Assembly (NCBI GenBank): GCA_016707895.1
Contig: JADJGV010000002.1
Coordinates: 335,695 to 399,694 of the forward strand
Reading direction: 5' to 3'
Source: Myxococcales bacterium
Lineage (GTDB): Bacteria; Myxococcota_A; Polyangia; Haliangiales; Haliangiaceae
DNA: 64,000 nucleotides
Shown: one piece after another, positions 1-64,000 of the stretch
Position numbering within the stretch: position 1 is the stretch's first letter
How the letters are laid out: every line of letters starts with the position of its first letter
Translations under genes and position numbers: made by a program
The notes under the pieces: generated by a model
Databases searched by the model: none
What the model was told of the DNA's origin: nothing
Seen by the model: the letters and a program-made list of their open reading frames with translations, nothing else

Positions 1-480
1 GACGACAAGATCGTCGCGCTGACCCCGATCGGCATCCCGAGCTCGGTCGGCGGCCTGGCGGTCGTGCCCGCCGGCCACCCCGGCGCCGGGCGCTGGAAGT
101 CGCTGTCGTATCCGTCGGGGCAGTGGTGCGAGTTCACGCTGACGCCCGACGCCACCGGCACCTACGACGTCTCGGCGCCGGTGCAGCGGCTGTCGCTGGT
201 CGGCGGCCCCGAGGGCATCGCCTACGTGCCGCTCGGTTCGCCGCTGTTCGCCAACCCCAGCGTCATCATCTCCGAGTACCAGGGCGGCCGGGTCGTGACC
301 TACGAGGTCGACGCGCTCGGCGATCCCATCGTCGCCACCCGCCGCGACCTGATCACCAGCCTGGCCGGCGCCGAGGGCGCCACCATCGATCCGGTGTCGG
401 GCGACTTCTTGTTCTCGACCTTCGGCGGCGGCAACCGCGTGCTGGTCGTCCGCGGCTTCCAGGCGAACAAGCGCCGCTGA
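1..480 (+). CDS. hypothetical secreted protein, C-terminal fragment (gene starts upstream of window)
   Basis: Frame 1 is open from position 1 and continuous with ORF 64..480. Protein-like composition (…GIAYVPLGSPLF…GDFLFSTFGGGNRVLVVRGF) with no family recognised. Confidence 0.45.
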   Translation, partial: DDKIVALTPIGIPSSVGGLAVVPAGHPGAGRWKSLSYPSGQWCEFTLTPDATGTYDVSAPVQRLSLVGGPEGIAYVPLGSPLFANPSVIISEYQGGRVVTYEVDALGDPIVATRRDLITSLAGAEGATIDPVSGDFLFSTFGGGNRVLVVRGFQANKRR

Positions 481-508
481 TCGCGCGCCGCCGCGGCGCC
501 GCCCCGGC

Positions 509-1339
509 TCACCCCGGCCAGTTCGCGCAGTCCTCGACGATCGACGCGTCGAACTTCACCGACCACTGGAAGATGAAGCCGTTGTCGACGCCCCAGCGAT
601 CCTCGACGCGCAGCGTCCAGTTGCCGTTGAGCGGGCAGCCGACGAACGCGCTCAGCGACTGCGACGACTGGTAGTCGCCCGCCGGCAGCTGCGAAGAGTT
701 GTTGGCGTCGGCGTACGGGATCCAGGGCAGGTTCGCCGCGGTCGGCGTCCAGCAGTAGTCCCAGCCCACGCCCGGCACCGGCGCGCCCTCGTCGAAGTCG
801 TTGGGCTGGCCGACGAACACCTCGCCGCCGGTGTGGCCGACGAAGTCCGACAGCATCACGCGGGTGCCGTTGGGACACTGCGCGTAGATGACCAGGTCGC
901 GCATCCACGAGTGCTCCATGTTCACGCACACGCCGAGCAGCTTGGAGACGTCGTTGAGGGTCTGGCCCTGGCTGAAGCCGGTGAAGTTGATCGAGTTCTC
1001 GAAGCCGGCGCACGGCTGGGTCTCGTCCTCGGGGCAGGCGCCGTCGGGCAGGTCGAGCGAGCCGGTCGCGGTCTCGAGCTGGCCGCAGTTCGGGTTCGAG
1101 CACGCGGGGTCCGCCGAGCAGTCCGCGTCGTCGCAGTCGCCGATGCTGTCGCAGTCGTCGTCGATGCCGTTGTTGCAGACCTCGGCGACCGGGTTCGCGC
1201 AGTTCGGGTTGTTGCCGCCGTCGGGGCCCGTGCCGTCGTCGTCGTCGTCGCCGCCGCCTGCCGCGGGCCCACAGGCCATGACCGCGACCGCGAACAGGGT
1301 TGCAGAGAGCTGGATGAGCGGAGCGCGGCTTGCCTTCAC
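509..1339 (-). CDS. lipoprotein with Cys/Asp-rich N-terminal region and proprotein-convertase P-domain-like C-terminal domain
   Basis: Signal peptide plus lipobox (MKASRAPLIQLSATLFAVAVMACG). N-terminus is Cys/Asp-rich (CNNGIDDDCDSIGDCDDADC). C-terminus (…DLVIYAQCPNGTRVMLSD…GNWTLRVEDRWGVDNGFIFQWSV) resembles a P-domain. Overlapping ORFs on either strand are off-frame Arg-rich artefacts. Confidence 0.6.
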   Translation of the reverse strand: MKASRAPLIQLSATLFAVAVMACGPAAGGGDDDDDGTGPDGGNNPNCANPVAEVCNNGIDDDCDSIGDCDDADCSADPACSNPNCGQLETATGSLDLPDGACPEDETQPCAGFENSINFTGFSQGQTLNDVSKLLGVCVNMEHSWMRDLVIYAQCPNGTRVMLSDFVGHTGGEVFVGQPNDFDEGAPVPGVGWDYCWTPTAANLPWIPYADANNSSQLPAGDYQSSQSLSAFVGCPLNGNWTLRVEDRWGVDNGFIFQWSVKFDASIVEDCANWPG

Positions 1340-1446
1340 GTGGGCCTCGGTAGGGTGAATGGGGCCGCGATGTCATCACAAAGGTCCGAATCTGCCTACC
1401 CCAAATGTAGGCCTCCCACGGCGCACCGCGTCGAACCCGGTCGACG

Positions 1447-1938
1447 TCACGCCGCGCGTGGCGGCGTGGCCGGCGGCGCCGCCCGGATCCCCGCGATCAT
1501 CAGCGCGCCGACGCCCATCACCACCCAGGCGTCGGCGACGTTCCACACCGGCCAGCGGTGCACGTGGATGAAGTCGACGACGTAGCCGCGCGCCAGGCGG
1601 TCGGCCAGGTTGCCGAGCGCGCCGGCCAGCACGAGCACGTAGCCGGCGACCTCGAGCGTGACCTGCCCGCGGCGCCGCCACAGCGCCCGACCCAGCAGGC
1701 CGAGCGCGACCAGCCCGCCGAGGACGATCACCGCGGTGCGCCCGGGCGCCGGCAGCACCCGCTCGAGGTTGAACGCGATGCCGTGGTTCTGGTGGTAGGC
1801 GAGGTCGACGCCGCGCACCACCGGGGTCGGGGCCTCGCCGCGCAGCTCGCGCTCGGCGCCCAGCTTGGTGGCGTGGTCGCAGCCGACCAGCAGCGTCAGG
1901 GCCAGGACCACGAGCCAGGACCAGCAGCGGGACCGCAT
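1447..1938 (-). CDS. lspA: lipoprotein signal peptidase II
   Basis: Internal ATG of ORF 1447..2196 (MRSRCWSWLVV…). Four TM segments and conserved LspA motifs (GNLADRLARGYVVDF, WPVWNVADA). Confidence 0.75.
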   Translation of the reverse strand: MRSRCWSWLVVLALTLLVGCDHATKLGAERELRGEAPTPVVRGVDLAYHQNHGIAFNLERVLPAPGRTAVIVLGGLVALGLLGRALWRRRGQVTLEVAGYVLVLAGALGNLADRLARGYVVDFIHVHRWPVWNVADAWVVMGVGALMIAGIRAAPPATPPRAA

Positions 1939-2038
1939 GCCTCGGGAACCGGTCGCGCCGCCGGCGCGATTCCCGGCCATCGCGCGCCAGCCATTACCGG
2001 CCGTCGTGACGAACGCGTGACCAACGGCGGGAGCCCCT

Positions 2039-4321
2039 GTGCGATGCTTCGCCTCCATGCGTCCCTTGCGGTCGTTGCTAGCCACGTGCCTGGTCACCTC
2101 GCTCGCCCTCGCCGCCTGCGGCGACGACGAGAAGCCGCCGTTCGACGTGCGGTCGTCGGTCGAGCAGCTCCACGTCACCCACGCGCCGCCGGCCACCGAG
2201 CTGGCGGTGTTCGATCACACCGGCGCCCAGGTCGCCGTCGGCACCACCGACGCGCTCGGCAGCCTGATCTTCCGCAAGCTGCCGCCCGGCGAGGGCTACG
2301 TCATCAAGACCACCACCGCGACGCCCGCGCTGGCGACCCGCGCGCTCGACGTGCTGTCGCTCGAGGGCAGCGCCAAGCCGCAGTCGTTCTACAGCGGCCA
2401 GAAGCTGACCAAGGGCTACCAGTACATCACCACCCGCGACGGCACGACGCTGTCGGCGTACATCACGTTCCCGGCCGGCCCGCCGCCGTACCCGACGGTG
2501 GTCAGCTACTCGGGCTACGAGCCGTCCAAGCCGGGCGAGCCGATCGGCGACGGCTCGCTGGCCGGGCTGTGCGACGGCCTGCCGGTGATCTGCGACGCGC
2601 CCAACGATCCGTCGTCGCTGATCTCGGGCCTGTTCCAGTACGCGACCGTCAACGTCAACATCCGCGGCACCGGCTGCTCGGGCGGCGCGTTCGACTTCTT
2701 CGAGACGATGCAGCTGCTCGACGGCTACGACGTGATCGAGGCCGTCGCGGCCCAGGACTGGGTGATGAACGGCAAGGTCGGCATGGTCGGCCTGTCGTAC
2801 CCCGGCATCACCCAGCTGTTCACCGCCTCGACCCAGCCGCCGCACCTGGCGGCGATCGCGCCGCTGTCGGTGATCGGCGCCGCCAACACCACGATGCTGC
2901 CCGGCGGCATCCTCAACGATGGCTTCGCGACCGCGTGGATCACCAACGTGATCTCGAAGGCCAAGCCCTACGGCCAGGGCTGGGAGCAGAGCCAGGTCGA
3001 CAAGGGCGACACGGTGTGCGCCGAGAACCAGCTCCTGCACGGCCAGTACATCGACAACGTCGAGCAGGCGCGCCAGGTCCGCTACTACGTGCCGGCCGAG
3101 CACGACCGCTACAACATCGCCACCTTCGCCGACAAGATCACGGTGCCGGTGTTCCTGTCGGCGGCGTGGCAGGACGAGCAGACCGGGCCGTTCTTCTTCA
3201 CGATGCTCGACAAGTTCGTCAACTCGCCGGCGGTGCGGATGAACACGTACAACGGCGTGCACATCGACGCCTACCAGCCCCAGGTCCTCGAGGAGTGGTA
3301 CACGTTCCTCGAGCTGTTCGTCGCGCAGCGCGTGCCGATCGACCGCCCGGTGTCGCGCGGCATCGCCCCGCAGCTCTACGATCAGGTGTTCGGGGTCCAG
3401 GACCTCGTCGTCGACGCCAGCCGGTTCAGCGGCGAGGCGAGCTACGAGGCCGCGGTGGCGCGGTGGAAGGCCGAGCCCAAGCTGCGCGCGCTGTTCGAGA
3501 GCGGCGCCGGCGGCCTGACCATCGGCGAGCCGGTGCCGACCTTCGAGCACTCGTTCACCGCGTGGCCGGCGCCGGGCACCACCGCGCTGCGGCTGTACGC
3601 CCAGCCCGACGGCTCGCTCGCCGCGACCGCGCCGACCGCGACCAGCGCGGCGTCGTCGTACACCTTCGATCCCGAGGCGGGCCGCAAGAGCATCCTGGCG
3701 CCGGGCGGCAACGTCTGGGACCTGCTGCCCGACTACACCTGGCCGCAGCCGGCCGCGGGCTCGGCGGTGGTGTTCGACAGCGCGCCGCTGGCCGCCGACA
3801 CGGTCATGTACGGCACCGCGTCGGTCGACCTGTGGCTGCGGTCGCCGGTCGACGACGCCGACCTCGAGGTCAACCTCACCGAGATCCGCCCCGACGGCCA
3901 GGAGGTCTACGTGCAGTCGGGCTGGATCCGCGCCAGCCTGCGCGGCAGCGCCCCGACCGCCACCGAGCTCGATCCGGCGCCGGCCTACACCGAGGCGCTG
4001 GCCGCGCCGCTGGTGCCGGGCACCTGGACCCAGGTCCGCGTCGGCACCGCCGGCATCCAGCACGCGTTCCGCGCCGGCTCGCGCGTCCGCGTCATGATCG
4101 ACACCCCCGGCGGCAGCCGCGCCGAGTGGTTCTTCGCCAACAAGCCGTGGCCGACCCCGCCGCGCTACGACATCGGCCACGACGCCGCGCACCCGTCGAG
4201 CGTCGCGCTGCCGGTGGTCAGCGGCATCACCGTGCCGCCGACGCTGCCGCCGTGCCCGTCGATGCGCGGCCAGCAGTGCCGCACCTACGCGCCGTACGCC
4301 AACACGCCCGCGACGCCGTGA
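2039..4321 (+). CDS. CocE/NonD-family (S15, X-Pro dipeptidyl-peptidase-like) alpha/beta hydrolase, lipoprotein
   Basis: Lipobox LALAAC. Nucleophile elbow GLSYPG. Long C-terminal beta-sandwich region typical of the CocE/NonD family. Alternative ATG start at 2057. Confidence 0.8.
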   Translation: MRCFASMRPLRSLLATCLVTSLALAACGDDEKPPFDVRSSVEQLHVTHAPPATELAVFDHTGAQVAVGTTDALGSLIFRKLPPGEGYVIKTTTATPALATRALDVLSLEGSAKPQSFYSGQKLTKGYQYITTRDGTTLSAYITFPAGPPPYPTVVSYSGYEPSKPGEPIGDGSLAGLCDGLPVICDAPNDPSSLISGLFQYATVNVNIRGTGCSGGAFDFFETMQLLDGYDVIEAVAAQDWVMNGKVGMVGLSYPGITQLFTASTQPPHLAAIAPLSVIGAANTTMLPGGILNDGFATAWITNVISKAKPYGQGWEQSQVDKGDTVCAENQLLHGQYIDNVEQARQVRYYVPAEHDRYNIATFADKITVPVFLSAAWQDEQTGPFFFTMLDKFVNSPAVRMNTYNGVHIDAYQPQVLEEWYTFLELFVAQRVPIDRPVSRGIAPQLYDQVFGVQDLVVDASRFSGEASYEAAVARWKAEPKLRALFESGAGGLTIGEPVPTFEHSFTAWPAPGTTALRLYAQPDGSLAATAPTATSAASSYTFDPEAGRKSILAPGGNVWDLLPDYTWPQPAAGSAVVFDSAPLAADTVMYGTASVDLWLRSPVDDADLEVNLTEIRPDGQEVYVQSGWIRASLRGSAPTATELDPAPAYTEALAAPLVPGTWTQVRVGTAGIQHAFRAGSRVRVMIDTPGGSRAEWFFANKPWPTPPRYDIGHDAAHPSSVALPVVSGITVPPTLPPCPSMRGQQCRTYAPYANTPATP

Positions 4322-4920
4322 CGAGCGACGAGCTGGCCACGTACCTGGCGCAAGAGCTCGCCGAGCTGCGCGCCGAGCTGCGCCGGGCCATGGCCTCGGC
4401 CGAGCGCGCCGAGCGGGTCGCGGTCGAGGTGGCGGCGTCGGTCGACACGCTGACCGAGATCCTGCGCACCCGCGGCCAGCTCGGCCCTGGGCACCTGCGG
4501 CTGCTGGAGCGGATCCGCAAGCACGTGCAGGTGACGGTCGCGCCGCCGCTGCGCCTCGAGTCGATGCCCGACAAGTACGCGATCGAGTCGACGCCGATCG
4601 ACTGCGCCAGCCGCATCCACCTGTGCCACGGGCGGTGCTGCGCGTACTCGATCTCGCTTTCCGAGCAGGACCTGCGCGAGGGCGAGCTCGAGTGGCGCAT
4701 CGACGAGCCGTACTACTTGCCGCATGGCCCCGAGGGCTACTGTAGCTACCAGGACCGCAGCGACGGCGGCTGCCGGGCCTACCAGCACCGGCCCGGGCAG
4801 TGCCGGCAGTACGACTGCCGCGAGGACGCCAACATCTGGATCGACTTCGAGGCCGGCGTCGCCGCGCCGCTGCGCCCCGGGCTGGTGCCGATCCGGCCGC
4901 GCCCGGCGCGTCAGGATTGA
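4318..4920 (+). CDS. YkgJ/UPF0153-type Cys-rich putative Fe-S/Zn-binding protein
   Basis: GTG start overlaps the stop of the upstream gene (GTGA). Cys cluster CASRIHLCHGRCCAY…C…C…C. The N-terminal part of the long ORF 1558..4920 is an antisense artefact. Confidence 0.55.
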   Translation: MTSDELATYLAQELAELRAELRRAMASAERAERVAVEVAASVDTLTEILRTRGQLGPGHLRLLERIRKHVQVTVAPPLRLESMPDKYAIESTPIDCASRIHLCHGRCCAYSISLSEQDLREGELEWRIDEPYYLPHGPEGYCSYQDRSDGGCRAYQHRPGQCRQYDCREDANIWIDFEAGVAAPLRPGLVPIRPRPARQD

Positions 4921-5070
4921 CCCGGCCGGGACCTGCGGGTCCCGGTGGCCGATGGTGTTCCCGCTAGTTGCGCCCGGCACAGCGGTTGCTGATGCTAGGT
5001 GAGGGGGCCGATCGTGCGTCCGCGGCGCCCACCACCTAACCCTGGACGCGCTTCTCGGGTCGGAGCCAGC

Positions 5071-5523
5071 ATGACCATCGTTCGTTCCTTCGTCCTCGCC
5101 GGACTCGCCCTCTCGCTCACCGCCTGCGTCGTGCGCACCCGCCCGGCCGGGCCGCGCGCCGCCGAGCGCCGCAACGACGTCCACGACGCCCGCGTCGAGG
5201 CCATGACCGGTTGGGACAAGCTCGGTGAGCGCTGGATCCACGGCGGCGTCGATCGCGACGTCATCCCCGTCGGGCGCGACGACGGCCGCTTCACCAAGAT
5301 CAAGCTCAAGGCCGAGCACAGCGCGCTCGAGCTGTTCGACGTGCAGGTGGTGTTCGCTGACGGCACCGCCTTCTCGCCCGGCACCCGCCTGGTGTTCGGC
5401 CAGGGCTCGTGGAGCCGCGACATCGATCTGCCCGGCGGTGGCCGCGCGATCCGCCGCGTCGAGTTCCGCTACGGCAACCTGCCGGGCGGCGGCAAGGCGC
5501 AGCTCGAGCTGTGGGCGCGCTGA
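5071..5523 (+). CDS. hypothetical lipoprotein
   Basis: Internal ATG of ORF 4999..5523 gives signal peptide and lipobox MTIVRSFVLAGLALSLTAC. Protein-like sequence with no family assigned. Confidence 0.5.
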   Translation: MTIVRSFVLAGLALSLTACVVRTRPAGPRAAERRNDVHDARVEAMTGWDKLGERWIHGGVDRDVIPVGRDDGRFTKIKLKAEHSALELFDVQVVFADGTAFSPGTRLVFGQGSWSRDIDLPGGGRAIRRVEFRYGNLPGGGKAQLELWAR

Positions 5524-5545
5524 TCGCGGCTACAATCGCGGCGTC

Positions 5546-6517
5546 GTGAAGAAGCCCCGCGCCGCGCCGCGGCCCACCGTCGACGCCCGGCTGGCGCAGC
5601 TCGCGGCCATGGAGCGCGGCGAGGCGCCGGTCGACCCAACGGTCGCGCGCGACGCGCTGGGCGGCAAGGTCGGGATCGTCGTGGCCGCGGCGGCGCGGCT
5701 GATCGGCGCCGGGGGGCTCGACGCGCTGATCGACGGTCTGGCGCCGGCGTTCGCGCGCCTGGTCGATGACGGCGTCGCACGCGATCCTGGCTGCCGCGGC
5801 AAGATCGCGATCGCCCGCGCGCTCGAGCAGCTCGATCGCTGGGACGACGCCGTGTTCCCGGTCGGCGTGCGGTTGGTCCAGGCCGAGCCGGTGTGGGGCG
5901 GGCGCGAGGACTCTGGCGCCGAGCTGCGCGCGGTGTGCGCCATGGCGTACGCCCACGCCTACCGCCCCGACGCGCTCGACGTGCTGGCCGATCTGCTCGC
6001 TGATCCCGAGCGCATGGCGCGGGTCGGCGCCGCCACCGCGCTCGGCGACGCCGGGCACGCCGACGCGACCGCGCTGCTCCGCTACAAGGTGCGCGTCGGC
6101 GATCCCGAGCCCGAGGTGATCGCCGCCTGCCTGGGTTCGTTGCTGACGCTGGCGCCCGAGCGGTCGTTGCCGCTGGTGGCCGGGCTGCTCGACGAGCGCG
6201 ACGACGATCGCGCCGCCGCCGCGGCGCTGGCGCTGGGCGAGAGCAAGCGCCCGAGCGCCGTGCCGCTGCTGATCGGCTGGTGCGAGCGCACGACGGCCGC
6301 GCTGCGCGCGCGGGTCGGCTACGTCGCGCTGGCGATGCTGCGCGACGCGGCGGCGGTCGATCACCTGCTCGCGGTGGTGGCGACCGCCGGCAAGGCCGAC
6401 GCGTTCGCGGCGATCGCCGCGCTGACGCCCTACGCCGCCGACGCGCGGCTGGCCGAGCGCCTGCGGGCCCACGCCGCGCAGCACCGCGATCCCGCGGTGC
6501 GCGCCGCCGCACCGTGA
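5546..6517 (+). CDS. HEAT/PBS-lyase-like repeat protein
   Basis: GTG start after the stop of the upstream gene. Repeated Ala/Leu-rich helical units (…RVGAATALGDAGHADATALLRY…AAAAALALGESKRPSAVPLLIGW…) typical of HEAT-like repeats. The upstream part of ORF 5225..6517 is off-frame noise. Confidence 0.5.
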   Translation: MKKPRAAPRPTVDARLAQLAAMERGEAPVDPTVARDALGGKVGIVVAAAARLIGAGGLDALIDGLAPAFARLVDDGVARDPGCRGKIAIARALEQLDRWDDAVFPVGVRLVQAEPVWGGREDSGAELRAVCAMAYAHAYRPDALDVLADLLADPERMARVGAATALGDAGHADATALLRYKVRVGDPEPEVIAACLGSLLTLAPERSLPLVAGLLDERDDDRAAAAALALGESKRPSAVPLLIGWCERTTAALRARVGYVALAMLRDAAAVDHLLAVVATAGKADAFAAIAALTPYAADARLAERLRAHAAQHRDPAVRAAAP

Positions 6518-6565
6518 GCTGGCATCGAACTTGATCTACCCGCGGCATCTCAACCGAGGTGCCGC

Positions 6566-7165
6566 ATGTCCCCCGTCTACTTCCTCCGTCGTTCCTCCCA
6601 CTTGTCCATCGCGCTCGGCGCGAGCCTGGTCGCCGTCGTTGCCACGCTGGCACTGGCCCCGTCGCGCGTGCGCCTCGCTGACGCGCGCGTCGTGGATGTG
6701 CCCGCGGTCGCCAGCCCCGCGTCGAGCGCCGCGCGCTGCGCCGGGTTGCCGCCGGCCGCGGCGCCGGTCCCGCCGGCCGCGCCACCGCTCGTCGCCGGCT
6801 GGGTCGGCTGGCCCGCGCTGGCTGGCATCACGCGCGTTGACGCCACGCACTTCACGCTGGCCCGCGACCTGATCGATCGCGCGCTCGCCGGTCCGGCGCA
6901 GCTGATCGGCGCGGCGCGCATCATGCCGTCGATCGCCGACGGCCAGCCGGTCGGCTTCAAGCTGTACGCGATGCGGCCCGGCTCGCCGCTCGCGGCGCTG
7001 GGCCTGGCCAACGGCGACACGCTGCGGGCGATCAACGGGATCGCGCTGACGTCACCGGACCGCGCGCTCGAGGCCTACACGCGCCTGCGCGCCGCCGATC
7101 GCCTCACGCTCGAGCTCACGCGCCGCGGCCAGCCGCTGACGCTGACCTACCAGATCGTCGACTGA
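6566..7165 (+). CDS. GspC-like PDZ-domain protein (N-terminal TM helix, Pro/Ala-rich linker, C-terminal PDZ)
   Basis: One TM helix, a PAAAPVPPAAPP linker and a C-terminal PDZ-like fold (QPVGFKLYAMRPGSPLAALGLANGDTLRAINGIAL). Architecture matches type II secretion GspC-like proteins. Confidence 0.55.
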   Translation: MSPVYFLRRSSHLSIALGASLVAVVATLALAPSRVRLADARVVDVPAVASPASSAARCAGLPPAAAPVPPAAPPLVAGWVGWPALAGITRVDATHFTLARDLIDRALAGPAQLIGAARIMPSIADGQPVGFKLYAMRPGSPLAALGLANGDTLRAINGIALTSPDRALEAYTRLRAADRLTLELTRRGQPLTLTYQIVD

Positions 7166-8132
7166 CGCGGGCCGGCACGGGCAGGCGCAGCGCGAACTGC
7201 GCGCGGTAGCGCGACGGCGCGGTGCCGACCGCGGCCCGGAACGCGAGCCGGAACGCCTGCGCGGTCGCGTAGCCGCACGCGGCGCTGACCTCGTCGAGCG
7301 ACAGCCGCGACGACTCGAGCAGGCGGCGCGCGTGGAGCATCCGCTCGCGCTGTAGCCACTGCTTGGGCGAGGTGCCGGTGGCGCGGCCGAAGCGGCGCAG
7401 GAACGTGCGCGGGCTCTGGTGGGCCCGGGCGGCCAGCTCGTCGACGCCGAGCGGCTGGTCGAGGTGGCGGCGCGCCCAGTCGAGCAGCGGCGCCAGCTCC
7501 GGCTCCCCCGGTGTGGGCACCGGGCCGTCGATGAACTGCCGCTGCCCACCGGCCCGGTGCGGCGACGCGACCACCCGCCGCGCGACGACGTTGGCGATGC
7601 GCGCGCCGTGGTCGCGGGTGATCAGGTGCAGGCCGGCGTCCAGCCCAGCGGCGCTGCCGGCCGACGTCAGGATCGGGCCGTCGTCGACGTAGAGCGCGTC
7701 GGGCGCGAGCGTGACCCGCGGGAACCGCGCCGCGAACTCGTCGACGTACAGCCAGTGCGTCGTCGCCCGACGGCCGTCGAGCAGGCCGCACGCCGCCAGC
7801 AAGAACGCGCCCGAGCAGATCGAGAAGAACCGCGCGCCTCGGGCGGCGGCGCGGCGCAGCGCCTGGGCCAGCCGCGGGGCCGGCGTCTCGTGGCGCCGCC
7901 AGCCCGGCAGGACGATCAGGTCGGCGCGATCGATGGCCGCCAGCCCGGCGCCCCGCACCACGACGCCGCCGAGCCCCCGCGCCGGCCGGGGCGCGTCGGC
8001 GTTGACGATCGTCGTCCGGTACCACGGCACGCCGAGGTCGGGGCGCGGCAACACGAACAGCTCGACCGCGATGCCGTACTCGAACGTGCACAGCTGGTCG
8101 TAGGCGAGGACGGCGACCCGGGGCGCGGCCAT
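7116..8132 (-). CDS. AraC-family transcriptional regulator with N-terminal DJ-1/PfpI (class I glutamine amidotransferase-like) domain
   Basis: N-terminal DJ-1/PfpI-like region including FFSICSGAFLLAACGLLDG. C-terminal AraC-type HTH (…SPRTFLRRFGRATGTSPKQWLQRERMLHARRLL…AQAFRLAFR…). FtrA-like architecture. The 3' end overlaps the upstream gene by ~50 nt. Confidence 0.8.
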   Translation of the reverse strand: MAAPRVAVLAYDQLCTFEYGIAVELFVLPRPDLGVPWYRTTIVNADAPRPARGLGGVVVRGAGLAAIDRADLIVLPGWRRHETPAPRLAQALRRAAARGARFFSICSGAFLLAACGLLDGRRATTHWLYVDEFAARFPRVTLAPDALYVDDGPILTSAGSAAGLDAGLHLITRDHGARIANVVARRVVASPHRAGGQRQFIDGPVPTPGEPELAPLLDWARRHLDQPLGVDELAARAHQSPRTFLRRFGRATGTSPKQWLQRERMLHARRLLESSRLSLDEVSAACGYATAQAFRLAFRAAVGTAPSRYRAQFALRLPVPARVSRRSGRSASAAGRGA

Positions 8133-8167
8133 GCGGCGATGCTAGCGCGCCCGGCGGCGGCGCACGG

Positions 8168-8211
8168 GCCGTGGCGAGAAGTTAGCGAACAATGTCGTAG
8201 CCGCCACGGCC
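8168..8211. promoter_or_regulatory. inverted repeat (10-bp arms GGCCGTGGCG/CGCCACGGCC) between the divergent AraC-family regulator and GST genes
   Basis: Seen directly in the intergenic region. Position is consistent with an operator for the divergent regulator. Confidence 0.3.
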
Positions 8212-8242
8212 GGTGTGGCGGCCGCGGCGCTACGGTGACGCC

Positions 8243-8932
8243 ATGCCCAACCTCCGCCTGTACGTCGGCAACCGCAACTACTCGAGCTGGTCGCTGCGCC
8301 CGTGGCTGTGCCTCACCTGGAGCGGCCTGGCCTTCGACACCGTCGACGTCGACCTCGATCAGCCCGGCTACGGCCACGGCCAGATCGCCGACGTGCTGGC
8401 GGTGTCGCCGACCGGCCGCATCCCGGCGCTCCACGTCGATGACCTGGTGATCTGGGACAGCCTGGCGATCGCCGAGTGGGCCGCCGAGGCGGCGCCGGCC
8501 GCCGGGCTGTGGCCGACCGACCCGGGGGCCCGGGCGATCGCGCGCGCGGTGACCGCCGAGATGCACGCCGGCTTCGCGCCGGTGCGCCGCGACCTGCCGA
8601 TGAACCTGCGCCGCCGGGCCCGCGCCACCGATCTGCCGCCCGAGACCCGCGCCGACATCGCGCGGATCGACGCGCTGTGGTGCGACGCGCGCGCGCGCTT
8701 CGGCGGCGCCGGGCCGTACCTGTTCGGCGCGCGCACCATCGCCGACGCGTTCTACGCCCCGGTCGCCACCCGCTTCCGCACCTACGCGATCGAGCTGTCG
8801 CCCAGCGCCGCCGCGTACCGCGATGCGCTGCTCGCCGACGACGGCGTCCGCGCGTGGGAGACCTCGGCCGCGGCCCAGCCGGCCACGCCGTTCAGCCACT
8901 CCGACGTCGACACCCGCCACCCCGACGCGTAG
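8243..8932 (+). CDS. glutathione S-transferase
   Basis: GST N-terminal thioredoxin-like fold (MPNLRLYVGNRNYSSWSLRPWL…) and C-terminal helical domain. Internal ATG of ORF 8213..8932. Confidence 0.75.
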   Translation: MPNLRLYVGNRNYSSWSLRPWLCLTWSGLAFDTVDVDLDQPGYGHGQIADVLAVSPTGRIPALHVDDLVIWDSLAIAEWAAEAAPAAGLWPTDPGARAIARAVTAEMHAGFAPVRRDLPMNLRRRARATDLPPETRADIARIDALWCDARARFGGAGPYLFGARTIADAFYAPVATRFRTYAIELSPSAAAYRDALLADDGVRAWETSAAAQPATPFSHSDVDTRHPDA

Positions 8933-8942
8933 CCCGCGCGCG

Positions 8943-9590
8943 CTACTTCGCGACGTAGCTGGTCTCGTTGGTCGTCGCGCCGGCGTCGAACCAGTTGCCC
9001 GAGGCGATGCCGCCGTCGGCGCCGAAGCACAGCTCCCAGCCGGCCTCGTCGCCCATCGCGAACGCGTAGCCGACGCACCAGCCGCCGTCCTTGGCCTTGG
9101 CCGAGACCATCTCGAGGCCGTCGCCGTTGTCCATGTCGCCGCTCTCCTGCTGGCGCTCGGCCGGGGTCGCGGCGATCAGCATCAGCTTGGGATCGAGCGG
9201 CGCGGCGTGGACCTCGTCCATCGACTTGCTGCCGTCGAAGTGCCACAGCCCGTCGGCGGTGGCGACCCAGTAGCCGGCCGGGGCGTAGCCGTCGCCCGCG
9301 ACGCGATCGCCGTCGGCGGTGCACTCGATCTTCGCCATCTGCTTGCCGTCCATCGCGTGGGCCATCGCGACCGTGCAGGTCATCGTGCCGGCCGGGCCGC
9401 TGGTCGGCGGGCCGATGTCGGGCGGCGGCTGGCTCTTGAAGGTCAGCGCGAAGGTCCAGGTCTTGCCCTGCTCGAACAGCGCCGCGTAGGGCGGGCCGCT
9501 GGCGGCGCCGCCGGTGTTGCCCGGCGTGGTCGTGGCGGCCTTGCCGCCGCACGCGGCGACGATCAGCAGGAGAGGCGCGAGGTGCTTCAT
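8943..9590 (-). CDS. hypothetical lipoprotein
   Basis: Lipobox MKHLAPLLLIVAACGG. Globular-looking sequence with no family assigned. Confidence 0.55.
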   Translation of the reverse strand: MKHLAPLLLIVAACGGKAATTTPGNTGGAASGPPYAALFEQGKTWTFALTFKSQPPPDIGPPTSGPAGTMTCTVAMAHAMDGKQMAKIECTADGDRVAGDGYAPAGYWVATADGLWHFDGSKSMDEVHAAPLDPKLMLIAATPAERQQESGDMDNGDGLEMVSAKAKDGGWCVGYAFAMGDEAGWELCFGADGGIASGNWFDAGATTNETSYVAK

Positions 9591-9737
9591 CCCGCGGTTC
9601 TATCACCGCCGCCGCCGGCGCGCGCGGCTCGGGGAAAGTCGGAGTAAGCAGCGCGCCGACCGTCGACGCCGGCCCGCCGACCGCCGCTCCGCACGCCGCG
9701 GTGGATCTGCGCCCGCCCGCGGGGCTAGCGTCTGGCC

Positions 9738-10898
9738 ATGACGCCGCGCGCCCCGTCGATCGTCACCAAGCTCGCCGTCTCGCTCGCGCTGGCCGCGTGC
9801 GGGGGCGACGACGCCACCACCGACCCGCCGGTCCAGGACATCGCCGGCTGCGATGGCGCGACGCTCCTGTCGAAGCCCAGCGACCCCGCGGCCCGCGGCC
9901 CGTGGCCGGTCGGCGCCCGTACCGTCACCGTCGGCCGGCTGGGCAAGGTCGAGGTCTGGTACCCGGCGGTGCGCGGCAGCGAGACCGGCAAGACGACCGC
10001 GCGCTACGACATCCGCGAGGCGCTCAACGCCTCGCAGCGCGCCACGATCAGCGACGCCGACAACCCGTGGCAGGACTGCGACTGCTACCGCGACCTGCCG
10101 CTCGACGACGCCCACGGCCCGTACCCGGCGGTGGTGTTCGTCCACGGCACGGCCGCGTTCCGCCACCAGTCGCTGCCGATCGTCACCCACTGGGCCAGCC
10201 GCGGCTTCGTCGTGATCGCCGCCGATCACCCGGGCCTCGTGCTCGGCGACGTCCTGACGATGCTGTGCCCCGACACGCCGACCGGCAGCCGCGACCTGGC
10301 CGGCGACATCGCCGCCGAGATCGCCGCGCTGGCCGCGCCCGCCGGCGAGCTGGCGTTCCTGGCCGGCCACGTCGACGCCACCCGGGTCGCCGTCGCCGGT
10401 CACTCGGCCGGCGCGTCGGCCGCCGCCGGCGCCACCGCGCTCCCCGGCGTCCGCGTCGTCATCGGCATGGCCGGCAACCAGGCCGCCGCCGACTCGTCGA
10501 CGCTCGAGCGGGTGCTGTTCATGGCCGGCGACATGGACTCGATCGTCCAGCCCAGCGCGGTCAAGAACGCGTGGTCGATGTCGGCCACGCCGCGCCACTA
10601 CTTCAGCATCGTCGGTGGCGCGCACCTCGCGTTCTCGGACCTGTGCGAGACCAAGAACGCGGCCGGCAAGAACCTCCTGCAGATCGCCAACGACTACAAC
10701 CTGTGCGGCGCCGCCGCCGCGGGCCTCCTGTTCCAGTGCGACCCGGCCTTCATCCCCGGCCCCGAGGCCTGGGACATCATCGACTTCGCCACCACCACGG
10801 TGCTCGAGTCGACGCTGCAGTGCGCCACCGGTGGTCCGACGATCGATCAGGTCGACGACACCTACCCCAAGGCGCACAACTACGAGGAGGCCCTATAG
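9738..10898 (+). CDS. alpha/beta-hydrolase lipoprotein (PAF-acetylhydrolase/dienelactone-hydrolase-like)
   Basis: Lipobox LALAAC. Nucleophile elbow GHSAG. FVHG oxyanion-hole region. Confidence 0.75.
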   Translation: MTPRAPSIVTKLAVSLALAACGGDDATTDPPVQDIAGCDGATLLSKPSDPAARGPWPVGARTVTVGRLGKVEVWYPAVRGSETGKTTARYDIREALNASQRATISDADNPWQDCDCYRDLPLDDAHGPYPAVVFVHGTAAFRHQSLPIVTHWASRGFVVIAADHPGLVLGDVLTMLCPDTPTGSRDLAGDIAAEIAALAAPAGELAFLAGHVDATRVAVAGHSAGASAAAGATALPGVRVVIGMAGNQAAADSSTLERVLFMAGDMDSIVQPSAVKNAWSMSATPRHYFSIVGGAHLAFSDLCETKNAAGKNLLQIANDYNLCGAAAAGLLFQCDPAFIPGPEAWDIIDFATTTVLESTLQCATGGPTIDQVDDTYPKAHNYEEAL

Positions 10899-10978
10899 CC
10901 GGCCCAGCGCGCCCACCGCCGACGGGCGATCCTTGCCATTAGCCTGCTAGGCAAGGGCACGGCCCTAGACGTGGTTCT

Positions 10979-11512
10979 CTACCAATTGCAGGACTCACCC
11001 TGGGGCGCATTGCAGAGGTTGATTCCACACTGCTCCCATGTCTTGTAGTTTGCCGTCCCGTCGATGTTGGATGGCGTGGTTGCGTGTCCCGCGTGACCAG
11101 GGCCCCCCATCGCCCAATACGTGACCGGCGTGGCGCACGTCGATGTCGCTACGACAGGCTCCCAGATGCCGATTGTCACAGGTGAGCAGACCCCCAAGTA
11201 GCAGAATTCGCCGGCGTGCCACACCCTTGGATTGCAGTACTCGAAGTAGGGTGCACAAGCAAACTGCTTTTCGGCCACCCCGGGTGCTTGGTCGGCCTTC
11301 GTTGTCGGCGAAACAAAGTACCTGCCTTCCTCATTGATTCGCAGCGATCGCCCTTCGAGATCTGCGACGTCGAAAGAAATCACACTGGGGTTGATCTCCT
11401 CAAACGAACTTGGCGTTGGCCCCGATATCGGATCCGCGCAGCCGGACCAGAATGCGCCTGCGATGGACGCCATCGCGAATGGGACAAGAATGCTCCCAAG
11501 AGAATTCGCCAT
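10979..11512 (-). CDS. Cys-rich secreted protein encoded on a low-GC island
   Basis: GGAGG lies 8 nt upstream of the ATG. Signal peptide MANSLGSILVPFAMASIAGAFWSGCADP. About 12 Cys in the mature part. Local GC is ~55% against ~72% for the window. Confidence 0.5.
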   Translation of the reverse strand: MANSLGSILVPFAMASIAGAFWSGCADPISGPTPSSFEEINPSVISFDVADLEGRSLRINEEGRYFVSPTTKADQAPGVAEKQFACAPYFEYCNPRVWHAGEFCYLGVCSPVTIGIWEPVVATSTCATPVTYWAMGGPGHAGHATTPSNIDGTANYKTWEQCGINLCNAPQGESCNW

Positions 11513-11782
11513 TTTACACGCCTCCGTGATGTGGTGCCTTGCTTCCACGAACCCATCCTAGAGCCACGAGCTCCACGAATGCAACAATAGCCCGGTCCTT
11601 TTGTGAAGCATTTCGCTATGCCATTGAAATAGTTGCCTCATCGACGCCCGAAAAACACGTTTCAGAATCTGGGCAAGGCAACTGGTTTGGGCCAACCACT
11701 GTGGGACGATGGGCCAATAGAAAGCGGAGCCTCATCGGGTTCCAAGCCGTCGACTGGTGTTAGGCTCGCTGCCGTGGGCTAC

Positions 11783-12196
11783 ATGGTCCGGTACTACGCC
11801 GCACAGCCGATCACGTCCAAGGCCCTGCACCAGGCCCTGCAGGCGGTCGATCCAGCGCTGAAGATCGACCTCGGTGAGCTGCTGCACGGCGACCAGTCCC
11901 TGGGACAGGTCGAGGTGAACCAGGCCAGCGGCGACCTGTTCGAGGACGACCTGCGCAACACGATCCGCGTCGTCGAGTCGACCGGCCACGGCGCCGCGGT
12001 CGTGCCCCGCCTGCGCGCCAGCCGCGCGGTCGTCGTCGCCGATCTCGACTGGGGCACCCGCGGCCCCGACGCCACGCTCGCGCTGGTCGCGCCGCTGTGG
12101 AACGTGCTGCGCCAGCTGTCGCCCGGGCTCGCCCAGTGGGACGGCCACGGCATGTACGACGGCGACCAGTGCGTCGTCGATCTGCGCGGCCGCTGA
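11783..12196 (+). CDS. hypothetical protein
   Basis: Internal ATG (MVRYYAAQPITSK…) of ORF 11633..12196. Codon usage returns to high GC. No motif recognised. Confidence 0.35.
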   Translation: MVRYYAAQPITSKALHQALQAVDPALKIDLGELLHGDQSLGQVEVNQASGDLFEDDLRNTIRVVESTGHGAAVVPRLRASRAVVVADLDWGTRGPDATLALVAPLWNVLRQLSPGLAQWDGHGMYDGDQCVVDLRGR

Positions 12197-12246
12197 TCAG
12201 GGCCGCTGATCCGCGCGGCTGATCAGTTTCGATCAATGGCTGATCA
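12191..12246. promoter_or_regulatory. array of 4-5 (GC)TGATCA/TGATCC motifs spaced ~13 bp apart
   Basis: GCTGATCAGGGCCGCTGATCCGCGCGGCTGATCAGTTTCGATCAATGGCTGATCAC lies upstream of the Cys-rich lipoprotein gene at 12370. TGATCA is palindromic and contains GATC. Confidence 0.3.
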
Positions 12247-12369
12247 CGGCGGGCGGAATCGCACGCGCAGCGCGGTCGCGTCTCGCGCGAGCGAGTGTCA
12301 GCGCGTGGGCCAGCGAGCGATCTCGAGATCGCCGCGCGGCCATGCACAGTGCCGCGCCAGGAGGTACCT

Positions 12370-12855
12370 ATGCACCTGCATACGATCTTGTCTGCGTTCA
12401 TTCTCTCGGTCGGCCTCGCGGCCTGTGGCGGAAGCGGCAGCGGTGACGACGTCGTCTCTGTCGACGCGCGGACCACCGATGGCGGCGGCGCGGCGGATGC
12501 GCCCGGTGGCGGTATCGACGCCCCTGGCGGCGGCAGCAACGCCCTCGGCATGCTCTGTAGCCCAACCGTGGCGTGCCCACTGGGCAACATGTGCACCGGC
12601 GTCACGGGAGTCGGAAGCCAGACGATGGGGTGGTGCACGCCGATGTGCTCGGGGCAGATGAGCACCGAATGCGCGACCGGCTACACAGGGCCCGCCGGCG
12701 GTCGGCCGGTGTGCATCCTCTCGCAGCCGGGCAGCACAATGGCGACTGGGTGCGCGATCATCTGCACCGCGCCCGAGCAGTGCCCGATGAACCTGGCGTG
12801 CATCCCCGTTCCTAATCAGCAAACGCCGTTCAGCATCTGCGCGCCCCCGGCCTGA
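12370..12855 (+). CDS. Cys-rich lipoprotein
   Basis: AGGAGG lies 6 nt upstream of the ATG. Lipobox ILSVGLAAC. A Gly/Asp-rich linker is followed by a Cys-rich domain (12 Cys). Confidence 0.6.
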   Translation: MHLHTILSAFILSVGLAACGGSGSGDDVVSVDARTTDGGGAADAPGGGIDAPGGGSNALGMLCSPTVACPLGNMCTGVTGVGSQTMGWCTPMCSGQMSTECATGYTGPAGGRPVCILSQPGSTMATGCAIICTAPEQCPMNLACIPVPNQQTPFSICAPPA

Positions 12856-12877
12856 TCGGTCGGAGCGGTCGCCCGAA

Positions 12878-13110
12878 TGCCCGAGTCGCAACCCCGAATC
12901 GAATGCCGGCCCCAGCCGGCCCCAGCCGGCCCCAAGAGCCGAGTCGCAGCCGAGTCGCAACCCAAGAGCCGAGTCGCAACCCATCGGATCGCGCGTGCCC
13001 AAGAGCCGAGTCGCCCAGCCGAGTCGCCCAAGAGCCGAGTCGCAACCCATCGGATCGCGCGTGCGGCCCCAAGAGCCGAGTCGCAACCCATCGGATCGCG
13101 CGTGCGGGGT
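12878..13110. repeat. complex tandem direct-repeat array (12-nt core AGCCGAGTCGCA ≥8 copies; ~38-nt higher-order unit CCAAGAGCCGAGTCGCAACCCATCGGATCGCGCGTGC ×3)
   Basis: Read directly from the sequence. Units abut with no unique spacers, so this is not a CRISPR array. It lies ~140 bp beyond the 3' end of the HUH transposase gene. Confidence 0.7.
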
Positions 13111-13250
13111 GAATCGCGTCGCGGAGTCACCTCCGTCGCCCGCCGAAAGCGCGGCCGCCCGGTCGACCAGGGGTGATGGCCTGGTGGGCCGGGCAGCGAG
13201 CGAAGAGGGCGGGTGGGTAGCGCGTCAGCGCAGGGCGAGCGGACGGACCG

Positions 13251-14246
13251 TCACGCGAGGGCGAGGTCGGCGTCGTCGAGGCCTCGGAGCCAGGTGGCGG
13301 CGAGGTCGGTGGGGGCGGGGATGTACCAGCGCGGGCGGACGAGCGCGCCGGGCGGGTAGCTGGCGGTGATCGCCGCGGCGATCTCGTCGGTGTCGGCGGA
13401 GGCGAGCTTGCGCAGACGCTCGGAGGCGCGCTTGTAGTGGTCGCGGAAGGTGGCGTAGGCGGCGAGGAAGCGCGCGCGGACGCGGACGCAGAAGGCGTGG
13501 CACGCCGGTGCAGGCGACGGCTCGAGCTTGTTGAGGGGCGTCGCATCGGGATCCTCGGCGATCACGCGACCCGCGCCGAGGACGGCGGCGCCGGCATGCT
13601 CGGCCTCGATCTCGGCGACGAGGGCGGCGTGCTTGGCGCGGAGCGCGGCCGGAGTGAGGTCGGCCCAGATGGGCAGCGGGGTGAGCGTGATGGCGACGTC
13701 GTGCGCGAGCTCGGCGTCGGAGTGCGGCTCCGGGCGGCGGGCGTTGCGGCGGCGCGCGTCGAGCGAGCGGTAGACGGCGGGGATGGTCATGTCGCCGAGC
13801 AGCGCGGGCGTCGAGCAGGCGCCGGGCCAGTCGCGCGGCGAGGCGACGAGGTTGGACGTGGGGCCCTGGGCGAGGATGTAGCGGAGGCGATCGATCTGGG
13901 CGTCACCATCGAGGACGGCGATGACGCTGCCGCGGCGGCTCCAGAAGACGCCTTCGCGATCGCGGAGGTCGTTGAGTTGACGGGCGATGTTGCCGTGAAC
14001 GTAGTCGATGAAGAGCGGCAGCTGATCGGGATCGTGGTCGGCCGAGCAGAGGTAGTGGAGGTGGTTGGATTGGGCGTCGAAGGCGTAGAGGCGGACCGCG
14101 GTGTAGAGCGCGAGTGCCTTGCCGAAGACGCCGTCGATGATCGCGCGGCACGCGGGATCGGGGCGCAGCCAGAAGTGGCCGCCCAGCGTCCGGATCGTCA
14201 CCTCGTAGAGCAACTGCGCCACGTAGAACCGCTGTCGATGCGCCAT
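13251..14246 (-). CDS. IS200/IS605-family Y1 HUH transposase (COG1943, RayT-like), with a long C-terminal extension
   Basis: HuH motif SNHLHYL. Catalytic Tyr helix RLRYILAQGPTSNLVASPRDWP matching the RayT/IS200 pattern Y..NP..LV..P.DWP. Start is an internal ATG (MAHRQRFYVAQ…). The upstream part of ORF 13251..14504 lies in a low-GC non-coding region. Confidence 0.7.
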   Translation of the reverse strand: MAHRQRFYVAQLLYEVTIRTLGGHFWLRPDPACRAIIDGVFGKALALYTAVRLYAFDAQSNHLHYLCSADHDPDQLPLFIDYVHGNIARQLNDLRDREGVFWSRRGSVIAVLDGDAQIDRLRYILAQGPTSNLVASPRDWPGACSTPALLGDMTIPAVYRSLDARRRNARRPEPHSDAELAHDVAITLTPLPIWADLTPAALRAKHAALVAEIEAEHAGAAVLGAGRVIAEDPDATPLNKLEPSPAPACHAFCVRVRARFLAAYATFRDHYKRASERLRKLASADTDEIAAAITASYPPGALVRPRWYIPAPTDLAATWLRGLDDADLALA

Positions 14247-14362
14247 GTGCCACCCCGGTCGGCGCCCACCGCGGGCGCATGGCCGGGCTATCGACCAGGC
14301 CGCGCGGCGGTTGCGTGGTTCGCGCGGACGGTCATGAGATCGTCGCGGGCGCGCCCCATGAA

Positions 14363-14402
14363 CCCCCGATCCGGTTGGCCCCGATGCCCCGATCCGGTTG
14401 GC
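14363..14402. promoter_or_regulatory. two copies of CCCCGATCCGGTTGGC (tandem direct repeat, 6-nt gap) ~35 nt upstream of the histone-like gene
   Basis: Read directly. Lies between the divergent transposase and histone-like genes. Confidence 0.4.
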
Positions 14403-14436
14403 TGCAACCCGTTTCAGGGAGGCCGATTCCCAATGC

Positions 14437-14841
14437 ATGTTGGTCGACATGGAGGACGGAGACAGAGTAAAGGACGTGGCCGGCTCCGGCTTCGCGTACT
14501 TCATGGATGTCGTGACCGTGCTGGAGGTCCTGGAGGCCTTCGGGAAGCGAAGGCCGAAGTTGGAAGAGAAGCTCCGCCTGCTCAGCCACTACGCGGAAAA
14601 CGACGCGTACCCGGAGTGGGTGTTCGCGAAGGTGACCAAGGCCCCCAAGCGCGCCAAGCCGACCGAGCGCGCCAAGCCGACCAAGCGCGCCAAGCCTGCC
14701 AAGCGCGCCAAGCGCGCCGCCGAGCGCGAGGCCGCGAAGGCCACCAAGCCTACGAAGGCCACCAAGCCTACGAAGGCCACCAAGCCCTCCAAGCCCGCGA
14801 AGGCCACCAAGGCCAGGACCACCACGCCCCGGAAGCGCTAG
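14437..14841 (+). CDS. small DNA-binding-like protein with histone H1-like Lys/Ala/Pro-rich repetitive tail
   Basis: GGGAGG lies ~15 nt upstream of the ATG. Globular N-terminus, then KAPKRAKPTERAKPTKRAKPAKRAKRAA…ATKPTKATKPTKATKPSKPAKATKA. The antisense ORF 14332..15054 is the mirror image of these repeats. Confidence 0.55.
   Translation: MLVDMEDGDRVKDVAGSGFAYFMDVVTVLEVLEAFGKRRPKLEEKLRLLSHYAENDAYPEWVFAKVTKAPKRAKPTERAKPTKRAKPAKRAKRAAEREAAKATKPTKATKPTKATKPSKPAKATKARTTTPRKR
14643..14832 (+). repeat. in-frame coding tandem repeats (18-nt and 21-nt units) encoding the AKP/TKA tail
   Basis: GCGCCAAGCCGACC… and GCCACCAAGCCTACGAAG… units repeated in tandem within the CDS. Confidence 0.5.
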
Positions 14842-14859
14842 CGGCACGTCGCCCGGCGC

Positions 14860-15090
14860 TTGTCGTCCAGGGCCGACGGAGGCACGCTGGTGTCCGTGCA
14901 GCGCGACGCGCAACCCGCCAGCTCGGCGCCGTCGGTGCCTGCGGCCGAGGTCCCTGCGGCCGAGATCGACGAGTCGTTGCTGGACTGGTACCGACAGCTG
15001 ACGATGTGCGAGCGGTTGCGCGCGGCGAGCAAGTCGGCGGCGACGCTGGAGCACCTGGCTCGTGCCGCGAACCCCGACCGCGACCGTTGA
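14860..15090 (+). CDS. possible small ORF (76 aa), unknown
   Basis: Fills an otherwise empty gap. No motif recognised. Weak. Confidence 0.2.
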   Translation: MSSRADGGTLVSVQRDAQPASSAPSVPAAEVPAAEIDESLLDWYRQLTMCERLRAASKSAATLEHLARAANPDRDR

Positions 15091-15098
15091 TACAAGCG

Positions 15099-15422
15099 CT
15101 AGATCGGGCGCCGGCGCCAGTAGCCCGGGCGTCGCTTCGCGTGAGCCACAGCGATGACATCGATCGTGTCGGCAAGGACCACGTAGACGACGCGATACGG
15201 GAATCGCCGCACCTTGATCGAACGGATGTCCGGTGCCAGCAAGATCGGATGCGCCTGCGGGAGCCCAGCGATCAAGACGAGGGCGCCTTCGATCGCGGTG
15301 GCGAACCGCTGACCGCGGCCTTCGCGTTCGCGCTCATAGTAGGCGACGGCCTCGATGAGTTCCCGCGCCGCCGCCGGACGAAACGAGATCAGGTCTTCAG
15401 CGCGCGCTTCACGTCCGCCCAT
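15099..15422 (-). CDS. ParE/RelE-family type II toxin
   Basis: …LISFRPAAARELIEAVAYY… matches the ParE N-terminus. Size ~100 aa. Overlaps the upstream antitoxin gene. Confidence 0.7.
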   Translation of the reverse strand: MGGREARAEDLISFRPAAARELIEAVAYYEREREGRGQRFATAIEGALVLIAGLPQAHPILLAPDIRSIKVRRFPYRVVYVVLADTIDVIAVAHAKRRPGYWRRRPI

Positions 15423-15598
15423 GACACCCCCGGCGCCCCACCGCGCGCCTCCGCGGCCCGCCGTTCGAGCTCGGCGTGATCGTCGATCGAGATCCCGGGC
15501 GGGGCCTCGACGCTGTCGAGCAAGTGCGCCGCCAGCTCCTCGCGCTCGGCGGCGGAGAGCGCCATCGCCTCGTCAAGGAGCTGCACCACCGTGGCCAT
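15389..15598 (-). CDS. putative antitoxin (addiction-module component)
   Basis: Small acidic helical protein (MATVVQLLDEAMALSAAEREELAAHLLDSVE…) directly upstream of, and overlapping, the ParE gene. Confidence 0.6.
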   Translation of the reverse strand: MATVVQLLDEAMALSAAEREELAAHLLDSVEAPPGISIDDHAELERRAAEARGGAPGVSWADVKRALKT

Positions 15599-15699
15599 GT
15601 GTGACCGTACCAGTGCCTGGTATCCTCGCCAAGAGTTTCGACGGCGCCACGCGGTTGTCACCGCGCTGTCGCATTCGAGGCCTACCGCCGAGGGTGACC

Positions 15700-17406
15700 A
15701 TGCACAAGCGCGCGTTGTGGACGATCCTGGTGGTGTTCGGGGTGCTGGCGGCGGCGGGCTGCAAGAAGAAGGTGGACGACGGCGGCGGCTCGAAGGGCCC
15801 GCCGTCGTCGACGCCGGCGCCGCCGACCCAGCCGGCGGTCGAGCTGCGGATCGCGTACGGCAGCGAGAAGAAGGCGTGGCTGGAGGAGCAGATCAAGGCG
15901 TGGAACGCGACCGGGCCCAAGACCGCGGGCGGGGCGCCGATCAAGGCGGTCGGCGCGGCCAGCGGCTCGGGCGAGGCGATGCAGGCGGTCCTCGACGGCA
16001 AGAGCCGGCCGCACGTGTTCAGCCCGGCGTCGTCGGCGTACGTCGCGCTGCTCAACCAGGCGTGGCTGTCGCGCGACAACCACACCAAGGCGCTGGCGCC
16101 GGCCGGCGAGCCGATCGTGCTGTCGCCGATCGTCATCGCGATGTGGAAGCCGATGGCCGAGGCGCTGGGCTGGCCCGGCAAGGACATCGGCTGGGCCGAC
16201 CTGGTCAAGCTGTCGCGCGACCCCAAGGGCTGGGCCACGTATGAGCGCCCCGAGTGGGGCACGTTCAAGCTCGGCCACACTCACCCCGAGTACTCGAACT
16301 CCGGGCTGCTCGCGGTGCTGGCCGCCGCGTACGCCGGCACCGGCAAGACCACCGGGCTGACCGCCGACGACCTCACCGCGCCCTCGACCCGCGCGTTCCT
16401 CACCGAGGTCGAGGACTCGATCGTCCACTACGGCAAGTCGACGAGCCTGTTCATCGACAAGATGGTCGAGCGCGGCCCGACGTACCTGTCGGCGGCCGTG
16501 CTGTACGAGAACCTCGTCATCGAGGCCAACTCGAAGACGCCCGCCCCGTCGCCGCCGCTGGTGGCGATCTACCCGGTCGAGGGCACGTTCTGGAGCGACC
16601 ACCCGTACGCGATCCTCGACGCCGAGTGGGTCGGGGCCGACGAGCGCGCCGCCGCCCAGGCGTTCCTCGCGTTCGTGAAGGCGCGGCCGGCGCAGGAGCG
16701 CGCGCTGGCGCTGGGCTTCCGCCCCGCCGATCCCGCCATCGCCATGGCGGCGCCGATCGACGCCGCGCACGGCGCCGATCCGCAGCAGCCGCAGACGCTG
16801 CTGGCGGTGCCCGACGGCGCGACGCTCGCGAAGCTGGTCGCCGCGTGGCGGGCCACCAAGAAGGCCAGCGAGGTGACGCTGGTGTTCGACAAGTCGGGCA
16901 GCATGGAGGGCCAGCCGCTGGCCGAGGCCAAGGCCGGCGCCGCGACGTTCCTCGACACGCTCGACGACCGCGACCGGGTGACGCTGGTGTTCTTCGACGA
17001 CAAGGTCTACCCGCCGATCGGCCCGGTCGAGCTGGGCCCGTCGCGGGCGATGCTGCGCCAGCGCATCGAGGGCACGATCGCCTCGGGCGGCACCGCGCTG
17101 TACGACGCGGTGACCGAGGCCCACGCGGCGATGCGCGGCAAGGTCGCCAAGAACCCGCACCGCATCCACGCGATGGTGGTCATGACCGACGGCGTCGACG
17201 AGAACTCCGTGACCACCTTGCCCAAGGTGACCAAGCAGGTCACCGTCGAGGGCGACGCCGCGGTCAGCATCTTCACGATCGCCTACGGCACCGAGACCAA
17301 CCCCGACGCGCTCACTCAGATCGCGGAGAAGTCGCGCGGCACCTTCTCGCGCGGTAGCGTCGCCGACATCCGCGCGGTGTTCCGCGACATCGGCACGTTC
17401 TTCTGA
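15700..17406 (+). CDS. lipoprotein with N-terminal periplasmic solute-binding-protein-like domain fused to C-terminal von Willebrand factor A (vWA) domain
   Basis: GAGGGTG RBS. Lipobox LAAAGC. Substrate-binding-protein-like domain of ~400 aa. vWA MIDAS motif in VTLVFDKSGSMEG. The upstream part of ORF 15355..17406 is non-coding. Confidence 0.8.
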   Translation: MHKRALWTILVVFGVLAAAGCKKKVDDGGGSKGPPSSTPAPPTQPAVELRIAYGSEKKAWLEEQIKAWNATGPKTAGGAPIKAVGAASGSGEAMQAVLDGKSRPHVFSPASSAYVALLNQAWLSRDNHTKALAPAGEPIVLSPIVIAMWKPMAEALGWPGKDIGWADLVKLSRDPKGWATYERPEWGTFKLGHTHPEYSNSGLLAVLAAAYAGTGKTTGLTADDLTAPSTRAFLTEVEDSIVHYGKSTSLFIDKMVERGPTYLSAAVLYENLVIEANSKTPAPSPPLVAIYPVEGTFWSDHPYAILDAEWVGADERAAAQAFLAFVKARPAQERALALGFRPADPAIAMAAPIDAAHGADPQQPQTLLAVPDGATLAKLVAAWRATKKASEVTLVFDKSGSMEGQPLAEAKAGAATFLDTLDDRDRVTLVFFDDKVYPPIGPVELGPSRAMLRQRIEGTIASGGTALYDAVTEAHAAMRGKVAKNPHRIHAMVVMTDGVDENSVTTLPKVTKQVTVEGDAAVSIFTIAYGTETNPDALTQIAEKSRGTFSRGSVADIRAVFRDIGTFF

Positions 17407-17417
17407 GATCTCCACGC

Positions 17418-18194
17418 ATGGCTCGCTCTCCCTTCGCTCGCGTCTTCGCCCGCGCCGCCGGCGGTCCGGTCAACCTCGGCGTGGCCGGGGCCGCGGTGGT
17501 CGGCGCGGTCGCGCTGGCCAGCTGGCCGATCGCGGTGCTCGGCGGCGCGGCGTACGCGGCGCTGGTCGCGGTCGACATCACCAACAGCGGCTTCCGCCGC
17601 AAGGTGCTGTCGGGGCGCGACGAGCGGCCGACGCTGCCGGATCCCAAGACCCTCGAGGACCCCGCGCTCAAGAAGGCGGCGACCGCGGTGGCCACCGCCC
17701 GCGCGGAGATCGAGCGGGTCGCCAAGGGCGTCCCCGACCGCATCCGCAAGAACGTCGCCGGCTCGCTGACCGCCACCGACGAGCTGGTCGGCCACGCCGC
17801 CGCGCTGATCCTGCGCGGCGACGCGCTGGCGCGCTACCTGGCCAAGGCCAGCCGCGCCGACGCCACCCTCGAGGTCGACCAGCTCGACGCGCTGGTGGCG
17901 GCCGCGACCGACGACGCCGCCCGCCAGCAGTACGCGCTGGCGGCCGAGGCGGCGCGCGCGCGGGTGAAGTCGCTCGACGACATCGCCAAGGCCCACCAGC
18001 GCATCCTGGCCAACCTGACCCGGCTGGTCGCGGCGCTGCGCGGCGTGCCGACCAGCCTGGTGTCGCTGCAGGCCCTCGACGATCAGGCGTCGGACTCGCT
18101 CACCGGCAACGTCAGCGGCGATCTGGAGCGGATGAACATCGAGCTTCGGGCGTTCGAGGACACCCTCGCAACCCTGGTGGAGGTACCGACGTGA
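17418..18194 (+). CDS. membrane protein with two N-terminal TM helices and coiled-coil C-terminal region
   Basis: Starts 12 nt after the upstream stop. Its stop overlaps the next start (GTGA). No family recognised. Confidence 0.6.
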   Translation: MARSPFARVFARAAGGPVNLGVAGAAVVGAVALASWPIAVLGGAAYAALVAVDITNSGFRRKVLSGRDERPTLPDPKTLEDPALKKAATAVATARAEIERVAKGVPDRIRKNVAGSLTATDELVGHAAALILRGDALARYLAKASRADATLEVDQLDALVAAATDDAARQQYALAAEAARARVKSLDDIAKAHQRILANLTRLVAALRGVPTSLVSLQALDDQASDSLTGNVSGDLERMNIELRAFEDTLATLVEVPT

Positions 18195-19399
18195 AGCAGA
18201 AGGTCGCGATCATCGGAGCGTTCGTCGCGTTCGCCGTGGTGCTGATCCTCGTGGTCGGCGGCGGCGGCAAGAAGAAGGGCGGCGACAAGCCGGCGCCGGG
18301 CCCCGCGGTCGGCAGCGGCTCGGGGACCACCCCGGCGCCGGTCGGCAAGGTCACCGTCGAGTTCCTGTACTCCAGCGAGAAGAAGGACTGGGTCGACGCG
18401 GCGGTCGTCGAGTTCGAGAAGGCCAACCCCGACGTAGACGTGGTCGCGACCAGCAAGGGCTCGCTCGACGCCGCCACCGGGATCCTCGACGGCAGCCTCA
18501 AGCCGGTGCTGTGGAGCCCGGCCGACTCGCTGATCGTCAACCTGCTCGCCACCGACTGGCAGACCAAGTACGGCAAGCGGCCGTTCCCGGCCGACGGCGA
18601 GGCCGGGCCGCAGCAGCTCCTGCTGTCGCCGCTGGTGTTCGCGGTGTGGGAAGACCGCGCCAAGGTGCTGATGGCGGCGTCGGGCGGCGACGGCCTGACG
18701 TGGAAGGCGATCCACAAGGCGGTCACGTCGCCCAAGGGCTGGTCGGCGATCGGCGGCAAGCCGGGCTGGGGCTTCGTCAAGCTCGGCCACACCGACCCCA
18801 ACAAGTCCAACTCGGGCCTGCAGGCGCTGTTGCTGATGACGCTCGAGTACTACACCAAGACCAGCGGCCTCACCGTCGACGAGCTGCTCGACGAGAAGTA
18901 CCAGACGTGGGTCAAGGAGATCGAGAAGGGCGTGCCGACCTTCGAGGCGTCGACCGGCACGTTCATGACCGACATGGTCCGGTTCGGCCCGTCGAAGTAC
19001 GACATCGCGGTGGTCTACGAGAGCCTCGCGATCTCGCAGCTCGAGAACGCGCAGGGGCGCTGGGGCAACCTGCGCATCTACTACCCGCCGGTGACGCTGT
19101 GGAGCGATCACCCGGTGGTGATGCTCGGCGGCGACTGGGTCACGCCGGCGCAGGCCAAGGCCGGCGAGCGGCTGATCGCCTACCTGCGCGGCCACGAGGC
19201 GCAGAGCATGGCGCTGCGGTTCGGCTTTCGGCCGGCCGACACCTCGCTGCCGCTCAAGACCAGCGACGGCGCCAACCCGTTCACGCGGCTCGCGCAGTAC
19301 GGCCTGGCGCTCGAGCTGCCCGAGGCCGCGACCGCGCCCGACGGCGCGGTGGTGCGCAACCTGCTGATGATGTGGTCGCGCGTCGCGCGGCCGCAGTAG
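18191..19399 (+). CDS. periplasmic solute-binding-protein-like protein (paralog of the N-terminal domain of 15700..17406)
   Basis: Alignable to the first gene of the operon (KLGHTDPNKSNSGLQALLL vs KLGHTHPEYSNSGLLAVLA; FGFRPAD in both). Single N-terminal TM helix or signal. Confidence 0.8.
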   Translation: MKQKVAIIGAFVAFAVVLILVVGGGGKKKGGDKPAPGPAVGSGSGTTPAPVGKVTVEFLYSSEKKDWVDAAVVEFEKANPDVDVVATSKGSLDAATGILDGSLKPVLWSPADSLIVNLLATDWQTKYGKRPFPADGEAGPQQLLLSPLVFAVWEDRAKVLMAASGGDGLTWKAIHKAVTSPKGWSAIGGKPGWGFVKLGHTDPNKSNSGLQALLLMTLEYYTKTSGLTVDELLDEKYQTWVKEIEKGVPTFEASTGTFMTDMVRFGPSKYDIAVVYESLAISQLENAQGRWGNLRIYYPPVTLWSDHPVVMLGGDWVTPAQAKAGERLIAYLRGHEAQSMALRFGFRPADTSLPLKTSDGANPFTRLAQYGLALELPEAATAPDGAVVRNLLMMWSRVARPQ

Positions 19400-19993
19400 C
19401 TACTTCTTCAGCACCAGCACCGTCAGGACGCCCTGCAGCTGCGGCGCGGTGGCGCTGGAGACGTTGGCGGTGGCGGCGTTGGGGTCGGGGGCGATCACCT
19501 TGACCTCGACGGTGTGGTTGCCCGGCGCCAGGTTGTACGAGCGGGCCATCGACCAGCTGGCGATCATCTGACCGACCGCGGCGGAGTTGGCGGCGACCAC
19601 GCGGCGCACGCCGCCCTGGTTCGACGCGATGCCATCGACGAAGATCGCGACGTCGACGACCGAGTAGGCGGTGCCGACGGCGGTGCACTGGATGCCGCCG
19701 TTGGTGCTGACGTGGACCGCGGCGTTGTCGGGCACGGTGATCACCTGCTGCAGGCCGGGGATCAGCACGTAGCTGGTGAACGCCGAGGTCACCGCGAGCT
19801 GGCCGGTGCCGTAGATCTCGTAGAGGTTCTGGCCGGTGGTGCCGGCGGGGCCCGCTGGCCCGGTGTTGCCGGTCTGGCCGGTCTGGCCGGTCTGGCCCGG
19901 CGGCCCTTCGGGGCCGGGCTCGCCGTCGAGGCCCGCCGGCCCCGAGCAAGCGACCGCGAGCAGGAGCGTACCGATCGACCAGAGCGTGCGCAT
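19400..19993 (-). CDS. lipoprotein with collagen-like G-X-Y triplet repeats
   Basis: Internal ATG gives MRTLWSIGTLLLAVACSG, followed by GEPGPEGPPGQTGQTGQTGNTGPAGPAGTTGQ and a beta-rich domain. The longer upstream extension looks non-coding. Confidence 0.5.
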   Translation of the reverse strand: MRTLWSIGTLLLAVACSGPAGLDGEPGPEGPPGQTGQTGQTGNTGPAGPAGTTGQNLYEIYGTGQLAVTSAFTSYVLIPGLQQVITVPDNAAVHVSTNGGIQCTAVGTAYSVVDVAIFVDGIASNQGGVRRVVAANSAAVGQMIASWSMARSYNLAPGNHTVEVKVIAPDPNAATANVSSATAPQLQGVLTVLVLKK

Positions 19994-20039
19994 CGCGCCG
20001 ACGCTATCAGACGCCTCAGCGGCTGTGTCAGCATGCGGC

Positions 20040-21146
20040 ATGGGTCGCATCGCCGTGCTCGCCGTCGCCGTGCTCGCGTGCTCGAAGTCGTCGGTGCCGT
20101 CGCCACCGCCGCCGCCCGCCCCGCCGCCGGTCGCGCCCGTGGCCCCCGCGGCGCCCGCGAGCTGTCTGCGCGACGTCGGCCAGGTGCAGGCCGCGCGCGG
20201 CGCACCGAGCGCGCCGATGCGGCCCACGCACACCTTCTCGATCGTCGCGCGCGATCCGGTCACCGGCGATCTCGGCGTCGCGGTGCAGTCGCACTGGTTC
20301 GCGGTCGGCGCCGGCGTGACCTGGGCCGAGCCCGGCGTCGGCGCGATCGCGACGCAGTCGTTCGCCGAGCCGGCCTACGGGCGCAAGGGCCTCGAGCGGA
20401 TGCGCGCCGGCACCAGCGCCCCCGACGCGCTGGCCGCGCTGCTGGCCGAGGACGCCAAGCGCGACGTGCGCCAGGTGGCGTTCGTCGACGGCAAGGGCCA
20501 GGTCGCGGCCCACACCGGCGCCGCCAACATCGCGTTCGCCGGCCACCACACCGGCGCCGGCTACTCGGTGCAGGCCAACATGATGGCCAACGATCGCGTC
20601 GTGCCGGCGATGCGGGCCGCCTACGAGGGCGCGACCGGCGACCTGGCCGAGCGCCTGCTGGCCACGCTGGCGGCGGCGCAAGCGGCGGGCGGCGACGTCC
20701 GCGGCTGCCAGTCGGCGGCGATGCTGATCGTCAAGGGCACGCCCTCGGCCGAGCCGTCCCACGACACGCTGGTCGACCTGCGCGTCGACGACGCCGCCGA
20801 TCCGATCGCCGAGCTGGGCCGGCTGCTCAAGCTGCAGCGGGTCTACGACCACATGAACGCGGGCGACGGCGCGGTCGAGCGCGGCGACGTGGCGGGCGCC
20901 AAGCAGCACTACGGCGCCGCGGCGGCGGCCGCGCCCGAGCTGACCGAGGTCCGCTACTGGAGCGCGGTCGCGCTGGCCTCGGCCGGCGACGTCGACGCCG
21001 CGCTGCCGATGTTCACCAAGATCTTCGCCGAGGACAGCCGATGGATCGAGGTGACCCGCCGCATCCAGCCGGCGGTGGTGCCGGCCACCGCCGAGGGCGA
21101 CGCGGTGATCCAGAAGATCCTGACCGCCGCGCCGACGCCGCGCTGA
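20040..21146 (+). CDS. DUF1028-family (Ntn-hydrolase-like) lipoprotein
   Basis: Lipobox LACS. Conserved core [43 protein letters not shown]. The upstream part of ORF 19836..21146 is antisense to the collagen-like gene. Confidence 0.75.
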
Positions 21147-21173
21147 TCACGCCGGCGGGGTGATACGCTTGCC

Positions 21174-21770
21174 GTGATGGATCCGGATCGCGAGCTGCTC
21201 GAGCGCTGGCGCGCAGGCGACCAGGCCGCCGGCCGCGATCTGTTCGCGCGCTTCTTCGATCCGCTGTTCCGGTTCTTCGCCAACAAGTGCAACGAGCCCG
21301 ACGAGCTGGTCCAGGCGACGTTCTTCGCGCTGGTGAAGGCCCGCGATCAGTTCGCCGGCCGCTCGAGCTTCCGCACCTACCTGTTCACGATCGCGCGCAA
21401 CGAGCTGTACCGCTGGCTGCGCACCTTCAAGCGCGAGCGCGGCTTCGACCCCGAGCTGTCGTCGATCGCCGAGGTCGCGACCACCGCCGGCTCGCGGCTG
21501 GCCCGCAACGAGGAGCACCGCCGGCTGTGCGCCGCGCTGCGCACGCTGCCGGTCGAGTCCCAGACCCTGCTCGAGCTGCACTACTGGGAGGGCCTCGACG
21601 CCACCGCGCTGGCCGAGGTCTTCGACGCCCAGGTCGCCACCATCCGCCAGCGCCTCTCGCGCGCCCGGGTCGCCCTCAAGGACGCCCTGGCCGCCAGCGA
21701 GGGGGCCCCGCTGCCCGCGCTGGCCACGGTCGAGGACATGGATACCTGGGCGAAGTCGCTGGCGGGATAA
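21174..21770 (+). CDS. RNA polymerase sigma-70 factor, ECF subfamily
   Basis: Region 2 (…FFALVKARDQFAGRSSFRTYLFTIARNELYRW…) and region 4 (…ALAEVFDAQVATIRQRLSRARVAL…) are both recognisable. Confidence 0.85.
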   Translation: MMDPDRELLERWRAGDQAAGRDLFARFFDPLFRFFANKCNEPDELVQATFFALVKARDQFAGRSSFRTYLFTIARNELYRWLRTFKRERGFDPELSSIAEVATTAGSRLARNEEHRRLCAALRTLPVESQTLLELHYWEGLDATALAEVFDAQVATIRQRLSRARVALKDALAASEGAPLPALATVEDMDTWAKSLAG

Positions 21771-21788
21771 GGCTTTCGGCGGCCGTCG

Positions 21789-21801
21789 ATTTTCGGTCAC
21801 A
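21789..21801 (+). promoter_or_regulatory. TTTTCGGTCACA motif ~30-40 nt upstream of paralog A start
   Basis: Same 12-mer recurs at the equivalent position upstream of paralog B (22946..22958). Confidence 0.35.
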
Positions 21802-21828
21802 ACGCCGACCGACCTTCATCCATAGGGC

Positions 21829-22887
21829 ATGAAGCGAACCGTTGTGGCACTCCCGCTCGCCCTGGCTCTGGCCGCGTGCGTCGACAGCCCGGAGGTCGGG
21901 CAGGCTGAGAGCGCCGTGATCAACGGCGACGGCGACGAGTGCCCCAAGCTCGGCTGCAGCTCGAACTCGGCGTACCTCGGGCCGACCGAGTTCCACGAGC
22001 TGGAGGAGACCGGCCTGTATCCCAACGCCGAGGGGCTGTACTTGAAGGGCCTCATCAAGAACGGCGTCACGTGGCGCCCCGACGTCACCGGCACCGTGCT
22101 GACCGGCAGCCGGTGGGCGCTGGTCGCTGGCGTGTGGACGTACCAGACGCTCAGCGGGTCGAACCTGGTCAACGCGGAGCTGGTGGTGAAGAACGCCGCG
22201 GGCACCCTCGAGTACCGCATCCGCATCACCAACGCCTCGCTGAGCCAGCAGTTCTGGCAGGCGCCGATCACGAACGTGAACACCTACGAGCTCAAGTGGC
22301 GGCAGGTGGTGCCGACCACGACCGACTTCGTCCCGGTCTGCAAGAACCCGCCGAACCGCGAGACCGAAGACGGTCCCACCCAGAACACGCTTGAGTCGAT
22401 CTTGTTTGCGGGCGATCGCTACGACACCGATACCCTGACGGTCACGGCATCGACGCCGGCCGAGGCGACGACCTGGTTCAACATCGGCTGCGCGGGCACC
22501 GTGCTGGCCAAGCTCGCGCTCAACCGGCACACCGACGCGACGAAGTCGGCGCAGGTCACCGCCACGCGGGCCCAGCGTCAGGCGATGCTCAAGATGTACA
22601 CGTCGGACGTGTGCAACAGCGGTGACGCGCTAACGGTCAGCGGCACGCCGCTGCGCTGGTGGAGCCCCACCGGCCTCACCAACAAGGCGATCCCGACGAC
22701 TTCGAAGGAGGCCTTGTGGACCGCCAACGGCGCGATCTGCCTCGACACCCACCGGCTGAACGGCACGGCCGACGACATGACCAAGCAAATCGAGGACGCC
22801 TGCAAACGGGTCAACCGCCCGGTCCCGCCGCCCTGCATGGACGCCTCCGGGGCCTGGGCCTTCCGGACCGAGAGCCAGGCACACTAG
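21829..22887 (+). CDS. lipoprotein of unknown function, tandem paralog A
   Basis: Lipobox LALAAC. Shares the conserved block CPKLGCSSNSAYLGPTEFHELEETG and overall collinearity with 22987..24069. Confidence 0.75.
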   Translation: MKRTVVALPLALALAACVDSPEVGQAESAVINGDGDECPKLGCSSNSAYLGPTEFHELEETGLYPNAEGLYLKGLIKNGVTWRPDVTGTVLTGSRWALVAGVWTYQTLSGSNLVNAELVVKNAAGTLEYRIRITNASLSQQFWQAPITNVNTYELKWRQVVPTTTDFVPVCKNPPNRETEDGPTQNTLESILFAGDRYDTDTLTVTASTPAEATTWFNIGCAGTVLAKLALNRHTDATKSAQVTATRAQRQAMLKMYTSDVCNSGDALTVSGTPLRWWSPTGLTNKAIPTTSKEALWTANGAICLDTHRLNGTADDMTKQIEDACKRVNRPVPPPCMDASGAWAFRTESQAH

Positions 22888-22910
22888 ATCAGCGATCTCA
22901 AACGGTTGGC

Positions 22911-22950
22911 GCGCGGGGTCACCGAAATGGGGTGACCCCGCGCTCTTTTT
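22911..22950 (+). terminator. rho-independent terminator (13-bp GC-rich stem, 7-nt loop, TCTTTTT tail)
   Basis: GCGCGGGGTCACC-gaaatgg-GGTGACCCCGCGC followed by TCTTTTT, directly after the paralog A stop. Confidence 0.7.
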
Positions 22951-22958
22951 CGGTCACA
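22946..22958 (+). promoter_or_regulatory. second copy of the TTTTCGGTCACA motif, upstream of paralog B
   Basis: Overlaps the terminator T-tract. Spacing to the ATG is the same as for paralog A. Confidence 0.35.
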
Positions 22959-22986
22959 GGGCCCAGCTGCTCGTATCAATCCCGGC

Positions 22987-24069
22987 ATGACGCGACACAT
23001 TCTGGCACTCGCGATGGCGCTGGCGGCGGCGGGCTGCGTCGAGGACCCGACGCTCGGCACGGACCAGAGCTTGGTCAAGAACGGCAACGGCGACGAGTGC
23101 CCGAAGCTCGGCTGCAGCTCCAACTCGGCCTACCTAGGCCCGACCGAGTTCCACGAGCTCGAGGAGACCGGCACCTACGCCAACGATGAGGGCTTTCGGA
23201 TCACGAGCTTCACCAAGACGGTGGGCAGCGTGACCACGACCTACCGCCCCGACGTCTCCGGAACGACGCTGGTGGGCAAGCGGTACAGCATCTTGATCCA
23301 CGGCTGGTACACCGCGCTCAGCGGGCCCGACCTGGTCGGCGCGGTGTTCAACGTCGAGCGCACGGTCGACGGCCTCGTCACGGCGAGGTACCAGATCAGG
23401 ATCACCGCGGCCAGCACCGCGCAGGAGTACTGGCAGCCGCCCGCCGGACTGCTGAACACCTACGAGCTGCAGTGGCGCATGGTCTACCCGAGCTCGACCC
23501 ACCTCGTGCCGGTCTGCAACAACCCGCCCAACCGCCTCGACGGCGAGGGGACGTGGTGGCGTAAGACCACCGAGGCCGTGCTGTTCACGGGCGACCGCTA
23601 CAACAGCGACTCGTTGACTGTGACCGCTGGCGATCCCGCGTCCTCGGGCGACTGGTTCAACATCGGCTGCTCGGGCACGGTGCTGGCCAAGCTGGCCCTC
23701 AACCGCCACACCTACGCGACCCAGTCGTCGACGGCACCGACCACGATCGCCCAGCGCCAGGCGATGCTCAAGATGTACACCTCCGACGTGTGCAACACCG
23801 GCGATGCGTTGACGGTCGTCGGCACGCCGCTGCGCTGGAACAGCACCACCGGTCTGGCGAGCCCGCCGATCGCGGTCAACAGCTACGAGGCGCGGTGGAC
23901 TGCGGCTGGCGCGATCTGCCTCGACACCCACCGCACGAACGGCACCGCCAACGACATGGACGTGCAGATCGCCGAGGCCTGCGCGGTCGCAGGCAAGGCG
24001 GTGCCGCCCCCCTGCGCGGGCGCGCCGACCAGCTACTACCTGCGGACCACCAGCCCGGCGCTGCCCTGA
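22987..24069 (+). CDS. lipoprotein of unknown function, tandem paralog B
   Basis: Lipobox LAAAGC. Alignable end to end with paralog A. Confidence 0.75.
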   Translation: MTRHILALAMALAAAGCVEDPTLGTDQSLVKNGNGDECPKLGCSSNSAYLGPTEFHELEETGTYANDEGFRITSFTKTVGSVTTTYRPDVSGTTLVGKRYSILIHGWYTALSGPDLVGAVFNVERTVDGLVTARYQIRITAASTAQEYWQPPAGLLNTYELQWRMVYPSSTHLVPVCNNPPNRLDGEGTWWRKTTEAVLFTGDRYNSDSLTVTAGDPASSGDWFNIGCSGTVLAKLALNRHTYATQSSTAPTTIAQRQAMLKMYTSDVCNTGDALTVVGTPLRWNSTTGLASPPIAVNSYEARWTAAGAICLDTHRTNGTANDMDVQIAEACAVAGKAVPPPCAGAPTSYYLRTTSPALP

Positions 24070-24079
24070 CCGACCGCCA

Positions 24080-26590
<2,511 letters not shown>

Positions 26591-26608
<18 letters not shown>

Positions 26609-26636
26609 GGCGCGCGGCGGTTCCGATAGTATCCCG
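26591..26636. repeat. 46-bp repeat, copy 1: GGCGAGCGGATCGGCCATGGCGCGCGGCG(G)TTCCGATAGTATCCCG
   Basis: 45/46 identical to copy 2 at 33568..33613, same orientation. Contains the kinase start codon on the minus strand. Confidence 0.8.
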
Positions 26637-26663
26637 CCGGCTGGGTCGGGGCGGCGTGCGCCG

Positions 26664-27334
26664 TCATCCCACGCGCGCGAGCGAGACCAGGCCGCCCGCA
26701 AAGAGCTCGGGGAACCGGGCGCGCAGGCGGTCGCGATCGCGGTCGGCGTCGGCGACCCAGGCCGCCGGCACCTCGACTGTGCGTGTGGGGCGCGGCGCGT
26801 CGGCCGCGGGCCACCACGCCACGGCTAACGCGCCGTCGTCGGCGACGGCGTCGACGATCAGGCTCGAGCCCGCCGCGGCGAACTCGGGGGCGTTGGCCAG
26901 GAGGCGGGCCTTCACGCACTCGATCAGCGCGTCGTCGTGGCCGTGCTGCCACAGCACCAGCTTCTCCCGCAGCCCCTCGTAGCCGCGCACCAGGCGGACC
27001 CGGTTCGGCGCGAGGTGGGTGACCAGCGGCGAGCCGTGCGTAAAGCCGCGGGCCACGCCGTCGAACAGCGCGCGCTCGTGATCGCGCCAGGCCGGCCAGG
27101 CCGACGGCGCTAGCGCCATCACCCAGTGGCCGCGTTCGAGGTCGGTGTACAGGATCGACCGCGCGACCTCGATCCGCGCGCCGCACGCCTCGCACGCGAC
27201 CTGATGGAAGCGCCGGGCCAACACTGCCGCCCGCACCGCCGGCACCCGCGACCCGTGGATGCCGCGTGCCAGCTCGGCGCTGGTCGAGCCGTCGCAGTGC
27301 GGGCACGTCAGCGTGCGGATCTCCCAGGTCGACA

Positions 27335-27335
<1 letters not shown>
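26664..27335 (-). CDS. CpXC-domain (zinc-ribbon-like) protein
   Basis: CPHC…CEAC motif pair. Its ATG overlaps the TGA of the upstream AAA+ gene (ATGA), so start is an internal ATG of ORF 26664..27557. Confidence 0.6.
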
Positions 27336-29344
<2,009 letters not shown>

Positions 29345-29391
29345 CGCGCGCGACGGTACAGGATCGTGACCGGCGATGGTACGCTACCCGC

Positions 29392-29949
29392 GTGTGGCTG
29401 GGTCGCGTCCCGATCGTCGTCGCCGCGATGCTCACTGGCTGCTCGCACGGCGCGCCGCGCCCGACCGGTGACCCCGGCGTCTCGGGCGACGCCGGCGCCG
29501 TGATCGACGGCGGCGCTGCGGTCGATGGCGGCGCCGTCGCGGTCGCCCCGGCGGCGCCGCTGGACGCCGCCACCCCGGTCGACGCGGCGCCATCGGGTCC
29601 TTGGGACTGGGCTGGCGTGCGCGCCGCCGAAGGGCGTTGGCGCCGGTCGCCGGAGTGCGACTACCAGCCGCCGTGTCCGGTCTGGCTCCTGGCCGCCAAG
29701 ATCGTCAGCGCCCAGCGCGGCGGCGGTCGCACCCGCGTGATCATCGACCTGGGCGCCGACGATCACGTCGTCGTCGGCATGCTGGGGCGGCTGGTGGCCG
29801 CCGACGGCCGGCCCGACACGGCGCGGTTCGCCGTCACCGACCTGGCCGCGCGCCAGGCCTGGGCCGAGGCGCCGGGCGACGTCGGCGTCGGCACCGGTCG
29901 TCTACTGCTGTGGAACCCGACCGTGCACGCCATGCCCGAGGAGCCCTGA
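29392..29949 (+). CDS. hypothetical lipoprotein, tightly linked upstream of the 1195-aa protein
   Basis: GTG start. Signal and lipobox VWLGRVPIVVAAMLTGC. Stop lies 1 nt before the next ATG. Confidence 0.55.
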   Translation: MWLGRVPIVVAAMLTGCSHGAPRPTGDPGVSGDAGAVIDGGAAVDGGAVAVAPAAPLDAATPVDAAPSGPWDWAGVRAAEGRWRRSPECDYQPPCPVWLLAAKIVSAQRGGGRTRVIIDLGADDHVVVGMLGRLVAADGRPDTARFAVTDLAARQAWAEAPGDVGVGTGRLLLWNPTVHAMPEEP

Positions 29950-29950
29950 C

Positions 29951-32900
29951 ATGACCCGCGACCAGCGCGATCGCGAGCACGCCGAGCCCGAGCACGTCAC
30001 CCACCGCGCCCGGCCGCGCAACGCGCGCGGCGACGACGCCGTCGTCGAGGACGAGCTCGACTCGGCCGAGGCGTGGCGTCAGGTCGACGAGATCCTCACC
30101 CAGCACGCCGGCGGCGAGCGTCTGCCGGGGCTGGCCCGGTCGCTCGACGCCACCGGCAAGGCCCAGCTGGTCGCGCGCATGAACGACCTGCGCGCGTTCG
30201 CGGGTGACGTCGTGTGGGACACGCTCCTGGCCACCGGCAACTCGCTGGCGTTCGCCATCACCTTCGCGCCGTACGGGGCGACGCCGGTGAGCAAGGAGCG
30301 GGTCCGCAAGCACGTGGAGCGGCTGCGCGCCGCCGATCTCGCGGACCTGACGGGGCTGCCCTTCGTCGAGCTGCGCAAGTACTTTCCAGGCAAGCTCGCC
30401 GACGAGTTGCCCACCCTGGTGCGCGACCTGACGGGCCTGACCGGAAACGCCGACGTCGTGGGGTGGTGGCTGACCACCACCGAGCCGAAGCTCGCCGCGC
30501 ACCGCCTGGCCGCGGTCGCCGACACGGCGCTGGCCAAGACCTGCGACGAGGCGCAGCTGTGGGGATGGCTCGACGATCTCGATGGCGCGTCCGCGTACTA
30601 CGGGCTGCCCGAGCTGTGGAAGGCGACGAGCGACCCGACCGCCAAGGCCAAGCTGGCGGCCAAGCTCGGGCCGCTCGCGACCGAGGATCCCGAGTTCGCC
30701 GCCGAGGGCGATCTGCACAAGCCCGAGGTCCAGGCGGTGGTGAAGCGCCGCGGCTCGGCCGCGGAGCTGCTCGACGCCACGGCGCTGGCGCGGGGGCGCG
30801 GAGACGCGTCGGTGGCCGACGTCCTGGCCACGCTGCGTCGCGATCCTCCGACGCCGACGCAGGCGGTGCAGATCCTGGCCACCCTGACGTACGAGCCGAT
30901 CGCGGTCGTGGTGCCGCCCCTGCTCGAGGTGCCGGGCGTCACGGCGACGCACCTGCTGACCTTGTGGGCGAACTTCGGCTACTCCGAGCAGGCTGCGGCG
31001 CTGCGTGACGACCGCCTGCGCGCCGCGATCAAGAAGCGGCTCGGGCCGGGGGTCCCGTTGCGCGCGCTGGTCGACACCGCGTACGTGAAGGCCGCGGAGC
31101 TCGCGCCCGACGAGGCGCTGCGGCGCTGGTGGATCGCCGACGCGGCGCCCGCCGACGCGCTGTGGCTGGTCGCCTCGGGATCACCGTCCGAGTGCGCGGC
31201 CGCGTGTCGGGCGTTGCGCAGCGACGGCGCCGGGCTGAGGTGGGCCAAGCAGCTCACGGCCCAGGACAACCAGGAGCAGCTGCGGGTCCTCGCCAACAAC
31301 TGCGGCGACCCCGCGACCACGGCCCGCCTGCGCGAGTCGGTGATTCGCGAGTGGTCGTGGGATCCCATCACCGCCGGTCAGCGAGAGGACGCCGAGATCA
31401 CGGGCCCGGCGCGGCCCCGGCTCGACGCGGCGGTCCACGACCCGACGGCCGACCGGGTCGCGCGGCTGGCGGATCTCGACGACGCCGAACGGGCGGCGCT
31501 CGCCCGCGATCCCAAGGCGGTCAGCGAGTTGACGGCGCACCTCGACCAGGACGAGCTGGTCCGCGCGCTGGCGTTGCTCGACCTCACCGTCGCGAGCGCG
31601 ATCCGTGCCACACCGGCGCGCGGCTACCACCGCGGCGTCGTCGAGTACCTCCGGACCCGCCCGGCCGGCGAGGAGGCGGAGGTGTTCGAGCACGCCGACC
31701 TGATCGATCGCGCCACGGGGCACGTCCACCCCGACCCGCTGCTGGTGCTGCCCTCGTTGCGCCAGCCCAAGCGCCTGGTCCAGGCGATCGCGCTGGTGCC
31801 GGCGGTCGTCGAGCGGCTGCTGGCGGGGAGCGACCCGAGCCTGGCGCTGCGGTTGCTCGATGATCCGTTGGTGCGCCCCAAGGCGGCGCCCTATCTGGCC
31901 GGGCGCCCCGAGGCGCTCGACGCGCTGCCGCGCTACGAGCACCTGACCGCGCGAGGCCAGACCGCGTTCGACGAGCTGGGGCGAGCCGCGGGCGCGCAGC
32001 GCGGCGGTGACGAGGTGCGCGACGTCGTGGCCGAGATCGCTGACGGTACGTACGAGGACGGCGCCGCGAAGGCCGCGGCGCGCGGGGCCACGCTGGACAA
32101 CGCGCGACAGCAGGCGACGATCGATGGCGCGGTCGCAGCGCTCGATCAGGGCGCCAGCGAGACCGCCGACGCGATGGCGCTCGTGCACCAGTTCCGCGGT
32201 CAGATCCCGGCGCTGATCGCCGATCCGGCGCGGTGGCCGACCGTCGATCGCCTGCGCGCGCTGATCGGCATGCTGCCGACGGTGGCGTTCCCCGAGCTCT
32301 CGCCGGCGACGTTGCTGCGATCGATCAACACCCGGCGCTGGATGTTCGAGGACGCCCAGGGGTTCCTGTTGCTCGGCGCCTTCGCGAAGGATCCCGGCGC
32401 GGCGGTGCTGGTGGCCGTGGCGTTGTTCGACGACGAGCCCGGGGCCCGGGCGTGGTTGCGGCGCCTCCCCCGCGCCGCCGGCCTGACCGATCGCGAGGAG
32501 GACTGGCTGGACAAGCTCGCGTCGCTGGTCGCCGATCCCGACGTCCTGCGCGATCTCTTCCTGGTGCGGTTCGGGATCGCGGCGCCGGCGCAGTACGCGT
32601 CGGCGACGCTGCACACGCTCTACGAGACCTTGTCGCGGTTGCCCGACGGCCACCTGCAGCAGGAGCGCATCAAACAGGTCGTCTCCACCGACGCCGGGGT
32701 TGGCGTCGGTGGGTACTGGGCGGAGGATCTCAAGACGATCGTGATCGACGACGAGATGGCACCCGACAAGGCCACCGACGAGACGCCGGAGCGCGCGTCG
32801 TGGATGACCCGGGCGCAGGTCGCGGAGCGCTACGGGTTCGACGACGCCGCACTGGCGGCGCAGGTTGCGGCCGGGCACGTCGAGCAGCGGGCCTTCGACG

Positions 32901-33538
32901 AGGGGACGCTGTACAAGATCGCCACCGTCGTCCAGGACAAGTTCACCTCGACCGTGCTGCACGAGGTCGGGCACGCCGTCGACGAGATCCTCGGCACGCA
33001 GACCGAGGTGATCTACGACCGCGCCGGCTGGCGGAAGTACGGGATCGATCAGTTCGAGACCTGGGCCGCCGAGGCCGGCGGCTGGGACAAGGTCGCTGCC
33101 AAGGATCGCGCGCCGATCCGCCAGGCCTGGGTCGACTCGCTCTTCACGCGCCGCGCCGTCAAGGAGCTGGTGCCGGACGACCACCCGGCGCTGGCGGCGC
33201 GCTACGCAGGCGTCGGGCTCGTCGACGACGCCCGAGCCGACCGCAAGAGCGAGTACCACGAGCGCAACCAGCACGGCGATCGCGTGTTCGTCTCGCAGCC
33301 GCACTACCAGGCGTTCTACTCGGTGCCGTTGCGCACGTCGCAGGTCGCCCCGTCGGACTACTCGATGTACGCGCCCGAGGAGTACTTCGCCGAGTGCTAC
33401 GTCGAATACTACCGCGAGGTCGACGGCACACCCGAGGGGCAGCGCAAGAAGGGTGGCGTGCTGCCGGTGTGGATCAAGCAGTGGTTCGATCAGCACGTCG
33501 ACCGCGTGCGGTTCGACCCCAAGCGCATGAAGCCCTGA
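29951..33538 (+). CDS. large (1195 aa) cytoplasmic-type protein with C-terminal HExxH zinc-metallopeptidase-like motif
   Basis: VLHEVGHAVDE plus a downstream EEYFAE (possible third-ligand Glu) within the last ~250 aa. Long helical, Ala/Leu/Asp-rich N-terminal region. No signal peptide. Antisense ORF 31181..33739 is rejected. Confidence 0.75.
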   Translation: MTRDQRDREHAEPEHVTHRARPRNARGDDAVVEDELDSAEAWRQVDEILTQHAGGERLPGLARSLDATGKAQLVARMNDLRAFAGDVVWDTLLATGNSLAFAITFAPYGATPVSKERVRKHVERLRAADLADLTGLPFVELRKYFPGKLADELPTLVRDLTGLTGNADVVGWWLTTTEPKLAAHRLAAVADTALAKTCDEAQLWGWLDDLDGASAYYGLPELWKATSDPTAKAKLAAKLGPLATEDPEFAAEGDLHKPEVQAVVKRRGSAAELLDATALARGRGDASVADVLATLRRDPPTPTQAVQILATLTYEPIAVVVPPLLEVPGVTATHLLTLWANFGYSEQAAALRDDRLRAAIKKRLGPGVPLRALVDTAYVKAAELAPDEALRRWWIADAAPADALWLVASGSPSECAAACRALRSDGAGLRWAKQLTAQDNQEQLRVLANNCGDPATTARLRESVIREWSWDPITAGQREDAEITGPARPRLDAAVHDPTADRVARLADLDDAERAALARDPKAVSELTAHLDQDELVRALALLDLTVASAIRATPARGYHRGVVEYLRTRPAGEEAEVFEHADLIDRATGHVHPDPLLVLPSLRQPKRLVQAIALVPAVVERLLAGSDPSLALRLLDDPLVRPKAAPYLAGRPEALDALPRYEHLTARGQTAFDELGRAAGAQRGGDEVRDVVAEIADGTYEDGAAKAAARGATLDNARQQATIDGAVAALDQGASETADAMALVHQFRGQIPALIADPARWPTVDRLRALIGMLPTVAFPELSPATLLRSINTRRWMFEDAQGFLLLGAFAKDPGAAVLVAVALFDDEPGARAWLRRLPRAAGLTDREEDWLDKLASLVADPDVLRDLFLVRFGIAAPAQYASATLHTLYETLSRLPDGHLQQERIKQVVSTDAGVGVGGYWAEDLKTIVIDDEMAPDKATDETPERASWMTRAQVAERYGFDDAALAAQVAAGHVEQRAFDEGTLYKIATVVQDKFTSTVLHEVGHAVDEILGTQTEVIYDRAGWRKYGIDQFETWAAEAGGWDKVAAKDRAPIRQAWVDSLFTRRAVKELVPDDHPALAARYAGVGLVDDARADRKSEYHERNQHGDRVFVSQPHYQAFYSVPLRTSQVAPSDYSMYAPEEYFAECYVEYYREVDGTPEGQRKKGGVLPVWIKQWFDQHVDRVRFDPKRMKP

Positions 33539-33567
33539 GCCGCGATCCTGGCGGCCCTGGCGGCTCC

Positions 33568-33613
33568 GGCGAGCGGATCGGCCATGGCGCGCGGCGCTTC
33601 CGATAGTATCCCG
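33568..33613. repeat. 46-bp repeat, copy 2
   Basis: 45/46 identical to copy 1. Lies 5 nt upstream of the GTG start of the Sel1-repeat gene. Confidence 0.8.
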
Positions 33614-33617
33614 GGCC

Positions 33618-35101
33618 GTGGACGAACCCGAGGTCAACGCCGTCGAAGCCGTGCCCAGTCCGATCGAGTGGGTGGGGCTGGCCCTGGGTGGCGCGCCGTT
33701 CGCGGTCAGCCATTCGGTGACCCGCATCAGCACGAGCAACGGCGCGGTGACGTCGGTGTACTACCGCGACTGGGTGGCGCTCGGCTGTGGCGCCGCGGCG
33801 GCGGCGATCGGACTGCTCGCGCTGGTCCGGCTGCGGTCGACGGCCCCGGCCCGCCGCACGCTGCGCGCAGTGGTGGCGCTGGCGCTGCTCGTAGCAGGCG
33901 TCGCGCAGGTGCTGCGCGGCGTCGGGACCATCGACGGGCCGAAGGTGGAGGCGCCGGCGATCACGACCGGCCCCGCGACCCCGCCGCCCGCGGCGGTCGA
34001 TCCGGCGGTGGCGTGCGACGGCGGCGACAGCGAGGCGTGCAACCGCGCCGGCATGGCGGCCATCGCCGCCGAGCAGTGGACGATCGCGCGCCAGCGGTTC
34101 GAGGCCGGCTGCGCGCGCAAGCACGGCGAGAGCTGCAAGAACCTCGGCGTCATGTACGACCACGGCGACGGCGTCGAGCGCAACCAGGTCAAGGCGGTCG
34201 GCTACTACGGCCAGAGCTGCGACGCCGGCAACGCGGTCGGCTGCTTCAACCTCGGCATGGCCCGCTACCAGGGCGCCGGCGTCGATCGCGACGTGCCCGG
34301 CGCCGCCGGCATGTTCAAGCGCGCGTGTGCGCCGACAGCGCCGCGGCGTGCAACCAGCTGGCGATCATGCTCGGCGACGGCGTCGGCGTGCGCGAGGACG
34401 ACGCGGCGGCGTTCGAGCTGTACACCAAGGCGTGCGACGCCAAGCTGGCGGTCGCGTGCCGCAACGCCGGGCTCAAGCTCGACGACGGCGAGGGCGTGAC
34501 CGCGGATCCGGCCAAGGCGCTGGCGCGGTTCGTCGAGGCGTGCGACGGCGGCGACGGCGCCGGATGCTCGGACGCCGGCGCGCGCTACCAGGCCGGCCGC
34601 GGCGTCACCGCCGATCCGGCGCAGGCGCGCACGTACTACGAGCGGGCGTGCCGCCTGAACTACGGCGACGGCTGCAACCGCCTGGGCCGCCTGGCCGAGG
34701 AGGGCGTCGGCGAGGCCAAGGACCTGGCCAAGGCCGCGGCGCTGTACGAGCAGGCCTGTGCGCTGGGCGCCGGCTACGGCTGCTCGAACCTGGCGTTCCT
34801 GAAGGGCGGCATCACCAAGCAGCTGCCGCTGTACCAGCGCGCGTGCGAGCTGGGCGCCGCCGGCGTGTGCGTCGACCTCGGGATGGCGCTGTACACCGGC
34901 AAGGTCCTGAAGAAGGACGCGGCGGCCGCGCTGCCCCTGTTCGAGCGCGGCTGCGCGCTGGGCGACGAGGTCGGCTGCCGCAACGCCGGCATCCAGTACT
35001 TCCGCGGCGAGGGCGCCAAGGCCGACCGCGTGAAGTCGCACGACCTGCTGGTGCGGGCGTGTCAGCTCGGCGACGCCGCGTCGTGCAAGGAGCTCGAGTA
35101 G
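33618..35101 (+). CDS. Sel1-repeat (TPR-like) membrane protein with an apparent 1-bp frameshift near 34326 (possible pseudogene or sequence error)
   Basis: Two N-terminal TM helices, then Sel1 repeats (…C..G.GV..D…A..YY..AC…). The repeat register continues seamlessly from frame 33618 into frame 33584 at …AGMFKRAC|ADSAAACNQLAIMLGDGVGV…. The other continuation of each frame is Arg/Ser-rich noise. Confidence 0.6.
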
Positions 35102-35105
35102 CCCG

Positions 35106-36468
35106 TCACTTCGGGGTCAGCACGAGCCCGAGCTTGACGTCGACGTCGGTCGGGTCGCCGTCGCCGTCGATGACCGGCGTGAACGACCACTTGGCCATCA
35201 CGCCCTCGACGCACGACGCGAGGTTGTCGTCGACGCCGGCGGCGTTGCCGTCGGTGAGCGCGCCGCGATCGGTGACGGTGAAGGTCAGCGAGACCTTGCC
35301 GGCCAGCGTGCCGTCGCCCACCAGCGACTTCTTAGCAGCGCTGCAGGCTGGGCATGTAGGTCGTCGAGATCTTCCGGATGATGCCGTCGACCGACGGATC
35401 GCCGGGCGGGCGCGGGGTCGGCACCGGCTTGATGCGGCCGGGCGGGCCCGTCTCGGGCCCCTTGTCGATCGGGGTGACCGGTCGGGTGCCGGGATCGACG
35501 ACCGGGTTCTGGCTGGTGCCGGGGCGGTACGCATCGTCGGGGCGCACGCGGCCGGTCTGATCGCCGATGCTGGCGGTCTGGTCGTTGCGCTTGATCTCGT
35601 CGAGCTGCTGCGCCAGGTCGGTGCCGGGCTTCTTGGCCGACAGGTCGCCGACCGTGCGGCCGGTGTCGCCGTCAGGGGCGAACAGCAGATCGGCCATGCG
35701 GGTCGGATCGCCCGGCTCGGTCACCGACGGCGTCGGCGCGGCCGGCCGGCCCGTGTTGGGGGTCGGCTTGTGGGTCGGCGTCGGCGCGGTGGGCTCGGGC
35801 TTGGTCGGCGCCGGCTGGGTGCCGGGCTCGGGCTCGGGCGTCGGATCGGTGTCGAAGATCGGATCGCTGGCGTCGATCAGCGCGATCGTGTCGTCGGTGT
35901 ACGTCTCGGTCGCGCGGTGCGCCATCGTCGGCTCGCCGGGCGGATCGTTGAGGTTGGCGGCGATCATCACGCCGAGGTGCGCTACCAGCGACGCGGCGGC
36001 GAACGCGGCGACGCGGCCGTCGATGCGATCGGCCAGCGTGCCCTTGAGCGCGCGCGGCAGCGTGGGCGCAGGTGCGGGCGCGGGCAGCCGCACGCCCTGG
36101 AACAGCACGCGCACCTCGCCGACGTCGACGCGGCCGTGGGCGGCGAGCGGCAGCACGACGGTGGTCGCGCCCGCGGCCACCTTGCCGTGGGCGTCGCACT
36201 CGGCGCGGGTCCACACCGCGTCGCCCACCGCGATCCGCGCGTCCATGCCGGGAGCCAGCCGCAGGCGGATGCCGGCCGGCGTGATCGTCAGCAGCTCCCA
36301 GTTGCGCGGCAAGGTCGGCAGCGGCAGCTGGATGCTGGCGCGGGCCGACTGGCCGATCGAGAACGGCCGCTGGTCGCGCACGATCTGCTCGGCGACCACG
36401 GTCCCCGACAGCACGATGCCGAGGCGAAGGGCGGGAGGATTCGCGGGCTTGGCAGGAGTCGCGGACAT
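35106..36468 (-). CDS. FHA-like N-terminal domain protein with Pro/Thr-rich linker and AgmX/PglI-type (TonB-C-like) C-terminal domain, with apparent 1-bp frameshift near 35334
   Basis: …IRKISTTYMPSLQRC ends at a TAA stop, and the remainder of the C-terminal domain (…KKSLVGDGTLAGKVSLTFTV…KWSFTPV…) continues in the +1 frame without a start codon. Confidence 0.55.
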
Positions 36469-36514
36469 GGGAATGCAAACGCGCGACCCGCCAGGGCGAT
36501 CTAGCCGAGCGCCG

Positions 36515-37561
36515 TCAGCGCACCACGGTCAGGTGAACCCGCCCCGGCGACGACGGCGGCGGCGGCAGCGCCGGCGCGAGCGGCTGGCCGCGCCACGCGT
36601 CGAGCCGGCTGCCCTGGTGCGCGTACGCGACCGGGCAGGTGGCGGCGCACGGCTTGGGCGTGTCGAACGCCTGGCGGATGTCGTCGACGCCGTAGTCGGC
36701 CAGCGGCTTGGCGCCCAGGCCCATCTTGGGCGTGCACAGGTGCACCAGCCCGTCCTCGCACACGGTGAAGAAGCGGGCGCCGGCGCGGCACTTCCACTCG
36801 ACCTGGCCGCGGTCGAGCAGCTCGCTCTGGAAGTCCTCGCTGAAGACGCTGGTGCCGTGGCGATCGAGCGCGCGGATCTCCTCGTAGACGGCGCGCGCCT
36901 CGGCGTCGACCGGCAGCGGTCGCCCCGACGGATCGCGGGCCAGCGAGCACTTGGCGTCGAAGCCGAGCGCGTGCACCGCCTGCGCGACCGCCAGCGCCTC
37001 GGCCGGCGGCGCCGCGCCGAAGACGGTGTTCACGCGCACGCGGAAGCGCGCGTGCTCGGCGAGCAACCGCAGCTTGCCGCGCAGCGGCTTGAGCGACTTC
37101 TTGCTGACCGCGTTGGGCGTGAGGTTGTCGAGGCTGAGCTGCAGCGCGTACAGCCCGGCGTCGTTGAGCGCGTCGATCAGCGCACGCGTCAGCAGATAGC
37201 CGTTGGTGTTGAGCGCCGGCGTCATGCCGCGCGCGCGCACGTGGCGGACGATCGCGACGATGTCGGGGTGGAGCAACGTCTCGCCGCCGGTGAGCGTGAC
37301 GAACACCGTGCCCAGCTCGGCGAGGTGATCGATGCGCGCCTTCATCTCGTCGAGCGGCACCGGCGGCGACACCTTGTCGTACTCGGTGCAGTAGCCGCAC
37401 GCGAGGTTGCAGCGCCGGGTGACGACGACGTGGGCCATCAGCGGCCGATCGGTGTCGAGCGCGGCCTTGGCCAGCCCGCGCAGCACGCGGAAGTCGGCGC
37501 GCAGCTGGTGGCGGCGCTGGTGGCGGACAGGGGCGATCGCGGGGAGGGCGGCTGCGGACAT
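36515..37561 (-). CDS. radical SAM protein with C-terminal Cys-rich SPASM/twitch-like extension
   Basis: CNLACGYC = CxxxCxxC. Additional Cys cluster near the C-terminus (CRAGARFFTVCEDGLVHLC…CAATCP). Start is an internal ATG (MSAAALPAI…). Confidence 0.8.
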   Translation of the reverse strand: MSAAALPAIAPVRHQRRHQLRADFRVLRGLAKAALDTDRPLMAHVVVTRRCNLACGYCTEYDKVSPPVPLDEMKARIDHLAELGTVFVTLTGGETLLHPDIVAIVRHVRARGMTPALNTNGYLLTRALIDALNDAGLYALQLSLDNLTPNAVSKKSLKPLRGKLRLLAEHARFRVRVNTVFGAAPPAEALAVAQAVHALGFDAKCSLARDPSGRPLPVDAEARAVYEEIRALDRHGTSVFSEDFQSELLDRGQVEWKCRAGARFFTVCEDGLVHLCTPKMGLGAKPLADYGVDDIRQAFDTPKPCAATCPVAYAHQGSRLDAWRGQPLAPALPPPPSSPGRVHLTVVR

Positions 37562-37684
37562 GGCGGGCGGTATTGCGACCCCTGGGCCATCGCCCAAGCG
37601 CTCGAGATCGCTAGGCCGGGTGTCAAGGTTCGACCATTCCCTGGCAGATCAGCGCCGACGGCTGGCTGGTACGTTTCAACGGCG

Positions 37685-38152
37685 ATGCTCCGCCGCGTCT
37701 TGCCGCTCGCCTTGTTGGTCGGTTGCAGCCACCCGCGGCCGGCGCCGGCGCCAACGCCGCCGAGCCCGCAGGTCACGATCCACCTCGATCCGCTGCGCTT
37801 CAAGCCCGACGCCACGCTGACGATCGAGCTGGTGATCGGCAGCGGCTACAGCTGCAGCAAGCGCTACCCGATGCCGATGACGGAGCCCGCGCCGACGCCA
37901 TCGCCCGCGCCGTGCATGGCGCCGCCGCCCCCGTTCCACGAGCAGTACGCCGAGCGGGTGGCCGGCCGCAGCGCCATCGTGATCGCCAGCGGGCAGCTCA
38001 TGCTCGGGCGCGACTTCACCGTGATCGTCACCGGGCCCGCGGCCGAGGGTTGCGATCTGCTGCGCGGCACCGCGCGCGGCATCGCGACCGGCGGCGCGGT
38101 CGAGGTCCCGGCGCTCGAGCTGGTCGCGATCCCGCAGCCGTGCCCGGCGTAG
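37685..38152 (+). CDS. small lipoprotein (paralog of 38185..38685)
   Basis: Lipobox LLVGCS. The upstream ~2 kb of ORF 35567..38152 is antisense noise. Confidence 0.5.
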   Translation: MLRRVLPLALLVGCSHPRPAPAPTPPSPQVTIHLDPLRFKPDATLTIELVIGSGYSCSKRYPMPMTEPAPTPSPAPCMAPPPPFHEQYAERVAGRSAIVIASGQLMLGRDFTVIVTGPAAEGCDLLRGTARGIATGGAVEVPALELVAIPQPCPA

Positions 38153-38184
38153 ATCGTCGACGGCGATCGCGCGTCGGAAGTCCC

Positions 38185-38685
38185 ATGCCCCGCACGCTCG
38201 CCGCCCTCGCGCTCGCCGCCCTCGCCACCACCGCCTGCACCGAGCAGCTCGCGCCCGCCGCCCAGGCCACCACGCCGGTGCGCTTCGCGCTGTCGCTCGA
38301 CGCCCGCGCGTTCATGCCGGGCACGACCGTCGAGGTCGAGGTGTGGAACGAGGCCGCGCTGGCCGCGCGGGCGCGCAGCGGCGACTGCATGATCGGCCAC
38401 AGCGCCGCCGGCGAGGAGATCATCTGTCCGCCCGGCGTCACCTACCAGCCGCCGCCGACGCCCGAGCGGTTCACGTTCACCGTCGACGAGCTGGGCCACG
38501 GCTTCGCGATCGCCGCGCTGTCGATCGGCCGCGGCGAGGCCTACGAGATCGCGATCGGCGGTCGCGCCGCCGACGGCTGCAACCACGCCGGCGCCACCGC
38601 GCGCGGCGTCGCCGACCGCGACGAGATCGCGCTGGCCGACCTCGACGTCTTCTCGACCACGATGGCGTGTCGCACCGGTGGCTGA
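38185..38685 (+). CDS. small lipoprotein (paralog of 37685..38152)
   Basis: Lipobox LATTAC. Shared pattern …I.A..G…I.G.AA.GC…G.ARG.A. Confidence 0.5.
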   Translation: MPRTLAALALAALATTACTEQLAPAAQATTPVRFALSLDARAFMPGTTVEVEVWNEAALAARARSGDCMIGHSAAGEEIICPPGVTYQPPPTPERFTFTVDELGHGFAIAALSIGRGEAYEIAIGGRAADGCNHAGATARGVADRDEIALADLDVFSTTMACRTGG

Positions 38686-40779
38686 TCACGCCACGCGGAT
38701 GCGGGCGTCGATCGCGATCACGCCCTGGCCCGGGCCGCGGGTGACGATCGGGTTGAGGTCGAGCTCGAGCACCGCGCCCAGGTCGCCCATCAGGCGATCG
38801 ACGCGCAGGATGGCGTCGCGCAGCGCGGCGCGATCGGCCACCGGGCCGCCGCGGAAGCCGTCGAGCAGCGCCTGCGCCCGCACGCCGTCGACCAGATCGC
38901 GGGCGTCGGCGTCGGTCAGCGGGTGGACCCGGAAGCCGACGTCCTTCCACAGCTCGACCGCGACGCCGCCGATGCCGAAGCCGATCAGCGGGCCGAAGCC
39001 CGGCGTGCGGGTCGCGCCGACGAACAGCTCGACGCCGCGCGGCACCATCGGCTGCACGGTGACGCCGGCCATCTCGGCGGCGCGCCCGATCGTCGCCAGC
39101 CGCGCGTGGATGTCGGCGAAGGCCTGGCGCACGGCGGCGGCGTCGGCGACGTCGAGGATCACGCCGCCGACGTCGGTCTTGTGGGTGATCGTCGCGGAGG
39201 CGAGCTTGATCGCGACCGGGTAGCCGACCGCGTCGGCGGCGGCCGCGGCGTCGTCGGCCGAGGTGGCGAGCTGCGTGCTCGGCTGCGCGATGCCGTAGGC
39301 CGCCAGCACCGCGCGCGTGGCCTCGGGCGGCAGCCAGCCGTGGTGATCGCCGATCGCGGCGCGCGCCGCGGCCGCGTCGACGGCGAGCTCGGGCACCGCG
39401 CCGGCGCCGCGGGCCAGCCAGCGGCCGTAGCGCACCACGCGGGCCAGCGCGATCGCCGCCGCCTCGGGGAACGCGTACGACGGGAACCGGCCCTCGCGCA
39501 GCGACGACAGCGCCGCCGGCACGCCGTGCATGCCCATGAACGACGTCAGCACCGGCTTGGTCGCGCTGGCGCCGCCGCGCTGGATCGCCGCCGCCACCGC
39601 CGCGGCCTCGGTGCCGACCGGCGGCACGAACAGCACGATCACCGCGTCGACGCCGGGATCGGCGAGCAAGAGCGGCAGCGCGCGCTCGTAGGCCGCGGGC
39701 GTGGCGCTGGCGATCATGTCGACCGGGTTCTTGACCGACGCCTCGGGCGGCAGGAACTCGCGCAGCGCGGCGGTGGTCGCGGCCGACAGCTCGGGGACGA
39801 TCAGGCCGTGGCTCTCGCAGGCGTCGGCGGCCATGATGCCGGGGCCGCCGGCGTTGGTGAGCAGCGCGACGCGGTTGCCGCGCGGCACCGGCTGGTTGGC
39901 CAGCACCATCGCGACGTCGAACAGCTCCTCGATGGTGTCGGTGCGGATCACGCCGGCCTGGGTGATCAGCGCCTCGACCGCGACCTCGTTGCCGGCCAGC
40001 GACCCGGTGTGCGAGCTGGCGGCGCGCGCGCCGGCGCCGGTGCGGCCGCTCTTCACGGCGACGATCGGCTTCTCGCGCGCGACCCGCTGGCAGGTGGCGA
40101 GGAACCGGGCCGGGTTGCCGAAGCTCTCGAGGTACAAGAGCACCACCTGCACCTGCGGATCGGCGCCCCAGTACTCGATGAGGTCGTTGCCCGACACGTC
40201 GGCCTTGTTGCCGATCGACACGAACTGGTGGATGCCGATGCCCAGCTCCTTGGCGTAGTCGAGGATCGCCAGGCCGACCGCGCCCGACTGCGACGAGAAC
40301 GCGACGTTGCCGTGGGGCGGCCAGGTCGGCGCGAAGGTGGCGTCGAGGGCGATCGCGGGGTCGGCGTTGAGCAGGCCGAGGCAGTTGGGGCCGACCATCC
40401 GCATCCCGGCGGCGCGCACCTTGGCCAGCATCGCGTCCTGGACGGCGCGCCCGGCGTCGCCGGTCTCGGCGAAGCCGGCGGTGATGATCAGCACCGCCTT
40501 CACGCCGGTCGCGACGCAGTCGTCGATCACCGCCGGCACCCGCGCCGCCGGCACGACGATCACCGCGAGGTCGATGGCGTCGGGCACCGCGCGCAGATCG
40601 GGGTAGGCGCGGACGCCCTGCACCGACGTCGCGCCCGGGTTGACCGGGTAGACCGCGCCGGTGAAGCCGTTGGCGATCAGGTTATGGAAGATCTCGGCGC
40701 CGATCGTGCCGCGGGTGCGCGACGCCCCGATCACCGCGACCGTCCGGGGCTTGAGCAGCGAGTCCAGCGAGTGCGCCAT
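38686..40779 (-). CDS. acetyl-CoA synthetase (ADP-forming), fused alpha/beta domains (CoA-binding/ATP-grasp)
   Basis: N-terminal CoA-binding Rossmann fold (RTVAVIGAS…), succinyl-CoA-synthetase-like domains and a C-terminal ATP-grasp domain. ~700 aa. Confidence 0.85.
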   Translation of the reverse strand: MAHSLDSLLKPRTVAVIGASRTRGTIGAEIFHNLIANGFTGAVYPVNPGATSVQGVRAYPDLRAVPDAIDLAVIVVPAARVPAVIDDCVATGVKAVLIITAGFAETGDAGRAVQDAMLAKVRAAGMRMVGPNCLGLLNADPAIALDATFAPTWPPHGNVAFSSQSGAVGLAILDYAKELGIGIHQFVSIGNKADVSGNDLIEYWGADPQVQVVLLYLESFGNPARFLATCQRVAREKPIVAVKSGRTGAGARAASSHTGSLAGNEVAVEALITQAGVIRTDTIEELFDVAMVLANQPVPRGNRVALLTNAGGPGIMAADACESHGLIVPELSAATTAALREFLPPEASVKNPVDMIASATPAAYERALPLLLADPGVDAVIVLFVPPVGTEAAAVAAAIQRGGASATKPVLTSFMGMHGVPAALSSLREGRFPSYAFPEAAAIALARVVRYGRWLARGAGAVPELAVDAAAARAAIGDHHGWLPPEATRAVLAAYGIAQPSTQLATSADDAAAAADAVGYPVAIKLASATITHKTDVGGVILDVADAAAVRQAFADIHARLATIGRAAEMAGVTVQPMVPRGVELFVGATRTPGFGPLIGFGIGGVAVELWKDVGFRVHPLTDADARDLVDGVRAQALLDGFRGGPVADRAALRDAILRVDRLMGDLGAVLELDLNPIVTRGPGQGVIAIDARIRVA

Positions 40780-40889
40780 CGCGTGAGCTTACGCGGGGTT
40801 GCGTCGCTGCGGGGGCGCGCCGCGGCGGCGATCGGTCGCGGTCAGTGCGTCGCACGCAACCGCGGCGCGGTGCGGTCGATAGCCGCGGC

Positions 40890-42905
40890 ATGAATGCACC
40901 AAGACTCGTCGCGTTGCTCTCGGTCGGTGGCCTGCTCGTCGGATGTGGCGGAGGTCGCCCGGCGCCGCCGGCGCGGCCCGTCGCCGCCGCGAAGGTGGAC
41001 CTCAAGCGCGCCAAGGCGCCCGCCACCGCGGTCATCCTCGGTACCGGCGGCGCCGGCGATTCGACCACGCTGACGCTGCCCACCGGCTCGCAGCGGGTGA
41101 CGGTGTCGCCGCTGTTCGTGCGCGGCGCCAATGCCGACGCCGAGGGCGGGATCGGCTCGGTCGACCTGATCGTGCAGGCGGCCACCAGCGGGCAGGTGAA
41201 GGTCGGCGTGTTCGAGGACGTCGCCGGCGGCGCCGGGCCCGAGTGGCGGGCCGGCGTGTGGCTGGCGGCGTACGTCGCGGTGAGCGTGCTCGACAAGGAC
41301 CTCACCGACTTCGCGTTCGAGGCGACCTCGAGCGGTCACGTCGACGGCGCGTCGGCGTCGGCGCTGATGTCGGCGGGCCTCGTCGCGGCGATCCTCGGCT
41401 GGCAGGTCGACGCGGCCGCGACGATGACCGGGACCATCAACCCCGACGGCACCGTCGGGCCGGTCAGCGGCATCCCGCAGAAGTTCGCGGCGGCGCTGGC
41501 CGCCGGCAAGCGCCGGCTGGGCTACCCGGTCGGGCAGCGGCTCGCGATCGACGCGGCCACCGGCGCCGAGGTCGACCTGGTGGCGCTGGCGCGCGAGCGC
41601 GGCGCCGAGGCGGTCGAGATCGCCGACATCTACGGCGCGATCGAGCTGATGACCGGGCGCGCGCTGCCGCGGCCGCTGCCGCTGGCCAGCAACGCGATGG
41701 AGCTGCCCGCCGAGATCGCGGATCGCGTCGGCGCGCGGGTCGACGCCTGGGACAAGCGGGTCGACGCGCTGCACGAGGAGCTCGACGGCGGCTACGACCT
41801 CGGCACCGCGGCGCTGGGCGCCTACCTGCGCTCGACGGTCGCCCACGATCGCGCCTTCAAGCAGCGCAAGCAGGGGATGGTGGCCCCGGCGTATCACGGC
41901 ATGGTGGCGGCGTGGATCGCGGCGTCGGCCAGCCGCGACGCCGCGACCGTGCTCGGCTACGCCGTCGACGGCGACGTCGAGGGCGCGATGCGCGAGCTCG
42001 ACCGCCTGACCGCCGAGCTGGCGACGGCGACCGACGCGGTGCGCGCGGTGGGCACGCGCAAGCCGGCGACGATGGGCGACCACCTGCAGATGCTGTCGGC
42101 GTTCGACGCGGCCATCGATGGCTGGAGCTTGCAGACGTTCGCCGAGGCGCTGGTCCGCCGCACCCGGGTGCGCCTCGAGGTCCTGCGCGAGGACCCCGAC
42201 GATGACTACGCGCTCACCGCGGTGGGCCGCGACGTCGTGGCCGCGACCACCGCGATCGCCCGGGCGCGCGCGGCGGTGCTCCTGACCCAGGACGCGGCCG
42301 AGATCGAGACCGCGCCGTCGGCGGTCTACCGCTGCTCGCTGCCCGCGGTGAAGCGGCTCGCGACCTCGTTCGCCGCCGCCGCCGGCTCCAACCTGGCCTA
42401 CGTCGAGGCGCTGGGCGGCATCACCACCGACCTCGGCCGCGACCTCACCGCGGCGACCGAGCCCGACTACCTGGTCGCGGCGGTCGGCAGCCGCGTCGGC
42501 GACGCCACCGGCGTGCCGGCGACGCTCAAGGCCGCGTGGGGCGAGGACTCGGTCGGCTGGCGCCTGTTCACGCTGGCCGCCAGCCAGCAGTCGTACTTCC
42601 GCAGCTCGCTGCTCGCGTCGCGCTGGCACTCGCTGGGCGTGCGCGTGGGGCTCGACGGCCGCGCCTACGCCATCGGCAACGAGCGCGCCCTGCTCAACAT
42701 GCTCGAGTTCGCCGAGCAGCGCGCGCGCGAGCACGCCCACGCCGCGCAGGTCGCCACCGGCGAGGTGCCGCTGCAGACCCAGCTCCACTACCAGACCGCC
42801 CGCGGCCTCCGCGAAGGCGACGCGGCCGACAAGCTCGCCGCGCTCGCCGCGTACTGGGCCGCCTCGGCGTACGCCCAGTCGGCGCTGATGCTCGCGCGCA
42901 ACTGA
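40890..42905 (+). CDS. Lon-like S16 serine peptidase domain lipoprotein
   Basis: Lipobox LLVGCGGG. Lon proteolytic domain (DGASASALMSAGLVAAILG…TGTINPDGTVGPVSGIPQKFAAA). Long helical C-terminal region. Confidence 0.7.
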   Translation: MNAPRLVALLSVGGLLVGCGGGRPAPPARPVAAAKVDLKRAKAPATAVILGTGGAGDSTTLTLPTGSQRVTVSPLFVRGANADAEGGIGSVDLIVQAATSGQVKVGVFEDVAGGAGPEWRAGVWLAAYVAVSVLDKDLTDFAFEATSSGHVDGASASALMSAGLVAAILGWQVDAAATMTGTINPDGTVGPVSGIPQKFAAALAAGKRRLGYPVGQRLAIDAATGAEVDLVALARERGAEAVEIADIYGAIELMTGRALPRPLPLASNAMELPAEIADRVGARVDAWDKRVDALHEELDGGYDLGTAALGAYLRSTVAHDRAFKQRKQGMVAPAYHGMVAAWIAASASRDAATVLGYAVDGDVEGAMRELDRLTAELATATDAVRAVGTRKPATMGDHLQMLSAFDAAIDGWSLQTFAEALVRRTRVRLEVLREDPDDDYALTAVGRDVVAATTAIARARAAVLLTQDAAEIETAPSAVYRCSLPAVKRLATSFAAAAGSNLAYVEALGGITTDLGRDLTAATEPDYLVAAVGSRVGDATGVPATLKAAWGEDSVGWRLFTLAASQQSYFRSSLLASRWHSLGVRVGLDGRAYAIGNERALLNMLEFAEQRAREHAHAAQVATGEVPLQTQLHYQTARGLREGDAADKLAALAAYWAASAYAQSALMLARN

Positions 42906-42925
42906 TCGCGGTCAGCTGATCGCGG

Positions 42926-44230
42926 TCAGCGGAAGATCACCGGCACCGCGGTCAGCTGGCGGTCGCGCGAGTCGCGTGGGGCGTCGACGCCCAGCGCGCC
43001 GCCGTCGTGCTCGCCCCAGCAGCGCACCGAGCGATCGGCGAGCAGCGCGCAGGCGTGGTGCTGGCCGGTCGCCACCGCGATCGCGCCGGTGGTGCCGGGG
43101 ACGACGCGCGGCCGCCGGAACGACCAGTCGGTGCCGTAGAACCACTGCCCCCAGCACGTGACGTCGCCGGTGGGCGTCAGCGCGCAGCTGCGGCCGTGGC
43201 CGGCGCTCAGCGCGACGCCGCGGACGCCGCCGCCGGCCCAGACCCACCAGCGGCGCTCGGCGAACACCTGCTCGTGGGGGCGCGGCGGCGCGGCCGGTTC
43301 CTTGGGGCAGCAACGATCGGGCCGCGGCGGATCGCGCGGGTCACGCGGCGGCGGCGCGTCGGTCCAGCGGCACACCACGCCACGCGGGTCATACGGATCG
43401 CATCGCGCGTCATCGGGGACGCGCTGATCGCCGAGCTGTCCGAACTCGTCGGCGCCGCCGCACCAGACCAGCGCGTCGGCGTCGGCGAAGCAGACGTGGC
43501 GCCAGCCGATGCCGATCGCGATCGCCTTGGCCAGCGGCTTCGATACCGTCGCGCGCAGGATCGGCCCCGGCGCGTTGCCGAACAGCCCCGTGGTGTTGAA
43601 GCCCCAGCAGCGCGGGCCACCGTCGGCGACGAACGCGCACGCGACGTCGTCGCCGGCGACCAGCCGGGTCGCGCCGCGCAGGCCGACCACGCGCCCGGGC
43701 CGGGCCGCCTTGCGCGGATCGCCCCCATGTCCGACCGCGCCCGGATGTCCCCAGCACCACACCGCGCCGTCGCGATCGCGCACGCAGGTCTGCGCGCCGC
43801 CCGCCACCACCTCGACCACGCCGCTCACGCCGGCCACCGTCGCGATCGTGTCGCGCGACTCCAGCGTGCCATCCCCGAGCTGCCCGTCGCGGTTGTCGCC
43901 CCAGCACGCCACCGTGCCGTCGCCGCGGGCCACGCACACGTGCCGCGAGCCCACCGCCAGCGACACCACGCCCGTCAGCCCGACGCGCGTCGCCACCGCC
44001 GCCGCCGGCACCGCCGCCAGCCCCACCGCGCCCCAGCACCACACCTCCCCCGACTCCGCCAGCGCGCAGCTCCGCCGATCCCCCACCCCGATCGCCCGGA
44101 TCGCTGGCCCCGCCGCCGCCGCATCCGCCACCACCCCCGCATCCACCGCAACCGCCCGCTCCGCATCCGCCGGGGCCGCCCGCCCCGACGCCCCGCACGC
44201 CGCCAGCGTCAACAGCATCCATCGTCCCAT
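42926..44230 (-). CDS. RCC1-repeat (beta-propeller) lipoprotein
   Basis: Lipobox LTLAACG. Repeated …CWG.N..GQLG.G… blades (about 7). Confidence 0.75.
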   Translation of the reverse strand: MGRWMLLTLAACGASGRAAPADAERAVAVDAGVVADAAAAGPAIRAIGVGDRRSCALAESGEVWCWGAVGLAAVPAAAVATRVGLTGVVSLAVGSRHVCVARGDGTVACWGDNRDGQLGDGTLESRDTIATVAGVSGVVEVVAGGAQTCVRDRDGAVWCWGHPGAVGHGGDPRKAARPGRVVGLRGATRLVAGDDVACAFVADGGPRCWGFNTTGLFGNAPGPILRATVSKPLAKAIAIGIGWRHVCFADADALVWCGGADEFGQLGDQRVPDDARCDPYDPRGVVCRWTDAPPPRDPRDPPRPDRCCPKEPAAPPRPHEQVFAERRWWVWAGGGVRGVALSAGHGRSCALTPTGDVTCWGQWFYGTDWSFRRPRVVPGTTGAIAVATGQHHACALLADRSVRCWGEHDGGALGVDAPRDSRDRQLTAVPVIFR

Positions 44231-44251
44231 CCGCCGAAGAACGCCCGACCC

Positions 44252-44528
44252 GGGGACAGGATCTACCCCTCCATCACTTCGAAATCACTCCAGATAATCA
44301 GTCCACCGCGTCGCAAAAGGGGACAGGATCCTGGGTCGCAAGCATACAGAATCAATTGTGATTTTTCGGCCAAGCGCGGCGAAATGCCACCGACTCCGGC
44401 GGCGACGACAACGAGAAAAGCGCAAACGATTTCGACGGCTTACGACCCAGGGAAGTGTCCCTTCTCGCGACACACGACGCGATTTTTCAGCTATGATTTC
44501 ATAGCGATGGAGGGGTAGATCCTGTCCC
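44252..44528. mobile_element. MITE-like non-autonomous element (277 bp, 24-bp terminal inverted repeats GGGGACAGGATCTACCCCTCCATC)
   Basis: Left TIR at 44252..44275. Right TIR (reverse complement, 23/24) at 44506..44528. Internal 12-nt partial TIR copy at ~44318. AT-richer interior carrying small hairpins. No convincing ORF inside. Confidence 0.5.
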
Positions 44529-44546
44529 TCGGGCGCGTGCGATGGC

Positions 44547-45077
44547 TCACCGCGGCGGCGCGAAGCACGGCTCGAGGTACGGCTGCATCGCCGCCAGCAC
44601 CGCGTCGATCGCGACCGGCTGCCAGCCGTCGGCGAGGATCGCCACCGCGACGTCGCCGACGGTCCGCTGCGCCGTCCGGTGATCGCTGCCCAGCTCGACG
44701 GTCGCGAACGACTGCCAGCGATCCGACGTCGCGGGCCGGTCGGCGGGCCGCACGGCGAAGACGTGGATCGGCGCGACGTCCCAGGTGGGCGGGTAGGCGT
44801 GGGCGCTGACCTCCTCGCGATCGGGGCGCCGCTCGTGCTGCACGGCCATCGTGGCCAGCACCGGCTCGACCCGGCTGGCGGCCTCGCGCGCGGCCAGGAG
44901 CGCGTCGCGGCAGCGCGCGGCCCACGCGGTCGGCGGCAGGCCAGCGTCGACGGGCGTCGCGGCCAGGGCGCGCGGCGGCGCGATCGGCGCGCGGTCGCCG
45001 CGGTCGCTGCGATCGCACGCGACCACCAGCCCCAGCGCGAGCAGCGTCGTGCGCACGCGGCGAGGATACGCCGCCAT
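44547..45077 (-). CDS. hypothetical lipoprotein
   Basis: Lipobox LGLVVACD. Position upstream of cdsA. Weak. Confidence 0.45.
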   Translation of the reverse strand: MAAYPRRVRTTLLALGLVVACDRSDRGDRAPIAPPRALAATPVDAGLPPTAWAARCRDALLAAREAASRVEPVLATMAVQHERRPDREEVSAHAYPPTWDVAPIHVFAVRPADRPATSDRWQSFATVELGSDHRTAQRTVGDVAVAILADGWQPVAIDAVLAAMQPYLEPCFAPPR

Positions 45078-45080
45078 CGC

Positions 45081-45956
<876 letters not shown>

Positions 45957-45989
45957 GGCCGCGCAGCTAACCGCGCGGGGCCCGAACGG

Positions 45990-46739
<750 letters not shown>

Positions 46740-46833
46740 GGCGAAGGCGCGAGGTATCACGCGCAGGCGCCGCGTTGCAACATGGCGGTTCTTCCCGTAC
46801 GCTCGAGAGACCGGCGCAACACGGGAAAAATCC

Positions 46834-47673
46834 ATGGGAATCTTCTCGAGACTCGGCACGCTGATCAAGTCCAACATCAACGACCTCATCACCAAGGCCG
46901 AGGATCCGGAGAAGATGCTCAGCCAGGTGCTGCTGGAGATGCAGCAGCAACTGGCCGACGCCAAGAAGGCCGTCGCGGTCGCCATCGCCGACGAGAAGAA
47001 GCTGCAGAAGCAGACCGTCGTCGAGCAGGACAAGGCCAAGGAGTGGGAGCGCAAGGCGATGGTCGCCGTCCGCGGCGGCGACGACGGCCTCGCGCGCCAG
47101 GCGCTCGCGCGCAAGCAGGAGCACGAGAACGTCGCCGGTCAGTTCCAGACCCAGTGGGTCGCGCAGAAGCAGGCCGTCGAGAAGTTGAAGGACGCGCTGC
47201 GGCTCCTCAACAACAAGATCGAGGAAGCCAAGCGCAAGAAGAACATCCTCATCGCGCGGAAGAAGCGCGCCGAGGCGCAGCAGCAGATCGCCAACACGAT
47301 GCAGGGCCTGGGCGACACCAGCGCGTTCGACACGTTCGACCGCATGGCCGACCGCATCGCGCTGATGGAGGCCGAGGCCGAGGCTGGCGCCGAGCTGGCC
47401 GGCGAGCTGTCGGGCGACACGCTCGAGTCGAAGTTCCTGGCCCTCGAGGCCGGGGGCGCCAACGACGACGATGCGCTGTCCGAGCTCAAGGCCAAGATGG
47501 GCCTGCTCGAGGCGCCCAAGAGCGCCGACAAGATGCTGAAGGCCGGCGACGACAAGGACGAGACGCCGGGCGCCAAGGAGACGGTCTCGGCCGGTGGGCT
47601 GTCGGCCGAGGACCTGAAGGAGCTCGAGGATCTCGACCTGTCCGACCTCGAGCCGAAGGCCGAGGCCAAGTAG
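46834..47673 (+). CDS. pspA: PspA/IM30-family protein (phage shock protein A)
   Basis: MGIFSRLGTLIKSNINDLITKAEDPEKMLSQ…. Coiled-coil throughout. Acidic C-terminus. Confidence 0.8.
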   Translation: MGIFSRLGTLIKSNINDLITKAEDPEKMLSQVLLEMQQQLADAKKAVAVAIADEKKLQKQTVVEQDKAKEWERKAMVAVRGGDDGLARQALARKQEHENVAGQFQTQWVAQKQAVEKLKDALRLLNNKIEEAKRKKNILIARKKRAEAQQQIANTMQGLGDTSAFDTFDRMADRIALMEAEAEAGAELAGELSGDTLESKFLALEAGGANDDDALSELKAKMGLLEAPKSADKMLKAGDDKDETPGAKETVSAGGLSAEDLKELEDLDLSDLEPKAEAK

Positions 47674-47682
47674 CGTCAACGG

Positions 47683-47706
47683 ACCGTCACTCCGTGACGG
47701 GGGACC
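47683..47706 (+). terminator. possible stem-loop terminator after pspA (CCGTCAC-tcc-GTGACGG)
   Basis: 7-bp inverted repeat immediately 3' of the stop. No T-tract, which is common at high GC. Confidence 0.3.
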
Positions 47707-47810
47707 GCGGCGGGCGTGAAACACCGACCACACCGCACATGCTAACGCCCCGAGATCGTGATCGAGCAGGCCCGCCGTCCAGCGGAACGCCGCTTGCACA
47801 TCCCGGCGCC

Positions 47811-48749
47811 ATGCGCGTCCGTGCCGCTGCGATGTTGCTGGCGCTCCTCACCGCCGGGTCGGCCCTGGCCGAGGATCGCCCCCGGCAGCGCGTCGGCAAG
47901 GTGACCCTGCGCGTCACCCAGGTCTTCCCCGAGACCCACCAGGCGCTGGTCTACGACAAGGCCACCAACAAGCACGTCGTCGTCACCGAGGGCGAGCAGC
48001 TCGGCAAGTACGAGATCGTCGAGGTCGGCGACGACGAGCTGATCGTCCGGGTGAGCGGCCGCGAGCTGGTGCTGCCGGCAGAGCAGCCGACGACGCCCGC
48101 GGCGCCCGCGGCGCCCGCCAAGCCGGCGGATCCGGGGCTGCTCGACCCCTACGCCACGTCGACCCCGGCGCCTCCCGCCGCGGCGCCGTCCGGCCCCGGC
48201 CCGCTCGACCCGTACGCCGGTATCGCGCCGACGCCCGCCGAGATCCGCGTGGTCGTCGCCCCCGCGGCCCAGCGCGCCGGCGGGAGCGCGGCGCCGCTCG
48301 ACCCCTACGCGCCGATCGCCACCCCGGCCACGCCGACGCCGGCGCCCGCGAAGCCCGACGCCAAGCCGCCGGTGGTCGCGAAGCCCGCCGCCCCGCCGCC
48401 CCCGCCGGCCCCGCCCGCGGCCCCCGCCGTCGAGGCCATCCGCCTGGAGTCGATGACCCTCAAGCGCGGCGAGCTGGCCAGCGCGCTCGGCGACTTCGAC
48501 TCGCTGCACAAGGCGATCGGCTTCGTGCGCACCGGCACGGGTGTGCGCCTGACGACCATCGCGCCGGGCTCGTACTTCCACGGCATGGGCCTGCGCTCGG
48601 GCGACGTGGTCACGGCGATCAACAACGCGCCGCTGCGCACGCTCGATGACGCGGCCGCGGCCTACGCCCGGCTGGGGTCGGCCAAGAAGCTCGACCTCGC
48701 GGTGGTGCGCGCCGGCGAGCGCGGCACGTTGCACTTCGCCCTCAAGTAG
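47811..48749 (+). CDS. secreted Pro-rich protein with repeated LDPYA motifs and C-terminal PDZ-like domain
   Basis: Signal MRVRAAAMLLALLTAGSALA. Four (G/A)(L/P)LDPYA(x)(I/S)(A/T)P repeats. C-terminal …GMGLRSGDVVTAINNAPLRTL… is PDZ-like. The upstream ~3 kb of ORF 44679..48749 is artefact. Confidence 0.6.
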   Translation: MRVRAAAMLLALLTAGSALAEDRPRQRVGKVTLRVTQVFPETHQALVYDKATNKHVVVTEGEQLGKYEIVEVGDDELIVRVSGRELVLPAEQPTTPAAPAAPAKPADPGLLDPYATSTPAPPAAAPSGPGPLDPYAGIAPTPAEIRVVVAPAAQRAGGSAAPLDPYAPIATPATPTPAPAKPDAKPPVVAKPAAPPPPPAPPAAPAVEAIRLESMTLKRGELASALGDFDSLHKAIGFVRTGTGVRLTTIAPGSYFHGMGLRSGDVVTAINNAPLRTLDDAAAAYARLGSAKKLDLAVVRAGERGTLHFALK

Positions 48750-48771
48750 CGGGTTCTGGTATCGTCGGGGC

Positions 48772-49398
48772 GTGCGTGTCGTCCTGCGGCTGGACTCGCC
48801 GTCCGAGTGGATCCGGGTGTTCGACCCGCGCGACGGCACGCTCGCGGTCGCGGCGGCGCCCAAGCCGGCGATGGGCGACAGCCTGCGCGTCGACCTGATC
48901 TGCGGCGACGGTGGCCCGCGGGTGATCTTGCGCGGCCAGGTGATCGGCCACCGCGGCGAGGGCGTGGCGCTGGTCGGGCTGGGGCCCGCCGAGCGCGAGA
49001 AGGTGAACTACATGAACGGGTTCGTCCGCGGCGGGTTGCTCAACCTGCGCGAGCGGCGGCGCATCCCGGTGCGGCTGGCGGTCACCTACGGCGGCCTCAA
49101 GGGCCCGGTGAAGACCCACACCCGCGACATCAACGATCAGGGCGTCTTCGTGATGACCGAGGAGCCCCTGCCCGAGGACGCCGAGGTGCACCTGATCATC
49201 ACGATCCCCGGCCGCGGCGAGCCGCTGTCGGTGGTCGGGCGGGTGACGCACACCGTCGTGCCCGAGGACGACGACGTCGCCGGCATGGGCATCGTGTTCC
49301 GCTCGAGCCCGACCGACGCCGCGATGATCGCCAAGACGATCGACGCGCTCGAGCAAGAGTTCCTGGCCGGCACGCTGCCGGAAGACACGCTGGCGTAG
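48772..49398 (+). CDS. PilZ-domain protein
   Basis: Two PilZ-like segments (RERRRIPVRLAV…DINDQGVFV…). GTG start. Confidence 0.55.
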   Translation: MRVVLRLDSPSEWIRVFDPRDGTLAVAAAPKPAMGDSLRVDLICGDGGPRVILRGQVIGHRGEGVALVGLGPAEREKVNYMNGFVRGGLLNLRERRRIPVRLAVTYGGLKGPVKTHTRDINDQGVFVMTEEPLPEDAEVHLIITIPGRGEPLSVVGRVTHTVVPEDDDVAGMGIVFRSSPTDAAMIAKTIDALEQEFLAGTLPEDTLA

Positions 49399-49406
49399 CG
49401 CCGCGG

Positions 49407-51275
49407 TCAGTCGACGATCAGCCAGCGCGTCGCGTGCGCCGGCACGTCGAGCGCCAGCGTGCCGTCGACGGTCGCGACCGGCGCGTCGGTGAGCGCGTCG
49501 CGCAGCGCGGCGCCAGCGGGGATCGCGACGATCGCGCGGGCGGCGCGGGCGGTGCGGTTGGCGACGAACAGCGCGCGCACCCGGCCGTCGTGGGCGGCGA
49601 AGCTCGCGGTGGTGACGCCGGCGGGGCGCGTCGCGATCCACTCGTCGCGCGGGGCCAGCGCCGCGAGGTCGGCGGCGAGGCCGGCCAGGTCGTCGAGCGA
49701 GCCGGGCCGCATGCGGCCGGCGCGCCGCGGCGGCGCGAGGTCGTCGCCGAGCGGCTGGTCGAGCTCGTCGAGCGTCGGCGCGTCGGGGCCGAACACGACG
49801 ACGCGGCGATCGGCGGCCAGCCGGTGCAGCGCGCGCCACAGCCCGCGATCGATCCGGCGCAGCGTCGGCGCGACGAACGCGCGGGCCGGGATCGCCGCGA
49901 GGTCGGCGTCCTCGGCGACCACCGCTGCGGCGACCTGGCCGAGCGCGAGCGCGTCGGCGATCGCGTCGGCCCAGCGGCGGGCCCGCGGCGCGTCGGCGTC
50001 GGCGCACAGCTCGGCGGCGCCGGCCGGGCCGAGGCCGAGCAGCTCGAGCGCGACCGGCGGCACCGGCGCGACCAGCGACGAGGCGCGGGCCACCCGGGCG
50101 TCGGCCCGGGCCGCGATCAGCGCGACGTCGACGACCCGGCGCAGGCCGGGCAGGTCGTGGCGGGCGATCGCCGCGAGCAGCGCGCCGACCCGGCGGCCCT
50201 CGGCGGTGACCGCGCCGGCGGCGTCGACCAGCCCGCCGATCCAGCGATCGCGCGCGACGCCGGCGGTCCAGGTGGCGCCGCGGGCACCGGCGGCCAGCGC
50301 GGCCAGCGCGATCGCCGCGCGATCGTCGTCGGTGGTCGGCGCGAACAGCGGCGAGTGCCCGGCCGGCAGCCGCACCAGGTGCGGGGCCCGCGCGGCCTGC
50401 ACGCGCGCGGCGATCGCGGTGGTCGGCTGGGTGCCGCTGGCCAGGTCGACCTGCCGCGGCCACGGCGTCGCGTCGTCGTCGTCGCGCGGCGCCACCGGCG
50501 GGGCCACGCCCACCCGGGCCACGCCGGTCAGGCCGGCCTCGTCGAGGATCGCCGACCACCGCGCCGCGGCGCGGGCAGCGGCCTGGCCGTTCCACCGCAC
50601 CCACGCGGCGCAGGTCGCGGCGTCGTCGGCGGCGAACCGGCGCGGCGGCTCGACGTCGCGGTGCGCGCGCCACGCGGCGATCGCGTCGGGGTGGTAGTCG
50701 AGATCGTAGGCGCCGCTGCGCGCCAGGTACGGCCGCCCGGCGTCGAGGCCGATCGCCACCACCGGCCCGTCGGGGGCCAGCCGCGGCAGGGCGATCGCCG
50801 CGACCCAGCGGTAGAAGCCGGCCAGCGCGTCGGTGAACGCGGTCGACGCCAGCGACGGCAGCGGGAACGCCCGCGGCACCAGCGGCGCGAACGCCGGGCC
50901 GCCGTGCGCCGCGCGCGCCCACATCGCCTCGTCGCGTACGACGGGCTCGGGCAGCCCGGCGTACGTCTCCTCGAGCGCCGCCAGCGGGCCGAGCTCGAGG
51001 CACACCGCCAGCCCGGCGGCGGCCGCGGCGTCGATCGCCGCGCCCAGGTCGCGCTCGCCGCTGCCGTCGAAGCCGCCGCCGCGGCGCGCGTGCACGCCCC
51101 AGGTGACCGGCAGCTCGACCAGCGTCAGGCCCAGGCCGCGCAGCGCCGCCAGCGCCCGCGGCCACGCGGCCCGCGGCGTGCGCGCGTACGCGAACGTGGC
51201 GCTCCACCACGGCAGCGCGCGGTCGCCGACGATCAGCCCGCGGTCGTCGAGGTGGGTGCGGCGATGTTCTTCCAC
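49407..51275 (-). CDS. glycoside-hydrolase-like protein (GH35/GH42 beta-galactosidase-like TIM barrel N-terminus)
   Basis: The N-terminal region resembles a beta-galactosidase catalytic domain. The large antisense ORFs 48742..51210 and 48807..51323 are rejected. Confidence 0.6.
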   Translation of the reverse strand: MEEHRRTHLDDRGLIVGDRALPWWSATFAYARTPRAAWPRALAALRGLGLTLVELPVTWGVHARRGGGFDGSGERDLGAAIDAAAAAGLAVCLELGPLAALEETYAGLPEPVVRDEAMWARAAHGGPAFAPLVPRAFPLPSLASTAFTDALAGFYRWVAAIALPRLAPDGPVVAIGLDAGRPYLARSGAYDLDYHPDAIAAWRAHRDVEPPRRFAADDAATCAAWVRWNGQAAARAAARWSAILDEAGLTGVARVGVAPPVAPRDDDDATPWPRQVDLASGTQPTTAIAARVQAARAPHLVRLPAGHSPLFAPTTDDDRAAIALAALAAGARGATWTAGVARDRWIGGLVDAAGAVTAEGRRVGALLAAIARHDLPGLRRVVDVALIAARADARVARASSLVAPVPPVALELLGLGPAGAAELCADADAPRARRWADAIADALALGQVAAAVVAEDADLAAIPARAFVAPTLRRIDRGLWRALHRLAADRRVVVFGPDAPTLDELDQPLGDDLAPPRRAGRMRPGSLDDLAGLAADLAALAPRDEWIATRPAGVTTASFAAHDGRVRALFVANRTARAARAIVAIPAGAALRDALTDAPVATVDGTLALDVPAHATRWLIVD

Positions 51276-52048
51276 GTGCGATCCTCGAGGACGAAGCGGC
51301 TGGGCCCGACCGCCAGCGGGTGATCGGCCGGCATCGGCGCGCTGTCGCCGGTGCCGTCGGTGGCGTAGCCGGGATCCCAGGGCAGGAGCAGCGCGAAGCC
51401 GCCGCCGGCCAGCGGCGCCATGCGCGGCATGATCGGGTGCGGGTGCCGCGCGGCGGCCTGGGCCAACGCCAGCGCGTCGTCGACGCTGGCGGCCGGCGCG
51501 AGGTCGGCGAGGATGCGCACCTGCGGCGGCGGCAGCGCCAGCGCCTGGGCCCGGGCCAGCGCGTCGGCCGGCGTCGCCCAGGCCTCGTCGACGGTCTCCT
51601 GGGCGTCGAAGCTGGGCCGCTGCCCGTCGGGCAGCACCGCCAGGTAGAACCGCGCGGAGAACCGCTTGCCCTCCGCCGACGGCGTGATCCAGTGCGCGTA
51701 GTAGGCGAGCCGCTCGGGCGCCAGCGTCAGGCCGGCCTCGGCCAGGAGCGCCGCCATCGACGCGCCGGCCAGCAGCCGCGCGCGCAGCGCCGCCACCGTC
51801 GCGTGGTCGACCGGCGCGCTGGCCAAGAGCACGCCCGCCTCCTCGAACAGCTCGCGGGCCGCGGTGACCCGCAGATCGCCGCCGTCCTCGGGATCGGCCG
51901 CGCCGCCGGGGAAGACGAACGCGCCGCCCATGAACGACGCGTTCTTGCGGCGCCGCAGCAGGAACACCTCGAAGCCGGCCGCCGCCGGGCGGAGCAGGAT
52001 CACGGTCGCGGCGTCGCGCGGCGTCGGGTACACGCCTGGCTGTATCAC
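51233..52048 (-). CDS. NUDIX hydrolase
   Basis: Nudix box GGAADPEDGGDLRVTAARELFEEAGV. Confidence 0.75.
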   Translation of the reverse strand: MIQPGVYPTPRDAATVILLRPAAAGFEVFLLRRRKNASFMGGAFVFPGGAADPEDGGDLRVTAARELFEEAGVLLASAPVDHATVAALRARLLAGASMAALLAEAGLTLAPERLAYYAHWITPSAEGKRFSARFYLAVLPDGQRPSFDAQETVDEAWATPADALARAQALALPPPQVRILADLAPAASVDDALALAQAAARHPHPIMPRMAPLAGGGFALLLPWDPGYATDGTGDSAPMPADHPLAVGPSRFVLEDRTWKNIAAPTSTTAG

Positions 52049-52088
52049 TCCGCGCGCCGGTCGCGCAACGCGCCGTCGCGGCGCGCGC

Positions 52089-55000
52089 TCACGGGCACGC
52101 GTTGGCGCTGCCCGGCGTCGCCGGGGTGGCGACGAACCCGCCGGCGCCCTCGGGGCAGCGGCCGGCCGACGCGACGTGGGCGGTCCACACGTGCTGATCG
52201 ACCCGCACGTCGTACGGCGTGTACAGGTTGGCGGCGTCCGCCGCGCCGAGCCCGAAAGTCAGGCGTAGCGCGGCGGCGCTGGTGTCGGCCTCGACCAGCA
52301 ACCGGGCGCCCGGCGCGATGGTGGTGCCGATCGGGAAGACCATCACGTGGGTCGGGTCGTTGTCGGTGAGCTTCCAGCCGCCGAGGTCGACCGCGGTCGC
52401 GCCCGTGTTGATCAGCTCGACGAAGTCGAGCGGCGTCGACGCCACCTCGTTCAGCTTGATCGTCGCCTGGCCGGCCACGGTCGGCGGCGTGCAGTCGTTG
52501 GCGACGCCGGGCGTCGGCGGTGTCGGCGCCCACATCGCGGCGCTCGCGTCCGTCGGGCAGCGGCTAGCCGCGGCGACGTCGGCGGTCCAGGCGTAGCGCG
52601 CGACCTCGGTGCCGGGCGGCGTGTAGACGACGATCGCGTCGGCCGGGTCGAGCGCGAACGGGAGGCGCAGCGCGGCCGCGCTGGTGGCCGCGTCGATCAG
52701 CAGGCGGCCGCCGGCGGCGATCGTAGTGGCGGCGGGGAGCTGGTAGACGTGGGTCGGATCGGCGTCGGTGAGCCGCCAGCCGCCGACGTCGACCGCGGTG
52801 GTGCCGCGGTTGAGCAGCTCGACGTAGTCGGCCGCCGAGTTGACCTCGCTGATCACGATCGACGTCTGGCCGGGGACCGGCGCCGCCACGTACTCGACGC
52901 CCAGCGCGCCGGGGTCCAGCTTGACGAAGTACGTCGGCGCCTGTCCCCCGGCGTTGTCGTTGGTGACCCACAGCCCGCCGGCGCCGAGCGCCAGGCCCTC
53001 GAGGTTCTCCTGATCGAAGCGGAAGCGGTGGGCCAGCAGGTCCACGGCGAGCGCCTTCTCGACCGGGTCGGCCGGGGCTCCGGCGGTGCCGCTGCCGAGC
53101 CGGAACACCCGGACGGTCTTGGACACCGCGTCGCCGGCCCAGCCCTGGTCGCGCTCGATGACCGCGAACTTGTCGCCGCCGAGGTGGAGCAGCTCCGACA
53201 GCGACTGGACGCCCGCGGCGCCGCCGCGATCGGCGTCGAGCGGATAGAAGAACCAGCGCCAGGTCCGCGCGTCGAGGTCGTACTCGCCGATGCGCGCCAG
53301 CTGGCCCTCGGTGGTCAGCGCGCGCTGCATCGCGACGTAGACGCGCACGCCGCCGGCCACCGCCGGGGTGGTGTCGACCACCGCCACGCCTTCGAAGCCG
53401 TTGGCCCGCACCGCGGTCCAGTCCAGCGCGCCGGGCTGCGCGCCGCACGGCAGATCCACGATCCCGCCGGCGCCGTACGCCGCGTCGAGGCGGCCGGCGG
53501 CGTCGAAGAACAACAGCCGGTTGCTCTGCGCCGAGCCCACGCACGGGGCGGTGGCGCCGTTGCCGGCGACGCCCTCGCTGGCGACGACGTGGCCGCCACC
53601 CGGCAACAGCGCCAGCCCCTCGGGGTCGTAGCCGACCAGCGGCGCGCCGGCCGCGTCGCGCAGCGGCAGGTCGCCGACCAGCTGCAGGCGGTGGCTGACG
53701 TGGTCGACCCAGAACGACCACAGCCGCGGCGCCGCGACCGCGCTGTCGGGCACCGCCAGCACCAGGCCGCTGGCCGGATCGACGGCGAGCGCGCCGAGCG
53801 CCGCGAACGGGACGCCGTCGGACCGTGCGTCGTAGGCGTCGGCGCCGTTGCCCGCGTCCGCGGCGTCGGTGACCGCCTGGTAGATCCACAGGCCACCGCC
53901 GGTGCCGTTGCCCTCTCCGGCCGCGACCACCAGGCCGCGCTGCGGCAGCGCGAGCACGCTCTCGGGGCGCATCGGCGCGCCGAGCATCTGGCGGATGACC
54001 GGCGCGGTCGGCGTGCTGACGTCGATCACGAACAGCGCGGCGTTGCGCTCGCCGGTCACGAACGCGTACTCGGTGCCGCCGAACACCCCGGTGCCGCAGC
54101 CCTCGGGCTCGATGCCGCGGTTGGCCGAGCGGCCGTCGGGGTACGCGCCGCCGCGCAGCGCGTACCACTCGAGCGCGTCGCCGCTGTCGTAGACCCGCGC
54201 GCCGTCGGCGCGGAACACCGAGAAGCCGCGGCCGCCAGAATAGACCCCGGCGCCGAACGCGTTGTTCGCGACGTCGCCCTCGTTGGCGGTGATGAAGAAG
54301 CTGCCGCCGGCGAACAGGCACGCCGCGTCGGGCTGCAGCTGGCCGACGAAGCCGGTGGCCGAGAAGTCGATGGCGCGGTTCGCGGTGAGGTCCGCGCGGG
54401 CGTGGATCGACGAGCCAGCGTCGATGTAGCGGGTCACGGTCGCGGTGGCCAGGTCGATCACCGCGATCAAGTTGTTCTCCTGCAGGGTGACGAAGGCCGT
54501 GGCGCCGTCGGGCGTGACGTCGACGTACTCCGGCTGCGGGTCGGTCGGCTGGTTACCGATGGTCGGGGTCAGCGCGATGGTGACGACCGTCGACGCGCCC
54601 GGCGTGGCGGTGTTGATGGTCAGGACCTGCACGCTGCCGGGGCGCGCCTGTGCCACCTGGTTGCCGTCGGGGTTCTCCTCGTCCTCGATCGCGATCACCG
54701 CGCGGGTGCCATCGGGAGTCAGGTGGATGCTGTCGGGGCCGACCCCGACCGCGACGGTGCCGACCACGGCGCGGGTGGTGAGGTCGATGAACGCGACCGC
54801 GCCGGCGTCGGCGCGGCCGATCGGATCGGTGGTGTCCTTGACCGTCACCAGCGCGAAGCGGCCGTCGGGCGTGATCGCCACCGACGTCGGCTCACCGGTG
54901 CCGCTGGCCACCGCGGTGCTGACGTCGATCGTCGCCAGCGCGACCGGCGCGTCGGCGCGGGTGAGGTCGACCAGGCCGATGGTGCCGGCGGGACCGCTGG

Positions 55001-55580
55001 TGTACGCCAGGGTCAGGCCGTCGGCGGAGGCGGCCACGATCTCGGCGATCGGGCCGGACGGGAGCGTGAAGCGCGCGAGCTCGCGGAAGCCGACCACCGC
55101 CGGGCCGCTCGGCGCACCGTCGCACACGTACGCGGTGGTGGTGATCTCGGCGGTGTCGAGGGTGCCGTCGCGATCGCTGTCGAGGCCGGTGTCGACGCGG
55201 CTGCCGCCGAACGTGCAGTTCGCGCCGGGCGCCTCGGGCCGCACGTCGATCAGCACGGTGACGCCGTCGGTGCCGTCCATCCCGTCGATGCCATCGGTGC
55301 CGTCGGTGCCGTCGGTGCCGTCGGTGCCGTCGGTGCCGTCGGTGCCGTCGGTGCCGTCGGTGCCGTCGCAGACGTAGGTCGTCGCGTCGACTTCACCGGG
55401 GTCGAGCGCCCCGTCGCCGTCGTCATCGCGCCCGGCGTCGACGCGGGTGCCGCCCGCGAGGCAGTTGTTGCCGGGAGCCTCGTCGGAGAACGCGAGCAGC
55501 GGTCCGGGCGCAGCATCCTGGCCACAGGCCGCGACGGCCAGCGCTCCAGCGATGAACAACAGCGATCGTCCTGGCGACAT
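52089..55580 (-). CDS. large surface lipoprotein: (GTD)n linker, beta-propeller/phytase-like (choice-of-anchor-I-like) region, two C-terminal lamin-tail (LTD) domains
   Basis: Internal ATG gives lipobox LAVAACG. GTDGTDGTDG… repeat. Two LTD-like units (…VISEVNSAADYVELLNRG…GGWRLTD… and …KLNEVASTPLDFVELINTG…GGWKLTD…). The antisense ORF 52347..55652 is rejected. Confidence 0.75.
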   Translation of the reverse strand: MSPGRSLLFIAGALAVAACGQDAAPGPLLAFSDEAPGNNCLAGGTRVDAGRDDDGDGALDPGEVDATTYVCDGTDGTDGTDGTDGTDGTDGTDGTDGIDGMDGTDGVTVLIDVRPEAPGANCTFGGSRVDTGLDSDRDGTLDTAEITTTAYVCDGAPSGPAVVGFRELARFTLPSGPIAEIVAASADGLTLAYTSGPAGTIGLVDLTRADAPVALATIDVSTAVASGTGEPTSVAITPDGRFALVTVKDTTDPIGRADAGAVAFIDLTTRAVVGTVAVGVGPDSIHLTPDGTRAVIAIEDEENPDGNQVAQARPGSVQVLTINTATPGASTVVTIALTPTIGNQPTDPQPEYVDVTPDGATAFVTLQENNLIAVIDLATATVTRYIDAGSSIHARADLTANRAIDFSATGFVGQLQPDAACLFAGGSFFITANEGDVANNAFGAGVYSGGRGFSVFRADGARVYDSGDALEWYALRGGAYPDGRSANRGIEPEGCGTGVFGGTEYAFVTGERNAALFVIDVSTPTAPVIRQMLGAPMRPESVLALPQRGLVVAAGEGNGTGGGLWIYQAVTDAADAGNGADAYDARSDGVPFAALGALAVDPASGLVLAVPDSAVAAPRLWSFWVDHVSHRLQLVGDLPLRDAAGAPLVGYDPEGLALLPGGGHVVASEGVAGNGATAPCVGSAQSNRLLFFDAAGRLDAAYGAGGIVDLPCGAQPGALDWTAVRANGFEGVAVVDTTPAVAGGVRVYVAMQRALTTEGQLARIGEYDLDARTWRWFFYPLDADRGGAAGVQSLSELLHLGGDKFAVIERDQGWAGDAVSKTVRVFRLGSGTAGAPADPVEKALAVDLLAHRFRFDQENLEGLALGAGGLWVTNDNAGGQAPTYFVKLDPGALGVEYVAAPVPGQTSIVISEVNSAADYVELLNRGTTAVDVGGWRLTDADPTHVYQLPAATTIAAGGRLLIDAATSAAALRLPFALDPADAIVVYTPPGTEVARYAWTADVAAASRCPTDASAAMWAPTPPTPGVANDCTPPTVAGQATIKLNEVASTPLDFVELINTGATAVDLGGWKLTDNDPTHVMVFPIGTTIAPGARLLVEADTSAAALRLTFGLGAADAANLYTPYDVRVDQHVWTAHVASAGRCPEGAGGFVATPATPGSANACP
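55264..55367 (-). repeat. 9-bp in-frame tandem repeat (GGTGCCGTC)n, ~10 copies, encoding (GTD)n
   Basis: Read directly. Lies within the CDS 52089..55580. Length changes would preserve the reading frame. Confidence 0.6.
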
Positions 55581-55703
55581 GGCCGAGACCTTGGCGGCGC
55601 TACGTGTGCGCACGATGCGGCGCGCGTGACGCCCTGGCGACAGTTCGGTTGAGCGATCGCCGCACCGCCTGCCGCGCGGCTCGCGGTCGTGGTACGTCGA
55701 GCC

Positions 55704-56804
55704 ATGGCCGCTCGCCTGCTGCTGGTCGCGTCGGCGCTCGCGCTGTTCGCGGGCGGGTGCAAGGACCGCAAGCCCACCCGCGGCGCGGTGCGGGTGGTGG
55801 TCGACGCCGGCGCGGCGCCGGTCGACGCCGGCGTCCCCGACCTCGGCTTCGTGCGCGGCGACGTCGTGATCGATCAGCTGCGCGACGGTCGCCACCAGCC
55901 GGCGCGGCTCGATCCCGCGACGCGGAGCTGGGTGCTGCTGGGCGACGGCGTCGGCGATCTGTACGTCACCGGCCACCGCCTCGGCGACGGCCTGCTGGCG
56001 ATCGCCACCGTGGGCAGCCACGAGGACGACCACCAGGAGCAGCTGGCGATCGTGATCGGCGCCCGGGTGGCGCGGTTCGGCCCCACCGCGAAGCAGGTGC
56101 GCCACCCCAGCGCGGCCGGCGGCGCCGTGGTGTTCGCCAGCGACCTCGCCAGCTACAGCGATCTGTACGCGATCACGCCCACCGCGCCGCCGCGCCGGCT
56201 CACCGACGACGCGGCCGGCAACTTCGAGCCGGCGCTGGCGCCCGACGGCGCGCGGGTGGCGTTCGCGTCATCGCGCGACGGCAACGCCGAGCTGTACGTC
56301 CAGCCGGTGGCCGGCCGCGCCGCTCGCCGCCTCACCGACGCCAGCCGCGACGACTGGAACCCCGCGTGGTCGCCCGATGGCAGCCAGCTGGCGTTCCTGT
56401 CGGATCGCACCGGCAGCGATCGCGTGCACCTGATCCCCGCCGCCGGCGGCGAGGCGCGCCGGCTGTCGAGCGAGCCGGGCACCACCGCGATGGAGGAGCA
56501 GCCGGCGTGGTCGCCCGACGGCCGCGCGGTGGCGTTCGTGCGCATGGGCGGCGGGCGCGCGGCGATCACGATCGTCGATGTCGCCACCGGCGCGACCCGC
56601 ACGCTCACCCCCGACGGCGACGCCGACCGCGGCTTCGCGTGGAGCCCCGACGGCCAGGCGATGATCGTCGCGCGCCGAGCGGCCAGCGGGGCGGCCACCG
56701 TCGTGCTGGTGCGGGTCGCCGACGGCGCGGTGCTCGATCGCTGGCCCGGCGACCCCGCCTACCTGCGGTGGATCGCGCCGTCGCCGGTCACGCCAGCTCG
56801 GTGA
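55704..56804 (+). CDS. TolB-like PD40 beta-propeller repeat lipoprotein
   Basis: Lipobox LFAGGC. Repeated …P.WSPDG..(V/L)AF.S.R.G… units. Confidence 0.75.
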   Translation: MAARLLLVASALALFAGGCKDRKPTRGAVRVVVDAGAAPVDAGVPDLGFVRGDVVIDQLRDGRHQPARLDPATRSWVLLGDGVGDLYVTGHRLGDGLLAIATVGSHEDDHQEQLAIVIGARVARFGPTAKQVRHPSAAGGAVVFASDLASYSDLYAITPTAPPRRLTDDAAGNFEPALAPDGARVAFASSRDGNAELYVQPVAGRAARRLTDASRDDWNPAWSPDGSQLAFLSDRTGSDRVHLIPAAGGEARRLSSEPGTTAMEEQPAWSPDGRAVAFVRMGGGRAAITIVDVATGATRTLTPDGDADRGFAWSPDGQAMIVARRAASGAATVVLVRVADGAVLDRWPGDPAYLRWIAPSPVTPAR

Positions 56805-57636
56805 GCCCGGGGCTGGCGAACCGCGTGCCGGCCGGGAACGTCAGCCCGAACTCGCCGGCCAGCGTGGCCAGGAGGGCGTCGTAGCTGGGCAGCGTCTCGA
56901 CCACCGTCGCGCCGTCGTGGGCGCGGCGGGTCAGCGTGCGATCGACCAGCGTCAGCCGGCCGGTGGGCGTGGCGCGCGCGACGATCAGCCGATCGCGGAA
57001 GTGCGAGCGCGGGTGCGCGCTGGTGTACCAGTTGCCGACCACCCGATCGATCTCGGGCATCTCCTCGAGCGTGAACTCGTTGACGTCGGCCCACTCGTCG
57101 CCCAGCCGCACCTGGTGGAACAGCCGCGCGTCGGGGCTGCGCCGGGTGAAGCCGTCCCACGCGCCCTCGGCGATGATCCGCCGCGGCTCGTGCGGCGTCG
57201 GCTGCGGCTCGTCGAGGCGCAGCCGGATCGCCGAGGTCAGCGACCACGCGCCGACGCCGACGTCGCACAGCCACGGCCCATCGTCGAGCTCGACCCGGAC
57301 GAAGACGTGGGTGCGCGCCGGCGTGAACTCGCGGGCCCGGCCGATGCGCACCCGCGCCGAGATCGGGCGCGCCGCGAAGCCGAGCGCGGTCAGCACGTGC
57401 AAGAACAGCGAGTTGTGCTCGAAGCAGTAGCCGCCGCGGCCGGCGCCGACCAGCTTGGCCTCGACCGCCGCCGGGTCGAGGTCGATCCCGCGGTCGAGCA
57501 GCACGTCCGCGTTCTCGAACGGGATCGTGCTGACGTGGGCGTGCGACAGCGCGTGCAGCGTGTCGACCGTCGGGGGCGTGGGGCCGGCGTAGCCGATCCG
57601 GGCGAGGTAGGCGGCGAGGTCGGGGCGGTAGGTCAC
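56788..57636 (-). CDS. arylamine N-acetyltransferase
   Basis: Catalytic Cys motif GGYCFEHN. Overall NAT length. Confidence 0.8.
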   Translation of the reverse strand: MTYRPDLAAYLARIGYAGPTPPTVDTLHALSHAHVSTIPFENADVLLDRGIDLDPAAVEAKLVGAGRGGYCFEHNSLFLHVLTALGFAARPISARVRIGRAREFTPARTHVFVRVELDDGPWLCDVGVGAWSLTSAIRLRLDEPQPTPHEPRRIIAEGAWDGFTRRSPDARLFHQVRLGDEWADVNEFTLEEMPEIDRVVGNWYTSAHPRSHFRDRLIVARATPTGRLTLVDRTLTRRAHDGATVVETLPSYDALLATLAGEFGLTFPAGTRFASPGLTELA

Positions 57637-57637
57637 G

Positions 57638-58291
57638 TCACGCCGACGGTAGCTCGCCGGGCTCGATCACGGTAGCCGCGCTGATGCGATCGAGCCGGAA
57701 CTGCCGGTCCTCGCCGAGCTCGAGATCGACGCAGTTGAGCAGCGTCAGCTCGCGGTCGAACACCAGGTTGCGGATGCGCACCAGGCGCGGCGCGACGGTG
57801 TACGCGTTCTTCTGGTAGTGGATGCGCAGCGCGCGGTCCTCGAACCACGCGGTCTCGACGGCGCGCCGCACCGGCGGCGTCACCGGCAGCGCCGGCACGC
57901 CGACGAACTGCAGCTTGTCGAGCAGGCCGAGCAGCTCGCGCTGGGCCGAGGTCGACAGCGCGCCGCGCACCTTGTCGAGCGCGGCCTCGAGGTTGTCGGT
58001 GAACGGCAGCAGGCGCTGCTGGCTGGCCATGCGGCCGAGCGCGACCAGCAGCGCGGCCTCGCGCGCGGTCAGGTTGATCGGCGGCAGCTGGTAGCTCTTG
58101 TCGAGCGCGTAGCCGCCGCCACGGCCGCGATCGGCGCGCAGCGGCAGGCCGGCGTCCTGCAGGGTCGCCAGGTCGCGGTAGATCGTGCGCACGGTGACGC
58201 CGAACCGCTCGGCCAGCGCCTCGGCGGTGACGCCGGTGCGGCGGGCGCGGAGGGCCTCGGCCAGGGCGAACAGGCGGGTCTTGCGGTTCAT
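57638..58291 (-). CDS. YafY-family transcriptional regulator (HTH + WYL)
   Basis: N-terminal HTH (…LAERFGVTVRTIYRDLATLQDAGLP…). C-terminal WYL-like region. Confidence 0.8.
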   Translation of the reverse strand: MNRKTRLFALAEALRARRTGVTAEALAERFGVTVRTIYRDLATLQDAGLPLRADRGRGGGYALDKSYQLPPINLTAREAALLVALGRMASQQRLLPFTDNLEAALDKVRGALSTSAQRELLGLLDKLQFVGVPALPVTPPVRRAVETAWFEDRALRIHYQKNAYTVAPRLVRIRNLVFDRELTLLNCVDLELGEDRQFRLDRISAATVIEPGELPSA

Positions 58292-58339
58292 GTCAAACCT
58301 GACAGAAGGCTGTCAAATGCCTCGGGTAGAAGCAAGGGC

Positions 58340-58747
58340 ATGTCGAACACGAGCAATCCCAAGCCCTACAACGCCATCAACTGGTTCGAGATCCCGACCC
58401 GCGACATGGACCGCGCGGTCGCGTTCTACGAGCGCACCCTGGCCCTGACGCTGAAGCGCGAGATCTTCGGCGGCATGCCGCACGCGGTGTTCCCCTCGCA
58501 GTGCCCCGCCGGCGGCCACGCGGTCGCCGGGGCGATCGTCGCCGACGGTCCGCACCTCACCCCCGGCACCGCCGGCACGGTGATCTACCTCGACTGCAAG
58601 GACGGCGTGGCCGCGGCGCTGGCCCGGGCCACCGCGGCCGGCGCCAAGGTCGTGCTGCCGCACATGGGCATCGGCGAGAACGGCTTCATCGCGATCGTCG
58701 ACGACCTCGACGGCAACCGCGTCGGCCTGCACGCGATGACCGCGTGA
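58340..58747 (+). CDS. VOC-family (glyoxalase/bleomycin-resistance fold) protein
   Basis: …INWFEIPTRDMDRAVAFYERTL… plus …GFIAIVDDLDGNRVGLH…. Divergent from the YafY regulator. Confidence 0.75.
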   Translation: MSNTSNPKPYNAINWFEIPTRDMDRAVAFYERTLALTLKREIFGGMPHAVFPSQCPAGGHAVAGAIVADGPHLTPGTAGTVIYLDCKDGVAAALARATAAGAKVVLPHMGIGENGFIAIVDDLDGNRVGLHAMTA

Positions 58748-58816
58748 TCACGCCAGCGCAGAGGGTTGGTCAGAACTCGGATCCCCGCGCACGATCTCAC
58801 GTATCGGGTGGGGGAC

Positions 58817-58863
58817 CCACGGGGGCGTGACCCCGTGGGGGAGGGTTTGTCGACAAACCCTCC
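58817..58863. terminator. two adjacent hairpins between convergent genes, including a perfect 24-bp palindrome GGAGGGTTTGTCGACAAACCCTCC
   Basis: CCACGGGG-gcgtga-CCCCGTGG, then the palindrome at 58840..58863, which overlaps the stop of the minus-strand gene. Could be a bidirectional terminator or a protein-binding site. Confidence 0.45.
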
Positions 58864-59216
58864 TAGTAGTCCAGCGCGGCGCGCAGGCCGTCGGCGGTGA
58901 AGCCGACCACCAGCGTGTCGCCCACGCGCACCGCCGGCGCGCGCAGGTTGCCGCTGGGGCCGATCACCAGCGCGCGCAGCGTCGCGTCGTCGGGCCGGTC
59001 GCGCGCCACGTCGATGGTGACGGTCTGCTTGCCCTTGGCCACGACCAGGCGGCGGGCCTGCCGCACCAGCGCCAGCGCGGCCGGCTCGGCGATCGGCGCC
59101 TTGTCGGCGCGCACCAGCTCGCGGATCTCGATCCCGTCTGTCGCAAGCAACTCTTGCGATCGTTTGCAGCTCGTTCAACCGTTGCGATGGAAGTACCAGT
59201 CGACTGCCTTGGGCAT
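58863..59216 (-). CDS. ArsC/Spx-family thiol-reductase-like protein with in-frame TGA at the first Cys of the CxxC motif (candidate selenoprotein, UxxC), or a nonsense-mutated pseudogene
   Basis: Minus-strand ATG near 59216, 13 sense codons, TGA, then the in-frame ORF 58863..59150: MPKAVDWYFHRNG-U-TSCKRSQELLATDGIEIRELV…. Compare B. subtilis Spx SPSC-TSC-RKA. Total 117 aa, matching the family size. A hairpin lies ~15 nt 3' of the TGA. Confidence 0.5.
59142..59160 (-). promoter_or_regulatory. SECIS-like hairpin (7-bp stem UCGCAAG/CUUGCGA, 5-nt loop AGUUG) ~15 nt downstream of the in-frame UGA
   Basis: Read on the minus strand. The loop contains GU. Spacing is consistent with published bacterial SECIS models. 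Confidence 0.35.
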
Positions 59217-59443
59217 GTGACACAGGTACCACGGCGACGGCATCCGCTGGCAACGCCTCGGCCGCGTGATCGAGTAGCCGCGATCACAGCTGCCTAGGAT
59301 CGGACGCGACCCGCGACCGGCCTGCCCAGTTCTGCGCAGGTGGCTGCGCGATCCTCCACGGGGGGCCCCCGGCGAAGCCGGTCCTGCGCCGGTCGCGCGC
59401 TGGCGCGACGGTTGCTACCGCCCGCGGTCAGGAGGACTGACCG

Positions 59444-60850
59444 ATGAGCATCACGACGCGAGGTACCCGGGTTGCGCTGCTGGCGCTGGCGCTGGCGGCA
59501 TGTGGCGACGACGGCGGCGCTGGGCCGATCGACGCCGGGGACGCGGCGGTGTCGCCCGACGCCGCCGACGGCTTGACCGCGGTGGCGACCGTGCCGACGG
59601 ACCTGAACCGGGCGCTCGACCTGCTGCTGGTGATCGACAACTCGGGCTCGATGCAGGAGGAGCAGCAGTCGCTCGCGTCCAACCTGCCGCAGCTGATCAA
59701 CATCCTGAACACCGCGCCCGGCGGGCTGCCCGACGTGCACATCGGCGTGGTGTCGACCAACGTCGGCAGCGGCGGCGTCGAGATCGGCGGCTGCTCGTCC
59801 GCGACCCGACCCCAGGGCGACGACGGCAACCTGCTGACCACCGGCTGCCCCGGCCCGCAGGCCGCGTTCCTCGAGGACCTGCGCAACCCCGACGGCTCGC
59901 GCGCACGCAACTACAGCGGCGACCTCGCGACGGTGCTGAGCTGCATGACCCGCCTCGGCACCACCGGCTGCGGCTTCGAGCAGCCGCTCGAGGCGATGAA
60001 GCGCGCGCTGTCGCCCGGCCGCAACCCGGGCTTCCTGCGCCCCAACGCGATGCTCGGCGTGCTGATCGTCACCGACGAGGACGACTGCTCGGCGATCGAC
60101 GGCGGCGCGATGTTCGGCGATCCCAACGCGACGATCTCGTCGCCGCTGGGGCCGCGCACGTCGTTCCGCTGCTTCGAGTTCGGCGTGCAGTGCGCCGGCG
60201 ACACCAACCCGCGCGCCTTCGGCACCAAGACCGGCTGCGCGCCGCGCGTCGGCTCGCCGTACATGCCGACCGTCCAGCCGTACATCGACTTCGTGCGCGG
60301 GCTCAAGGCCGATCCGACGCAGGTCGTGGTGTCGACCATCGCCGGCAACGTCGACGACGCGCGCACCGCGGTGATCGGCGCCGATCTCGACGACCCCACC
60401 CGCCCGAGCTTGCAGGCGAGCTGCTCGTCGGCCTCCGGCATCGCCGCCCCCGCGCTGCGGCTGCGCACGTTCCTCGAGGGCTTCCCCGAGCGCAACGCGG
60501 CGTCGACGGTCTGCAACGACAACCTCACCGACGCGCTGACCGCGTTCGGGCAGCTGGTGCGGCGCGCCCAGGGCGACGCCTGCCTCCGCGGCACGCTGGC
60601 CGACGTCGACCCCGCCGCGCCCGGCGTCCAGCTGCGCTGCGAGGTCACCCAGTACACCGTCGTCGGCGGCGTGCGCACCGACCCGGTCGGGCTGCCGGCG
60701 TGCGGCGCCGGCGGGCCGCCGTGCTGGCAGCTGGTCGCCGATCCGCTGCACTGCCCGGCCACGCCGGAGCACCAGGCGCTCGAGGTCGTGCGCACCGGCG
60801 CGGCCCCCGCCGGCACCCTGGTCGAGGCCCGCTGTCAGGTCGAGCCGTAG
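59444..60850 (+). CDS. vWA-domain lipoprotein
   Basis: AGGAGG RBS. Lipobox LALAACG. MIDAS motif [11 protein letters not shown]. Many Cys in the C-terminal half. Confidence 0.7.
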
Positions 60851-60855
60851 CGCCG

Positions 60856-62886
<2,031 letters not shown>

Positions 62887-62933
62887 GGTCGCAGTCTAGC
62901 GCCGAAGCTGACAGCGTCCTGTCAGGTATCGCG

Positions 62934-63464
62934 TCACAGCCGGTAGGCGAGGCCGGCGCTGACGCCGAGGCCGGGGATGGCCCCGCCGGCCGCGCTGACG
63001 TAGCCGCGCGCCTCGAGGGCGAGGCGCAGCCGCAGGTGATCGCCGCCGACGTCGAGGCCGAGCCGCGGCGCGATCAGCGGGCCGTTGTGCTTCTCGTGCA
63101 TGTCCTCCTTCTCCCAGGTGCTGGCCTGGAAGCCCAGGTCGAGCCCGACCAGGTGGCACACCGCGCCGCTGGCGCCGCAGCGCTGGTGCTCGGCGCCGAC
63201 CCGGAGCTCGAAGTGACCGCCGGAGCCCTCGGAGTCGCCGGCCTGGCCCACGCGCAGCGAGCCGTGACCCGACCACGGGCCGGCGAGGCGGGTGCCGATC
63301 TCGGCGCCGGCGTCGAGGGCGACGAACTGATCGACCGAGGCCGCCGTCAGCGCCGAGACGTACGTCTGGCTCGGCGCGGCGGGGGGAGGTGAGGCCTCGT
63401 CGGCGATGGCAAGCGACGGCAACGACAGGAACAGGGCGGCGGTCAGGGCGAGGCGCGGGTGCAT
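62934..63464 (-). CDS. outer-membrane beta-barrel protein
   Basis: Signal [21 protein letters not shown]. Alternating amphipathic beta-strands. C-terminal …GLAYRL. Alternative start at 63488. Confidence 0.55.
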
Positions 63465-63597
63465 GTCGCCAGAGATTGCGAAGCTCATGCCGGCGTGGCG
63501 CCAGCGTTGAGGCGGCTTCCGGGCAGCAGGGTGTGCGGCGGTCACCGCCCGGCGTCGAGGTCCGGACACCCGGCGCCGACCGGCGTACGATCCGGCG

Positions 63598-64000
63598 ATG
63601 CTGCGAGGGAGCGCGCTCGTCATCACGCTGGTCGCGGCCTGCGCGACCCCGCCCGGCACCGAGGCCACGTCGCGCGCGCCGCTGGGCGTGCGGCCCGCGG
63701 TGTCGGCAGCGACCTGGGCGGCGCTGGCCGCCGATCCGACGATCGCCGCGGTCGCGGATGACGTCGCGCTGGCGTGCGCCACCGCGCCGGCCGGCACCGA
63801 CGCAGCGGCCCCGCGCTGTGACGCCGTCATCATCGCGGCCGACGGCGCGCGGGCGCCGCTGGGCCGCGCCGATCTGCTGGTGGCGGCGCGGCTCGACGCG
63901 GGCCGGCTGGTGCTGGCGACCGCGGCCGGCGAGCTGCGCGTGCGTGTGGGCGGCGCCGAGCAGGTGGTGGCGCGGGACGCGCGCGATCCGCGGGTCGCGC
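63598..64000 (+). CDS. lipoprotein, N-terminal fragment (continues beyond window)
   Basis: ATG then MLRGSALVITLVAACATPPG (lipobox). Frame stays open to the window end. Confidence 0.35.
   Translation, partial: MLRGSALVITLVAACATPPGTEATSRAPLGVRPAVSAATWAALAADPTIAAVADDVALACATAPAGTDAAAPRCDAVIIAADGARAPLGRADLLVAARLDAGRLVLATAAGELRVRVGGAEQVVARDARDPRVA

Follow-up and report, generated by a model that had tools for sequence, protein, structure and literature searches.

Within the window, the whole 64-kb stretch of DNA analysed here, which derives from an uncultured, Kofleriaceae-like myxobacterium, a single short orphan gene separates two conserved genes that point in the same direction (Table 1). To its left lies a gene for an alpha/beta-hydrolase, hereafter the esterase, which is convergent with the orphan gene and 80 bp downstream of it. 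The esterase has normal composition (GC3 of 0.98) and is 95–97% identical at the amino acid level in two relatives, L007 and L023. To its right lies p137, for which GTG 11774 is probably the start, because a further relative, L003, has CTG where the window has ATG 11783. The esterase, a 215-aa gene and the adjoining Cys-rich gene all have lipoprotein-type lipoboxes of the form ...AACGG. This Cys-rich lipoprotein gene (12370–12855) keeps its position in L003, L007 and L023, evolves fast (dS of 0.55–0.90) and has lowered GC3 (0.77–0.83).

Table 1 Features of the esterase–p137 locus, in positions of the window.
Feature	Position	Strand	Basis or remark
Alpha/beta-hydrolase (PAF-AH/PETase-like) lipoprotein gene (esterase), left flank	9738..10898	+	Pfam PF03403, PF07224, PF12740
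Hairpin CCTTGCC-N12-GGCAAGG	10931..10956	.	At the insert's left edge; the esterase and orphan-gene stop codons, in convergent orientation, lie on either side
Inserted low-GC segment	10932..11756, right edge possibly to 11773	.	Missing from the L007 and L003 empty sites; block of raised divergence against L023
Orphan gene, 177-aa predicted prolipoprotein	10979..11512	-	ORF and translation; mature part of 153 aa from Cys25
Signal peptide (residues 1–24) and lipobox Cys25	11438..11512	-	...ASIAGAFWSG, then C
GGAGG ribosome-binding site	11521..11525	-	Upstream sequence CACGGAGGCGTGTAAA-ATG
AT-rich divergent spacer, orphan gene to p137	11513..11773 (11513–11782 if the p137 ATG is used)	.	~54–55% GC
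p137, conserved 137/140-aa gene, right flank	11774..12196	+	Conserved in relatives; dN/dS of 0.04

A preliminary description of this DNA had pointed to a sharp drop in GC content at ~10.95–11.78 kb, and a GC scan confirmed it as the lowest stretch in the 64 kb. The whole window has a GC content of 73.4%, against 57.7% for positions 10950–11790; no other 841-bp stretch of the window is lower, and the runner-up has 65.6%. With edges refined through comparison with the loci of relatives (Table 1), the segment spans 825 bp at 57.2% GC, versus 73.6 ± 3.0% in all other 825-bp windows (z = -5.4).

The segment contains the 177-aa open reading frame that had been proposed, on the minus strand, and the GGAGG motif is indeed present 8 nt 5' of its ATG; an equivalent motif also precedes the ATG of the L002/L023 allele. 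By codon position, the GC content of the gene is 0.52/0.55/0.69. Its GC3 of 0.685 compares with 0.83–0.99 in neighbouring genes and 0.88–0.99 in the window's other high-GC3 open reading frames, and its GC1 of 0.52 with 0.63–0.78 in the neighbours. The L023 orthologue is similarly deviant (GC3 of 0.71; z = -4.0 against 21 pipeline-called L023 genes).

The 270-bp AT-rich spacer, here placed at 11513–11782, is real and has 55% GC, against 62–80% in other intergenic regions of this genome. Measured to the GTG of p137, its whole length falls inside the insert save for the final ~17 bp, and the promoters of the orphan gene and of p137 presumably both lie in it. A scan for sigma-70 promoters and terminators found none, a search of the spacer with a sigma-54 pattern was negative, and an Rfam search of 10700–13300 gave no match. 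The spacer is not alignable with that of L023 (39% identity), and no small open reading frame common to the two spacers was found. Compared with L001, a patch at ~11560–11680 is 67–84% identical and the remainder 97–100%. A diversity-generating retroelement was considered for this hypervariable patch and dropped: it lies in non-coding DNA and shows substitutions of every type. We record the hairpin at the left edge of the insert as a structural note only, as its fold energy is no different from that of shuffled sequences.

Protein family and lipoprotein signal

We looked for homologues of the orphan protein in three ways: 5.8 billion clusters were searched with a word index and again with a profile, and 1.84 billion representatives were scanned exhaustively with HMMER. 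Among 15 billion proteins, the family consists of only three clusters: the window's own (P0001, 96% identity), a second (P0002/P0009) with 64% identity to the window protein and a third (P0003) with 30–33% identity (E = 2.5e-7). All three sit on Kofleriaceae-type contigs. Pfam gave no match at E <= 10 for the single sequence or for all family members, NCBIfam and PADLOC gave no family match, and a PDB profile search gave none at E <= 10; the sole match in PHROGs was non-significant and fell on the signal peptide of P0003. A scan of viral contigs gave no relative, and a scan of JGI metagenomes re-found the two known alleles and nothing else. Neither a donor nor relatives in another lineage were found in these protein, viral and metagenome searches. 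The family is previously unseen in all libraries searched, and the gene is of the ordinary accessory 'orphan' kind.

The exact window protein occurs in 33 collection blocks and P0009 in 155, on contigs of up to 1.67 Mb, and in every case the gene lies between the same esterase and p137. The window allele is clonal in more than 20 metagenome contigs: the contig L013 is 99.99% identical to the window, and ten further contigs have an identical spacer, except for two substitutions in one of them. Samples with the exact allele include JGI 3300012956 and GCA_020054605.1. This allele is one widespread clone. The slot between esterase and p137 can hold other genes, as in L008, where an SRPBCC gene occupies it. 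In L003–L006, another variable slot, at a distance of two genes, holds P0003 (30% identical; GC3 of 0.79); in the window that second slot contains a REP-like array, a RAYT-like gene and a ParE toxin gene. The RAYT-like gene (13251–14504) is outside the insert and has no REP-type sequence in common with it.

The preliminary description had proposed an exported, Cys-rich product, and both parts stand: an export signal is present and the protein has Cys residues in abundance, although the count is 9 and not ~12 (residues 25, 86, 93, 104, 109, 126, 162, 167 and 175). The signal had been taken to be a cleavable signal peptide; it is there, and its type is that of a lipobox (FWSG before C), so that the product is a predicted lipoprotein. 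The N terminus, MANSLGSILVPFAMASIAGAFWSG-C, fits the PROSITE-style pattern {DERK}(6)-[LIVMFWSTAG](2)-[LIVMFYSTAGCQ]-[AGS]-C, with the Cys required within residues 15–35. The window protein matches at residues 15–25, and Cys25 is the predicted lipidated residue. P0001, P0009 and P0003 also match; P0002 misses the pattern owing to one Glu. In all family members, P0002 included, a Gly directly precedes the Cys that closes the hydrophobic N-terminal segment. The n-region of the window allele (MANSLGS) has no Lys or Arg and so departs from the classical lipoprotein rule, and basic residues are present in P0009 (K6) and P0003 (R2 and K4). An alternative GTG start upstream would add Arg and Lys, but shifts the Cys to residue 37. 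A signal peptidase II gene, lspA (Peptidase_A8), at 19499–20011 of L023 aligns with ~1416–1938 of the window at 82% nucleotide identity. By sequence definition we classify the 177-aa protein as a putative lipoprotein.

In Myxococcus xanthus, Lys at +2 is a mark of inner-membrane lipoproteins and Ala at +7 of those in the matrix (PMC3222651). The mature window protein has Ala at +2, Asp at +3 and Gly at +7; as it bears neither mark, its destination would, by analogy with Myxococcus, be the outer membrane. Beyond Cys25, the mature protein has eight Cys residues, seven of them invariant in the family (86, 104, 109, 126, 162, 167 and 175). The alignment also has His99, His140, His143, Asp74, Glu118 and Glu160 as invariant residues, which, speculatively, could make a metal or ligand site. 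AlphaFold2 models were too poor for use (pLDDT of 42.6 for the full-length alignment of four sequences and 34.9 for the C-terminal domain alone); these low-confidence models were beta-rich. The mature product would be a beta-rich protein of ~153 aa with up to four disulfides.

Empty sites and the age of the insertion

A search of the GTDB genome collection anchored on the conserved gene p137 gave six MAG loci from Kofleriaceae or Myxococcales. The orphan gene is present in the window, L001 and L023 and absent from L007 and L003. In L007 the esterase is 96.6% and p137 99% identical to the window at the amino acid level (flanking genes, 92–98% at the nucleotide level), and the blastn match to the window ends at 10931 and restarts at 11771. 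The gene is likewise absent from the esterase–p137 site of L003, a more distant outgroup. In both, esterase and p137 are separated by about 35–50 bp. The empty site reads GACGGACGATC-GTGTATCGTCCGGCG-GTGGGCTAC in L007 and GGCGGATC-GTGTATCGTGCCGAC-GTGGGCTAT in L003; the two are homologous, with the common sequence GATC-GTGTATCGT...GTGGGCTA, and that of L007 folds as a nested hairpin. At the occupied sites of the window and L023, the sequence is ...CGATC-(insert)-GTGTTA.G...-GTGGGCTAC, interrupted between GATC and GTGT. The segment is a derived insertion at the hairpin apex, because the window and L023 interrupt a sequence and hairpin common to L007 and the outgroup L003. The insert starts 33 nt past the esterase stop and ends ~17 nt before the GTG start of p137, and its junctions are the same in the window and L023.

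The gene is thus variably present among relatives and is not conserved across the clade, since L007 and L003 lack it and keep an intact empty site. The idea of a discrete single-gene insertion with deviant composition held up on both counts, GC content and empty-site comparison. No second conserved open reading frame was found inside the insert. As to signatures of mobility, there is no tRNA in the window, no direct or inverted repeats bracket the insert and it contains no recombinase. An integron cassette was considered and rejected. GTTAGGC at the right junction fits the GTTRRRY core, but the L023 allele departs from it, the opposite end lacks an inverse core and the stretches examined contain no integrase gene; we take the match to be chance.

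The window, L007 and L023 are nearly equidistant (92–94% nucleotide identity), and the window is nearer to L007 only in the two genes directly flanking the site. Identity between window and L023 is 92–97% up to 10930, falls to 61–77% over the 3' two-thirds of the gene and to 35–57% over its 5' end and the spacer, and is 98% again at 11780; the L023 allele is only 65% identical to that of the window, versus about 92% in the flanks. We obtained Nei-Gojobori estimates against L023 of dS = 0.25 and dN/dS = 0.11 for the esterase, dS = 0.27 and dN/dS = 0.04 for p137, and dS = 1.40, dN = 0.26 and dN/dS = 0.19 for the orphan gene. Against L001, dN/dS of the orphan gene is 0.26, and the p137 protein is identical to that of L001. 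With dN/dS of 0.19 and 0.26, the orphan gene is real and under purifying selection. Its divergence is about five times that of the flanks and the excess is limited to the insert, although extreme GC3 constraint on the flanking genes may account for part of the dS excess.

A shift in composition had been read as recent horizontal acquisition, and here the data point the other way. The same insert with the same junctions is found in the sister lineage L023, with alleles 65% identical and dS of ~1.4, and a low GC3 is standing in every family member (0.69–0.79). The insertion is not recent; it is old relative to the lineages that carry it. To explain the patchy distribution, in which the window, L001 and L023 have the gene and L007 does not, recombination or lineage sorting between closely related genomes is needed. 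With the window, L007 and L023 nearly equidistant, more than one order of gain, loss and recombination would fit.

Interpretation and alternatives

We consider the locus to be an old accessory insertion carrying a lineage-restricted gene for a probably outer-membrane, disulfide-bonded lipoprotein; taken as a whole, this is the reading that we think more likely than not. A segment of ~825 bp entered at the hairpin apex in the short esterase–p137 intergenic region, bringing one self-contained gene with its own upstream region. Esterase and p137 are probably co-transcribed in empty-site genomes, because they are about 35–50 bp apart, and the insertion probably split this former operon; p137 would now be transcribed from within the insert. 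The prolipoprotein would be exported by Sec, lipidated and cut by signal peptidase II at Cys25, and the product may serve in the envelope or in surface interactions. As an accessory gene it is kept at one site in two sister lineages and is absent from a third, its alleles probably reshuffled through recombination among lineages. A bolder extension sees the gene as founding a family of outer-membrane lipoproteins not described before in Kofleriaceae, hypervariable and rich in disulfides, with ancient alleles kept at recombination-prone 'slots' by a diversity-selecting partner (phage, prey, competitor toxin or kin recognition), maybe via the His-rich metal or ligand site; we regard this as unlikely.

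Several other explanations deserve weighing against an old accessory insertion. That the gene was ancestral at the site and then deleted in L007, L003 and others would fit its presence in two of the three lineages that are nearly equidistant. However, the L007 and L003 empty sites have a specific 15-nt sequence and hairpin in common, which separate deletions would not restore, and in Kofleriaceae further removed the slot is empty or filled by other genes. We hold this history to be highly improbable. Another question is whether the low GC arose in situ. An accessory gene that evolves fast and has few homologous partners could largely escape GC-biased gene conversion or selection on GC3 and settle at a lower equilibrium, being inherited or exchanged within the genus with no low-GC donor. 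GC3 is reduced in every member (0.69, 0.71 and 0.79) despite dS > 1, with no sign of amelioration; the adjoining fast-evolving Cys-rich gene, conserved in position, also has lowered GC3; and no relative was found outside this clade. The same view draws on a published pattern: in 11 of 14 bacterial groups, GC3 is higher in recombining than in non-recombining core genes (PMC4450053). Window–L001 substitutions polarized with L023 as outgroup, at 5 GC>AT versus 4 AT>GC, agree with it, but nine informative sites are far too few as a test. Against it, a GC1 of 0.52 versus 0.63–0.78, together with a spacer of 54% GC, indicates more than relaxed codon usage, and the segment was demonstrably inserted and hence must have had some source. 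We treat an origin of the low GC in situ as a tentative proposal, less likely than not; a foreign low-GC donor is possible.

The other alternatives concern function. The preliminary description had suggested a disulfide-rich effector, toxin or bacteriocin-like protein, released from the cell and recently acquired by horizontal transfer. A small, Cys-rich, exported orphan protein of deviant composition and variable presence is what such a reading would predict. The lipobox, however, implies anchoring in the membrane rather than release. The insert has no immunity, maturation, ABC-transporter or partner gene. Downstream it is followed by an esterase of housekeeping type in convergent orientation, and the window and L023 spacers have no small open reading frame in common. 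The searches of toxin, defence and phage families gave no homology (no match in Pfam, NCBIfam, PADLOC or PDB and none significant in PHROGs), and with alleles 35% diverged at one common site the acquisition is not recent. We judge a released toxin very unlikely. A part in kin discrimination or antagonism could take either of two forms, a SitA-like lipoprotein toxin moved by outer-membrane exchange or an orphan lipoprotein of the periplasm that gives immunity to, or inhibits, a toxin with which a competitor attacks the envelope. The gene does encode a polymorphic, fast-evolving myxobacterial lipoprotein, as predicted from its lipobox, with divergent alleles at one locus, and SitA toxins are also polymorphic outer-membrane lipoproteins (PMC5562445). 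In these toxins, a conserved N-terminal region is joined to a variable toxin domain at the C terminus, whose (nuclease) action is cytoplasmic, and sitI follows downstream (PMC5562445). That layout is not matched here: the C-terminal domain is conserved and Cys-rich, which suggests an extracytoplasmic fold, the orphan gene is monocistronic and no link to any toxin locus was found. We would call a role of this kind a long shot.

The locus offers a cleanly delimited example of an orphan-gene insertion in a family of uncultured, predatory-type myxobacteria, for which the empty site can be compared exactly. It also illustrates that a sharp dip in GC need not imply recent transfer, as the two alleles here differ far more than do their host genomes. 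If characterized, the family would give Myxococcota a new envelope protein fold or function; the evidence so far leaves general views as they are.

Comparison with known systems

Like lipoproteins processed by Lgt, LspA and Lnt (PROSITE PS51257-type), the family has a hydrophobic signal peptide, a lipobox and an invariant Cys; lspA lies in the syntenic region, and neighbouring genes also encode lipoproteins. It differs in having Trp or Gly, not Leu, at position -3, and in a window allele without a basic n-region residue, for which lipidation is a prediction. With SitA of Myxococcus, compared through described features, it shares the character of a polymorphic lipoprotein in Myxococcota with horizontally reshuffled alleles. 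The differences are that the orphan gene has no sitI or sitB partner, and that residues 86–177 are conserved while the signal peptide and N-terminal part vary, the reverse of SitA. The orphan protein is also much shorter, with a Cys-rich domain ill-suited to a nuclease acting in the cytoplasm. A bacteriocin locus has an adjacent immunity, export or maturation gene; here the insert is monocistronic and the flanks are conserved chromosomal genes, also found in genomes without the insert.

With a classical genomic island the segment has in common its compositional deviation and an intact empty site, and differs in lacking mobility signatures and an identifiable donor. The closest comparison is with lineage-specific ORFan or accessory islets. 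The orphan gene departs from these in having no phage, integrase, tRNA or repeat association, in its exact placement at a hairpin apex between two co-oriented genes and in an insert older than the split of the carrier lineages. As in such islets, a single short, low-GC and fast-evolving gene, confined to a narrow clade, is present or absent among relatives that are 92–98% identical, and the orphan gene is one of the broad class of ORFan accessory genes with a lineage-restricted distribution.

A second variable slot beside a fast-evolving lipoprotein gene

The Cys-rich lipoprotein gene next to the orphan lipoprotein gene keeps its position in the related contigs L003, L007 and L023, and a search for family matches found none. 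Compared with its L023 counterpart, it shows 68% amino acid identity, with a dS of 0.90 and a dN/dS of 0.26; like the orphan gene, it is fast-evolving. In the related contig L001, the sequence 3' of p137 is unrelated and has a GC content of 61-66%.

A second variable slot lies between this gene and the collagen-like lipoprotein gene. In the window it holds a direct-repeat array, with a unit of approximately CCCAAGAGCCGAGTCGCAACCCATCGGATCGCGCGTGCGG, that adjoins the RAYT-like gene, followed by a ParE toxin gene. The same slot is occupied by other genes in L023 and by P0003, a distant member of the orphan lipoprotein family, in L003.

Features of the window and of related contigs
Feature	Position	Strand	Details
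LspA (lipoprotein signal peptidase) homologue	~1416-1938		Counterpart Peptidase_A8 in L023, 19499-20011
Cys-rich lipoprotein gene	12370-12855	+	GC3 0.83
REP-like direct-repeat array	12860-13110		Repeats of 25-40 nt
RAYT-like gene	13251-14504	-	Weak similarity, below threshold, to NF047646 (REP-associated tyrosine transposase), E = 2.5e-6
ParE toxin gene	15099-15422	-	PF05016, E = 1.4e-10
SRPBCC / Polyketide_cyc2 gene	L008 9364-9954	-	196 aa, normal GC

Variation between the esterase gene and p137

In L008, from a more distant Kofleriaceae MAG, the slot between the esterase gene and p137 is filled by an SRPBCC / Polyketide_cyc2 gene, a different gene from that of the window. Within the spacer between the orphan gene and p137, a patch at ~11560-11680 has 67-84% identity to L001 with zero indels, amid surrounding sequence that is 97-100% identical; this pattern suggests either recombination over a short tract or a regulatory region that is hypervariable.

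The wider window

At least four lipoprotein genes form a run ~9 kb from the LspA homologue. Contig L013, which is 99.99% identical to the window, passes at its positions 8013-8135 from window position 8924 to 7169. It skips 7170-8923, with the GST-like and DJ-1/AraC genes, and represents either a population deletion variant or an assembly join.

Follow-up and report, generated by a model that had tools for sequence, protein, structure and literature searches.

A gene for a Y1 HUH protein, together with a conserved block of DNA on either side of it and a run of tandem repeats beyond its 3' end, probably represents one copy of a small selfish element of the IS200/IS605-RayT type, of a mobile kind and with an amplified right end. 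The window (the whole 64,000-nucleotide stretch that was analysed) contains a single copy of the gene, which encodes 331 aa. A longer reading of 417 aa from position 14504 was dropped; the homologues all start at MAHRQR or MGHR. The element spans 12870..14421 in the window (1552 bp) with imperfect inverted ends, and its basic form is about 1.3 kb. From left to right along the gene strand, a promoter-like 5' block is followed by the gene, a 3' block of 143 nt in which hairpins are conserved, and a terminal unit (Table 1). The original prediction, which described a RayT-type transposase next to its putative REP/BIME-like substrate, is partly supported.

Table 1 Features of the element, and of a related orphan block, in the 64-kb window
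Feature	Position	Strand	Remarks
Terminal-unit array	12870..13107	-	238 bp; starts 143 nt past the stop codon
Diverged distal unit	12870-12905	-	Part of the array
10-nt repeats (three)	12905-12934	-	Part of the array
Half-units (four)	within 12935-12960 and 13001-13026	-	Part of the array
Complete units	13068-13107, 13027-13066, 12961-13000	-	Three near-identical copies, period 40-41 nt
3' block ('RE')	13108..13250	-	143 nt, aligned in 11 loci
Further 3'-block elements	13111-13125 (TCCGCGACGCGATTC)		GCGCTTTCGG; TCCGCGACGCGATTC, also given as TCCGCGACGCGAT
Imperfect 14-bp hairpin	13158-13193	-	CCCGGCCCACCAGG...CCTGGTCGACCGGG; in the 3' block
Invariant motif	13220-13233	-	CTGCGCTGACGCGC; in the 3' block
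Y1 HUH gene (ORF)	13251..14246	-	331 aa; N-terminal RayT-like nuclease domain about residues 1-145 (nt 13812-14246)
C-terminal family-specific domain	13254-13811	-	Residues 146-331 of the Y1 HUH protein
5' block ('LE')	14247..14316	-	About 70 nt; ACGCAACC-N16-CGATAGC, then a 40-nt leader
Half-unit (duplicated 5' half of upstream unit)	14364..14379	+	Exact 16-nt repeat of 14387-14402; ends at the small-hairpin centre
Inverted unit	14387..14421	+	CCCCGATCCGGTTGGCTGCAACCCGTTTCAGGGAG; 23/34 identical to the downstream unit, gap-free
Orphan 5' block	40797..40892	+	ACGCAACCGCGGCGCGGTGCGGTCGATAGC at 40854-40883, faced by GGTTGCGT at 40797-40804

The N-terminal half of the protein is assigned to the RayT-type Y1 HUH nucleases. 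Its motifs are SNHLHYL and RLRYILAQGP...DWPG. We found 74 relatives, all in Kofleriaceae/Myxococcales MAGs or in metagenomes. Counted on an alignment of 26 of these, H62, R120 and Y123 never vary, and conservation of H64 is at least 90%. A family profile compared with the PDB finds ISDra2 TnpA with the HuH and the tyrosine in register: SNHLH aligns to DHVH, and Y123 to the tyrosine of KYIESQ in 2xm3. The core fold is that of RayT, and TnpA_REP is the best match in both structure and profile comparisons. The HuH motif, the single catalytic tyrosine and the core fold are all those of the Y1 HUH superfamily (TnpA_Y1), which bears out what had been predicted for the motif and the RayT-type tyrosine. 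The window protein scores 12.1 bits with Pfam PF01797 (Y1_Tnp), below the gathering cut-off of 23, and 28.1 bits with NCBIfam NF047646 (REP_Tyr_transpos), against an equivalog cut-off of 80 and with a match that covers the whole model. All 26 relatives match the REP_Tyr_transpos model (best E 8e-17), while nine match PF01797 at E<=0.01 (best 9e-11) and three match the IS200 model NF033573. We make the RayT-type assignment because of this family context, the window protein's own model scores being weak. The tyrosine motif reads YILAQG in the window protein and [QNH]G in relatives, and the Y1 core of the family is uninterrupted.

Past the Y1 core lies a region of about 185 aa (residues 146-331); the original prediction correctly gave the protein a long C-terminal extension but put it at about 170 aa. 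Used as the sole query in a HMMER search that covered 1.84 billion representatives, this part retrieved 304 proteins, nearly all of 300-350 aa and matched at about residues 145-310. Their N-termini have weak Y1_Tnp matches, and the 185-aa domain appears always to accompany a Y1 domain. The family comprises about 300 protein clusters at 50% identity, almost all of them metagenomic, and its members are called 'RayT' or 'hypothetical' in their sources. The C-terminal domain gave no match to a known fold or family, and neither Bac_DnaA_C nor an HTH was found in it. The motif set NHLH, FWS and YILAQG, with a class-2-like tail (LV..P.DWPG..S), seems to fit none of the 12 published TnpA_Y1 subclasses (table in PMC6006769).

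The position and size of the array agree well with the predicted 230 bp lying about 140 bp beyond the 3' end. On the gene strand the array unit is CGCGATCCGATGGGTTGCGACTCGGCTCTTGGG, and unit length is 33-40 nt across the module. The 12-mer AGCCGAGTCGCA, for which at least eight copies had been claimed, is present in five exact and two one-mismatch copies against 1.15 expected (0 of 100 shuffles), and an eighth, with two mismatches, lies at 12879. The complete units do not follow the 38-nt higher-order period that had been proposed (Table 1), and Tandem Repeats Finder reports periods of 41 and 66 with scores up to 241. As predicted, the array has no unique spacers. A CRISPR-like array was rejected on the same ground, PADLOC and PHROGs both being empty. 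A coding repeat was also rejected: the periods of 13, 16, 41 and 66 nt are not all multiples of three, and the number of units differs between copies. Single units fold with dG of -3.5 to -7.5 kcal/mol (z -1.3 to +0.7 against shuffled sequences), no better than shuffled, and the larger flanks of the gene show no excess folding stability over shuffles. On these comparisons of single units and both flanks, strong REP-like hairpins were rejected. The unit stems are weak palindromes of 3-8 bp, and the centre of the small hairpin is a conserved YTGC.

Comparison with other copies places the unit at the edge of the element. The window protein and those of loci L006, L031, L035 and L036 share 82-90% aa identity and lie in five unrelated contexts, and DNA homology among these five begins about 70 nt before the ATG and extends as far as the repeat unit. 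In L036 a single unit is followed by unrelated DNA, in L035 there are two units, and L006, L030, L031 and the window have arrays at the same place. Because L036 passes from a single unit into unrelated DNA, we take the first unit to be the right terminus. An independent satellite was rejected, the unit being where a conserved module ends on its right side. The array appears to be the element's own right-end unit plus halves of it, locally amplified.

Arrays beginning 110-260 nt past the stop codon were found in 15 of the 21 loci examined. Distant lineages bear their own unit variants at the same place, and all keep a short hairpin around YTGC. The core is GGGT-TGCG-ACTC in the window lineage, GGT-TGCT-ACC in L008-13 (unit GAGAGGTTGCTACCCGTCGTTGGG), GGGTGGC-T-GCCACCC in L024-26 (unit GGGTGGCTGCCACCCTTGC) and GAGTCG-CTG-CGACCC in L019 (unit GATCCGAGTCGCTGCGACCC); the unit of L007 is GAGTCGATCGGTTGCGACTC. 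Unit and protein thus seem to co-diverge between lineages. The claim that the array is the cognate repeat of the transposase is upheld in that related units adjoin other gene copies in other genomes. Within the L024-26 lineage the three loci encode an identical protein (P0043) next to different arrays, so the arrays turn over faster than the gene. The two findings that the prediction had named as counting against it, units unique to the locus and a protein lacking the catalytic tyrosine, were both looked for, and neither was obtained.

Units also occur away from complete copies. A few solo units lie in intergenic DNA of another genome, no more than 3 kb from genes. Scanning metagenomes with the window unit returned three loci, two of them further gene-carrying copies and the third, L032, a gene-less locus on a 3.3-kb contig; the scan missed a known JGI contig and so is unusable for estimating copy number. 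Four segments make up the 155-bp L032 miniature: 43 nt that recur on the left side of the L006 copy, one unit, a stretch of 18 nt, and 62 nt of RE-distal sequence.

These patterns bear on whether the array could be a plain minisatellite, produced by replication slippage in the 3' flank and unlinked to the enzyme, with the likeness of the units reflecting shared descent of the flank. Array junctions lie at GGG microhomologies, as slippage would have it, and this holds both for partial units and for duplications of 95-176 nt. The units are not significantly structured, and the array is the same in six samples of the locus, the window locus being identical in five other samples. However, slippage in an unlinked flank does not account for a unit that forms the exact right boundary of homology between copies, that recurs as solos and in a gene-less miniature, and that has an inverted counterpart upstream of the gene. 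Nor does it account for lineage-specific variants that retain the small hairpin with its YTGC centre, or for the clustering of truncation points there. We therefore regard a plain minisatellite as quite unlikely. Both in the window and in two further lineages, partial units are truncated within the YTGC centre or beside it, which would fit nicking in the loop and equally slippage at the recurring GGG microhomology. The long duplications, found in L011, L012 and L031, also join at GGG microhomologies.

On the upstream side, two 16-nt direct repeats had been described as tandem. Both are present, but they are separated by 7 nt (14364-14379 and 14387-14402) and are really a half-unit and the start of a full inverted unit. 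The inverted unit is about 68% identical to the downstream unit over 34 nt, scores 7 in inverted against 0 in direct orientation, and matches the core pattern with one mismatch. With the downstream units it would form an imperfect terminal inverted pair. The same upstream region (14247..14436) had been thought AT-richer, which did not hold up: GC content is 72.6% there and 73.4% in the window as a whole, and a drop, to 68%, is confined to the stretch beyond 14317.

Homology between copies in different contexts begins at the 5' block. Its leader contains a hairpin, GCGCCC-GCGGT-GGGCGC, at 14262-14278, with compensatory stem changes from one lineage to another (GCGCGTC/GACGCGC in L008, GCCCG/CGGGC in L014). 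Across 36 loci the 5' motif, ACGCAACC-N16-CGATAGC, was found only upstream of or adjoining family genes, plus one orphan at 40854; in the window this amounts to two matches against 0.01 expected. The orphan ACGCAACCGCGGCGCGGTGCGGTCGATAGC is 26/30 identical to 14287-14316, and its block directly precedes the ATG (40890) of an unrelated lipoprotein gene. The 5' block is promoter-like and may be simply a promoter. That it is the genome's general promoter was rejected, the motif being confined to family genes or their vicinity apart from the orphan.

The 3' block has an RNAalifold consensus of 22 pairs, five of them with double changes. Conservation of its hairpin is chiefly at the sequence level (covariation term only -0.38). 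It could be asked whether the 3' block and the units are a transcribed 3' UTR, a terminator or a small RNA, and the 5' block a promoter, with no transposon ends involved. Both blocks are co-oriented with the gene and have conserved hairpins, and in L019 and at 40890 the ATG comes 6 nt past the 5' motif, as in a promoter for leaderless mRNA. Against this, no Rfam match was obtained in 12000-15500 at E<=1, neither a sigma-70 promoter nor an intrinsic terminator was found, and the near-identical copies, solo units, inverted unit and L032 miniature would be left unexplained. As a full account of the locus we consider it very improbable. Insertion-sequence ends commonly contain a promoter, and for this reason a UTR or promoter role is compatible with a mobile element.

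The clearest signs of mobility come from one Kofleriaceae MAG, with at least eight copies on five contigs at 85-97% nucleotide identity. Several of these are 94-97% identical over the module alone, two tandem pairs occur, and some have lost their 5' part or are reduced to RE fragments. Part of this multi-copy signal is a larger segmental duplication (L008 and L010 share 3.6 kb at 97.7%). L034, a relative with 39% identity, has 20-bp inverted repeats as its boundaries, with 95% complementarity between them. These sequence comparisons suggest a mobile element, not a domesticated one. Other observations speak against mobility: within the window there is one gene copy and no unit outside the locus, the locus is the same in five other samples, and the P0043 and P0035 lineages keep their synteny from sample to sample. 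In the flanks of the five close copies no empty site, common target or duplication was found, and no circle junction was found; the left flanks of independent copies read TTCG, CGTT and CTGT. A plasmid search returned no family members and only distant matches to the N-terminal domain.

The REP/BIME label of the original prediction corresponds to a different history, in which the protein would be a single-copy, vertically inherited RayT, the units genome-wide REP/BIME sequences, and the array a BIME cluster. Such a domesticated REPtron would agree with TnpA_REP being the closest structural and profile match, with the name RayT given to the relatives by IMG, and with inverted repeats flanking the gene on both sides, as would the single copy in the window and the stable synteny of several lineages (P0043 and P0035 keep their synteny across samples). 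In E. coli, tnpA_REP is single-copy and without evidence of mobility (PMC3479197, PMC8266576). The gene family described here is, by contrast, multi-copy and apparently mobile in one genome, where it behaves like an insertion sequence with many near-identical copies, tandem and truncated ones included, and its close copies sit in five different contexts. The units lack GTAG and CGTC tags and are weak palindromes of 3-7 bp, compared with palindromes of 20-50 nt in REPtrons, and none was seen elsewhere in the 64 kb. The window protein misses the NCBIfam equivalog cut-off, is twice as long as E. coli TnpA_REP/RayT (PDB 4ER8) with its extra 185-aa domain, and has YILAQG in place of the Y---NP motif (PMC6006769). 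Without GTAG or real palindromes, below the equivalog cut-off and not single-copy, the element was not accepted as a classical REPtron, and we think a domesticated REPtron unlikely. What the window copy and its relatives do share with REPtrons is a gene flanked by cognate short repeats. The REP/BIME label is not retained, given also that the unit marks the module's right end and is no separate substrate.

The mobile element favoured here resembles several known systems in part. IS200/IS605 elements have subterminal hairpins without inverted terminal repeats or target duplication, and they insert 3' of a fixed tetra- or pentanucleotide that is paired with a guide. With IS608 and ISDra2 the element shares the catalytic core, conserved hairpins that would be subterminal (in the 5' and 3' blocks) with no target duplication seen and, in the window clade, a Q at Y+4; in one genome it also has the copy number of an insertion sequence, truncated copies included. 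It differs in the length of the protein (331 aa against about 150 aa), in a profile that prefers RayT (26 members against 3), and in the amplification of the right end in tandem and the unit-type inverted repeats that flank the gene. No tnpB, guide/cleavage-site pairing or target tetranucleotide was identified.

TIRtrons and their TIRYT proteins (Di Nocera et al. 2013, PMC3733652) correspond to TnpA_Y1 subclass 2.1; the proteins are longer than RayT and the inverted repeats are unrelated to GTAG REPs. The repeats of TIRtrons can be dimers or clusters, and their families are moderately abundant (PMC3733652). L034, with its clean inverted repeats, is TIRtron-like in that a RayT-like gene is bounded by non-REP inverted repeats, and the placement of such a gene between inverted cognate repeats, the repeat clusters and the co-divergence are likenesses to REPtrons and TIRtrons alike. 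In the window, however, the inverted pair is only 68% identical over 34 nt, the GGGGWSAS motif and a Bac_DnaA_C/HTH C-terminal domain are absent, and the HuH and Y motifs differ from those of subclass 2.1. Proteins of subclass 2.3 (Quentin et al. 2018, PMC6006769) have a median length of 325 aa and a distal C-terminal domain specific to the subclass, and there are several copies in a genome; the present family is similar in having a long protein with several copies per genome and a distal C-terminal domain. Members of that subclass carry NHYH and YVDLNP motifs and two core insertions, occur in Chromatiales and Alteromonadales and have no flanking repeats (PMC6006769), whereas the present family, from Myxococcota, has NHLH and YILAQG motifs, an uninterrupted core and flanking repeats. 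On sequence grounds we would class the element as IS-like, with a RayT fold and 'TIRtron/REPtron-like', on a TnpA_Y1 branch that appears to be undescribed.

By homology with IS608/ISDra2 and E. coli TnpA_REP (PMC8266576), the enzyme would bind folded single-stranded end sequences. Tyr123 would cut by way of a 5'-phosphotyrosine link and then rejoin, with H62 and H64 holding the metal, and this cutting and rejoining would move the element or its end units. An array would arise if such cutting and rejoining recurred at the right end, or if slippage took place at the GGG microhomologies. The lack of significant structure in the units and the sequence-type conservation of the RE hairpin temper this mechanism. 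A further reading, which we put forward tentatively and consider rather unlikely, is that these elements are a still-active intermediate between IS200/IS605 and domesticated REPtrons. In such an intermediate the enzyme would move its own gene by means of the new C-terminal domain, would nick in the YTGC centre in a Rep-like manner, and would shed end units as arrays, solos and miniatures. If that were true, REP/BIME families would be seen being born.

The kind of element thus seems to be one already known, and the branch itself appears undescribed. A hypothetical protein and a puzzling satellite of Kofleriaceae-type genomes would be explained together as one ordinary mobile unit. RayT/TnpA_REP proteins are regarded as domesticated and single-copy, and the question on which this family bears is how they spread REP sequences. 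A RayT-fold family with IS-like copy number, a defined module, amplifying end units and a miniature would be a tractable system for the origins of such repeats.

The left end of the element differs between the window copy and three close relatives, in the contigs L031, L035 and L036. In these three, part of the 5' block is repeated in inverted orientation ~60-130 nt upstream of the ATG and marks the left boundary. The arms, ~38 nt each, match over stretches of 7 and 11 bp, are separated by ~25 nt and make up a large imperfect palindrome. In the window copy the palindrome is absent, and an inverted unit takes its place. The outer end of that unit is 16 nt away from the start of a neighbouring small-protein gene (see table), whose Lys/Ala/Pro-rich tail (AKPTKRAKP...) is encoded by 9- and 18-nt tandem repeats and resembles a histone-H1-type tail. 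Genes called on contig L001, which is identical, also place a ParE-type toxin and an Unstab_antitox antitoxin beside the element.

Coordinates of features in the window and in contigs with family loci or element pieces
Sequence	Feature	Coordinates	Strand
Window	Small-protein gene	14437-14841	+
Window	Tandem repeats encoding its tail	14635-14815	
Window	ParE-type toxin	15099-15422	-
Window	Unstab_antitox antitoxin	15389-15598	-
Window	Orphan 5' block	40797-40892	+
L006	Low-GC segment	6280-7100	
L006	Further unit	7116-7151	
L032	Element pieces, no gene	1566-1720	
L024, L025, L026	Region with differing arrays	3976-4400	

Repeat arrays can be unlike behind one and the same protein. Those of the contigs L024, L025 and L026 have periods of 33, 23 and 47 nt, the encoded protein (P0043) is identical, and the downstream spacer varies by ~350 bp. 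GGGATC/GCGATC and ACTCGG repeats occur upstream of the P0043 genes in these contigs. In L006, which carries a 90%-identical copy, a segment of ~850 bp with ~52% GC, compared with 72-79% GC in the genome, sits between the repeat array and a further unit; the opposite strand of this segment carries an ORF of 145 aa. The array appears to have taken up foreign DNA.

Pieces of the element are also found without the gene. The 155-bp arrangement in L032 has a unit followed by 18 nt between a 43-nt left piece and a 62-nt RE-distal piece (from the 3' block); the latter contains a second unit. The sequence directly before the arrangement looks like a DDE transposase gene's 3' end. We consider the arrangement a candidate non-autonomous miniature. 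Residues 387-498 of P0181, a 521-aa protein of the representative library with serine-recombinase 'Recombinase' and zinc-ribbon domains, match the C-terminal domain of the RayT-like transposase family (E 5e-7). P0181 may be a genuine fusion protein, or an insertion may have led to an erroneous gene call.

The window itself holds an orphan 5' block of the transposase gene, 26/30 identical at 40854-40883, with GGTTGCGT inverted 50 nt upstream. An unrelated lipoprotein gene has its ATG (40890) 6 nt past the end of the block, and this spacing matches that of the family gene in L019. The orphan block may be a relic left end that now acts as the promoter for a leaderless mRNA.

Follow-up and report, generated by a model that had tools for sequence, protein, structure and literature searches.

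A putative cassette of an ECF sigma factor, ADYC lipoproteins and a convergent Ser/Thr kinase in a Myxococcales bacterium

What drives two tandem lipoprotein genes that lie behind an ECF sigma factor gene and share an upstream 12-mer, and what controls a sigma factor with no anti-sigma gene beside it, are the questions raised by a locus in a 64 kb stretch of DNA (64,000 nucleotides, here called the window) from a Myxococcales bacterium. The reading favoured here, to which a probability of about 0.65 is given on the basis of sequence comparison, is that the locus represents a single copy of a signalling cassette with three parts, in which an ECF sigma factor gene is followed by between one and three genes for ADYC lipoproteins and, in convergent orientation, by the gene of a transmembrane Ser/Thr kinase, with the sigma factor driving the ADYC promoters and the kinase in control.

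The sigma gene (21177–21770, + strand) is followed by the lipoprotein genes LP1 (21829–22887, +) and LP2 (22987–24069, +) and then by a kinase gene (24080–26608, − strand) convergent with LP2. The sigma ORF has a possible GTG start at 21174, with the 197-aa length of an identical (100%) database protein, P0121, placing the start at the ATG at 21177. The protein matched Sigma70_r2 (E 5e-12), Sigma70_r4_2 (E 4e-9) and Sigma70_ECF (PF07638, E 1e-9, covering the full length) in Pfam, and TIGR02937 in NCBIfam (90 bits, cutoff 43), and with sigma2 and sigma4 domains only in some 200 aa it is an ECF (group 4) sigma-70 factor. Its third-best NCBIfam match, the Rhodopirellula/Verrucomicrobium family TIGR02989, fell under the cutoff of that model. 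A DUF1028-TPR gene ends 27 nt ahead of the sigma gene, a close spacing also seen in the nearest relatives of the window. This and the remaining neighbours (SBP/VWA, collagen-like protein, CpXC, AAA ATPase) are unrelated, with their conservation confined to the closest relatives.

The initial annotation described the lipoproteins as tandem collinear paralogs of 352 aa (LP1) and 360 aa (LP2) behind an ECF sigma gene, in agreement with the ORFs, the Pfam matches and a BLASTP identity of 58% (E 1e-138). It was mistaken in finding no recognisable domain, as both proteins match the Pfam family ADYC (PF20032) above its gathering score (LP1 E 3.9e-26, 92.7 bits; LP2 E 2.6e-22, 80.2 bits; cutoff 27) over model positions 1–175 of 176. 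By pattern, both carry a signal peptide ending in a lipobox Cys, as is typical of lipoproteins, with LAAC in LP1 (Cys17) and AAGC in LP2, whose N-terminus reads MTRHILALAMALAAAGC; a lipobox Cys at position 14–27 was likewise found by pattern in 47 of 60 homologous genes. In an alignment of ADYC lipoprotein homologues eight Cys of LP1 were invariant across the family. The N-terminal block reported as invariant, DECPKLGCSSNSAYLGPTEFHELEETG, is indeed identical between LP1 and LP2, and its synonymous-codon identity (0.78) is near the gene-wide value (0.70), indicating purifying selection and ruling out recent gene conversion as its origin. A Myxococcales MAG encodes a database protein, P0013, identical to LP2. 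When an alignment of LP1/LP2 homologues was used for an exhaustive profile search, 2532 ADYC cluster representatives were returned at E ≤ 1e-3, and no publication on ADYC or PF20032 was found in the literature. LP1 was modelled with AF2 (pLDDT 82, pTM 0.81), no solved structural relative of ADYC was found, and the N-terminal segment at about 36–60 (CPKLGCSSNS..EFHEL) is the best conserved yet lowest-confidence modelled part of ADYC.

Between the two lipoprotein genes, terminator scanning and RNA folding identified a strong intrinsic (rho-independent) terminator of LP1 (22911–22951, +), as had been proposed, consisting of a hairpin at 22911–22943 with a 13-bp G+C-rich stem followed by TCTTTTT (−32.2 kcal/mol, z = −6.0, a stability reached by 0 of 200 shuffles). 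The T-tract of this terminator and the AT-rich flank of the predicted LP2 promoter overlap. The 58-nt spacer between the sigma gene and LP1 is without any ORF and gave no significant hairpin (z = +0.4, no better than shuffles); a terminator at this position was rejected, so that read-through from the sigma gene can also reach LP1. The terminator, together with a −35/−10 pair ahead of each gene, supports the earlier proposal that the paralogs are separate transcription units, each of which would be insulated by a terminator.

Exact copies of the shared 12-mer, TTTTCGGTCACA, occur at 21790–21801 and 22947–22958 and nowhere else in the 64 kb, where only two further, inexact sites were found, each with two mismatches. 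The 12-mer had been noted ahead of each lipoprotein gene at a like distance, and its 3′ end lies 27 nt (LP1) and 28 nt (LP2) before the ATG. In P(LP1) (21790–21824, +), an AT-rich flank TTTTCG (21790–21795) is followed by a −35 element GTCACA (21796–21801), a 17-nt spacer and a −10 element TCCATA (21819–21824), leaving 4 nt (GGGC) before the ATG at 21829. In P(LP2) (22947–22981, +), the same flank (22947–22952) and −35 element (22953–22958) are followed by a 17-nt spacer and a −10 element TCAATC (22976–22981), leaving 5 nt (CCGGC) before the ATG at 22987. When a PWM was built from other loci with the window left out, P(LP2) ranked first and P(LP1) third among all positions of the window, both strands included. 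The 12-mer is the AT-rich flank and −35 element of a predicted bipartite ECF-type promoter. As the −10 element ends only 4–5 nt from the ATG and neither gene has a Shine-Dalgarno sequence, the LP1 and LP2 mRNAs are probably leaderless, transcription presumably starting at or beside the ATG.

A sequence shared by tandem paralogs might be a mere leftover of their duplication, owed to common ancestry and without function. In keeping with this, a sister MAG (L001) has three ADYC copies with a TTTTTCGGTCAC unit at each, two of them right after a hairpin, as if the unit had been copied with the gene, and the first without a significant hairpin. Such a leftover is nonetheless highly improbable, as the 12-mer is exact and is the only long stretch conserved in the alignment of the LP1 and LP2 upstream regions, which have diverged elsewhere, the coding regions are only 58% identical, and the same −35/−10 pair at a fixed 17-nt spacing recurs at ADYC genes of 30–50% identity in dozens of genomes.

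This recurrence was established in a comparison set of 57 loci, comprising the window and 56 related loci found with an ADYC profile, in which the window proteins were located by tblastn; all related loci are MAGs annotated as Kofleriaceae, Haliangiales, Nannocystaceae or unclassified Myxococcota. The family motif is G(T/G)(C/A)AC(A/G)-N17-TCTAYC, of which the window −10 elements are degenerate forms, and it is this bipartite motif, and not the exact 12-mer, that is shared by the paralogs elsewhere. A strict pattern, G[TGA][CA]AC[AG]-N16-18-[TC]CTA[CT]C, had 45 matches in 1.59 Mb, 30 of them no more than 300 nt upstream of ADYC starts, a region making up about 1.4% of the search space (binomial p ~3e-45), with 4 of the 45 upstream of sigma genes. 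Sites matching at 11–12 of the 12 positions preceded ADYC genes in 72% of cases, sigma genes in 13% and kinase genes in none (0/38), against an occurrence in 2.2% of random 300-nt windows, making ADYC the only gene consistently bearing the motif in the cassettes. The kinase gene was on this count rejected as a member of the regulon. Autoregulation of the window's sigma gene was likewise rejected, with no PWM match upstream of it and a near-consensus site at so few sigma genes of the family.

Two classes of leader were apparent among the family promoters. In 17 promoters the −10 element ends 4–12 nt before the start codon and a Shine-Dalgarno sequence was found in none, while in 18 promoters the leader is 18–74 nt long and GGAG-like sites were found in 16. 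This bimodality, with Shine-Dalgarno presence to match, indicates that transcription starts just after the −10 element, as expected of a promoter.

RpoE-type (ECF02-like) promoters have a GGAAC-like −35 element, an AT-rich upstream flank, a 16–17 nt spacer and a TCTA- or TCAA-like −10 element. The cassette promoters resemble these in being bipartite with an AT-rich flank and a GGAAC-like −35 element, and differ in that the dominant −35 element of the lineage is GTCACA and the −10 element TCTAYC. In further contrast to RpoE-type promoters, the cassette promoter usually lies downstream of the sigma gene and before the lipoprotein gene, such that the sigma factor would mostly not be autoregulated.

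Whether the adjacent sigma factor is the one using these promoters has to be weighed against their use by another regulator, be it the housekeeping sigma factor, another ECF sigma factor, or a repressor or activator. ECF sigma factors are numerous in myxobacterial genomes, this sigma family alone has 1683 database matches at E ≤ 1e-20, and GTCACA agrees with the sigma-70 −35 element TTGACA at four of six positions. Against these points, a scan of 20900–24300 gave no sigma-70 promoter, leading to its rejection as a candidate, and the elements are ECF-like (GGAAC-type −35, TCTA-type −10, 17-nt spacer). Moreover, in the comparison loci the motif clusters at ADYC genes mostly beside a sigma factor of the family of the window sigma, and the −35 variant tracks a residue in region 4 of the adjacent sigma factor: Thr or Ser occupies sigma4 position 159 in 11 of 11 cassettes with a GGAAC or GAAAC −35 element against 1 of 13 with GTCAC (Fisher p 1e-5), a covariation that probably represents one or two evolutionary events only, since the GGAAC cassettes seem to form a clade. 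Use by another regulator is on balance quite unlikely. The enrichment of the motif at ADYC genes and the covariation of −35 element and sigma4 support the earlier suggestion of a shared promoter or operator used possibly by the adjacent sigma factor: the 12-mer belongs to a promoter whose most likely user is that ECF sigma factor, and a sigma-specific promoter ahead of the ADYC genes is predicted with considerable confidence. The sigma factor would direct RNA polymerase to such a dedicated bipartite promoter before each ADYC gene.

The third component of the cassette emerged from gene order. The order of sigma gene, one to three ADYC genes and convergent kinase gene was found in 30 of the 57 loci, window included. 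Partial cassettes comprised a sigma–ADYC pair in eight further loci and a convergent ADYC–kinase pair alone in seven, some at contig ends. There are 2–5 cassettes per MAG, and every paralogous cassette retains its own ADYC gene. A second cassette lies on L057, the contig encoding P0097, a protein whose locus-tag prefix (IPH44) is that of the MAG containing the window. The cassette as predicted here is multiplied in Kofleriaceae/Haliangiales-type myxobacteria.

The kinase gene was assigned from synteny and from the Pfam Pkinase match of its product (112.6 bits, E 2.8e-32), whose motifs GAGGMGVV, VALK, HRDFKPDN and DFG are invariant in the kinase alignment and identify it as Hanks-type. Its ORF extends to a TTG at 26701, and its identical counterpart in the database, P0241, has 842 aa. 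The protein has a cytoplasmic kinase domain, one transmembrane helix and an all-helical (TPR-like) extracytoplasmic domain of about 510 aa with conserved Cys; the AF2 model (pLDDT 86) has helices at 329–838, and the only profile match of the ectodomain is a weak one to TPR_12. In a mirror-tree comparison with a rough rate correction (Kimura distances and cubic controls), sigma divergence tracked the kinase domain (partial r 0.59) and ADYC divergence tracked the periplasmic domain of the kinase (partial r 0.45, permutation p ≤ 5e-4), with cross-compartment pairs giving partial r near 0–0.2. Mirror-tree correlations can stem from rate classes held in common, ADYC evolving fast like the ectodomain and sigma slowly like the kinase domain.

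The absence of an anti-sigma gene noted in the initial annotation stands, since no anti-sigma Pfam domain was detected in the genes neighbouring sigma and none is encoded between sigma and ADYC; nor were a phosphatase, FHA or anti-sigma protein found as conserved partners when sought among the neighbours. Its description as unusual does not stand, given the convergent kinase, lying beyond the region then annotated, by which the absence is explained. [quoted passage not shown] The cassette resembles the ECF43 systems EcfP/PknT of Vibrio parahaemolyticus and EcfK/PknS of Xanthomonas citri in having no anti-sigma gene, a transmembrane Ser/Thr kinase with an extracytoplasmic sensor, and Ser/Thr residues in the sigma2–sigma4 linker, the site of EcfK phosphorylation (PMC13147305, PMC8999054). 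The genomic context of ECF43, a Hanks-type kinase in a conserved neighbourhood without an anti-sigma, is likewise that of the cassette, with the kinase syntenic in 30 of the 57 loci. ECF43 members have no acidic DAED/DxxD motif in region 2.2 and carry a phospho-acceptor Thr (STTA/QTTA) instead, whereas region 2.2 of the window sigma has E41-P-D43-E44 aligned to the DxxD of E. coli RpoE, without Thr. Glu or Asp occupies this position in 44 of 44 cassette sigma factors, with Thr absent, and only the subsequent 'QE' glutamate is changed, to Ala, Ser or Thr. The retained acidic motif excludes the sigma factor from ECF43 and means that it is not 'intrinsically inactive' in the ECF43 sense (PMC8999054). 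Also unlike ECF43, the window kinase is convergent, the target genes lie between kinase and sigma, the conserved target is an ADYC lipoprotein and the taxon is Myxococcota.

Other kinase-linked groups resembling the cassette, as defined in the 2021 classification, are ECF59, 61, 62 and 217 (Planctomycetes), ECF283 (Actinobacteria) and ECF267 (Proteobacteria), most of them without an anti-sigma, and kinase-associated groups other than ECF43 keep a DAED-like motif (PMC8999054). ECF267 has a FecR-like TPR anti-sigma at position +1 and a protein kinase nearby (bioRxiv 10.1101/2019.12.11.873521); in the window a kinase is present and position +1 is an ADYC lipoprotein without a FecR match, setting the sigma factor apart from ECF267 on gene context against the published description of that group (10.1101/2019.12.11.873521).

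Control of the adjacent sigma factor by the kinase is the likelier account, though with less confidence than its promoter assignment. In the absence of an anti-sigma, the helical-repeat ectodomain of the kinase would sense a signal in the envelope or periplasm, and the kinase would act on the sigma factor in the cytoplasm, most likely by phosphorylating it. The kinase is syntenic across cassettes of only 35–60% identity and diversifies in parallel with them, sigma divergence specifically tracks the kinase domain, Ser/Thr residues of the sigma2–sigma4 linker are unusually conserved (73–95%), and anti-sigma genes are also missing from the ECF groups known to be linked to kinases (PMC7826278). 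These observations argue against the sigma factor driving ADYC while being regulated by an unlinked anti-sigma, by transcription alone or by its C-terminal tail, with the kinase serving other substrates. That arrangement is unlikely, and is favoured by the acidic region 2.2 residues missing from ECF43 members, by a conserved tail of about 25 aa C-terminal to region 4.2, by the position of the sigma gene close behind the DUF1028 gene in the window and its nearest relatives, and by the scarcity of the motif upstream of sigma genes, on account of which other promoters may determine sigma levels. [quoted passage not shown]

More speculatively, the induced ADYC lipoprotein might act in the periplasm with the sensor domain of the kinase, as feedback partner or co-sensor, closing a loop from lipoprotein to kinase to sigma factor to lipoprotein gene, with the ADYC segment at about 36–60 possibly being a peptide bound by the TPR-like domain. 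Such a partnership is doubtful at present. The divergence of ADYC with the kinase ectodomain and not with the kinase domain, the retention of an ADYC gene by each cassette and the confinement of the consistent motif to ADYC all fit it. By analogy, the CpxP-CpxA, RseB-RseA, NlpE and RcsF circuits also have a secreted or lipid-anchored protein encoded beside the signalling system and induced by it, and the tracking of the sensor's periplasmic domain by ADYC divergence adds to the likeness to circuits of the CpxP-CpxA type.

Control of ECF sigma factors by kinases has recently been established as an alternative to anti-sigma factors, and the cassette family is new within a kind of signalling already known, bringing no new principle. 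The mechanism is so far understood just for ECF43, in which phosphorylation restores a missing acidic patch; as the patch is kept in the cassette sigma factor, the gating mechanism should differ from that of ECF43. The family is large, given the numbers of ADYC cluster representatives and sigma homologues. If the lipoprotein were indeed a partner of the kinase, the cassette would amount to a self-contained module of its own type for signalling across the envelope, based on a fold without a solved relative. ADYC, a Pfam family free of any assigned function, gains a regulatory context and a predicted promoter, and the layout of one sigma factor, one promoter and one target, with paralogous cassettes and −35 variants, makes specificity, insulation and leaderless expression directly testable.

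The G+C content of the window is 73%. From the ORF list and the sequence, the ECF sigma gene occupies ORF 21174-21770 (forward strand), with an ATG at 21177 implied by a database homologue, and carries the Pfam domains Sigma70_r2, r4_2 and Sigma70_ECF. It is followed after 58 nt by the first of two tandem lipoprotein genes, LP1 (21829-22887, forward strand), which a 99-nt spacer separates from the second, LP2 (22987-24069, forward strand), while a Ser/Thr kinase gene with a Pkinase domain (842 aa; 24080-26608, reverse strand) has its 3′ end 10 nt past LP2. Over the compared length LP2, the sigma factor and the kinase are identical to database proteins P0013, P0121 and P0241 of a Myxococcales MAG. 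LP1 and LP2 share 58% identity, both have an N-terminal lipoprotein signal and, where the initial annotation recognised no domain, both match ADYC (PF20032; E 4e-26 and 3e-22). The invariant N-terminal block noticed in the pair is real, with the motif running through the whole family in an alignment of ADYC homologues; recent gene conversion was rejected as its origin, as the block has a synonymous-codon identity of 0.78 and the genes as a whole 0.70.

An ADYC search returned 127 homologues, all with PF20032, the few with a source name coming from Myxococcales/Kofleriaceae-type MAGs. Exhaustive profile searching extended this to 2532 cluster representatives, the best 150 of which are almost all stand-alone proteins of ~330-380 aa, a few being shortened. 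With each species represented by a single genome, a locus scan gave 56 loci, every one of them from a MAG annotated as Kofleriaceae, Haliangiales, Nannocystaceae or unclassified Myxococcota/Deltaproteobacteria. By tblastn with the window proteins, the order of sigma gene, one to three ADYC copies and convergent kinase gene was found at 30 of 57 loci, with partial cassettes consisting of the sigma-ADYC pair alone (8 loci) or the convergent ADYC-kinase pair alone (7), some at contig ends; at three loci a sigma gene lies beyond the far side of the kinase gene. A single MAG can contain as many as four or five cassettes. One such second cassette lies on L057 (4236-9710), a contig encoding P0097 with the same NCBI locus-tag prefix (IPH44) as the MAG of the window, and includes one additional ADYC gene, which is oriented divergently to its kinase gene.

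The other neighbours (DUF1028-TPR, collagen-like, CpXC, AAA ATPase and SBP/VWA genes) are conserved only in the closest relatives. The DUF1028-TPR gene (19836-21146, forward strand), encoding a probable lipoprotein starting near 20040, ends 27 nt short of the sigma gene, such that the two may be co-transcribed; only the closest loci (L001, from a sister MAG, L005 and L010) retain this arrangement. Divergent from it is a gene for a collagen triple-helix-repeat protein (19400-20263, reverse strand) with a G-X-Y run and an internal lipoprotein-like signal, MRTLWSIGTLLLAVACSG; L001 and L005 have orthologues in the corresponding position. The kinase gene is immediately preceded by two genes that do not belong to the conserved cassette, encoding a CpXC zinc-ribbon protein and then an AAA ATPase that also has a winged-helix domain (26664-29344, reverse strand). 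The stretch 15355-19399 (forward strand) encodes two solute-binding-like proteins (SBP_bac_11), of which one carries a fused VWA domain, and between them a 258-aa ORF without a Pfam match. Two long high-GC3 ORFs, 29951-33538 (forward strand, 1195 aa) and 13251-14504 (reverse strand, 417 aa), had no Pfam match at E <= 1e-3.

The 12-mer TTTTCGGTCACA, reported ahead of both lipoprotein genes, has exactly two occurrences in 64 kb, both on the coding strand (21790 and 22947), its 3′ end lying 27 and 28 nt from the respective ATG, and it is the sole long conserved block when the LP1 and LP2 upstream regions are aligned. Upstream of ADYC genes at distant loci there is a bipartite motif, G(T/G)(C/A)AC(A/G)-N17-TCTA(C/T)C, with a spacer of 17 nt (occasionally 16 or 18) and an AT-rich stretch 5′ of the -35 element. 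The strict pattern has 45 matches in 1.59 Mb, of which 30 lie <=300 nt upstream of ADYC starts (binomial p ~3e-45), 4 upstream of sigma genes and 11 elsewhere. Sites matching at 11-12 of 12 positions precede 72% of ADYC genes, 13% of sigma genes and 0% of kinase genes, and occur in 2.2% of random 300-nt windows. With a weight matrix built without window sequences, the LP2 site (GTCACA-N17-TCAATC) ranks first and the LP1 site (GTCACA-N17-TCCATA) third among all window positions on both strands. The 12-mer therefore comprises the AT-rich flank plus the -35 hexamer, and this comparative evidence supports the central proposal of the initial annotation, a shared sigma-dependent promoter. Paralogs elsewhere keep the motif class and not the exact 12-mer, since the L057 cassette has GACACA-N17-TCTACC, followed by a 31-nt leader that contains GGGAGG, and GACACG-N17-TCTACC, which lies 5 nt from the ATG. 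In a minority of cassettes (L012, L032, L034 and L043) a consensus promoter also precedes the sigma gene by ~100-200 nt, pointing to autoregulation in some lineages that is absent in the window.

The strong terminator described between LP1 and LP2 was recovered as a hairpin at 22911-22943 plus T-tract (-32.2 kcal/mol, z = -6.0), the T-run doubling as the U-tract of the terminator and the AT-rich flank of the LP2 promoter; a small hairpin 3′ of the sigma gene was not significant. In place of the two ADYC genes of the window, L001 (6684-10064) carries three in tandem, all with a TTTTTCGGTCAC(A/G) promoter, a hairpin-TTTTTCGGTCAC(A/G) unit preceding the second and third copies and the first having the 12-mer without a significant hairpin. 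This indicates that a terminator-promoter-gene unit has been gained or lost recently. Leader lengths, taken as the distance between -10 hexamer and start codon at 35 well-scoring promoters, are bimodal, with 17 of 4-12 nt, none of which has a Shine-Dalgarno sequence, and 18 of 18-74 nt, 16 of which have a GGAG-like site, a pattern that initiation of transcription a few nt past the -10 would produce. The leaders of 4 and 5 nt in the window imply that both genes would have leaderless mRNAs.

The -35 variant is associated with the residue at sigma4 position 159 (Fisher p 1e-5), cassettes with GGAAC/GAAAC having T/S159, mostly with H162, and GTCAC cassettes differing at this position and mostly carrying S162. 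Because the cassettes with GGAAC resemble a clade, the covariation counts as one or two evolutionary events; it is consistent with, and not proof of, cognate recognition of the promoter by the adjacent sigma factor.

As initially noted, the cassette has no anti-sigma gene. ECF groups lacking an anti-sigma and co-encoded with Ser/Thr kinases are described in the literature, with direct phosphorylation shown for ECF43 members (PMC7826278, PMC8999054, PMC13147305). The present cassette is not categorically new. Unlike ECF43, the cassette sigmas, aligned with RpoE, retain an acidic E-x-D/E-E at the DxxD position and so lack the ECF43 hallmark. ECF267, in which position +1 is occupied by a FecR-like protein, was ruled out by gene context. 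In the cassette sigmas the glutamate of the 'QE' following the acidic motif is replaced by A/S/T, beside an invariant T49, and a Ser/Thr cluster in the sigma2-sigma4 linker is unusually conserved (S97 95%, S/T96 89%, T/S103 89%, S/T104 95%, S/T107 73%). A conserved tail of ~25 aa past region 4.2 (21690-21770 in the window, residues ~172-198), with an L-D-x-W-A-(R/K) motif whose W is present in 30 of 44, might serve in docking or autoinhibition.

The kinase combines the full set of catalytic motifs with a single transmembrane helix. Its ectodomain is modelled as all-helical with conserved Cys (pLDDT above 90), its single Pfam match being a weak TPR_12, and full-length ectodomain homologues are all fused to a kinase domain except the TPR-only P0291. 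In 25 complete cassettes, pairwise divergences (Kimura-corrected, with cubic controls) were correlated between ADYC and the ectodomain (partial r 0.45, permutation p <= 5e-4) and between sigma and the kinase domain (0.59), compared with about 0 for ADYC and the kinase domain, 0.10-0.17 for ADYC and sigma and 0.07-0.19 for sigma and the ectodomain. The pattern is suggestive of cytoplasmic sigma-kinase contact and a periplasmic relationship between ADYC and the sensor, and could also be produced by like evolutionary rates within each pair. The AF2 model of ADYC is confident (pLDDT 82, pTM 0.81), the N-terminal half being beta-rich and the C-terminal half mixed. The family has eight invariant Cys, and residues 36-60 are the most conserved segment, yet the least confidently modelled of the mature protein.

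From these comparisons, the ADYC genes of the window are best described as being expressed from putatively leaderless, terminator-insulated units, and the cassette as a large new variant of kinase-linked ECF signalling that is restricted to Myxococcota and whose conserved direct target would be the adjacent ADYC lipoprotein gene.

Follow-up and report, generated by a model that had tools for sequence, protein, structure and literature searches.

The locus studied here raises the question of what a 1195-aa protein with a zinc-peptidase motif near its C-terminus does, and with which of its neighbors. We analyzed a 64-kb stretch of DNA (hereafter, the window), in which the gene for this protein starts with ATG and occupies 29951..33538 on the forward strand. 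Its GC content by codon position (0.74/0.51/0.94, the last being GC3) follows the pattern of the other coding open reading frames of the window, which is ~73% GC overall. An earlier account made from the letters alone (the sequence-only reading) had described an open reading frame of this length with VLHEVGHAVDE toward its C-terminal end, and we find the motif at aa 1002-1012 (nt 32954-32986). The family is rare, with 158 homologs found among 1.84 billion cluster representatives.

From N- to C-terminus, the protein is predicted to consist of a disordered segment, an alpha-solenoid, and a zinc peptidase domain resembling anthrax lethal factor (LF) and the Pro-Pro-endopeptidases (PPEPs). The first 34 residues (29951..30052) are charged, predicted to be disordered (pLDDT < 50 in AF2), and not conserved, as the alignment consensus has no majority residue across its first ~45 columns; in agreement with the sequence-only reading, they do not form a signal peptide. 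The same reading had called the protein mostly helical, and past aa 34 the N-terminal ~870 aa are entirely helical in the AF2 model. Within this region, aa ~38-900 (30062..32650) are modeled as an all-alpha solenoid of ~60 short helices of the HEAT/ARM-like kind, presumably a binding platform.

The remaining residues, aa ~905-1195 (32663..33535), are modeled as a zincin peptidase domain with a beta-sheet (aa 909-944), a helix carrying HExxH (aa 997-1013), an insertion of ~90 aa, and a helix carrying the distal Glu (aa 1142-1154). A small winged-helix subdomain of excisionase/MerR-like type (aa 954-990; 32810..32920) sits immediately ahead of the active-site helix. Structure prediction thereby gave a peptidase fold, and the confidence of both AF2 models (pLDDT 90.5 and 89.0, the latter for the full-length protein with pTM 0.78) counts for the enzyme identity. 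From translation, conservation, and alignment with LF, H1004-E1005-V-G-H1008 (32960..32974) provides two candidate zinc ligands and a candidate catalytic base. The second motif opens the stretch YSMYAPEEYFAECYVEYY (aa 1137-1154; nt 33359-33412), whose first twelve residues are YSMYAPEEYFAE (aa 1137-1148); here Y1137 ... E1144-Y-F-A-E1148 (33359..33394) supplies candidates for the catalytic Tyr, the third zinc ligand, and a second-shell Glu. The distal Glu had been placed ~100 aa beyond the first motif, a distance that must be corrected to 136 residues after H1008.

A single HExxH within 1195 aa is not rare by itself. We regard this one as more than chance because H1004, E1005, H1008, D1011, and E1144 are invariant across 42 full-length homologs with 22-94% identity to the query. 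F1146 and A1147 are likewise invariant in this set, and conservation reaches at least 90% at Y1137 and E1148. Of 150 cluster representatives, 104 contain both motifs; those without one of the two are fragments short of that region or are too short, except for one complete sequence (P0133) in which Asp replaces the first Glu. Conservation and the model together support a gluzincin-type HExxH+E metallopeptidase at the C-terminus, as had been proposed.

The nearest characterized relatives appear to be the M34/ATLF peptidases (PF07737), which include anthrax LF and PPEP-1/2/3 (Zmp1). The extended motif HExGHAVD is common to our protein and LF (HEFGHAVD, aligned within FIHEFGHAVDD), and the family motif Y-x6-E-[FY]-F-A-E also aligns to LF: the Y1137-E1148 stretch pairs by HMMER alignment with LF SYGRTNEAEFFAE, and in both the Tyr lies 7 residues ahead of the zinc-binding Glu. 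We take Y1137, E1144, and E1148 to correspond to LF Y728, E735, and E739. The relationship is distant, however. Family members score 14-19 bits against a Pfam gathering score of 27.4, with such sub-threshold ATLF matches in 14 of 27 members, and their HExxH-to-Glu spacing is 135-165 aa against ~45 aa in LF and the PPEPs, an inserted helical/beta region making up the difference. The winged-helix subdomain just upstream of the active-site helix, the lack of a signal peptide and of a PA-binding domain, the fusion to a ~870-aa solenoid, and the pairing with CpXC and AAA+ genes (described below) also set the family apart. A second structural relative is MtfA (Mlc titration factor A; Peptidase M90), a cytoplasmic regulatory peptidase whose activity is controlled through partner-protein binding. 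Weak M90 matches occur in 4 of the 27 members, but there is no significant sequence match, and MtfA is a small single-domain aminopeptidase without a solenoid and without a CpXC or AAA+ partner.

The sequence-only reading had also allowed that the motif might be inactive. A catalytically dead pseudo-peptidase serving only as a scaffold would suit the sub-threshold ATLF score and the ~90-aa insertion between HExxH and the Glu helix, but the catalytic-type residues are all unchanged or almost so across deeply diverged homologs, and the sole deviation, Asp for Glu in P0133, is conservative; we consider such a scaffold very improbable. Conservation of all five catalytic-type residues makes inactivity in itself unlikely. 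The protein is a real zinc protease, apparently active, and a distant relative of anthrax lethal factor.

Which genes belong with this peptidase was examined by comparing 45 related loci, 24 from Myxococcota and 21 from elsewhere, across Myxococcota, Proteobacteria, and Planctomycetota. The only gene families conserved among them are the peptidase, a CpXC zinc-ribbon protein, and an AAA+ ATPase. The sequence-only reading had stressed a small lipoprotein gene just ahead of the peptidase gene. This 185-aa gene (29392..29949, forward strand) is real in the window, with coding signal from ~29360, a GTG at 29392, the lipobox VPIVVAAMLTG|C, and a TGA at 29947-29949 that leaves one base before the ATG at 29951. 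It has no Pfam, NCBIfam, or PADLOC match. Its association is not conserved in the family: homologs, each with a lipobox, occur only in loci L001 (75% identity) and L002 (33% identity). The lipoprotein is a lineage-specific companion confined to this closest clade.

The most constant partner is instead CpXC. In the window it is a 223-aa protein (26664..27335, reverse strand) encoded past the AAA+ gene, outside the segment that the sequence-only reading covered and missed by it. The protein is a bona fide member of PF14353 (E = 1.3e-17; 64 bits against a cutoff of 25.4), a family for which our literature searches found no function. A CpXC gene adjoins the peptidase gene in 38 of the 45 loci. At all 21 non-myxobacterial loci it lies directly downstream on the same strand, ~10-140 nt separating the matched regions, and in four of these the two reading frames abut without a gap. 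In Myxococcota the adjacency persists through several changes of gene order and orientation. Four Cys are invariant among 30 CpXC partner proteins, and a charged patch at the C-terminus is fully or almost fully conserved; these partners differ from the rest of the family in bearing an extra conserved C-terminal domain of ~110 aa. Roseateles carries tandem peptidase-CpXC pairs and locus L025 has two pairs, as cognate pairs would behave.

The AAA+ ATPase (669 aa; 27335..29344, reverse strand; PF00004 E = 1.7e-31, PF22977 E = 7.6e-7) is divergent from the lipoprotein-peptidase operon, and its stop codon overlaps the CpXC ATG by 1 nt. The sequence-only reading spoke of adjacent AAA+ ATPases; there is a single such gene here, and the association itself holds, as it adjoins the peptidase locus in 15 of 24 Myxococcota loci versus 0 of 21 others. 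AAA+ is thus a conserved partner within Myxococcota. Its predicted layout is a winged-helix region at the N-terminus, then a P-loop module of degenerate sequence (LHGLPGSGRG), and last an active AAA module of the classical type. The Walker A motif (GPPGTGKT), the pore loop (KYVG), and the Walker B motif (ILLFDEAD) are intact, and FRRR can also be read in the sequence. Its nearest solved relatives are Cdc48/p97/VAT. Its nearest named relative, at the level of the AAA module only, is the ATPase of the anti-phage ATPase-protease pair IetAS (IteAS), with which the locus shares the two-gene logic; the module is closest to IetA/IteA models (PADLOC E = 1e-31; top NCBIfam match IteA, 114 bits). That score falls far short of the equivalog cutoff (510), our ATPase is unrelated to the matched part over its N-terminal 400 aa, and IetAS has no CpXC component. 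IetS, moreover, is an S8 serine protease and not a zincin.

The peptidase therefore belongs to an undescribed cassette whose constant partner is CpXC, joined by AAA+ in myxobacteria, and not the lipoprotein. The explanation we favor, and to which we give about an even chance, is a self-contained protease with a cognate CpXC neutralizer or adaptor, gated by the AAA+ protein in myxobacteria and probably serving in conflict. The large protein would be a zinc endopeptidase, made in the cytoplasm and competent for catalysis, of the anthrax-lethal-factor/Pro-Pro-endopeptidase type (a distant M34-like gluzincin), with H1004, H1008, and E1144 as zinc ligands, E1005 as general base, and Y1137 stabilizing the transition state. 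Its ~870-residue solenoid would be the platform that binds a partner or a specific protein substrate. CpXC, as the other half of the cassette, may bind the peptidase region stoichiometrically and restrain it in the manner of an immunity protein, antitoxin, or prodomain; alternatively, it may act as an adaptor. In Myxococcota, we infer that the dedicated unfoldase, an AAA+ protein whose pore loop reads KYVG and which is translationally coupled to CpXC, acts on the CpXC-peptidase complex, either stripping CpXC to release active protease or feeding the protease its substrate.

Some observations count against this reading. In one family member (P0151), the peptidase is joined in a single protein to the C-terminal half of a CpXC-like sequence. 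This fusion speaks for the CpXC partnership, but an inhibitor explains it no better than an adaptor or regulatory subunit would. Locus L020, with full 8-kb flanks, has neither partner, and in L009 no CpXC gene was detected and the AAA+ match is only partial. PADLOC has no model for the peptidase or CpXC. The window is ordinary chromosome (UvrB, LspA, UppS, CdsA) and shows no defense-island or mobile-element hallmarks over its 64 kb.

The same parts can be assembled into an ATP-dependent protease of two or three components that carries out regulated proteolysis inside the cell, in signaling or quality control, possibly linked to the neighboring Ser/Thr kinase. The AAA+ ring would unfold specific substrates, CpXC would be the substrate adaptor, and the solenoid-peptidase would cut, with FtsH split into separate proteins, or Cdc48 with Wss1/SPRTN, as analogs. 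In favor of this arrangement are the unfoldase module of the AAA+ protein, which is classical, Cdc48/p97-like, and intact in its pore loop, the coupling of CpXC to AAA+ within Myxococcota but to the peptidase outside them (as for a bridging adaptor), the CpXC-like fusion, the structural kinship to MtfA, and the recurrence of kinases nearby. We find it doubtful, as the pair has no AAA+ gene outside Myxococcota, the family is rare, and its multi-copy, tandem, plasmid- and ICE-borne distribution is unlike that of housekeeping proteases. Roseobacter plasmids carry copies, one of them beside rep/par genes; another copy lies on a relaxase/T4CP element (ICE), adjoining a SIR2-HerA pair; and, Roseateles and L025 aside, several MAGs also hold multiple copies. 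These contexts, together with the T6SS genes found beside some copies (below), count for our favored reading, in which the cassette as a whole is probably a mobile conflict module, toxin or defense, rather than a housekeeping protease.

A conflict role could also mean export. An antibacterial effector would be delivered to adjacent cells by a type VI secretion system (T6SS) or another contact-dependent route, its LF-like protease would cleave a cytoplasmic target there, and CpXC would be the cytoplasmic immunity protein. Several features look the part: the protein is large, lacks a signal peptide, and ends in a toxin-type domain; a small gene follows it directly on the same strand; and there are effector/partner pairs in tandem. 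T6SS genes also lie within 8 kb of the peptidase gene in two independent proteobacterial lineages, encoding a VipA/VipB protein and TagF in Roseateles and Ideonella, and TssM, PP2C, a PpkA-like kinase, and OmpA on a Sulfitobacter plasmid, part of which recurs in Pseudooceanicola. The window, however, has no T6SS genes, three Roseobacter plasmids have none within 20 kb, and VipA/B, TagF, TssM, and PP2C as queries against the related loci gave zero Myxococcota matches. The N-terminal regions contain no PAAR, VgrG, Rhs, or other Pfam domain, nor any MIX motif when scanned with a regular expression. No dedicated single-ring AAA+ unfoldase is known as an accessory of T6SS effectors, and the rate at which CpXC evolves is about as low as that of the peptidase domain. 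Exported effectors of this kind are possible but on balance unlikely.

Export does have a precedent in its favor, as LF-type metallopeptidases have already been catalogued as polymorphic-toxin domains (Tox-ALFMPTase), chiefly in toxins of the PVC (contractile injection) type; Haliangium has one of them (Zhang et al. 2012, PMC3482391). Our protein resembles these in having an LF-like metallopeptidase at the C-terminus of a large bacterial protein, in its occurrence in deltaproteobacteria (Myxococcota), and in its adjacent small partner gene. It differs in lacking a PVC-metallopeptidase (DUF4157), signal peptide, RHS, or filamentous-haemagglutinin-type trafficking module, and in having CpXC rather than a SuFu-type immunity partner. 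Its C-terminal domain, moreover, is never exchanged for other toxin domains among homologs, so the family is not "polymorphic", a point that weighs against export and also against our favored cassette. The sequence-only reading had drawn an analogy to effector/ATPase pairings around contractile injection systems and to DUF4157-type metallopeptidases, while finding no sheath, tube, or baseplate genes. On that analogy an ATPase would load the protein onto an extracellular contractile injection system, much as for DUF4157-type effectors. The negative observation stands and the analogy is not supported: the adjoining AAA+ ATPase, the disordered N-terminus, and the PVC-type precedents would fit, but no DUF4157 or other N-terminal packaging domain is present, and DUF4157, sheath, tube, and baseplate families are found neither in ~40 Pfam-scanned open reading frames of the window nor among the conserved neighbors at the 45 loci. 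Viral contigs hold no relatives of the protein, and this alternative seems to us scarcely credible.

Two further neighbors deserve mention. A Ser/Thr protein kinase of up to 873 aa (24080..26701, reverse strand; Pkinase E = 2.8e-32) is encoded directly downstream of CpXC on the same strand, and the two are possibly co-transcribed. Kinases occur within 8 kb in several related loci, proteobacterial ones included; whether the kinase belongs to the module is uncertain. Downstream of the peptidase gene, a membrane-anchored Sel1-repeat protein gene (33618..35101, forward strand; identified by frame plot and Sel1 matches) is a lineage-specific companion that recurs only in the closest relatives. It is broken by a 1-nt deletion at ~34329, as seen in the frame plot and the translations of both frames, and the L001 counterpart is intact in one frame, the alignment displaying the 1-nt gap.

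Because the GC content of the window is ~73%, long spurious open reading frames (ORFs) are common in it, and we used codon-position GC to tell real frames from spurious ones. The peptidase gene is real: its ORF at 29951..33538 (+), which encodes 1195 aa, has GC1/GC2/GC3 values of 0.74/0.51/0.94, and in the frame plot its coding signal begins at its ATG. On translation, VLHEVGHAVDE falls at aa 1002-1012 and the distal-Glu motif, YSMYAPEEYFAECYVEYY, at aa 1137-1154, just where an earlier interpretation made from the DNA alone (hereafter, the sequence-only reading) had placed them; the Glu that it put ~100 aa past HExxH is farther off, E1144 lying 136 residues beyond H1008. That reading had also described a lipoprotein gene just 5' of the large ORF and a large protein without a signal peptide, and both descriptions hold, as the upstream TGA ends one base before the ATG and the large protein begins with a charged segment that lacks a hydrophobic stretch, its first 34 residues being predicted to be disordered. 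The upstream ORF, whose coding signal sets in at ~29360, has a GTG at 29392 and encodes a lipobox (AAMLTG/C). Its start codon and the divergent start codon of the AAA+ gene (29344, -) are separated by 47 bp (29345..29391), so the two promoters must overlap one another or the coding regions.

In the structure model, H1004-E-V-G-H1008 lies on a helix (aa 997-1013), and it aligns with the HEFGH of anthrax lethal factor (LF). HMMER aligns E1144-Y-F-A-E1148 and Y1137 to SYGRTNEAEFFAE of LF; the Tyr-x6-Glu spacing and the E-x-x-x-E pattern match those of LF (Y728, E735 and E739). A profile of the C-terminal domain matches the LF catalytic-centre fragment across both motifs (E = 0.016), pairing LF FIHEFGHAVDD with VLHEVGHAVDE and SYGRTNEAEFFAEAF with the Tyr...E-F-F-A-E segment, and it matches more weakly the Pro-Pro endopeptidase (PPEP) PPEP-1/Zmp1 and an ATLF-like protein. 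The predicted fold, a zincin fold, is closest to LF and PPEP structures. We classify the C-terminal domain as a remote LF/PPEP-like (M34-like) gluzincin whose predicted catalytic set is complete. The ATLF family itself (PF07737; MEROPS M34) is matched at 14 bits by the full-length protein and at 19.3 bits by the C-terminal fragment, both below the gathering cutoff of 27.4 bits; among 27 family members, 14 match ATLF below threshold and 4 match M90/MtfA weakly. This weak ATLF match is all that a Pfam scan of the whole protein returns, with no packaging domain, and the proposed link to DUF4157-type peptidases finds no footing there.

The domain is like M34 peptidases in its motifs and fold. Unlike them, the window protein has an insertion of ~90 aa separating HExxH from the Glu helix, and a winged-helix subdomain immediately N-terminal to the active-site helix; it also differs in architecture, localisation signals and partners, and it falls below the sequence threshold. 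The winged-helix subdomain is excisionase/MerR-like (32810..32920, +; aa 954-990, before the HExxH helix), and it is kept across the myxobacterial family and absent from several short relatives.

Only an exhaustive HMMER search brought the peptidase family into view. Queried with the full-length protein, word-indexed searches returned a single relative (94% identity); the C-terminal profile brought 10 and the Ideonella protein 6. Across 1.84 billion cluster representatives, exhaustive HMMER found 158, of which about 50 span the full length (~1200 aa), with 27-52% identity. When 42 full-length sequences are aligned, the invariant residues include H1004, E1005, H1008, D1011, E1144, F1146, A1147, Y1150 and Y1153, and Y1137 and E1148 are conserved in at least 90%. 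Both motifs are present in 104 of 150 listed representatives; the others are incomplete sequences, lacking one of the regions or too short for it, apart from one complete sequence in which Asp replaces the first Glu. Homologues lacking HExxH, which the sequence-only reading had named as evidence against a peptidase, are thus not what the family shows, since all 42 aligned sequences keep the residues and 104 of the 150 carry both motifs. A dead pseudo-enzyme is very improbable.

Full-length relatives come solely from Myxococcota MAGs (Kofleriaceae, Haliangiales and others). All full-length homologues have the same C-terminal domain, and the N-terminal-only matches are short fragments. The domain also terminates proteins of 420-1900 aa in Ideonella, Roseateles, Methylotenera, Sulfitobacter, Pseudooceanicola, Planctomycetota and others; the viral contigs searched yielded no relatives. 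A 545-aa subfamily (P0155, at 10001-11638 of locus L046) has the same peptidase domain and a faint LysM match, in surroundings that include kinase, TIR and MopE-like genes. We rejected it as an example of the cassette on account of its different context, with a lipoprotein gene rather than a CpXC gene downstream.

Residues ~38-900 are modeled as about 60 short helices. Neither Pfam nor the PDB offers a sequence match to this region: a PDB search with the single sequence found nothing, and one with the full-length profile found nothing useful for the N-terminal region. Foldseek comparison of the full-length model with the PDB gave generic alpha-solenoid matches only (TM ~0.1), a resemblance to HEAT/ARM solenoids that is at class level only. 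The region is best read as a putative binding platform. LF-type proteases are known as secreted toxins (LF) or as secreted adhesin-releasing enzymes (PPEPs); here, LF-type catalytic machinery ends a huge, cytoplasmically made solenoid protein.

To define the partners of the peptidase gene, we compared 45 related loci, comprising 44 from a genome-collection scan (L002-L045) and L001. By tBLASTn and ORF clustering, only three families are conserved around the peptidase gene, namely the peptidase itself, CpXC and AAA+. The CpXC (PF14353) gene adjoins the peptidase gene in 38 of the 45 loci. In all 21 non-myxobacterial loci it is directly downstream on the same strand, and in 4 of these 21 the two reading frames abut without a gap. 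Fifteen of the 24 Myxococcota loci, and none of the others, have an adjacent AAA+ gene. In Myxococcota, adjacency is kept through at least four gene orders or orientations, which argues that the linkage is functional and not merely operonic. The CpXC partner gene is conserved across phyla and the AAA+ partner gene in Myxococcota. Taken alone, the identity of the enzyme and its linkage to CpXC are conclusions in which we have high confidence, and they tie a peptidase gene to a zinc-ribbon partner across three phyla. The lipoprotein gene, which recurs in L001 and L002 only, and the downstream Sel1 gene, found in L001 only, were considered as members of the module and rejected on that limited recurrence. 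The close homologues P0002 and P0003 sit on short contigs, where the neighbourhood is uninformative.

The window's AAA+ (27335..29344, -) and CpXC (26664..27335, -) genes share one base: the AAA+ stop codon (TGA) runs into the CpXC start codon (ATG). The CpXC protein scores 64.4 bits against the PF14353 cutoff of 25.4, above threshold. It has two CxxC pairs, whose four Cys (aa 11, 14, 48 and 51 of 223; alignment positions 12, 15, 49 and 52, owing to one extra leading residue) are invariant in 30 CpXC partner proteins, as is a charged patch in an extra C-terminal domain of ~110 aa. In the P0151 lineage (L051, 395-1780 and neighbours), the CpXC-like sequence is divided: its N-terminal half, without the Cys, has a 100-aa gene of its own, and its C-terminal half is joined to the peptidase domain, where it shares 39% identity with the window CpXC over 62 residues. 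In the literature searched, no function is described for CpXC (PF14353), in connection with T6SS or otherwise.

The AAA+ protein comprises an N-terminal winged-helix region (PF22977), a degenerate P-loop module and an intact classical AAA module, the last with Walker A (GPPGTGKT), pore loop (KYVG) and Walker B (ILLFDEAD) motifs. Its closest solved relatives are Cdc48, p97 and VAT. The best named match, to the anti-phage ATPase IetA/IteA, scores 114 bits, far below the equivalog cutoff of 510. Taken together, these features predict a substrate-threading unfoldase of no named family. The IetAS/IteAS system is likewise ruled out by this score and by the partner protease, which is a zincin rather than an S8 enzyme. 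The PADLOC models cover neither the peptidase nor CpXC nor the lipoprotein.

From translational coupling, fusion, tandem cognate pairs and similar divergence rates, we infer that the protease and CpXC would form a cognate complex. Within it, CpXC would most likely restrain the protease in the manner of an immunity protein, antitoxin or prodomain, given that the directly downstream arrangement and the duplicated pairs are typical of toxin-neutraliser systems. In myxobacteria, the target of the CpXC-coupled AAA+ unfoldase would be the protease-CpXC complex. The same genes might instead encode a split ATP-dependent regulatory protease with CpXC as its adaptor; the one-base overlap of the AAA+ and CpXC genes would suit such an enzyme, the 21 non-myxobacterial loci have the pair and no adjacent AAA+ gene, and we regard it as improbable. 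Whether as inhibitor or as adaptor, CpXC would bring a role to the uncharacterised PF14353 family. The cassette would also offer a tractable system for studying how an AAA+ unfoldase gates a toxin-type protease.

The distribution of the cassette is patchy, multi-copy and partly plasmid- and ICE-borne. The window itself is ordinary chromosome, with genes for UvrB, LspA, UppS, CdsA, an acetyl-CoA-synthetase-like enzyme, a radical SAM enzyme and an ECF sigma factor, among others. Elsewhere, the cassette occurs on Roseobacter plasmids, once beside rep/par genes; peptidase-CpXC pairs are found in tandem or duplicated, with several copies per MAG. The P0151 variant belongs to an element that encodes a relaxase and a T4SS coupling protein (T4CP), and it sits beside a SIR2-HerA pair (SIR2_2 and HerA/DUF87). 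Our best reading, a conflict cassette taken as a whole, we hold at about even odds.

In about 6 of the 21 non-myxobacterial loci, from two proteobacterial lineages, the cassette has T6SS genes within 8 kb. In Roseateles (L032/L037) and Ideonella (L026/L030/L047), VipA/VipB and TagF are close to the cassette, VipA-VipB being a fused protein of 657 aa in Roseateles. On Sulfitobacter plasmid OZ243121 (L039), the neighbours are TssM, PP2C, a PpkA-like kinase and OmpA; Pseudooceanicola has some of these T6SS genes as well, and L036 is also among the proteobacterial peptidase-CpXC pairs next to T6SS genes. No secretion or T6SS genes were found within 20 kb of the cassette on three Roseobacter plasmids, and four T6SS query proteins searched against the related loci matched no Myxococcota locus. 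The N-terminal regions have no Pfam match at all, and so none to PAAR, VgrG or Rhs, and a regular-expression scan found no MIX-type T6SS motif. An exported effector of T6SS type, with CpXC as its immunity protein, is a rival that we consider rather unlikely, and its logic overlaps that of our best reading; if some members are T6SS cargo, they would form a new effector-immunity family. The contractile-injection analogy of the sequence-only reading, which had likened the protein and its neighbouring ATPase to effector/ATPase pairs, fares far worse: sheath, tube, baseplate and T6SS families are absent from the roughly 40 window ORFs scanned, sheath, tube and baseplate genes are also missing among the conserved neighbours of the 45 loci, and we give the analogy hardly any credence.

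A bolder version of our best reading, which we consider less likely than not, is an undescribed conflict system in which a giant solenoid-tethered LF-like protease would be held inactive by CpXC, released by the AAA+ protein in myxobacteria, and deployed in some Proteobacteria as a new T6SS effector-immunity family. A Tox-ALFMPTase toxin as defined in PMC3482391 is ruled out, as the trafficking module, SuFu-type immunity and cassette polymorphism are lacking; those polymorphic toxins carry variable C-terminal cassettes on a shared N-terminus, unlike the window family. The catalytic fold is already known, and the solenoid-tethered architecture and the CpXC (with or without AAA+) partnership appear to be undescribed in the literature searched. 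RefSeq labels the peptidase a 'hypothetical protein' in three plasmid records and the Ideonella record, and its partner a 'CpXC domain-containing protein'. If true, the conflict-system reading would define a family hidden under that label, give PF14353 its first function and introduce a new gating of a toxin protease, through inhibitor extraction by an unfoldase. The find itself is solid and places an uncharacterised family in a testable context, with its biological role inferred.

Several neighbouring genes deserve mention. The Sel1-repeat membrane protein gene downstream of the peptidase gene (33618..35101, +) is split into two frames by an indel at ~34329; relative to the 94%-identical L001, the window is one base short (GCGTGTG-CGCC versus GCGTGCGACGCC), and the gene is either a pseudogene or the site of an assembly error. 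Small secreted or membrane-anchored Sel1-repeat proteins also lie near the cassette in Burkholderiales and Methylotenera loci (L047, 15133-15705; L030, L032, L037, L040), at positions that are not homologous among these loci and the window. A Ser/Thr protein kinase gene (24080..26701, -) follows directly on the CpXC gene in the window. Such kinases occur within 8 kb of the cassette in the window, L002, L015, L022, L026/L047, L030, L036 and L039, directly adjoining it in the window and L002, and those of the proteobacterial loci are found beside OmpA, PP2C or T6SS genes. A signalling link to the cassette is possible; myxobacteria encode many Ser/Thr protein kinases, so chance is hard to exclude for the myxobacterial neighbours. 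Farther away, a four-gene run (19824..24069, +) is headed by a DUF1028+TPR gene and includes the ECF sigma factor (21147..21770, +) and two paralogous ADYC-domain genes (21826..22887 and 22987..24069, +). The gene at 52089..56267 (-) encodes a protein of ~1390 aa, probably a large surface protein or a secreted one, in which Phytase-like, Lamin-tail, DUF7151, choice-of-anchor I and collagen-repeat domains are combined.

Follow-up and report, generated by a model that had tools for sequence, protein, structure and literature searches.

Background

The closest described counterparts of the locus reported here are the units that Di Nocera et al. (2013; PMC3733652) named TIRtrons, in which RAYT-like genes come with long terminal inverted repeats (TIRs) and not with REP hairpins, and whose enzymes they named TIRYT. 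Many TIRtron TIRs share the consensus GGGGWSAS, and some form moderately abundant dispersed families whose members are single, dimeric or clustered (PMC3733652). Quentin et al. (2018; PMC6006769) suggested that TIRYTs probably correspond to subclass 2.1 of the TnpA_Y1 enzymes, the subclass in which 291 of the 292 Bertels RAYT group 1 sequences were placed, and an HTH-like C-terminal domain was reported for the TIRYTs placed there. Y1 HUH enzymes of the IS200/IS605 and TnpA_REP types cut and rejoin single-stranded DNA without duplicating the target (PMC6006769). REPINs, the repeat doublets of RAYT systems, are ~100 bp long, with a palindrome of ~14 bp in each half (bioRxiv 10.1101/2021.07.10.451892), and a chromosomally fixed transposase together with co-evolving repeats is the pattern of RAYT systems (PMC5581495; bioRxiv 10.1101/2021.07.10.451892). 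Six names of myxobacterial genera or groups that we looked for are absent from the main text of PMC3733652. In the literature we searched, no paper linked a RAYT/REPIN system or a MITE to myxobacteria, and no transposition or cleavage activity was stated as demonstrated for any TIRYT. Among other small mobile DNAs, Correia/NEMIS, RUP, ERIC and Nezha are tied to DDE-type IS families, usually with target-site duplications, and IS200/IS605 elements, which lack terminal inverted repeats, carry subterminal hairpins.

We analyzed a 64,000-nt stretch of a Myxococcales genome (the window; positions are counted from its first letter), in which an earlier note, made from the sequence alone, had described a MITE-like element ahead of an RCC1-repeat gene. 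We conclude, with a probability of roughly 85%, that the element is a TIR-dimer, a REPIN-like non-autonomous hairpin repeat of a RAYT-like Y1 (HUH) unit, probably mobilized in trans. It belongs to a known class of small mobile DNA and is not a new kind of element.

Structure of the element in the window

The 24-mer GGGGACAGGATCTACCCCTCCATC occupies 44252-44275, and its reverse complement was found at 44506-44529 with one mismatch, in agreement with the earlier claim of 24-bp terminal inverted repeats matching at 23 of 24 positions. Zero inverted pairs of this kind were seen in 100 dinucleotide-preserving shuffles of the 64-kb window. A repeat search showed the 24-mers to be part of an outer inverted repeat of 42 nt that is 86% complementary (44246-44287 versus 44494-44535). 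The earlier estimate of the repeat, 24 to ~32 bp, was too short, as profile matches run over both sides of the element, and each arm is therefore ~140 nt, not 24, with two boxes of the GGGGACAG type, one outer and one inner. The region between cdsA/hyp and RCC1 is, as a whole, one long hairpin made by these two inverted arms. The features of the locus are as follows:

42926..44230, minus strand: RCC1-repeat protein gene, lipoprotein-like N-terminus (Pfam RCC1_2 3.6e-34, WD40_RLD 2.6e-43); outside the element
44241..44384, plus strand: left arm, full extent (nhmmer match 44244-44382, E=8e-34, to a profile made from transposase flanks and related arms)
44246..44287, plus strand: outer 42-nt inverted repeat, left copy, containing the 24-mer at 44252-44275
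44252..44263, plus strand: left outer box GGGGACAGGATC, fitting the TIRYT consensus GGGGWSAS
44319..44330, plus strand: left-arm inner box GGGGACAGGATC, a direct repeat of the outer box, 67 nt inward
44385..44397, no strand: apex between the arms
44398..44541, minus strand: right arm, full extent, inverted (nhmmer match 44537-44402, E=1.6e-33)
44450..44461, minus strand: right-arm inner box, variant GGGACACTTCCC (minus-strand reading), aligned with the inner boxes in the transposase flanks of L093, L108 and L014
44494..44535, minus strand: outer 42-nt inverted repeat, right copy, containing the 24-mer at 44506-44529 with one mismatch
44518..44529, minus strand: right outer box AGGGACAGGATC, one mismatch
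44547..45077, minus strand: hyp, 176-aa hypothetical protein (stop codon 44547-44549); outside the element
45081-45956, minus strand: cdsA
Sequence around the outer end of the element: GGGGACAGGATCTACCCCTCC

All neighboring genes lie on the minus strand, in the order cdsA, hyp, element, RCC1, and the element fills the intergenic space from 11 nt past the hyp stop codon to 15 nt ahead of the RCC1 start codon. The 310 nt from 44236 to 44545 fold as a single hairpin, with a minimum free energy of -173 kcal/mol on the minus strand and -154 kcal/mol on the plus strand (z-scores of -11.3 and -10.2, respectively), which means that the interior of the element is palindromic too. The least conserved part is the central ~60 nt, at about 44380-44440. 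On the plus strand, the right-arm inner box reads GGGAAGTGTCCC (~44450-44461), and the region around it gave an exact 21-mer match at 44443-44463.

Several other observations of the earlier note held. What it took for a partial internal TIR copy is the GGGGACAGGATC sequence at 44319-44330, a second conserved box with a counterpart in the right arm; the small hairpins are present as described; and the interior is AT-richer, with a GC content of 53-59% against 75-83% in the flanks and 73% in the genome. Neither a credible ORF nor a target-site duplication was found, again as the note had it. Within the 64-kb window, searches with the 24-mer and with the arm profile recovered no second copy of the element. 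A terminator-like stem, TCGCGACACACGACGCGA followed by TTTTTCAGCT, was observed inside the right arm on the plus strand (44465-44491), antisense to the neighboring genes.

A dispersed repeat family

With the terminal 20-mer GGGACAGGATCTACCCCTCC as an exact query against one genome per species, we obtained 34 genome stretches, of which 22 came from a single MAG, JANNBP01 ('Deltaproteobacteria'), and others from Haliangiales/Myxococcales MAGs, to which most genome matches belong. The same kind of scan with the terminal 18-mer returned 101 metagenome stretches, and zero matches to the terminal motif were found in viral contigs. The resulting copy number of tens per genome is a lower bound, given that only exact matches were counted. 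The further copies and the parental unit that the earlier note had proposed to look for were thus both found, the latter as a coding unit with the same termini, and its own ground for giving up the reading, that no copies occur anywhere, does not apply since other copies exist.

At a tolerance of up to three mismatches, the genome loci together with the window gave at least 29 inverted pairs, ranging from 110 to 330 bp, with 160 bp as the commonest size. All of the inverted pairs examined fold as long hairpins. When copies were aligned, their ends, GGGGACAGGATCTACCCC, were invariant and their interior was variable. The outer box is the best-conserved part of the whole family, its motif being present in 135 loci (34 genome and 101 metagenome), and GGGACAGGATC, which corresponds to window positions 44253-44263, is invariant among eight aligned long-arm copies. 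Copies are mostly intergenic (33 of 36, by a GC3-based ORF filter), and by gene context 14 are tandem, 7 convergent, and 3 divergent. No consistent direct repeat of the target-site duplication type was seen in the flanks of the 29 pairs compared; the GATC that adjoins many JANNBP01 copies belongs to their palindromic ends.

Two subfamilies can be described. With the long-arm profile, we found about ten more non-orthologous copies of the window's subfamily (L014, L074, L080, L096, L109, L113, and others), and two of the copies, L074 and L084, are from the same metagenome as a copy of the window's locus. These long-arm copies are ~65% identical column-wise, with the boxes alone invariant, and are therefore old. 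The JANNBP01 subfamily has a conserved subterminal box, ACGTAAAATCG, and a conserved asymmetry between its arms, CTCC versus CCGC. Besides inverted pairs, the family includes singles, namely the solo arms in L015 and L025, and tandem clusters of two or three whole hairpins (L036 3937-4120, L040 4950-5310, and L097 1674-2110). In these clusters, one arm was observed to have the usual end and the other the variant GGGGACAGGATCCGGGGTC.

The AT-rich box ACGTAAAATCG lies ~55 nt from each element end (L003, L005, L009, L034). In some copies it forms a loop that is closed by a local, covarying stem (e.g., GAGCCGA-ACGTAAAA-TCGGCTC), and in other copies of the JANNBP01 subfamily it pairs with its counterpart in the opposite arm; it could be a protein-binding site. 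Just outside many JANNBP01 copies we also observed 'stutter' arrays, which consist of two to four tandem units of 12-29 nt, each unit comprising the last ~10 nt of the element (e.g., GATCGGGGACAG) and ~6-15 nt of adjacent sequence. They lie in the outer flanks of L016 (6720-6790 and 6950-7020), L017, L020, L021, L022, L028, L031, L032, and L034. Replication slippage at the foot of the hairpin and repeated abortive cleavage and rejoining are both possibilities for their origin.

Exact matches to the 20-mer also turned up in contigs binned to other groups. A complete 141-bp inverted pair is present in a Sphingopyxis-binned contig (L018, 2039-2179), and contigs binned as Planctomycetales and Tepidisphaeraceae have single matches (L008, 1084-1103; L030, 4283-4302). 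Mis-binning, horizontal spread or chance could account for these. Two candidates for larger elements were rejected. The distant 'partner' of a 2.5-kb candidate in L015 was a chance match within a gene, and a 1-kb block common to L010 and L020 is an orthologous host gene (DUF3025) and not an IS.

Transposase units with the same ends

At four metagenomic loci, inverted termini were found 820-940 bp apart with an ORF inside, and these ORFs begin M(A/P)R.AR.V.P..PHHV.LRGNNRRRLF. A tblastn search placed the gene in six loci (L059, L093, L108, L123, L126, and L133, of which L093 is the same as L108), and all six have inverted arms on both sides. These transposase-unit loci are related metagenomic contigs that lie outside the window; the 64-kb window itself holds no transposase gene.

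The enclosed ORFs encode 216-232 aa and match Pfam Y1_Tnp (PF01797; E = 4e-12, 2e-9, and 5e-5). Their best NCBIfam model is that of the REP-associated tyrosine transposase (REP_Tyr_transpos), at 34-62 bits, which is under the 80-bit equivalog cut-off; the IS200 model reached 16 bits against 46-62 bits for the REP-associated model. Among PDB structures, E. coli TnpA_REP (4ER8) was the sole match, and the alignment brings the HUH and Y..NP motifs together. Eight homologues show no variation in the HUH motif (N-H-x-H) or in Y-x-D-x-N (N67, H68, H70, Y128, D130, and N132). The N of the Y-motif is followed by P in two of these sequences (L059 and L133) and by A or G in the remaining six. The C-terminal extension is conserved as well (WST..HA..TPS.WY, RLERP). 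For the proteins of L059 and L133 and two database homologues, P0004 and P0010, Pfam identified Y1_Tnp alone, and no C-terminal HTH (Bac_DnaA_C, HTH_23, HTH_28) was found at E up to 10. The HTH-like C-terminal domain of subclass 2.1 TIRYTs thus goes undetected here by Pfam, and we therefore file these proteins as TIRYT / class 2 Y1 and assert no subclass.

In an alignment with the DNA on the 5' and 3' sides of the transposase gene (L093, L108, and L123), the arms in the window match column by column. The modules follow in the order of outer box, GA(A/T)ATC box, GCGTCGC, inner box (GGGGACAGGATCC or GGGACACTTCCC), GAAATC, and TTTTC, and between the right arm and the 3' flank in L093/L108 the identity is 75.6% over 82 nt (blastn). 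Given this module-for-module alignment, the element in the window amounts to both flanks of a transposase unit minus the gene.

The repeat family, its architecture, and its linkage to a Y1 transposase are direct observations on these loci. From them we infer mobilization in trans and a single-stranded DNA mechanism. The element most likely originated from a TIRtron-type unit that lost its transposase ORF, or from the pairing of the two flanks of such a unit, and a single chromosomal TIRYT probably spread it in trans to many intergenic sites. By analogy with IS200/IS605 TnpA and E. coli TnpA_REP, the TIRYT would cut and rejoin single-stranded DNA at the GGGGACAGGATC ends and produce no target-site duplication. 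The missing duplication would then be explained, because Y1 enzymes of the IS200/IS605 type leave none.

Co-occurrence and co-divergence of enzyme and repeat

A database search yielded 231 homologues of the transposase at E ≤ 1e-10. Those with a named source come from Myxococcales, Kofleriaceae, Deltaproteobacteria, and Gemmatimonadaceae MAGs, and one carries the source label 'REP-associated tyrosine transposase'. The closest homologue, P0004, is encoded in GCA_020050275.1 (L148) and in JGI 3300009540 (L144), and both assemblies have a near-identical hyp-element locus (L141 and L142, respectively), with L141 extending into the RCC1 gene. A link between enzyme and element within one organism is suggested by this co-occurrence in two metagenome-derived assemblies and by the similarity of the arms, on which it rests.

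Across six contigs, P0004 consistently has an ATP_bind_3 (PP-loop) gene on one side and a Tricorn/S9 peptidase gene on the other. The same two neighbor genes flank P0010, which is 61% identical to P0004 and encoded on a 1.26-Mb Myxococcales contig. The positions of the gene are as follows:

L143-L148, 2501-3199: Y1 transposase gene
L149, 2501-3187: Y1 transposase gene

In L149, two tandem arms were observed in the 3' flank of the transposase gene.

The flanking boxes of the second genome, which encodes P0010, are changed to GGGGACAGGCTCC(T)ACCCTCC. The repeat ends co-diverge with the transposase, and the transposase locus is syntenic. This is the pattern that has been used to argue that RAYTs are long-term vertical residents and not ordinary IS. 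A broader reading is that the family represents an undescribed REPIN-like population in Myxococcota with long two-box arms and no REP palindrome, kept up by a TIRYT (RAYT group 1 / subclass 2.1 type) that is inherited vertically at a syntenic locus; we put this forward tentatively and would give it clearly less than even odds. RAYT group 1 / subclass 2.1 is reported as weakly associated with repeats. If such a population does exist, the enzyme would have to recognize either the GGGGACAGGATC boxes themselves or the duplex-like foot of a hairpin of 160-290 nt, which would be a mode of DNA recognition other than that of E. coli TnpA_REP. The GGGGACAGGATC ends and their cognate proteins would be usable substrates for TIRYT biochemistry.

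Comparison with described systems

The family resembles TIRtrons in that a RAYT-like Y1 HUH gene is bounded by long inverted repeats and not by REP hairpins. The TIR in the window starts with GGGGACAG at 44252, and GGGGACAG occurs again at 44319, which fits the consensus GGGGWSAS (PMC3733652, PMC6006769). The TIR family is also dispersed, with 22 loci in JANNBP01 and with singles, dimers, and clusters across loci, and the Y-motif of the enzymes agrees with the signature of TnpA_Y1 class 2, Y---N(P). It differs from the described TIRtrons in its Haliangiales-type myxobacterial host, in its long arms (~75-140 nt), and, for the window's long-arm subfamily, in having two GGGGACAG-type boxes per arm. 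A TIRYT/TIRtron repeat family is hereby documented in Haliangiales/Kofleriaceae-type myxobacteria, where it was undescribed in the literature searched.

The likeness to REPIN-RAYT systems (Bertels & Rainey 2011, PMC3116915; bioRxiv 10.1101/2021.07.10.451892) lies in the non-autonomous extragenic hairpin doublets, in a repeat that flanks the Y1 gene, and in the synteny of that gene in diverged genomes, with the repeat co-diverging with the enzyme. Unlike REPINs, these elements measure 110-330 bp (the one in the window, 277-300 bp), number tens per genome, as a lower bound, where REPIN-RAYT systems have hundreds, and have a conserved end without a significant palindrome. As its own hairpin, the terminal 35-37 nt folded no better than shuffles on four of five strands (z of -0.1 to +0.6), and the right terminus in the window was marginally better (z of -1.3, with 24 of 200 shuffles as good). 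The terminal motif alone thus gives no significant hairpin, and the classical REP recognition structure is absent. GTAG, which usually forms the foot of a REP palindrome, lies here inside the motif (GGGGTAGATCC) and not at the foot of a stem. With an end that fits GGGGWSAS and does not fold by itself, the element groups with TIRtrons and lacks the REP palindrome of REPINs.

IS200/IS605 elements share with this family the Y1 HUH catalytic core (PF01797) and the lack of a target-site duplication, and the family differs from them in that its ends are long inverted repeats.

Alternative explanations and local effects

The alternative that survives best, although we regard it as improbable, is that the hairpin is a cis-regulatory RNA or DNA structure specific to the RCC1 locus, such as a leader hairpin, an attenuator or a promoter module. 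The element is directly upstream of the RCC1 start and is kept beside RCC1 in MAG-81, where it is 93.3% identical within a 91.9%-identical colinear block, and the sense-strand RNA of the window copy folds 19 kcal/mol more stably than the antisense. This bias does not extend to the family, as among copies between co-oriented genes the sense strand folded more stably in 5-6 cases, against 7 for the antisense strand. The family adjoins unrelated genes at dozens of loci and in every orientation. Copy-specific compensatory evolution is essentially absent, given that the identity between arms is 0.70 within a copy, barely above the 0.67 between copies. In Rfam 15, the element region of the window had just one match, at chance level (Xoo1, E=0.56; 22 bits, where the gathering score is 70), and five related loci gave zero matches.

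The earlier note had also suggested that the element could supply a promoter for RCC1. We found no support for this idea: a scan of the element region for sigma-70-like promoters returned no site, and the layout between co-oriented genes is that of an intra-operon hairpin. The promoter/terminator scan identified a single terminator-like site, which lies antisense to the genes. If transcribed, the element would form a very stable RNA hairpin of ~290 nt, situated between the hyp stop codon and the RCC1 start codon. As for REPs and MITEs, the expected effect would be on transcript processing, stabilization or partial termination, and not the supply of a promoter; by this analogy, any effect on hyp or RCC1 expression is most likely the generic one that REP/MITE-type hairpins have within operons. 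A side effect on RCC1 expression is compatible with the mobile-element explanation too. Read as a mobile element, the odd 300-bp low-GC palindrome in a 73%-GC genome would be ordinary mobile-DNA debris, and the tempting regulatory reading falls away.

The second alternative, which we consider slightly less credible again and very unlikely, is the classical MITE, an internally deleted IS moved by a DDE transposase, with the 24-bp terminal inverted repeats as its binding sites. The "MITE-like" label of the earlier note stands as a description, for the element is non-coding, multi-copy, of MITE size, and has inverted repeats. Its size, inverted termini, lack of an ORF, multi-copy intergenic spread, and AT-richer interior would all agree with a deleted IS, and, like Correia/NEMIS, RUP, ERIC, and Nezha (background in PMC3733652), it falls within 70-300 bp, carries TIRs, is gene-adjacent, and would form a stable hairpin if transcribed. 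The label fails where it implies a DDE-type IS parent, as the parent is a RAYT-like Y1 HUH unit. The coding units that were found with these termini all specify a Y1 HUH transposase and none a DDE enzyme, so that the ends belong to a tyrosine HUH transposase unit; no target-site duplication was seen across the 29 copies examined; and the arms are ~140 nt with internal boxes, not short TIRs.

An inverton, in which a site-specific recombinase would flip a promoter to phase-vary a surface lipoprotein, can practically be set aside: inverted repeats do bound a ~230-bp AT-richer segment upstream of a putative surface lipoprotein gene, but the interior is palindromic, so that inversion would alter little, a Pfam scan of the nine large ORFs at 38.7-48.9 kb showed no recombinase, no promoter was found, and the repeats are a dispersed family tied to a Y1 transposase. 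A retron, considered for a long hairpin in a myxobacterium, was rejected, as no reverse transcriptase was present among the neighboring ORFs scanned and the element is dispersed.

Local synteny and contig breaks

The gene arrangement of the window is backed by three independent assemblies, and the host organism is represented in GCA_020050275.1, GCA_964269055.1 and JGI 3300009540. The order cdsA-hyp-element-RCC1 recurs in L140 and L141, and the shorter contig L142 carries cdsA-hyp and the first ~150 nt of the element. The earlier note had proposed a search for empty sites in related strains. The element is missing in a relative, L139 (948-964), whose hyp orthologue is 69% identical and where 15 nt separate the hyp stop from the next gene, but the junction there is not strictly comparable, and the search through orthologues of the 176-aa hyp protein yielded no strict empty site. 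The next gene in L139 encodes a lipoprotein-like signal peptide, on a contig too short to identify it as the RCC1 orthologue.

In MAG-81 (L033; JAEUJY01, contig JAEUJY010000077.1), an orthologous copy of the element, 93.3% identical, lies beside the orthologous RCC1 gene, and homology with the window is unbroken over 7.6 kb at 91.9% identity (36954-44536). This colinearity runs up to the outer edge of the right arm and breaks off precisely there (44536/44537 in the window, 7600/7601 in L033). Past the breakpoint, MAG-81 has an ORF resembling a formylglycine-generating enzyme (FGE-sulfatase) in place of hyp/cdsA. Either the element is a rearrangement breakpoint or the MAG-81 contig is chimeric at this point. 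On the tentative REPIN-like reading, two observations, the stutter arrays and the loss of synteny exactly where the window copy ends, hint that DNA is still being cut and rejoined at the ends and that this shapes genome structure.

The element likely causes contig breaks in these MAGs, and it may be a rearrangement breakpoint. Finally, the contigs with an 88%-identical hyp orthologue were all observed to end 31 nt past its stop codon, inside a repeat of the GATCAGCGCGC type (L136 3544-3574, L137 2179-2209, and L138 1674-1704, from different sequencing runs). That three contigs end at one point in the repeat suggests an assembly break at a repeat copy in the equivalent site.
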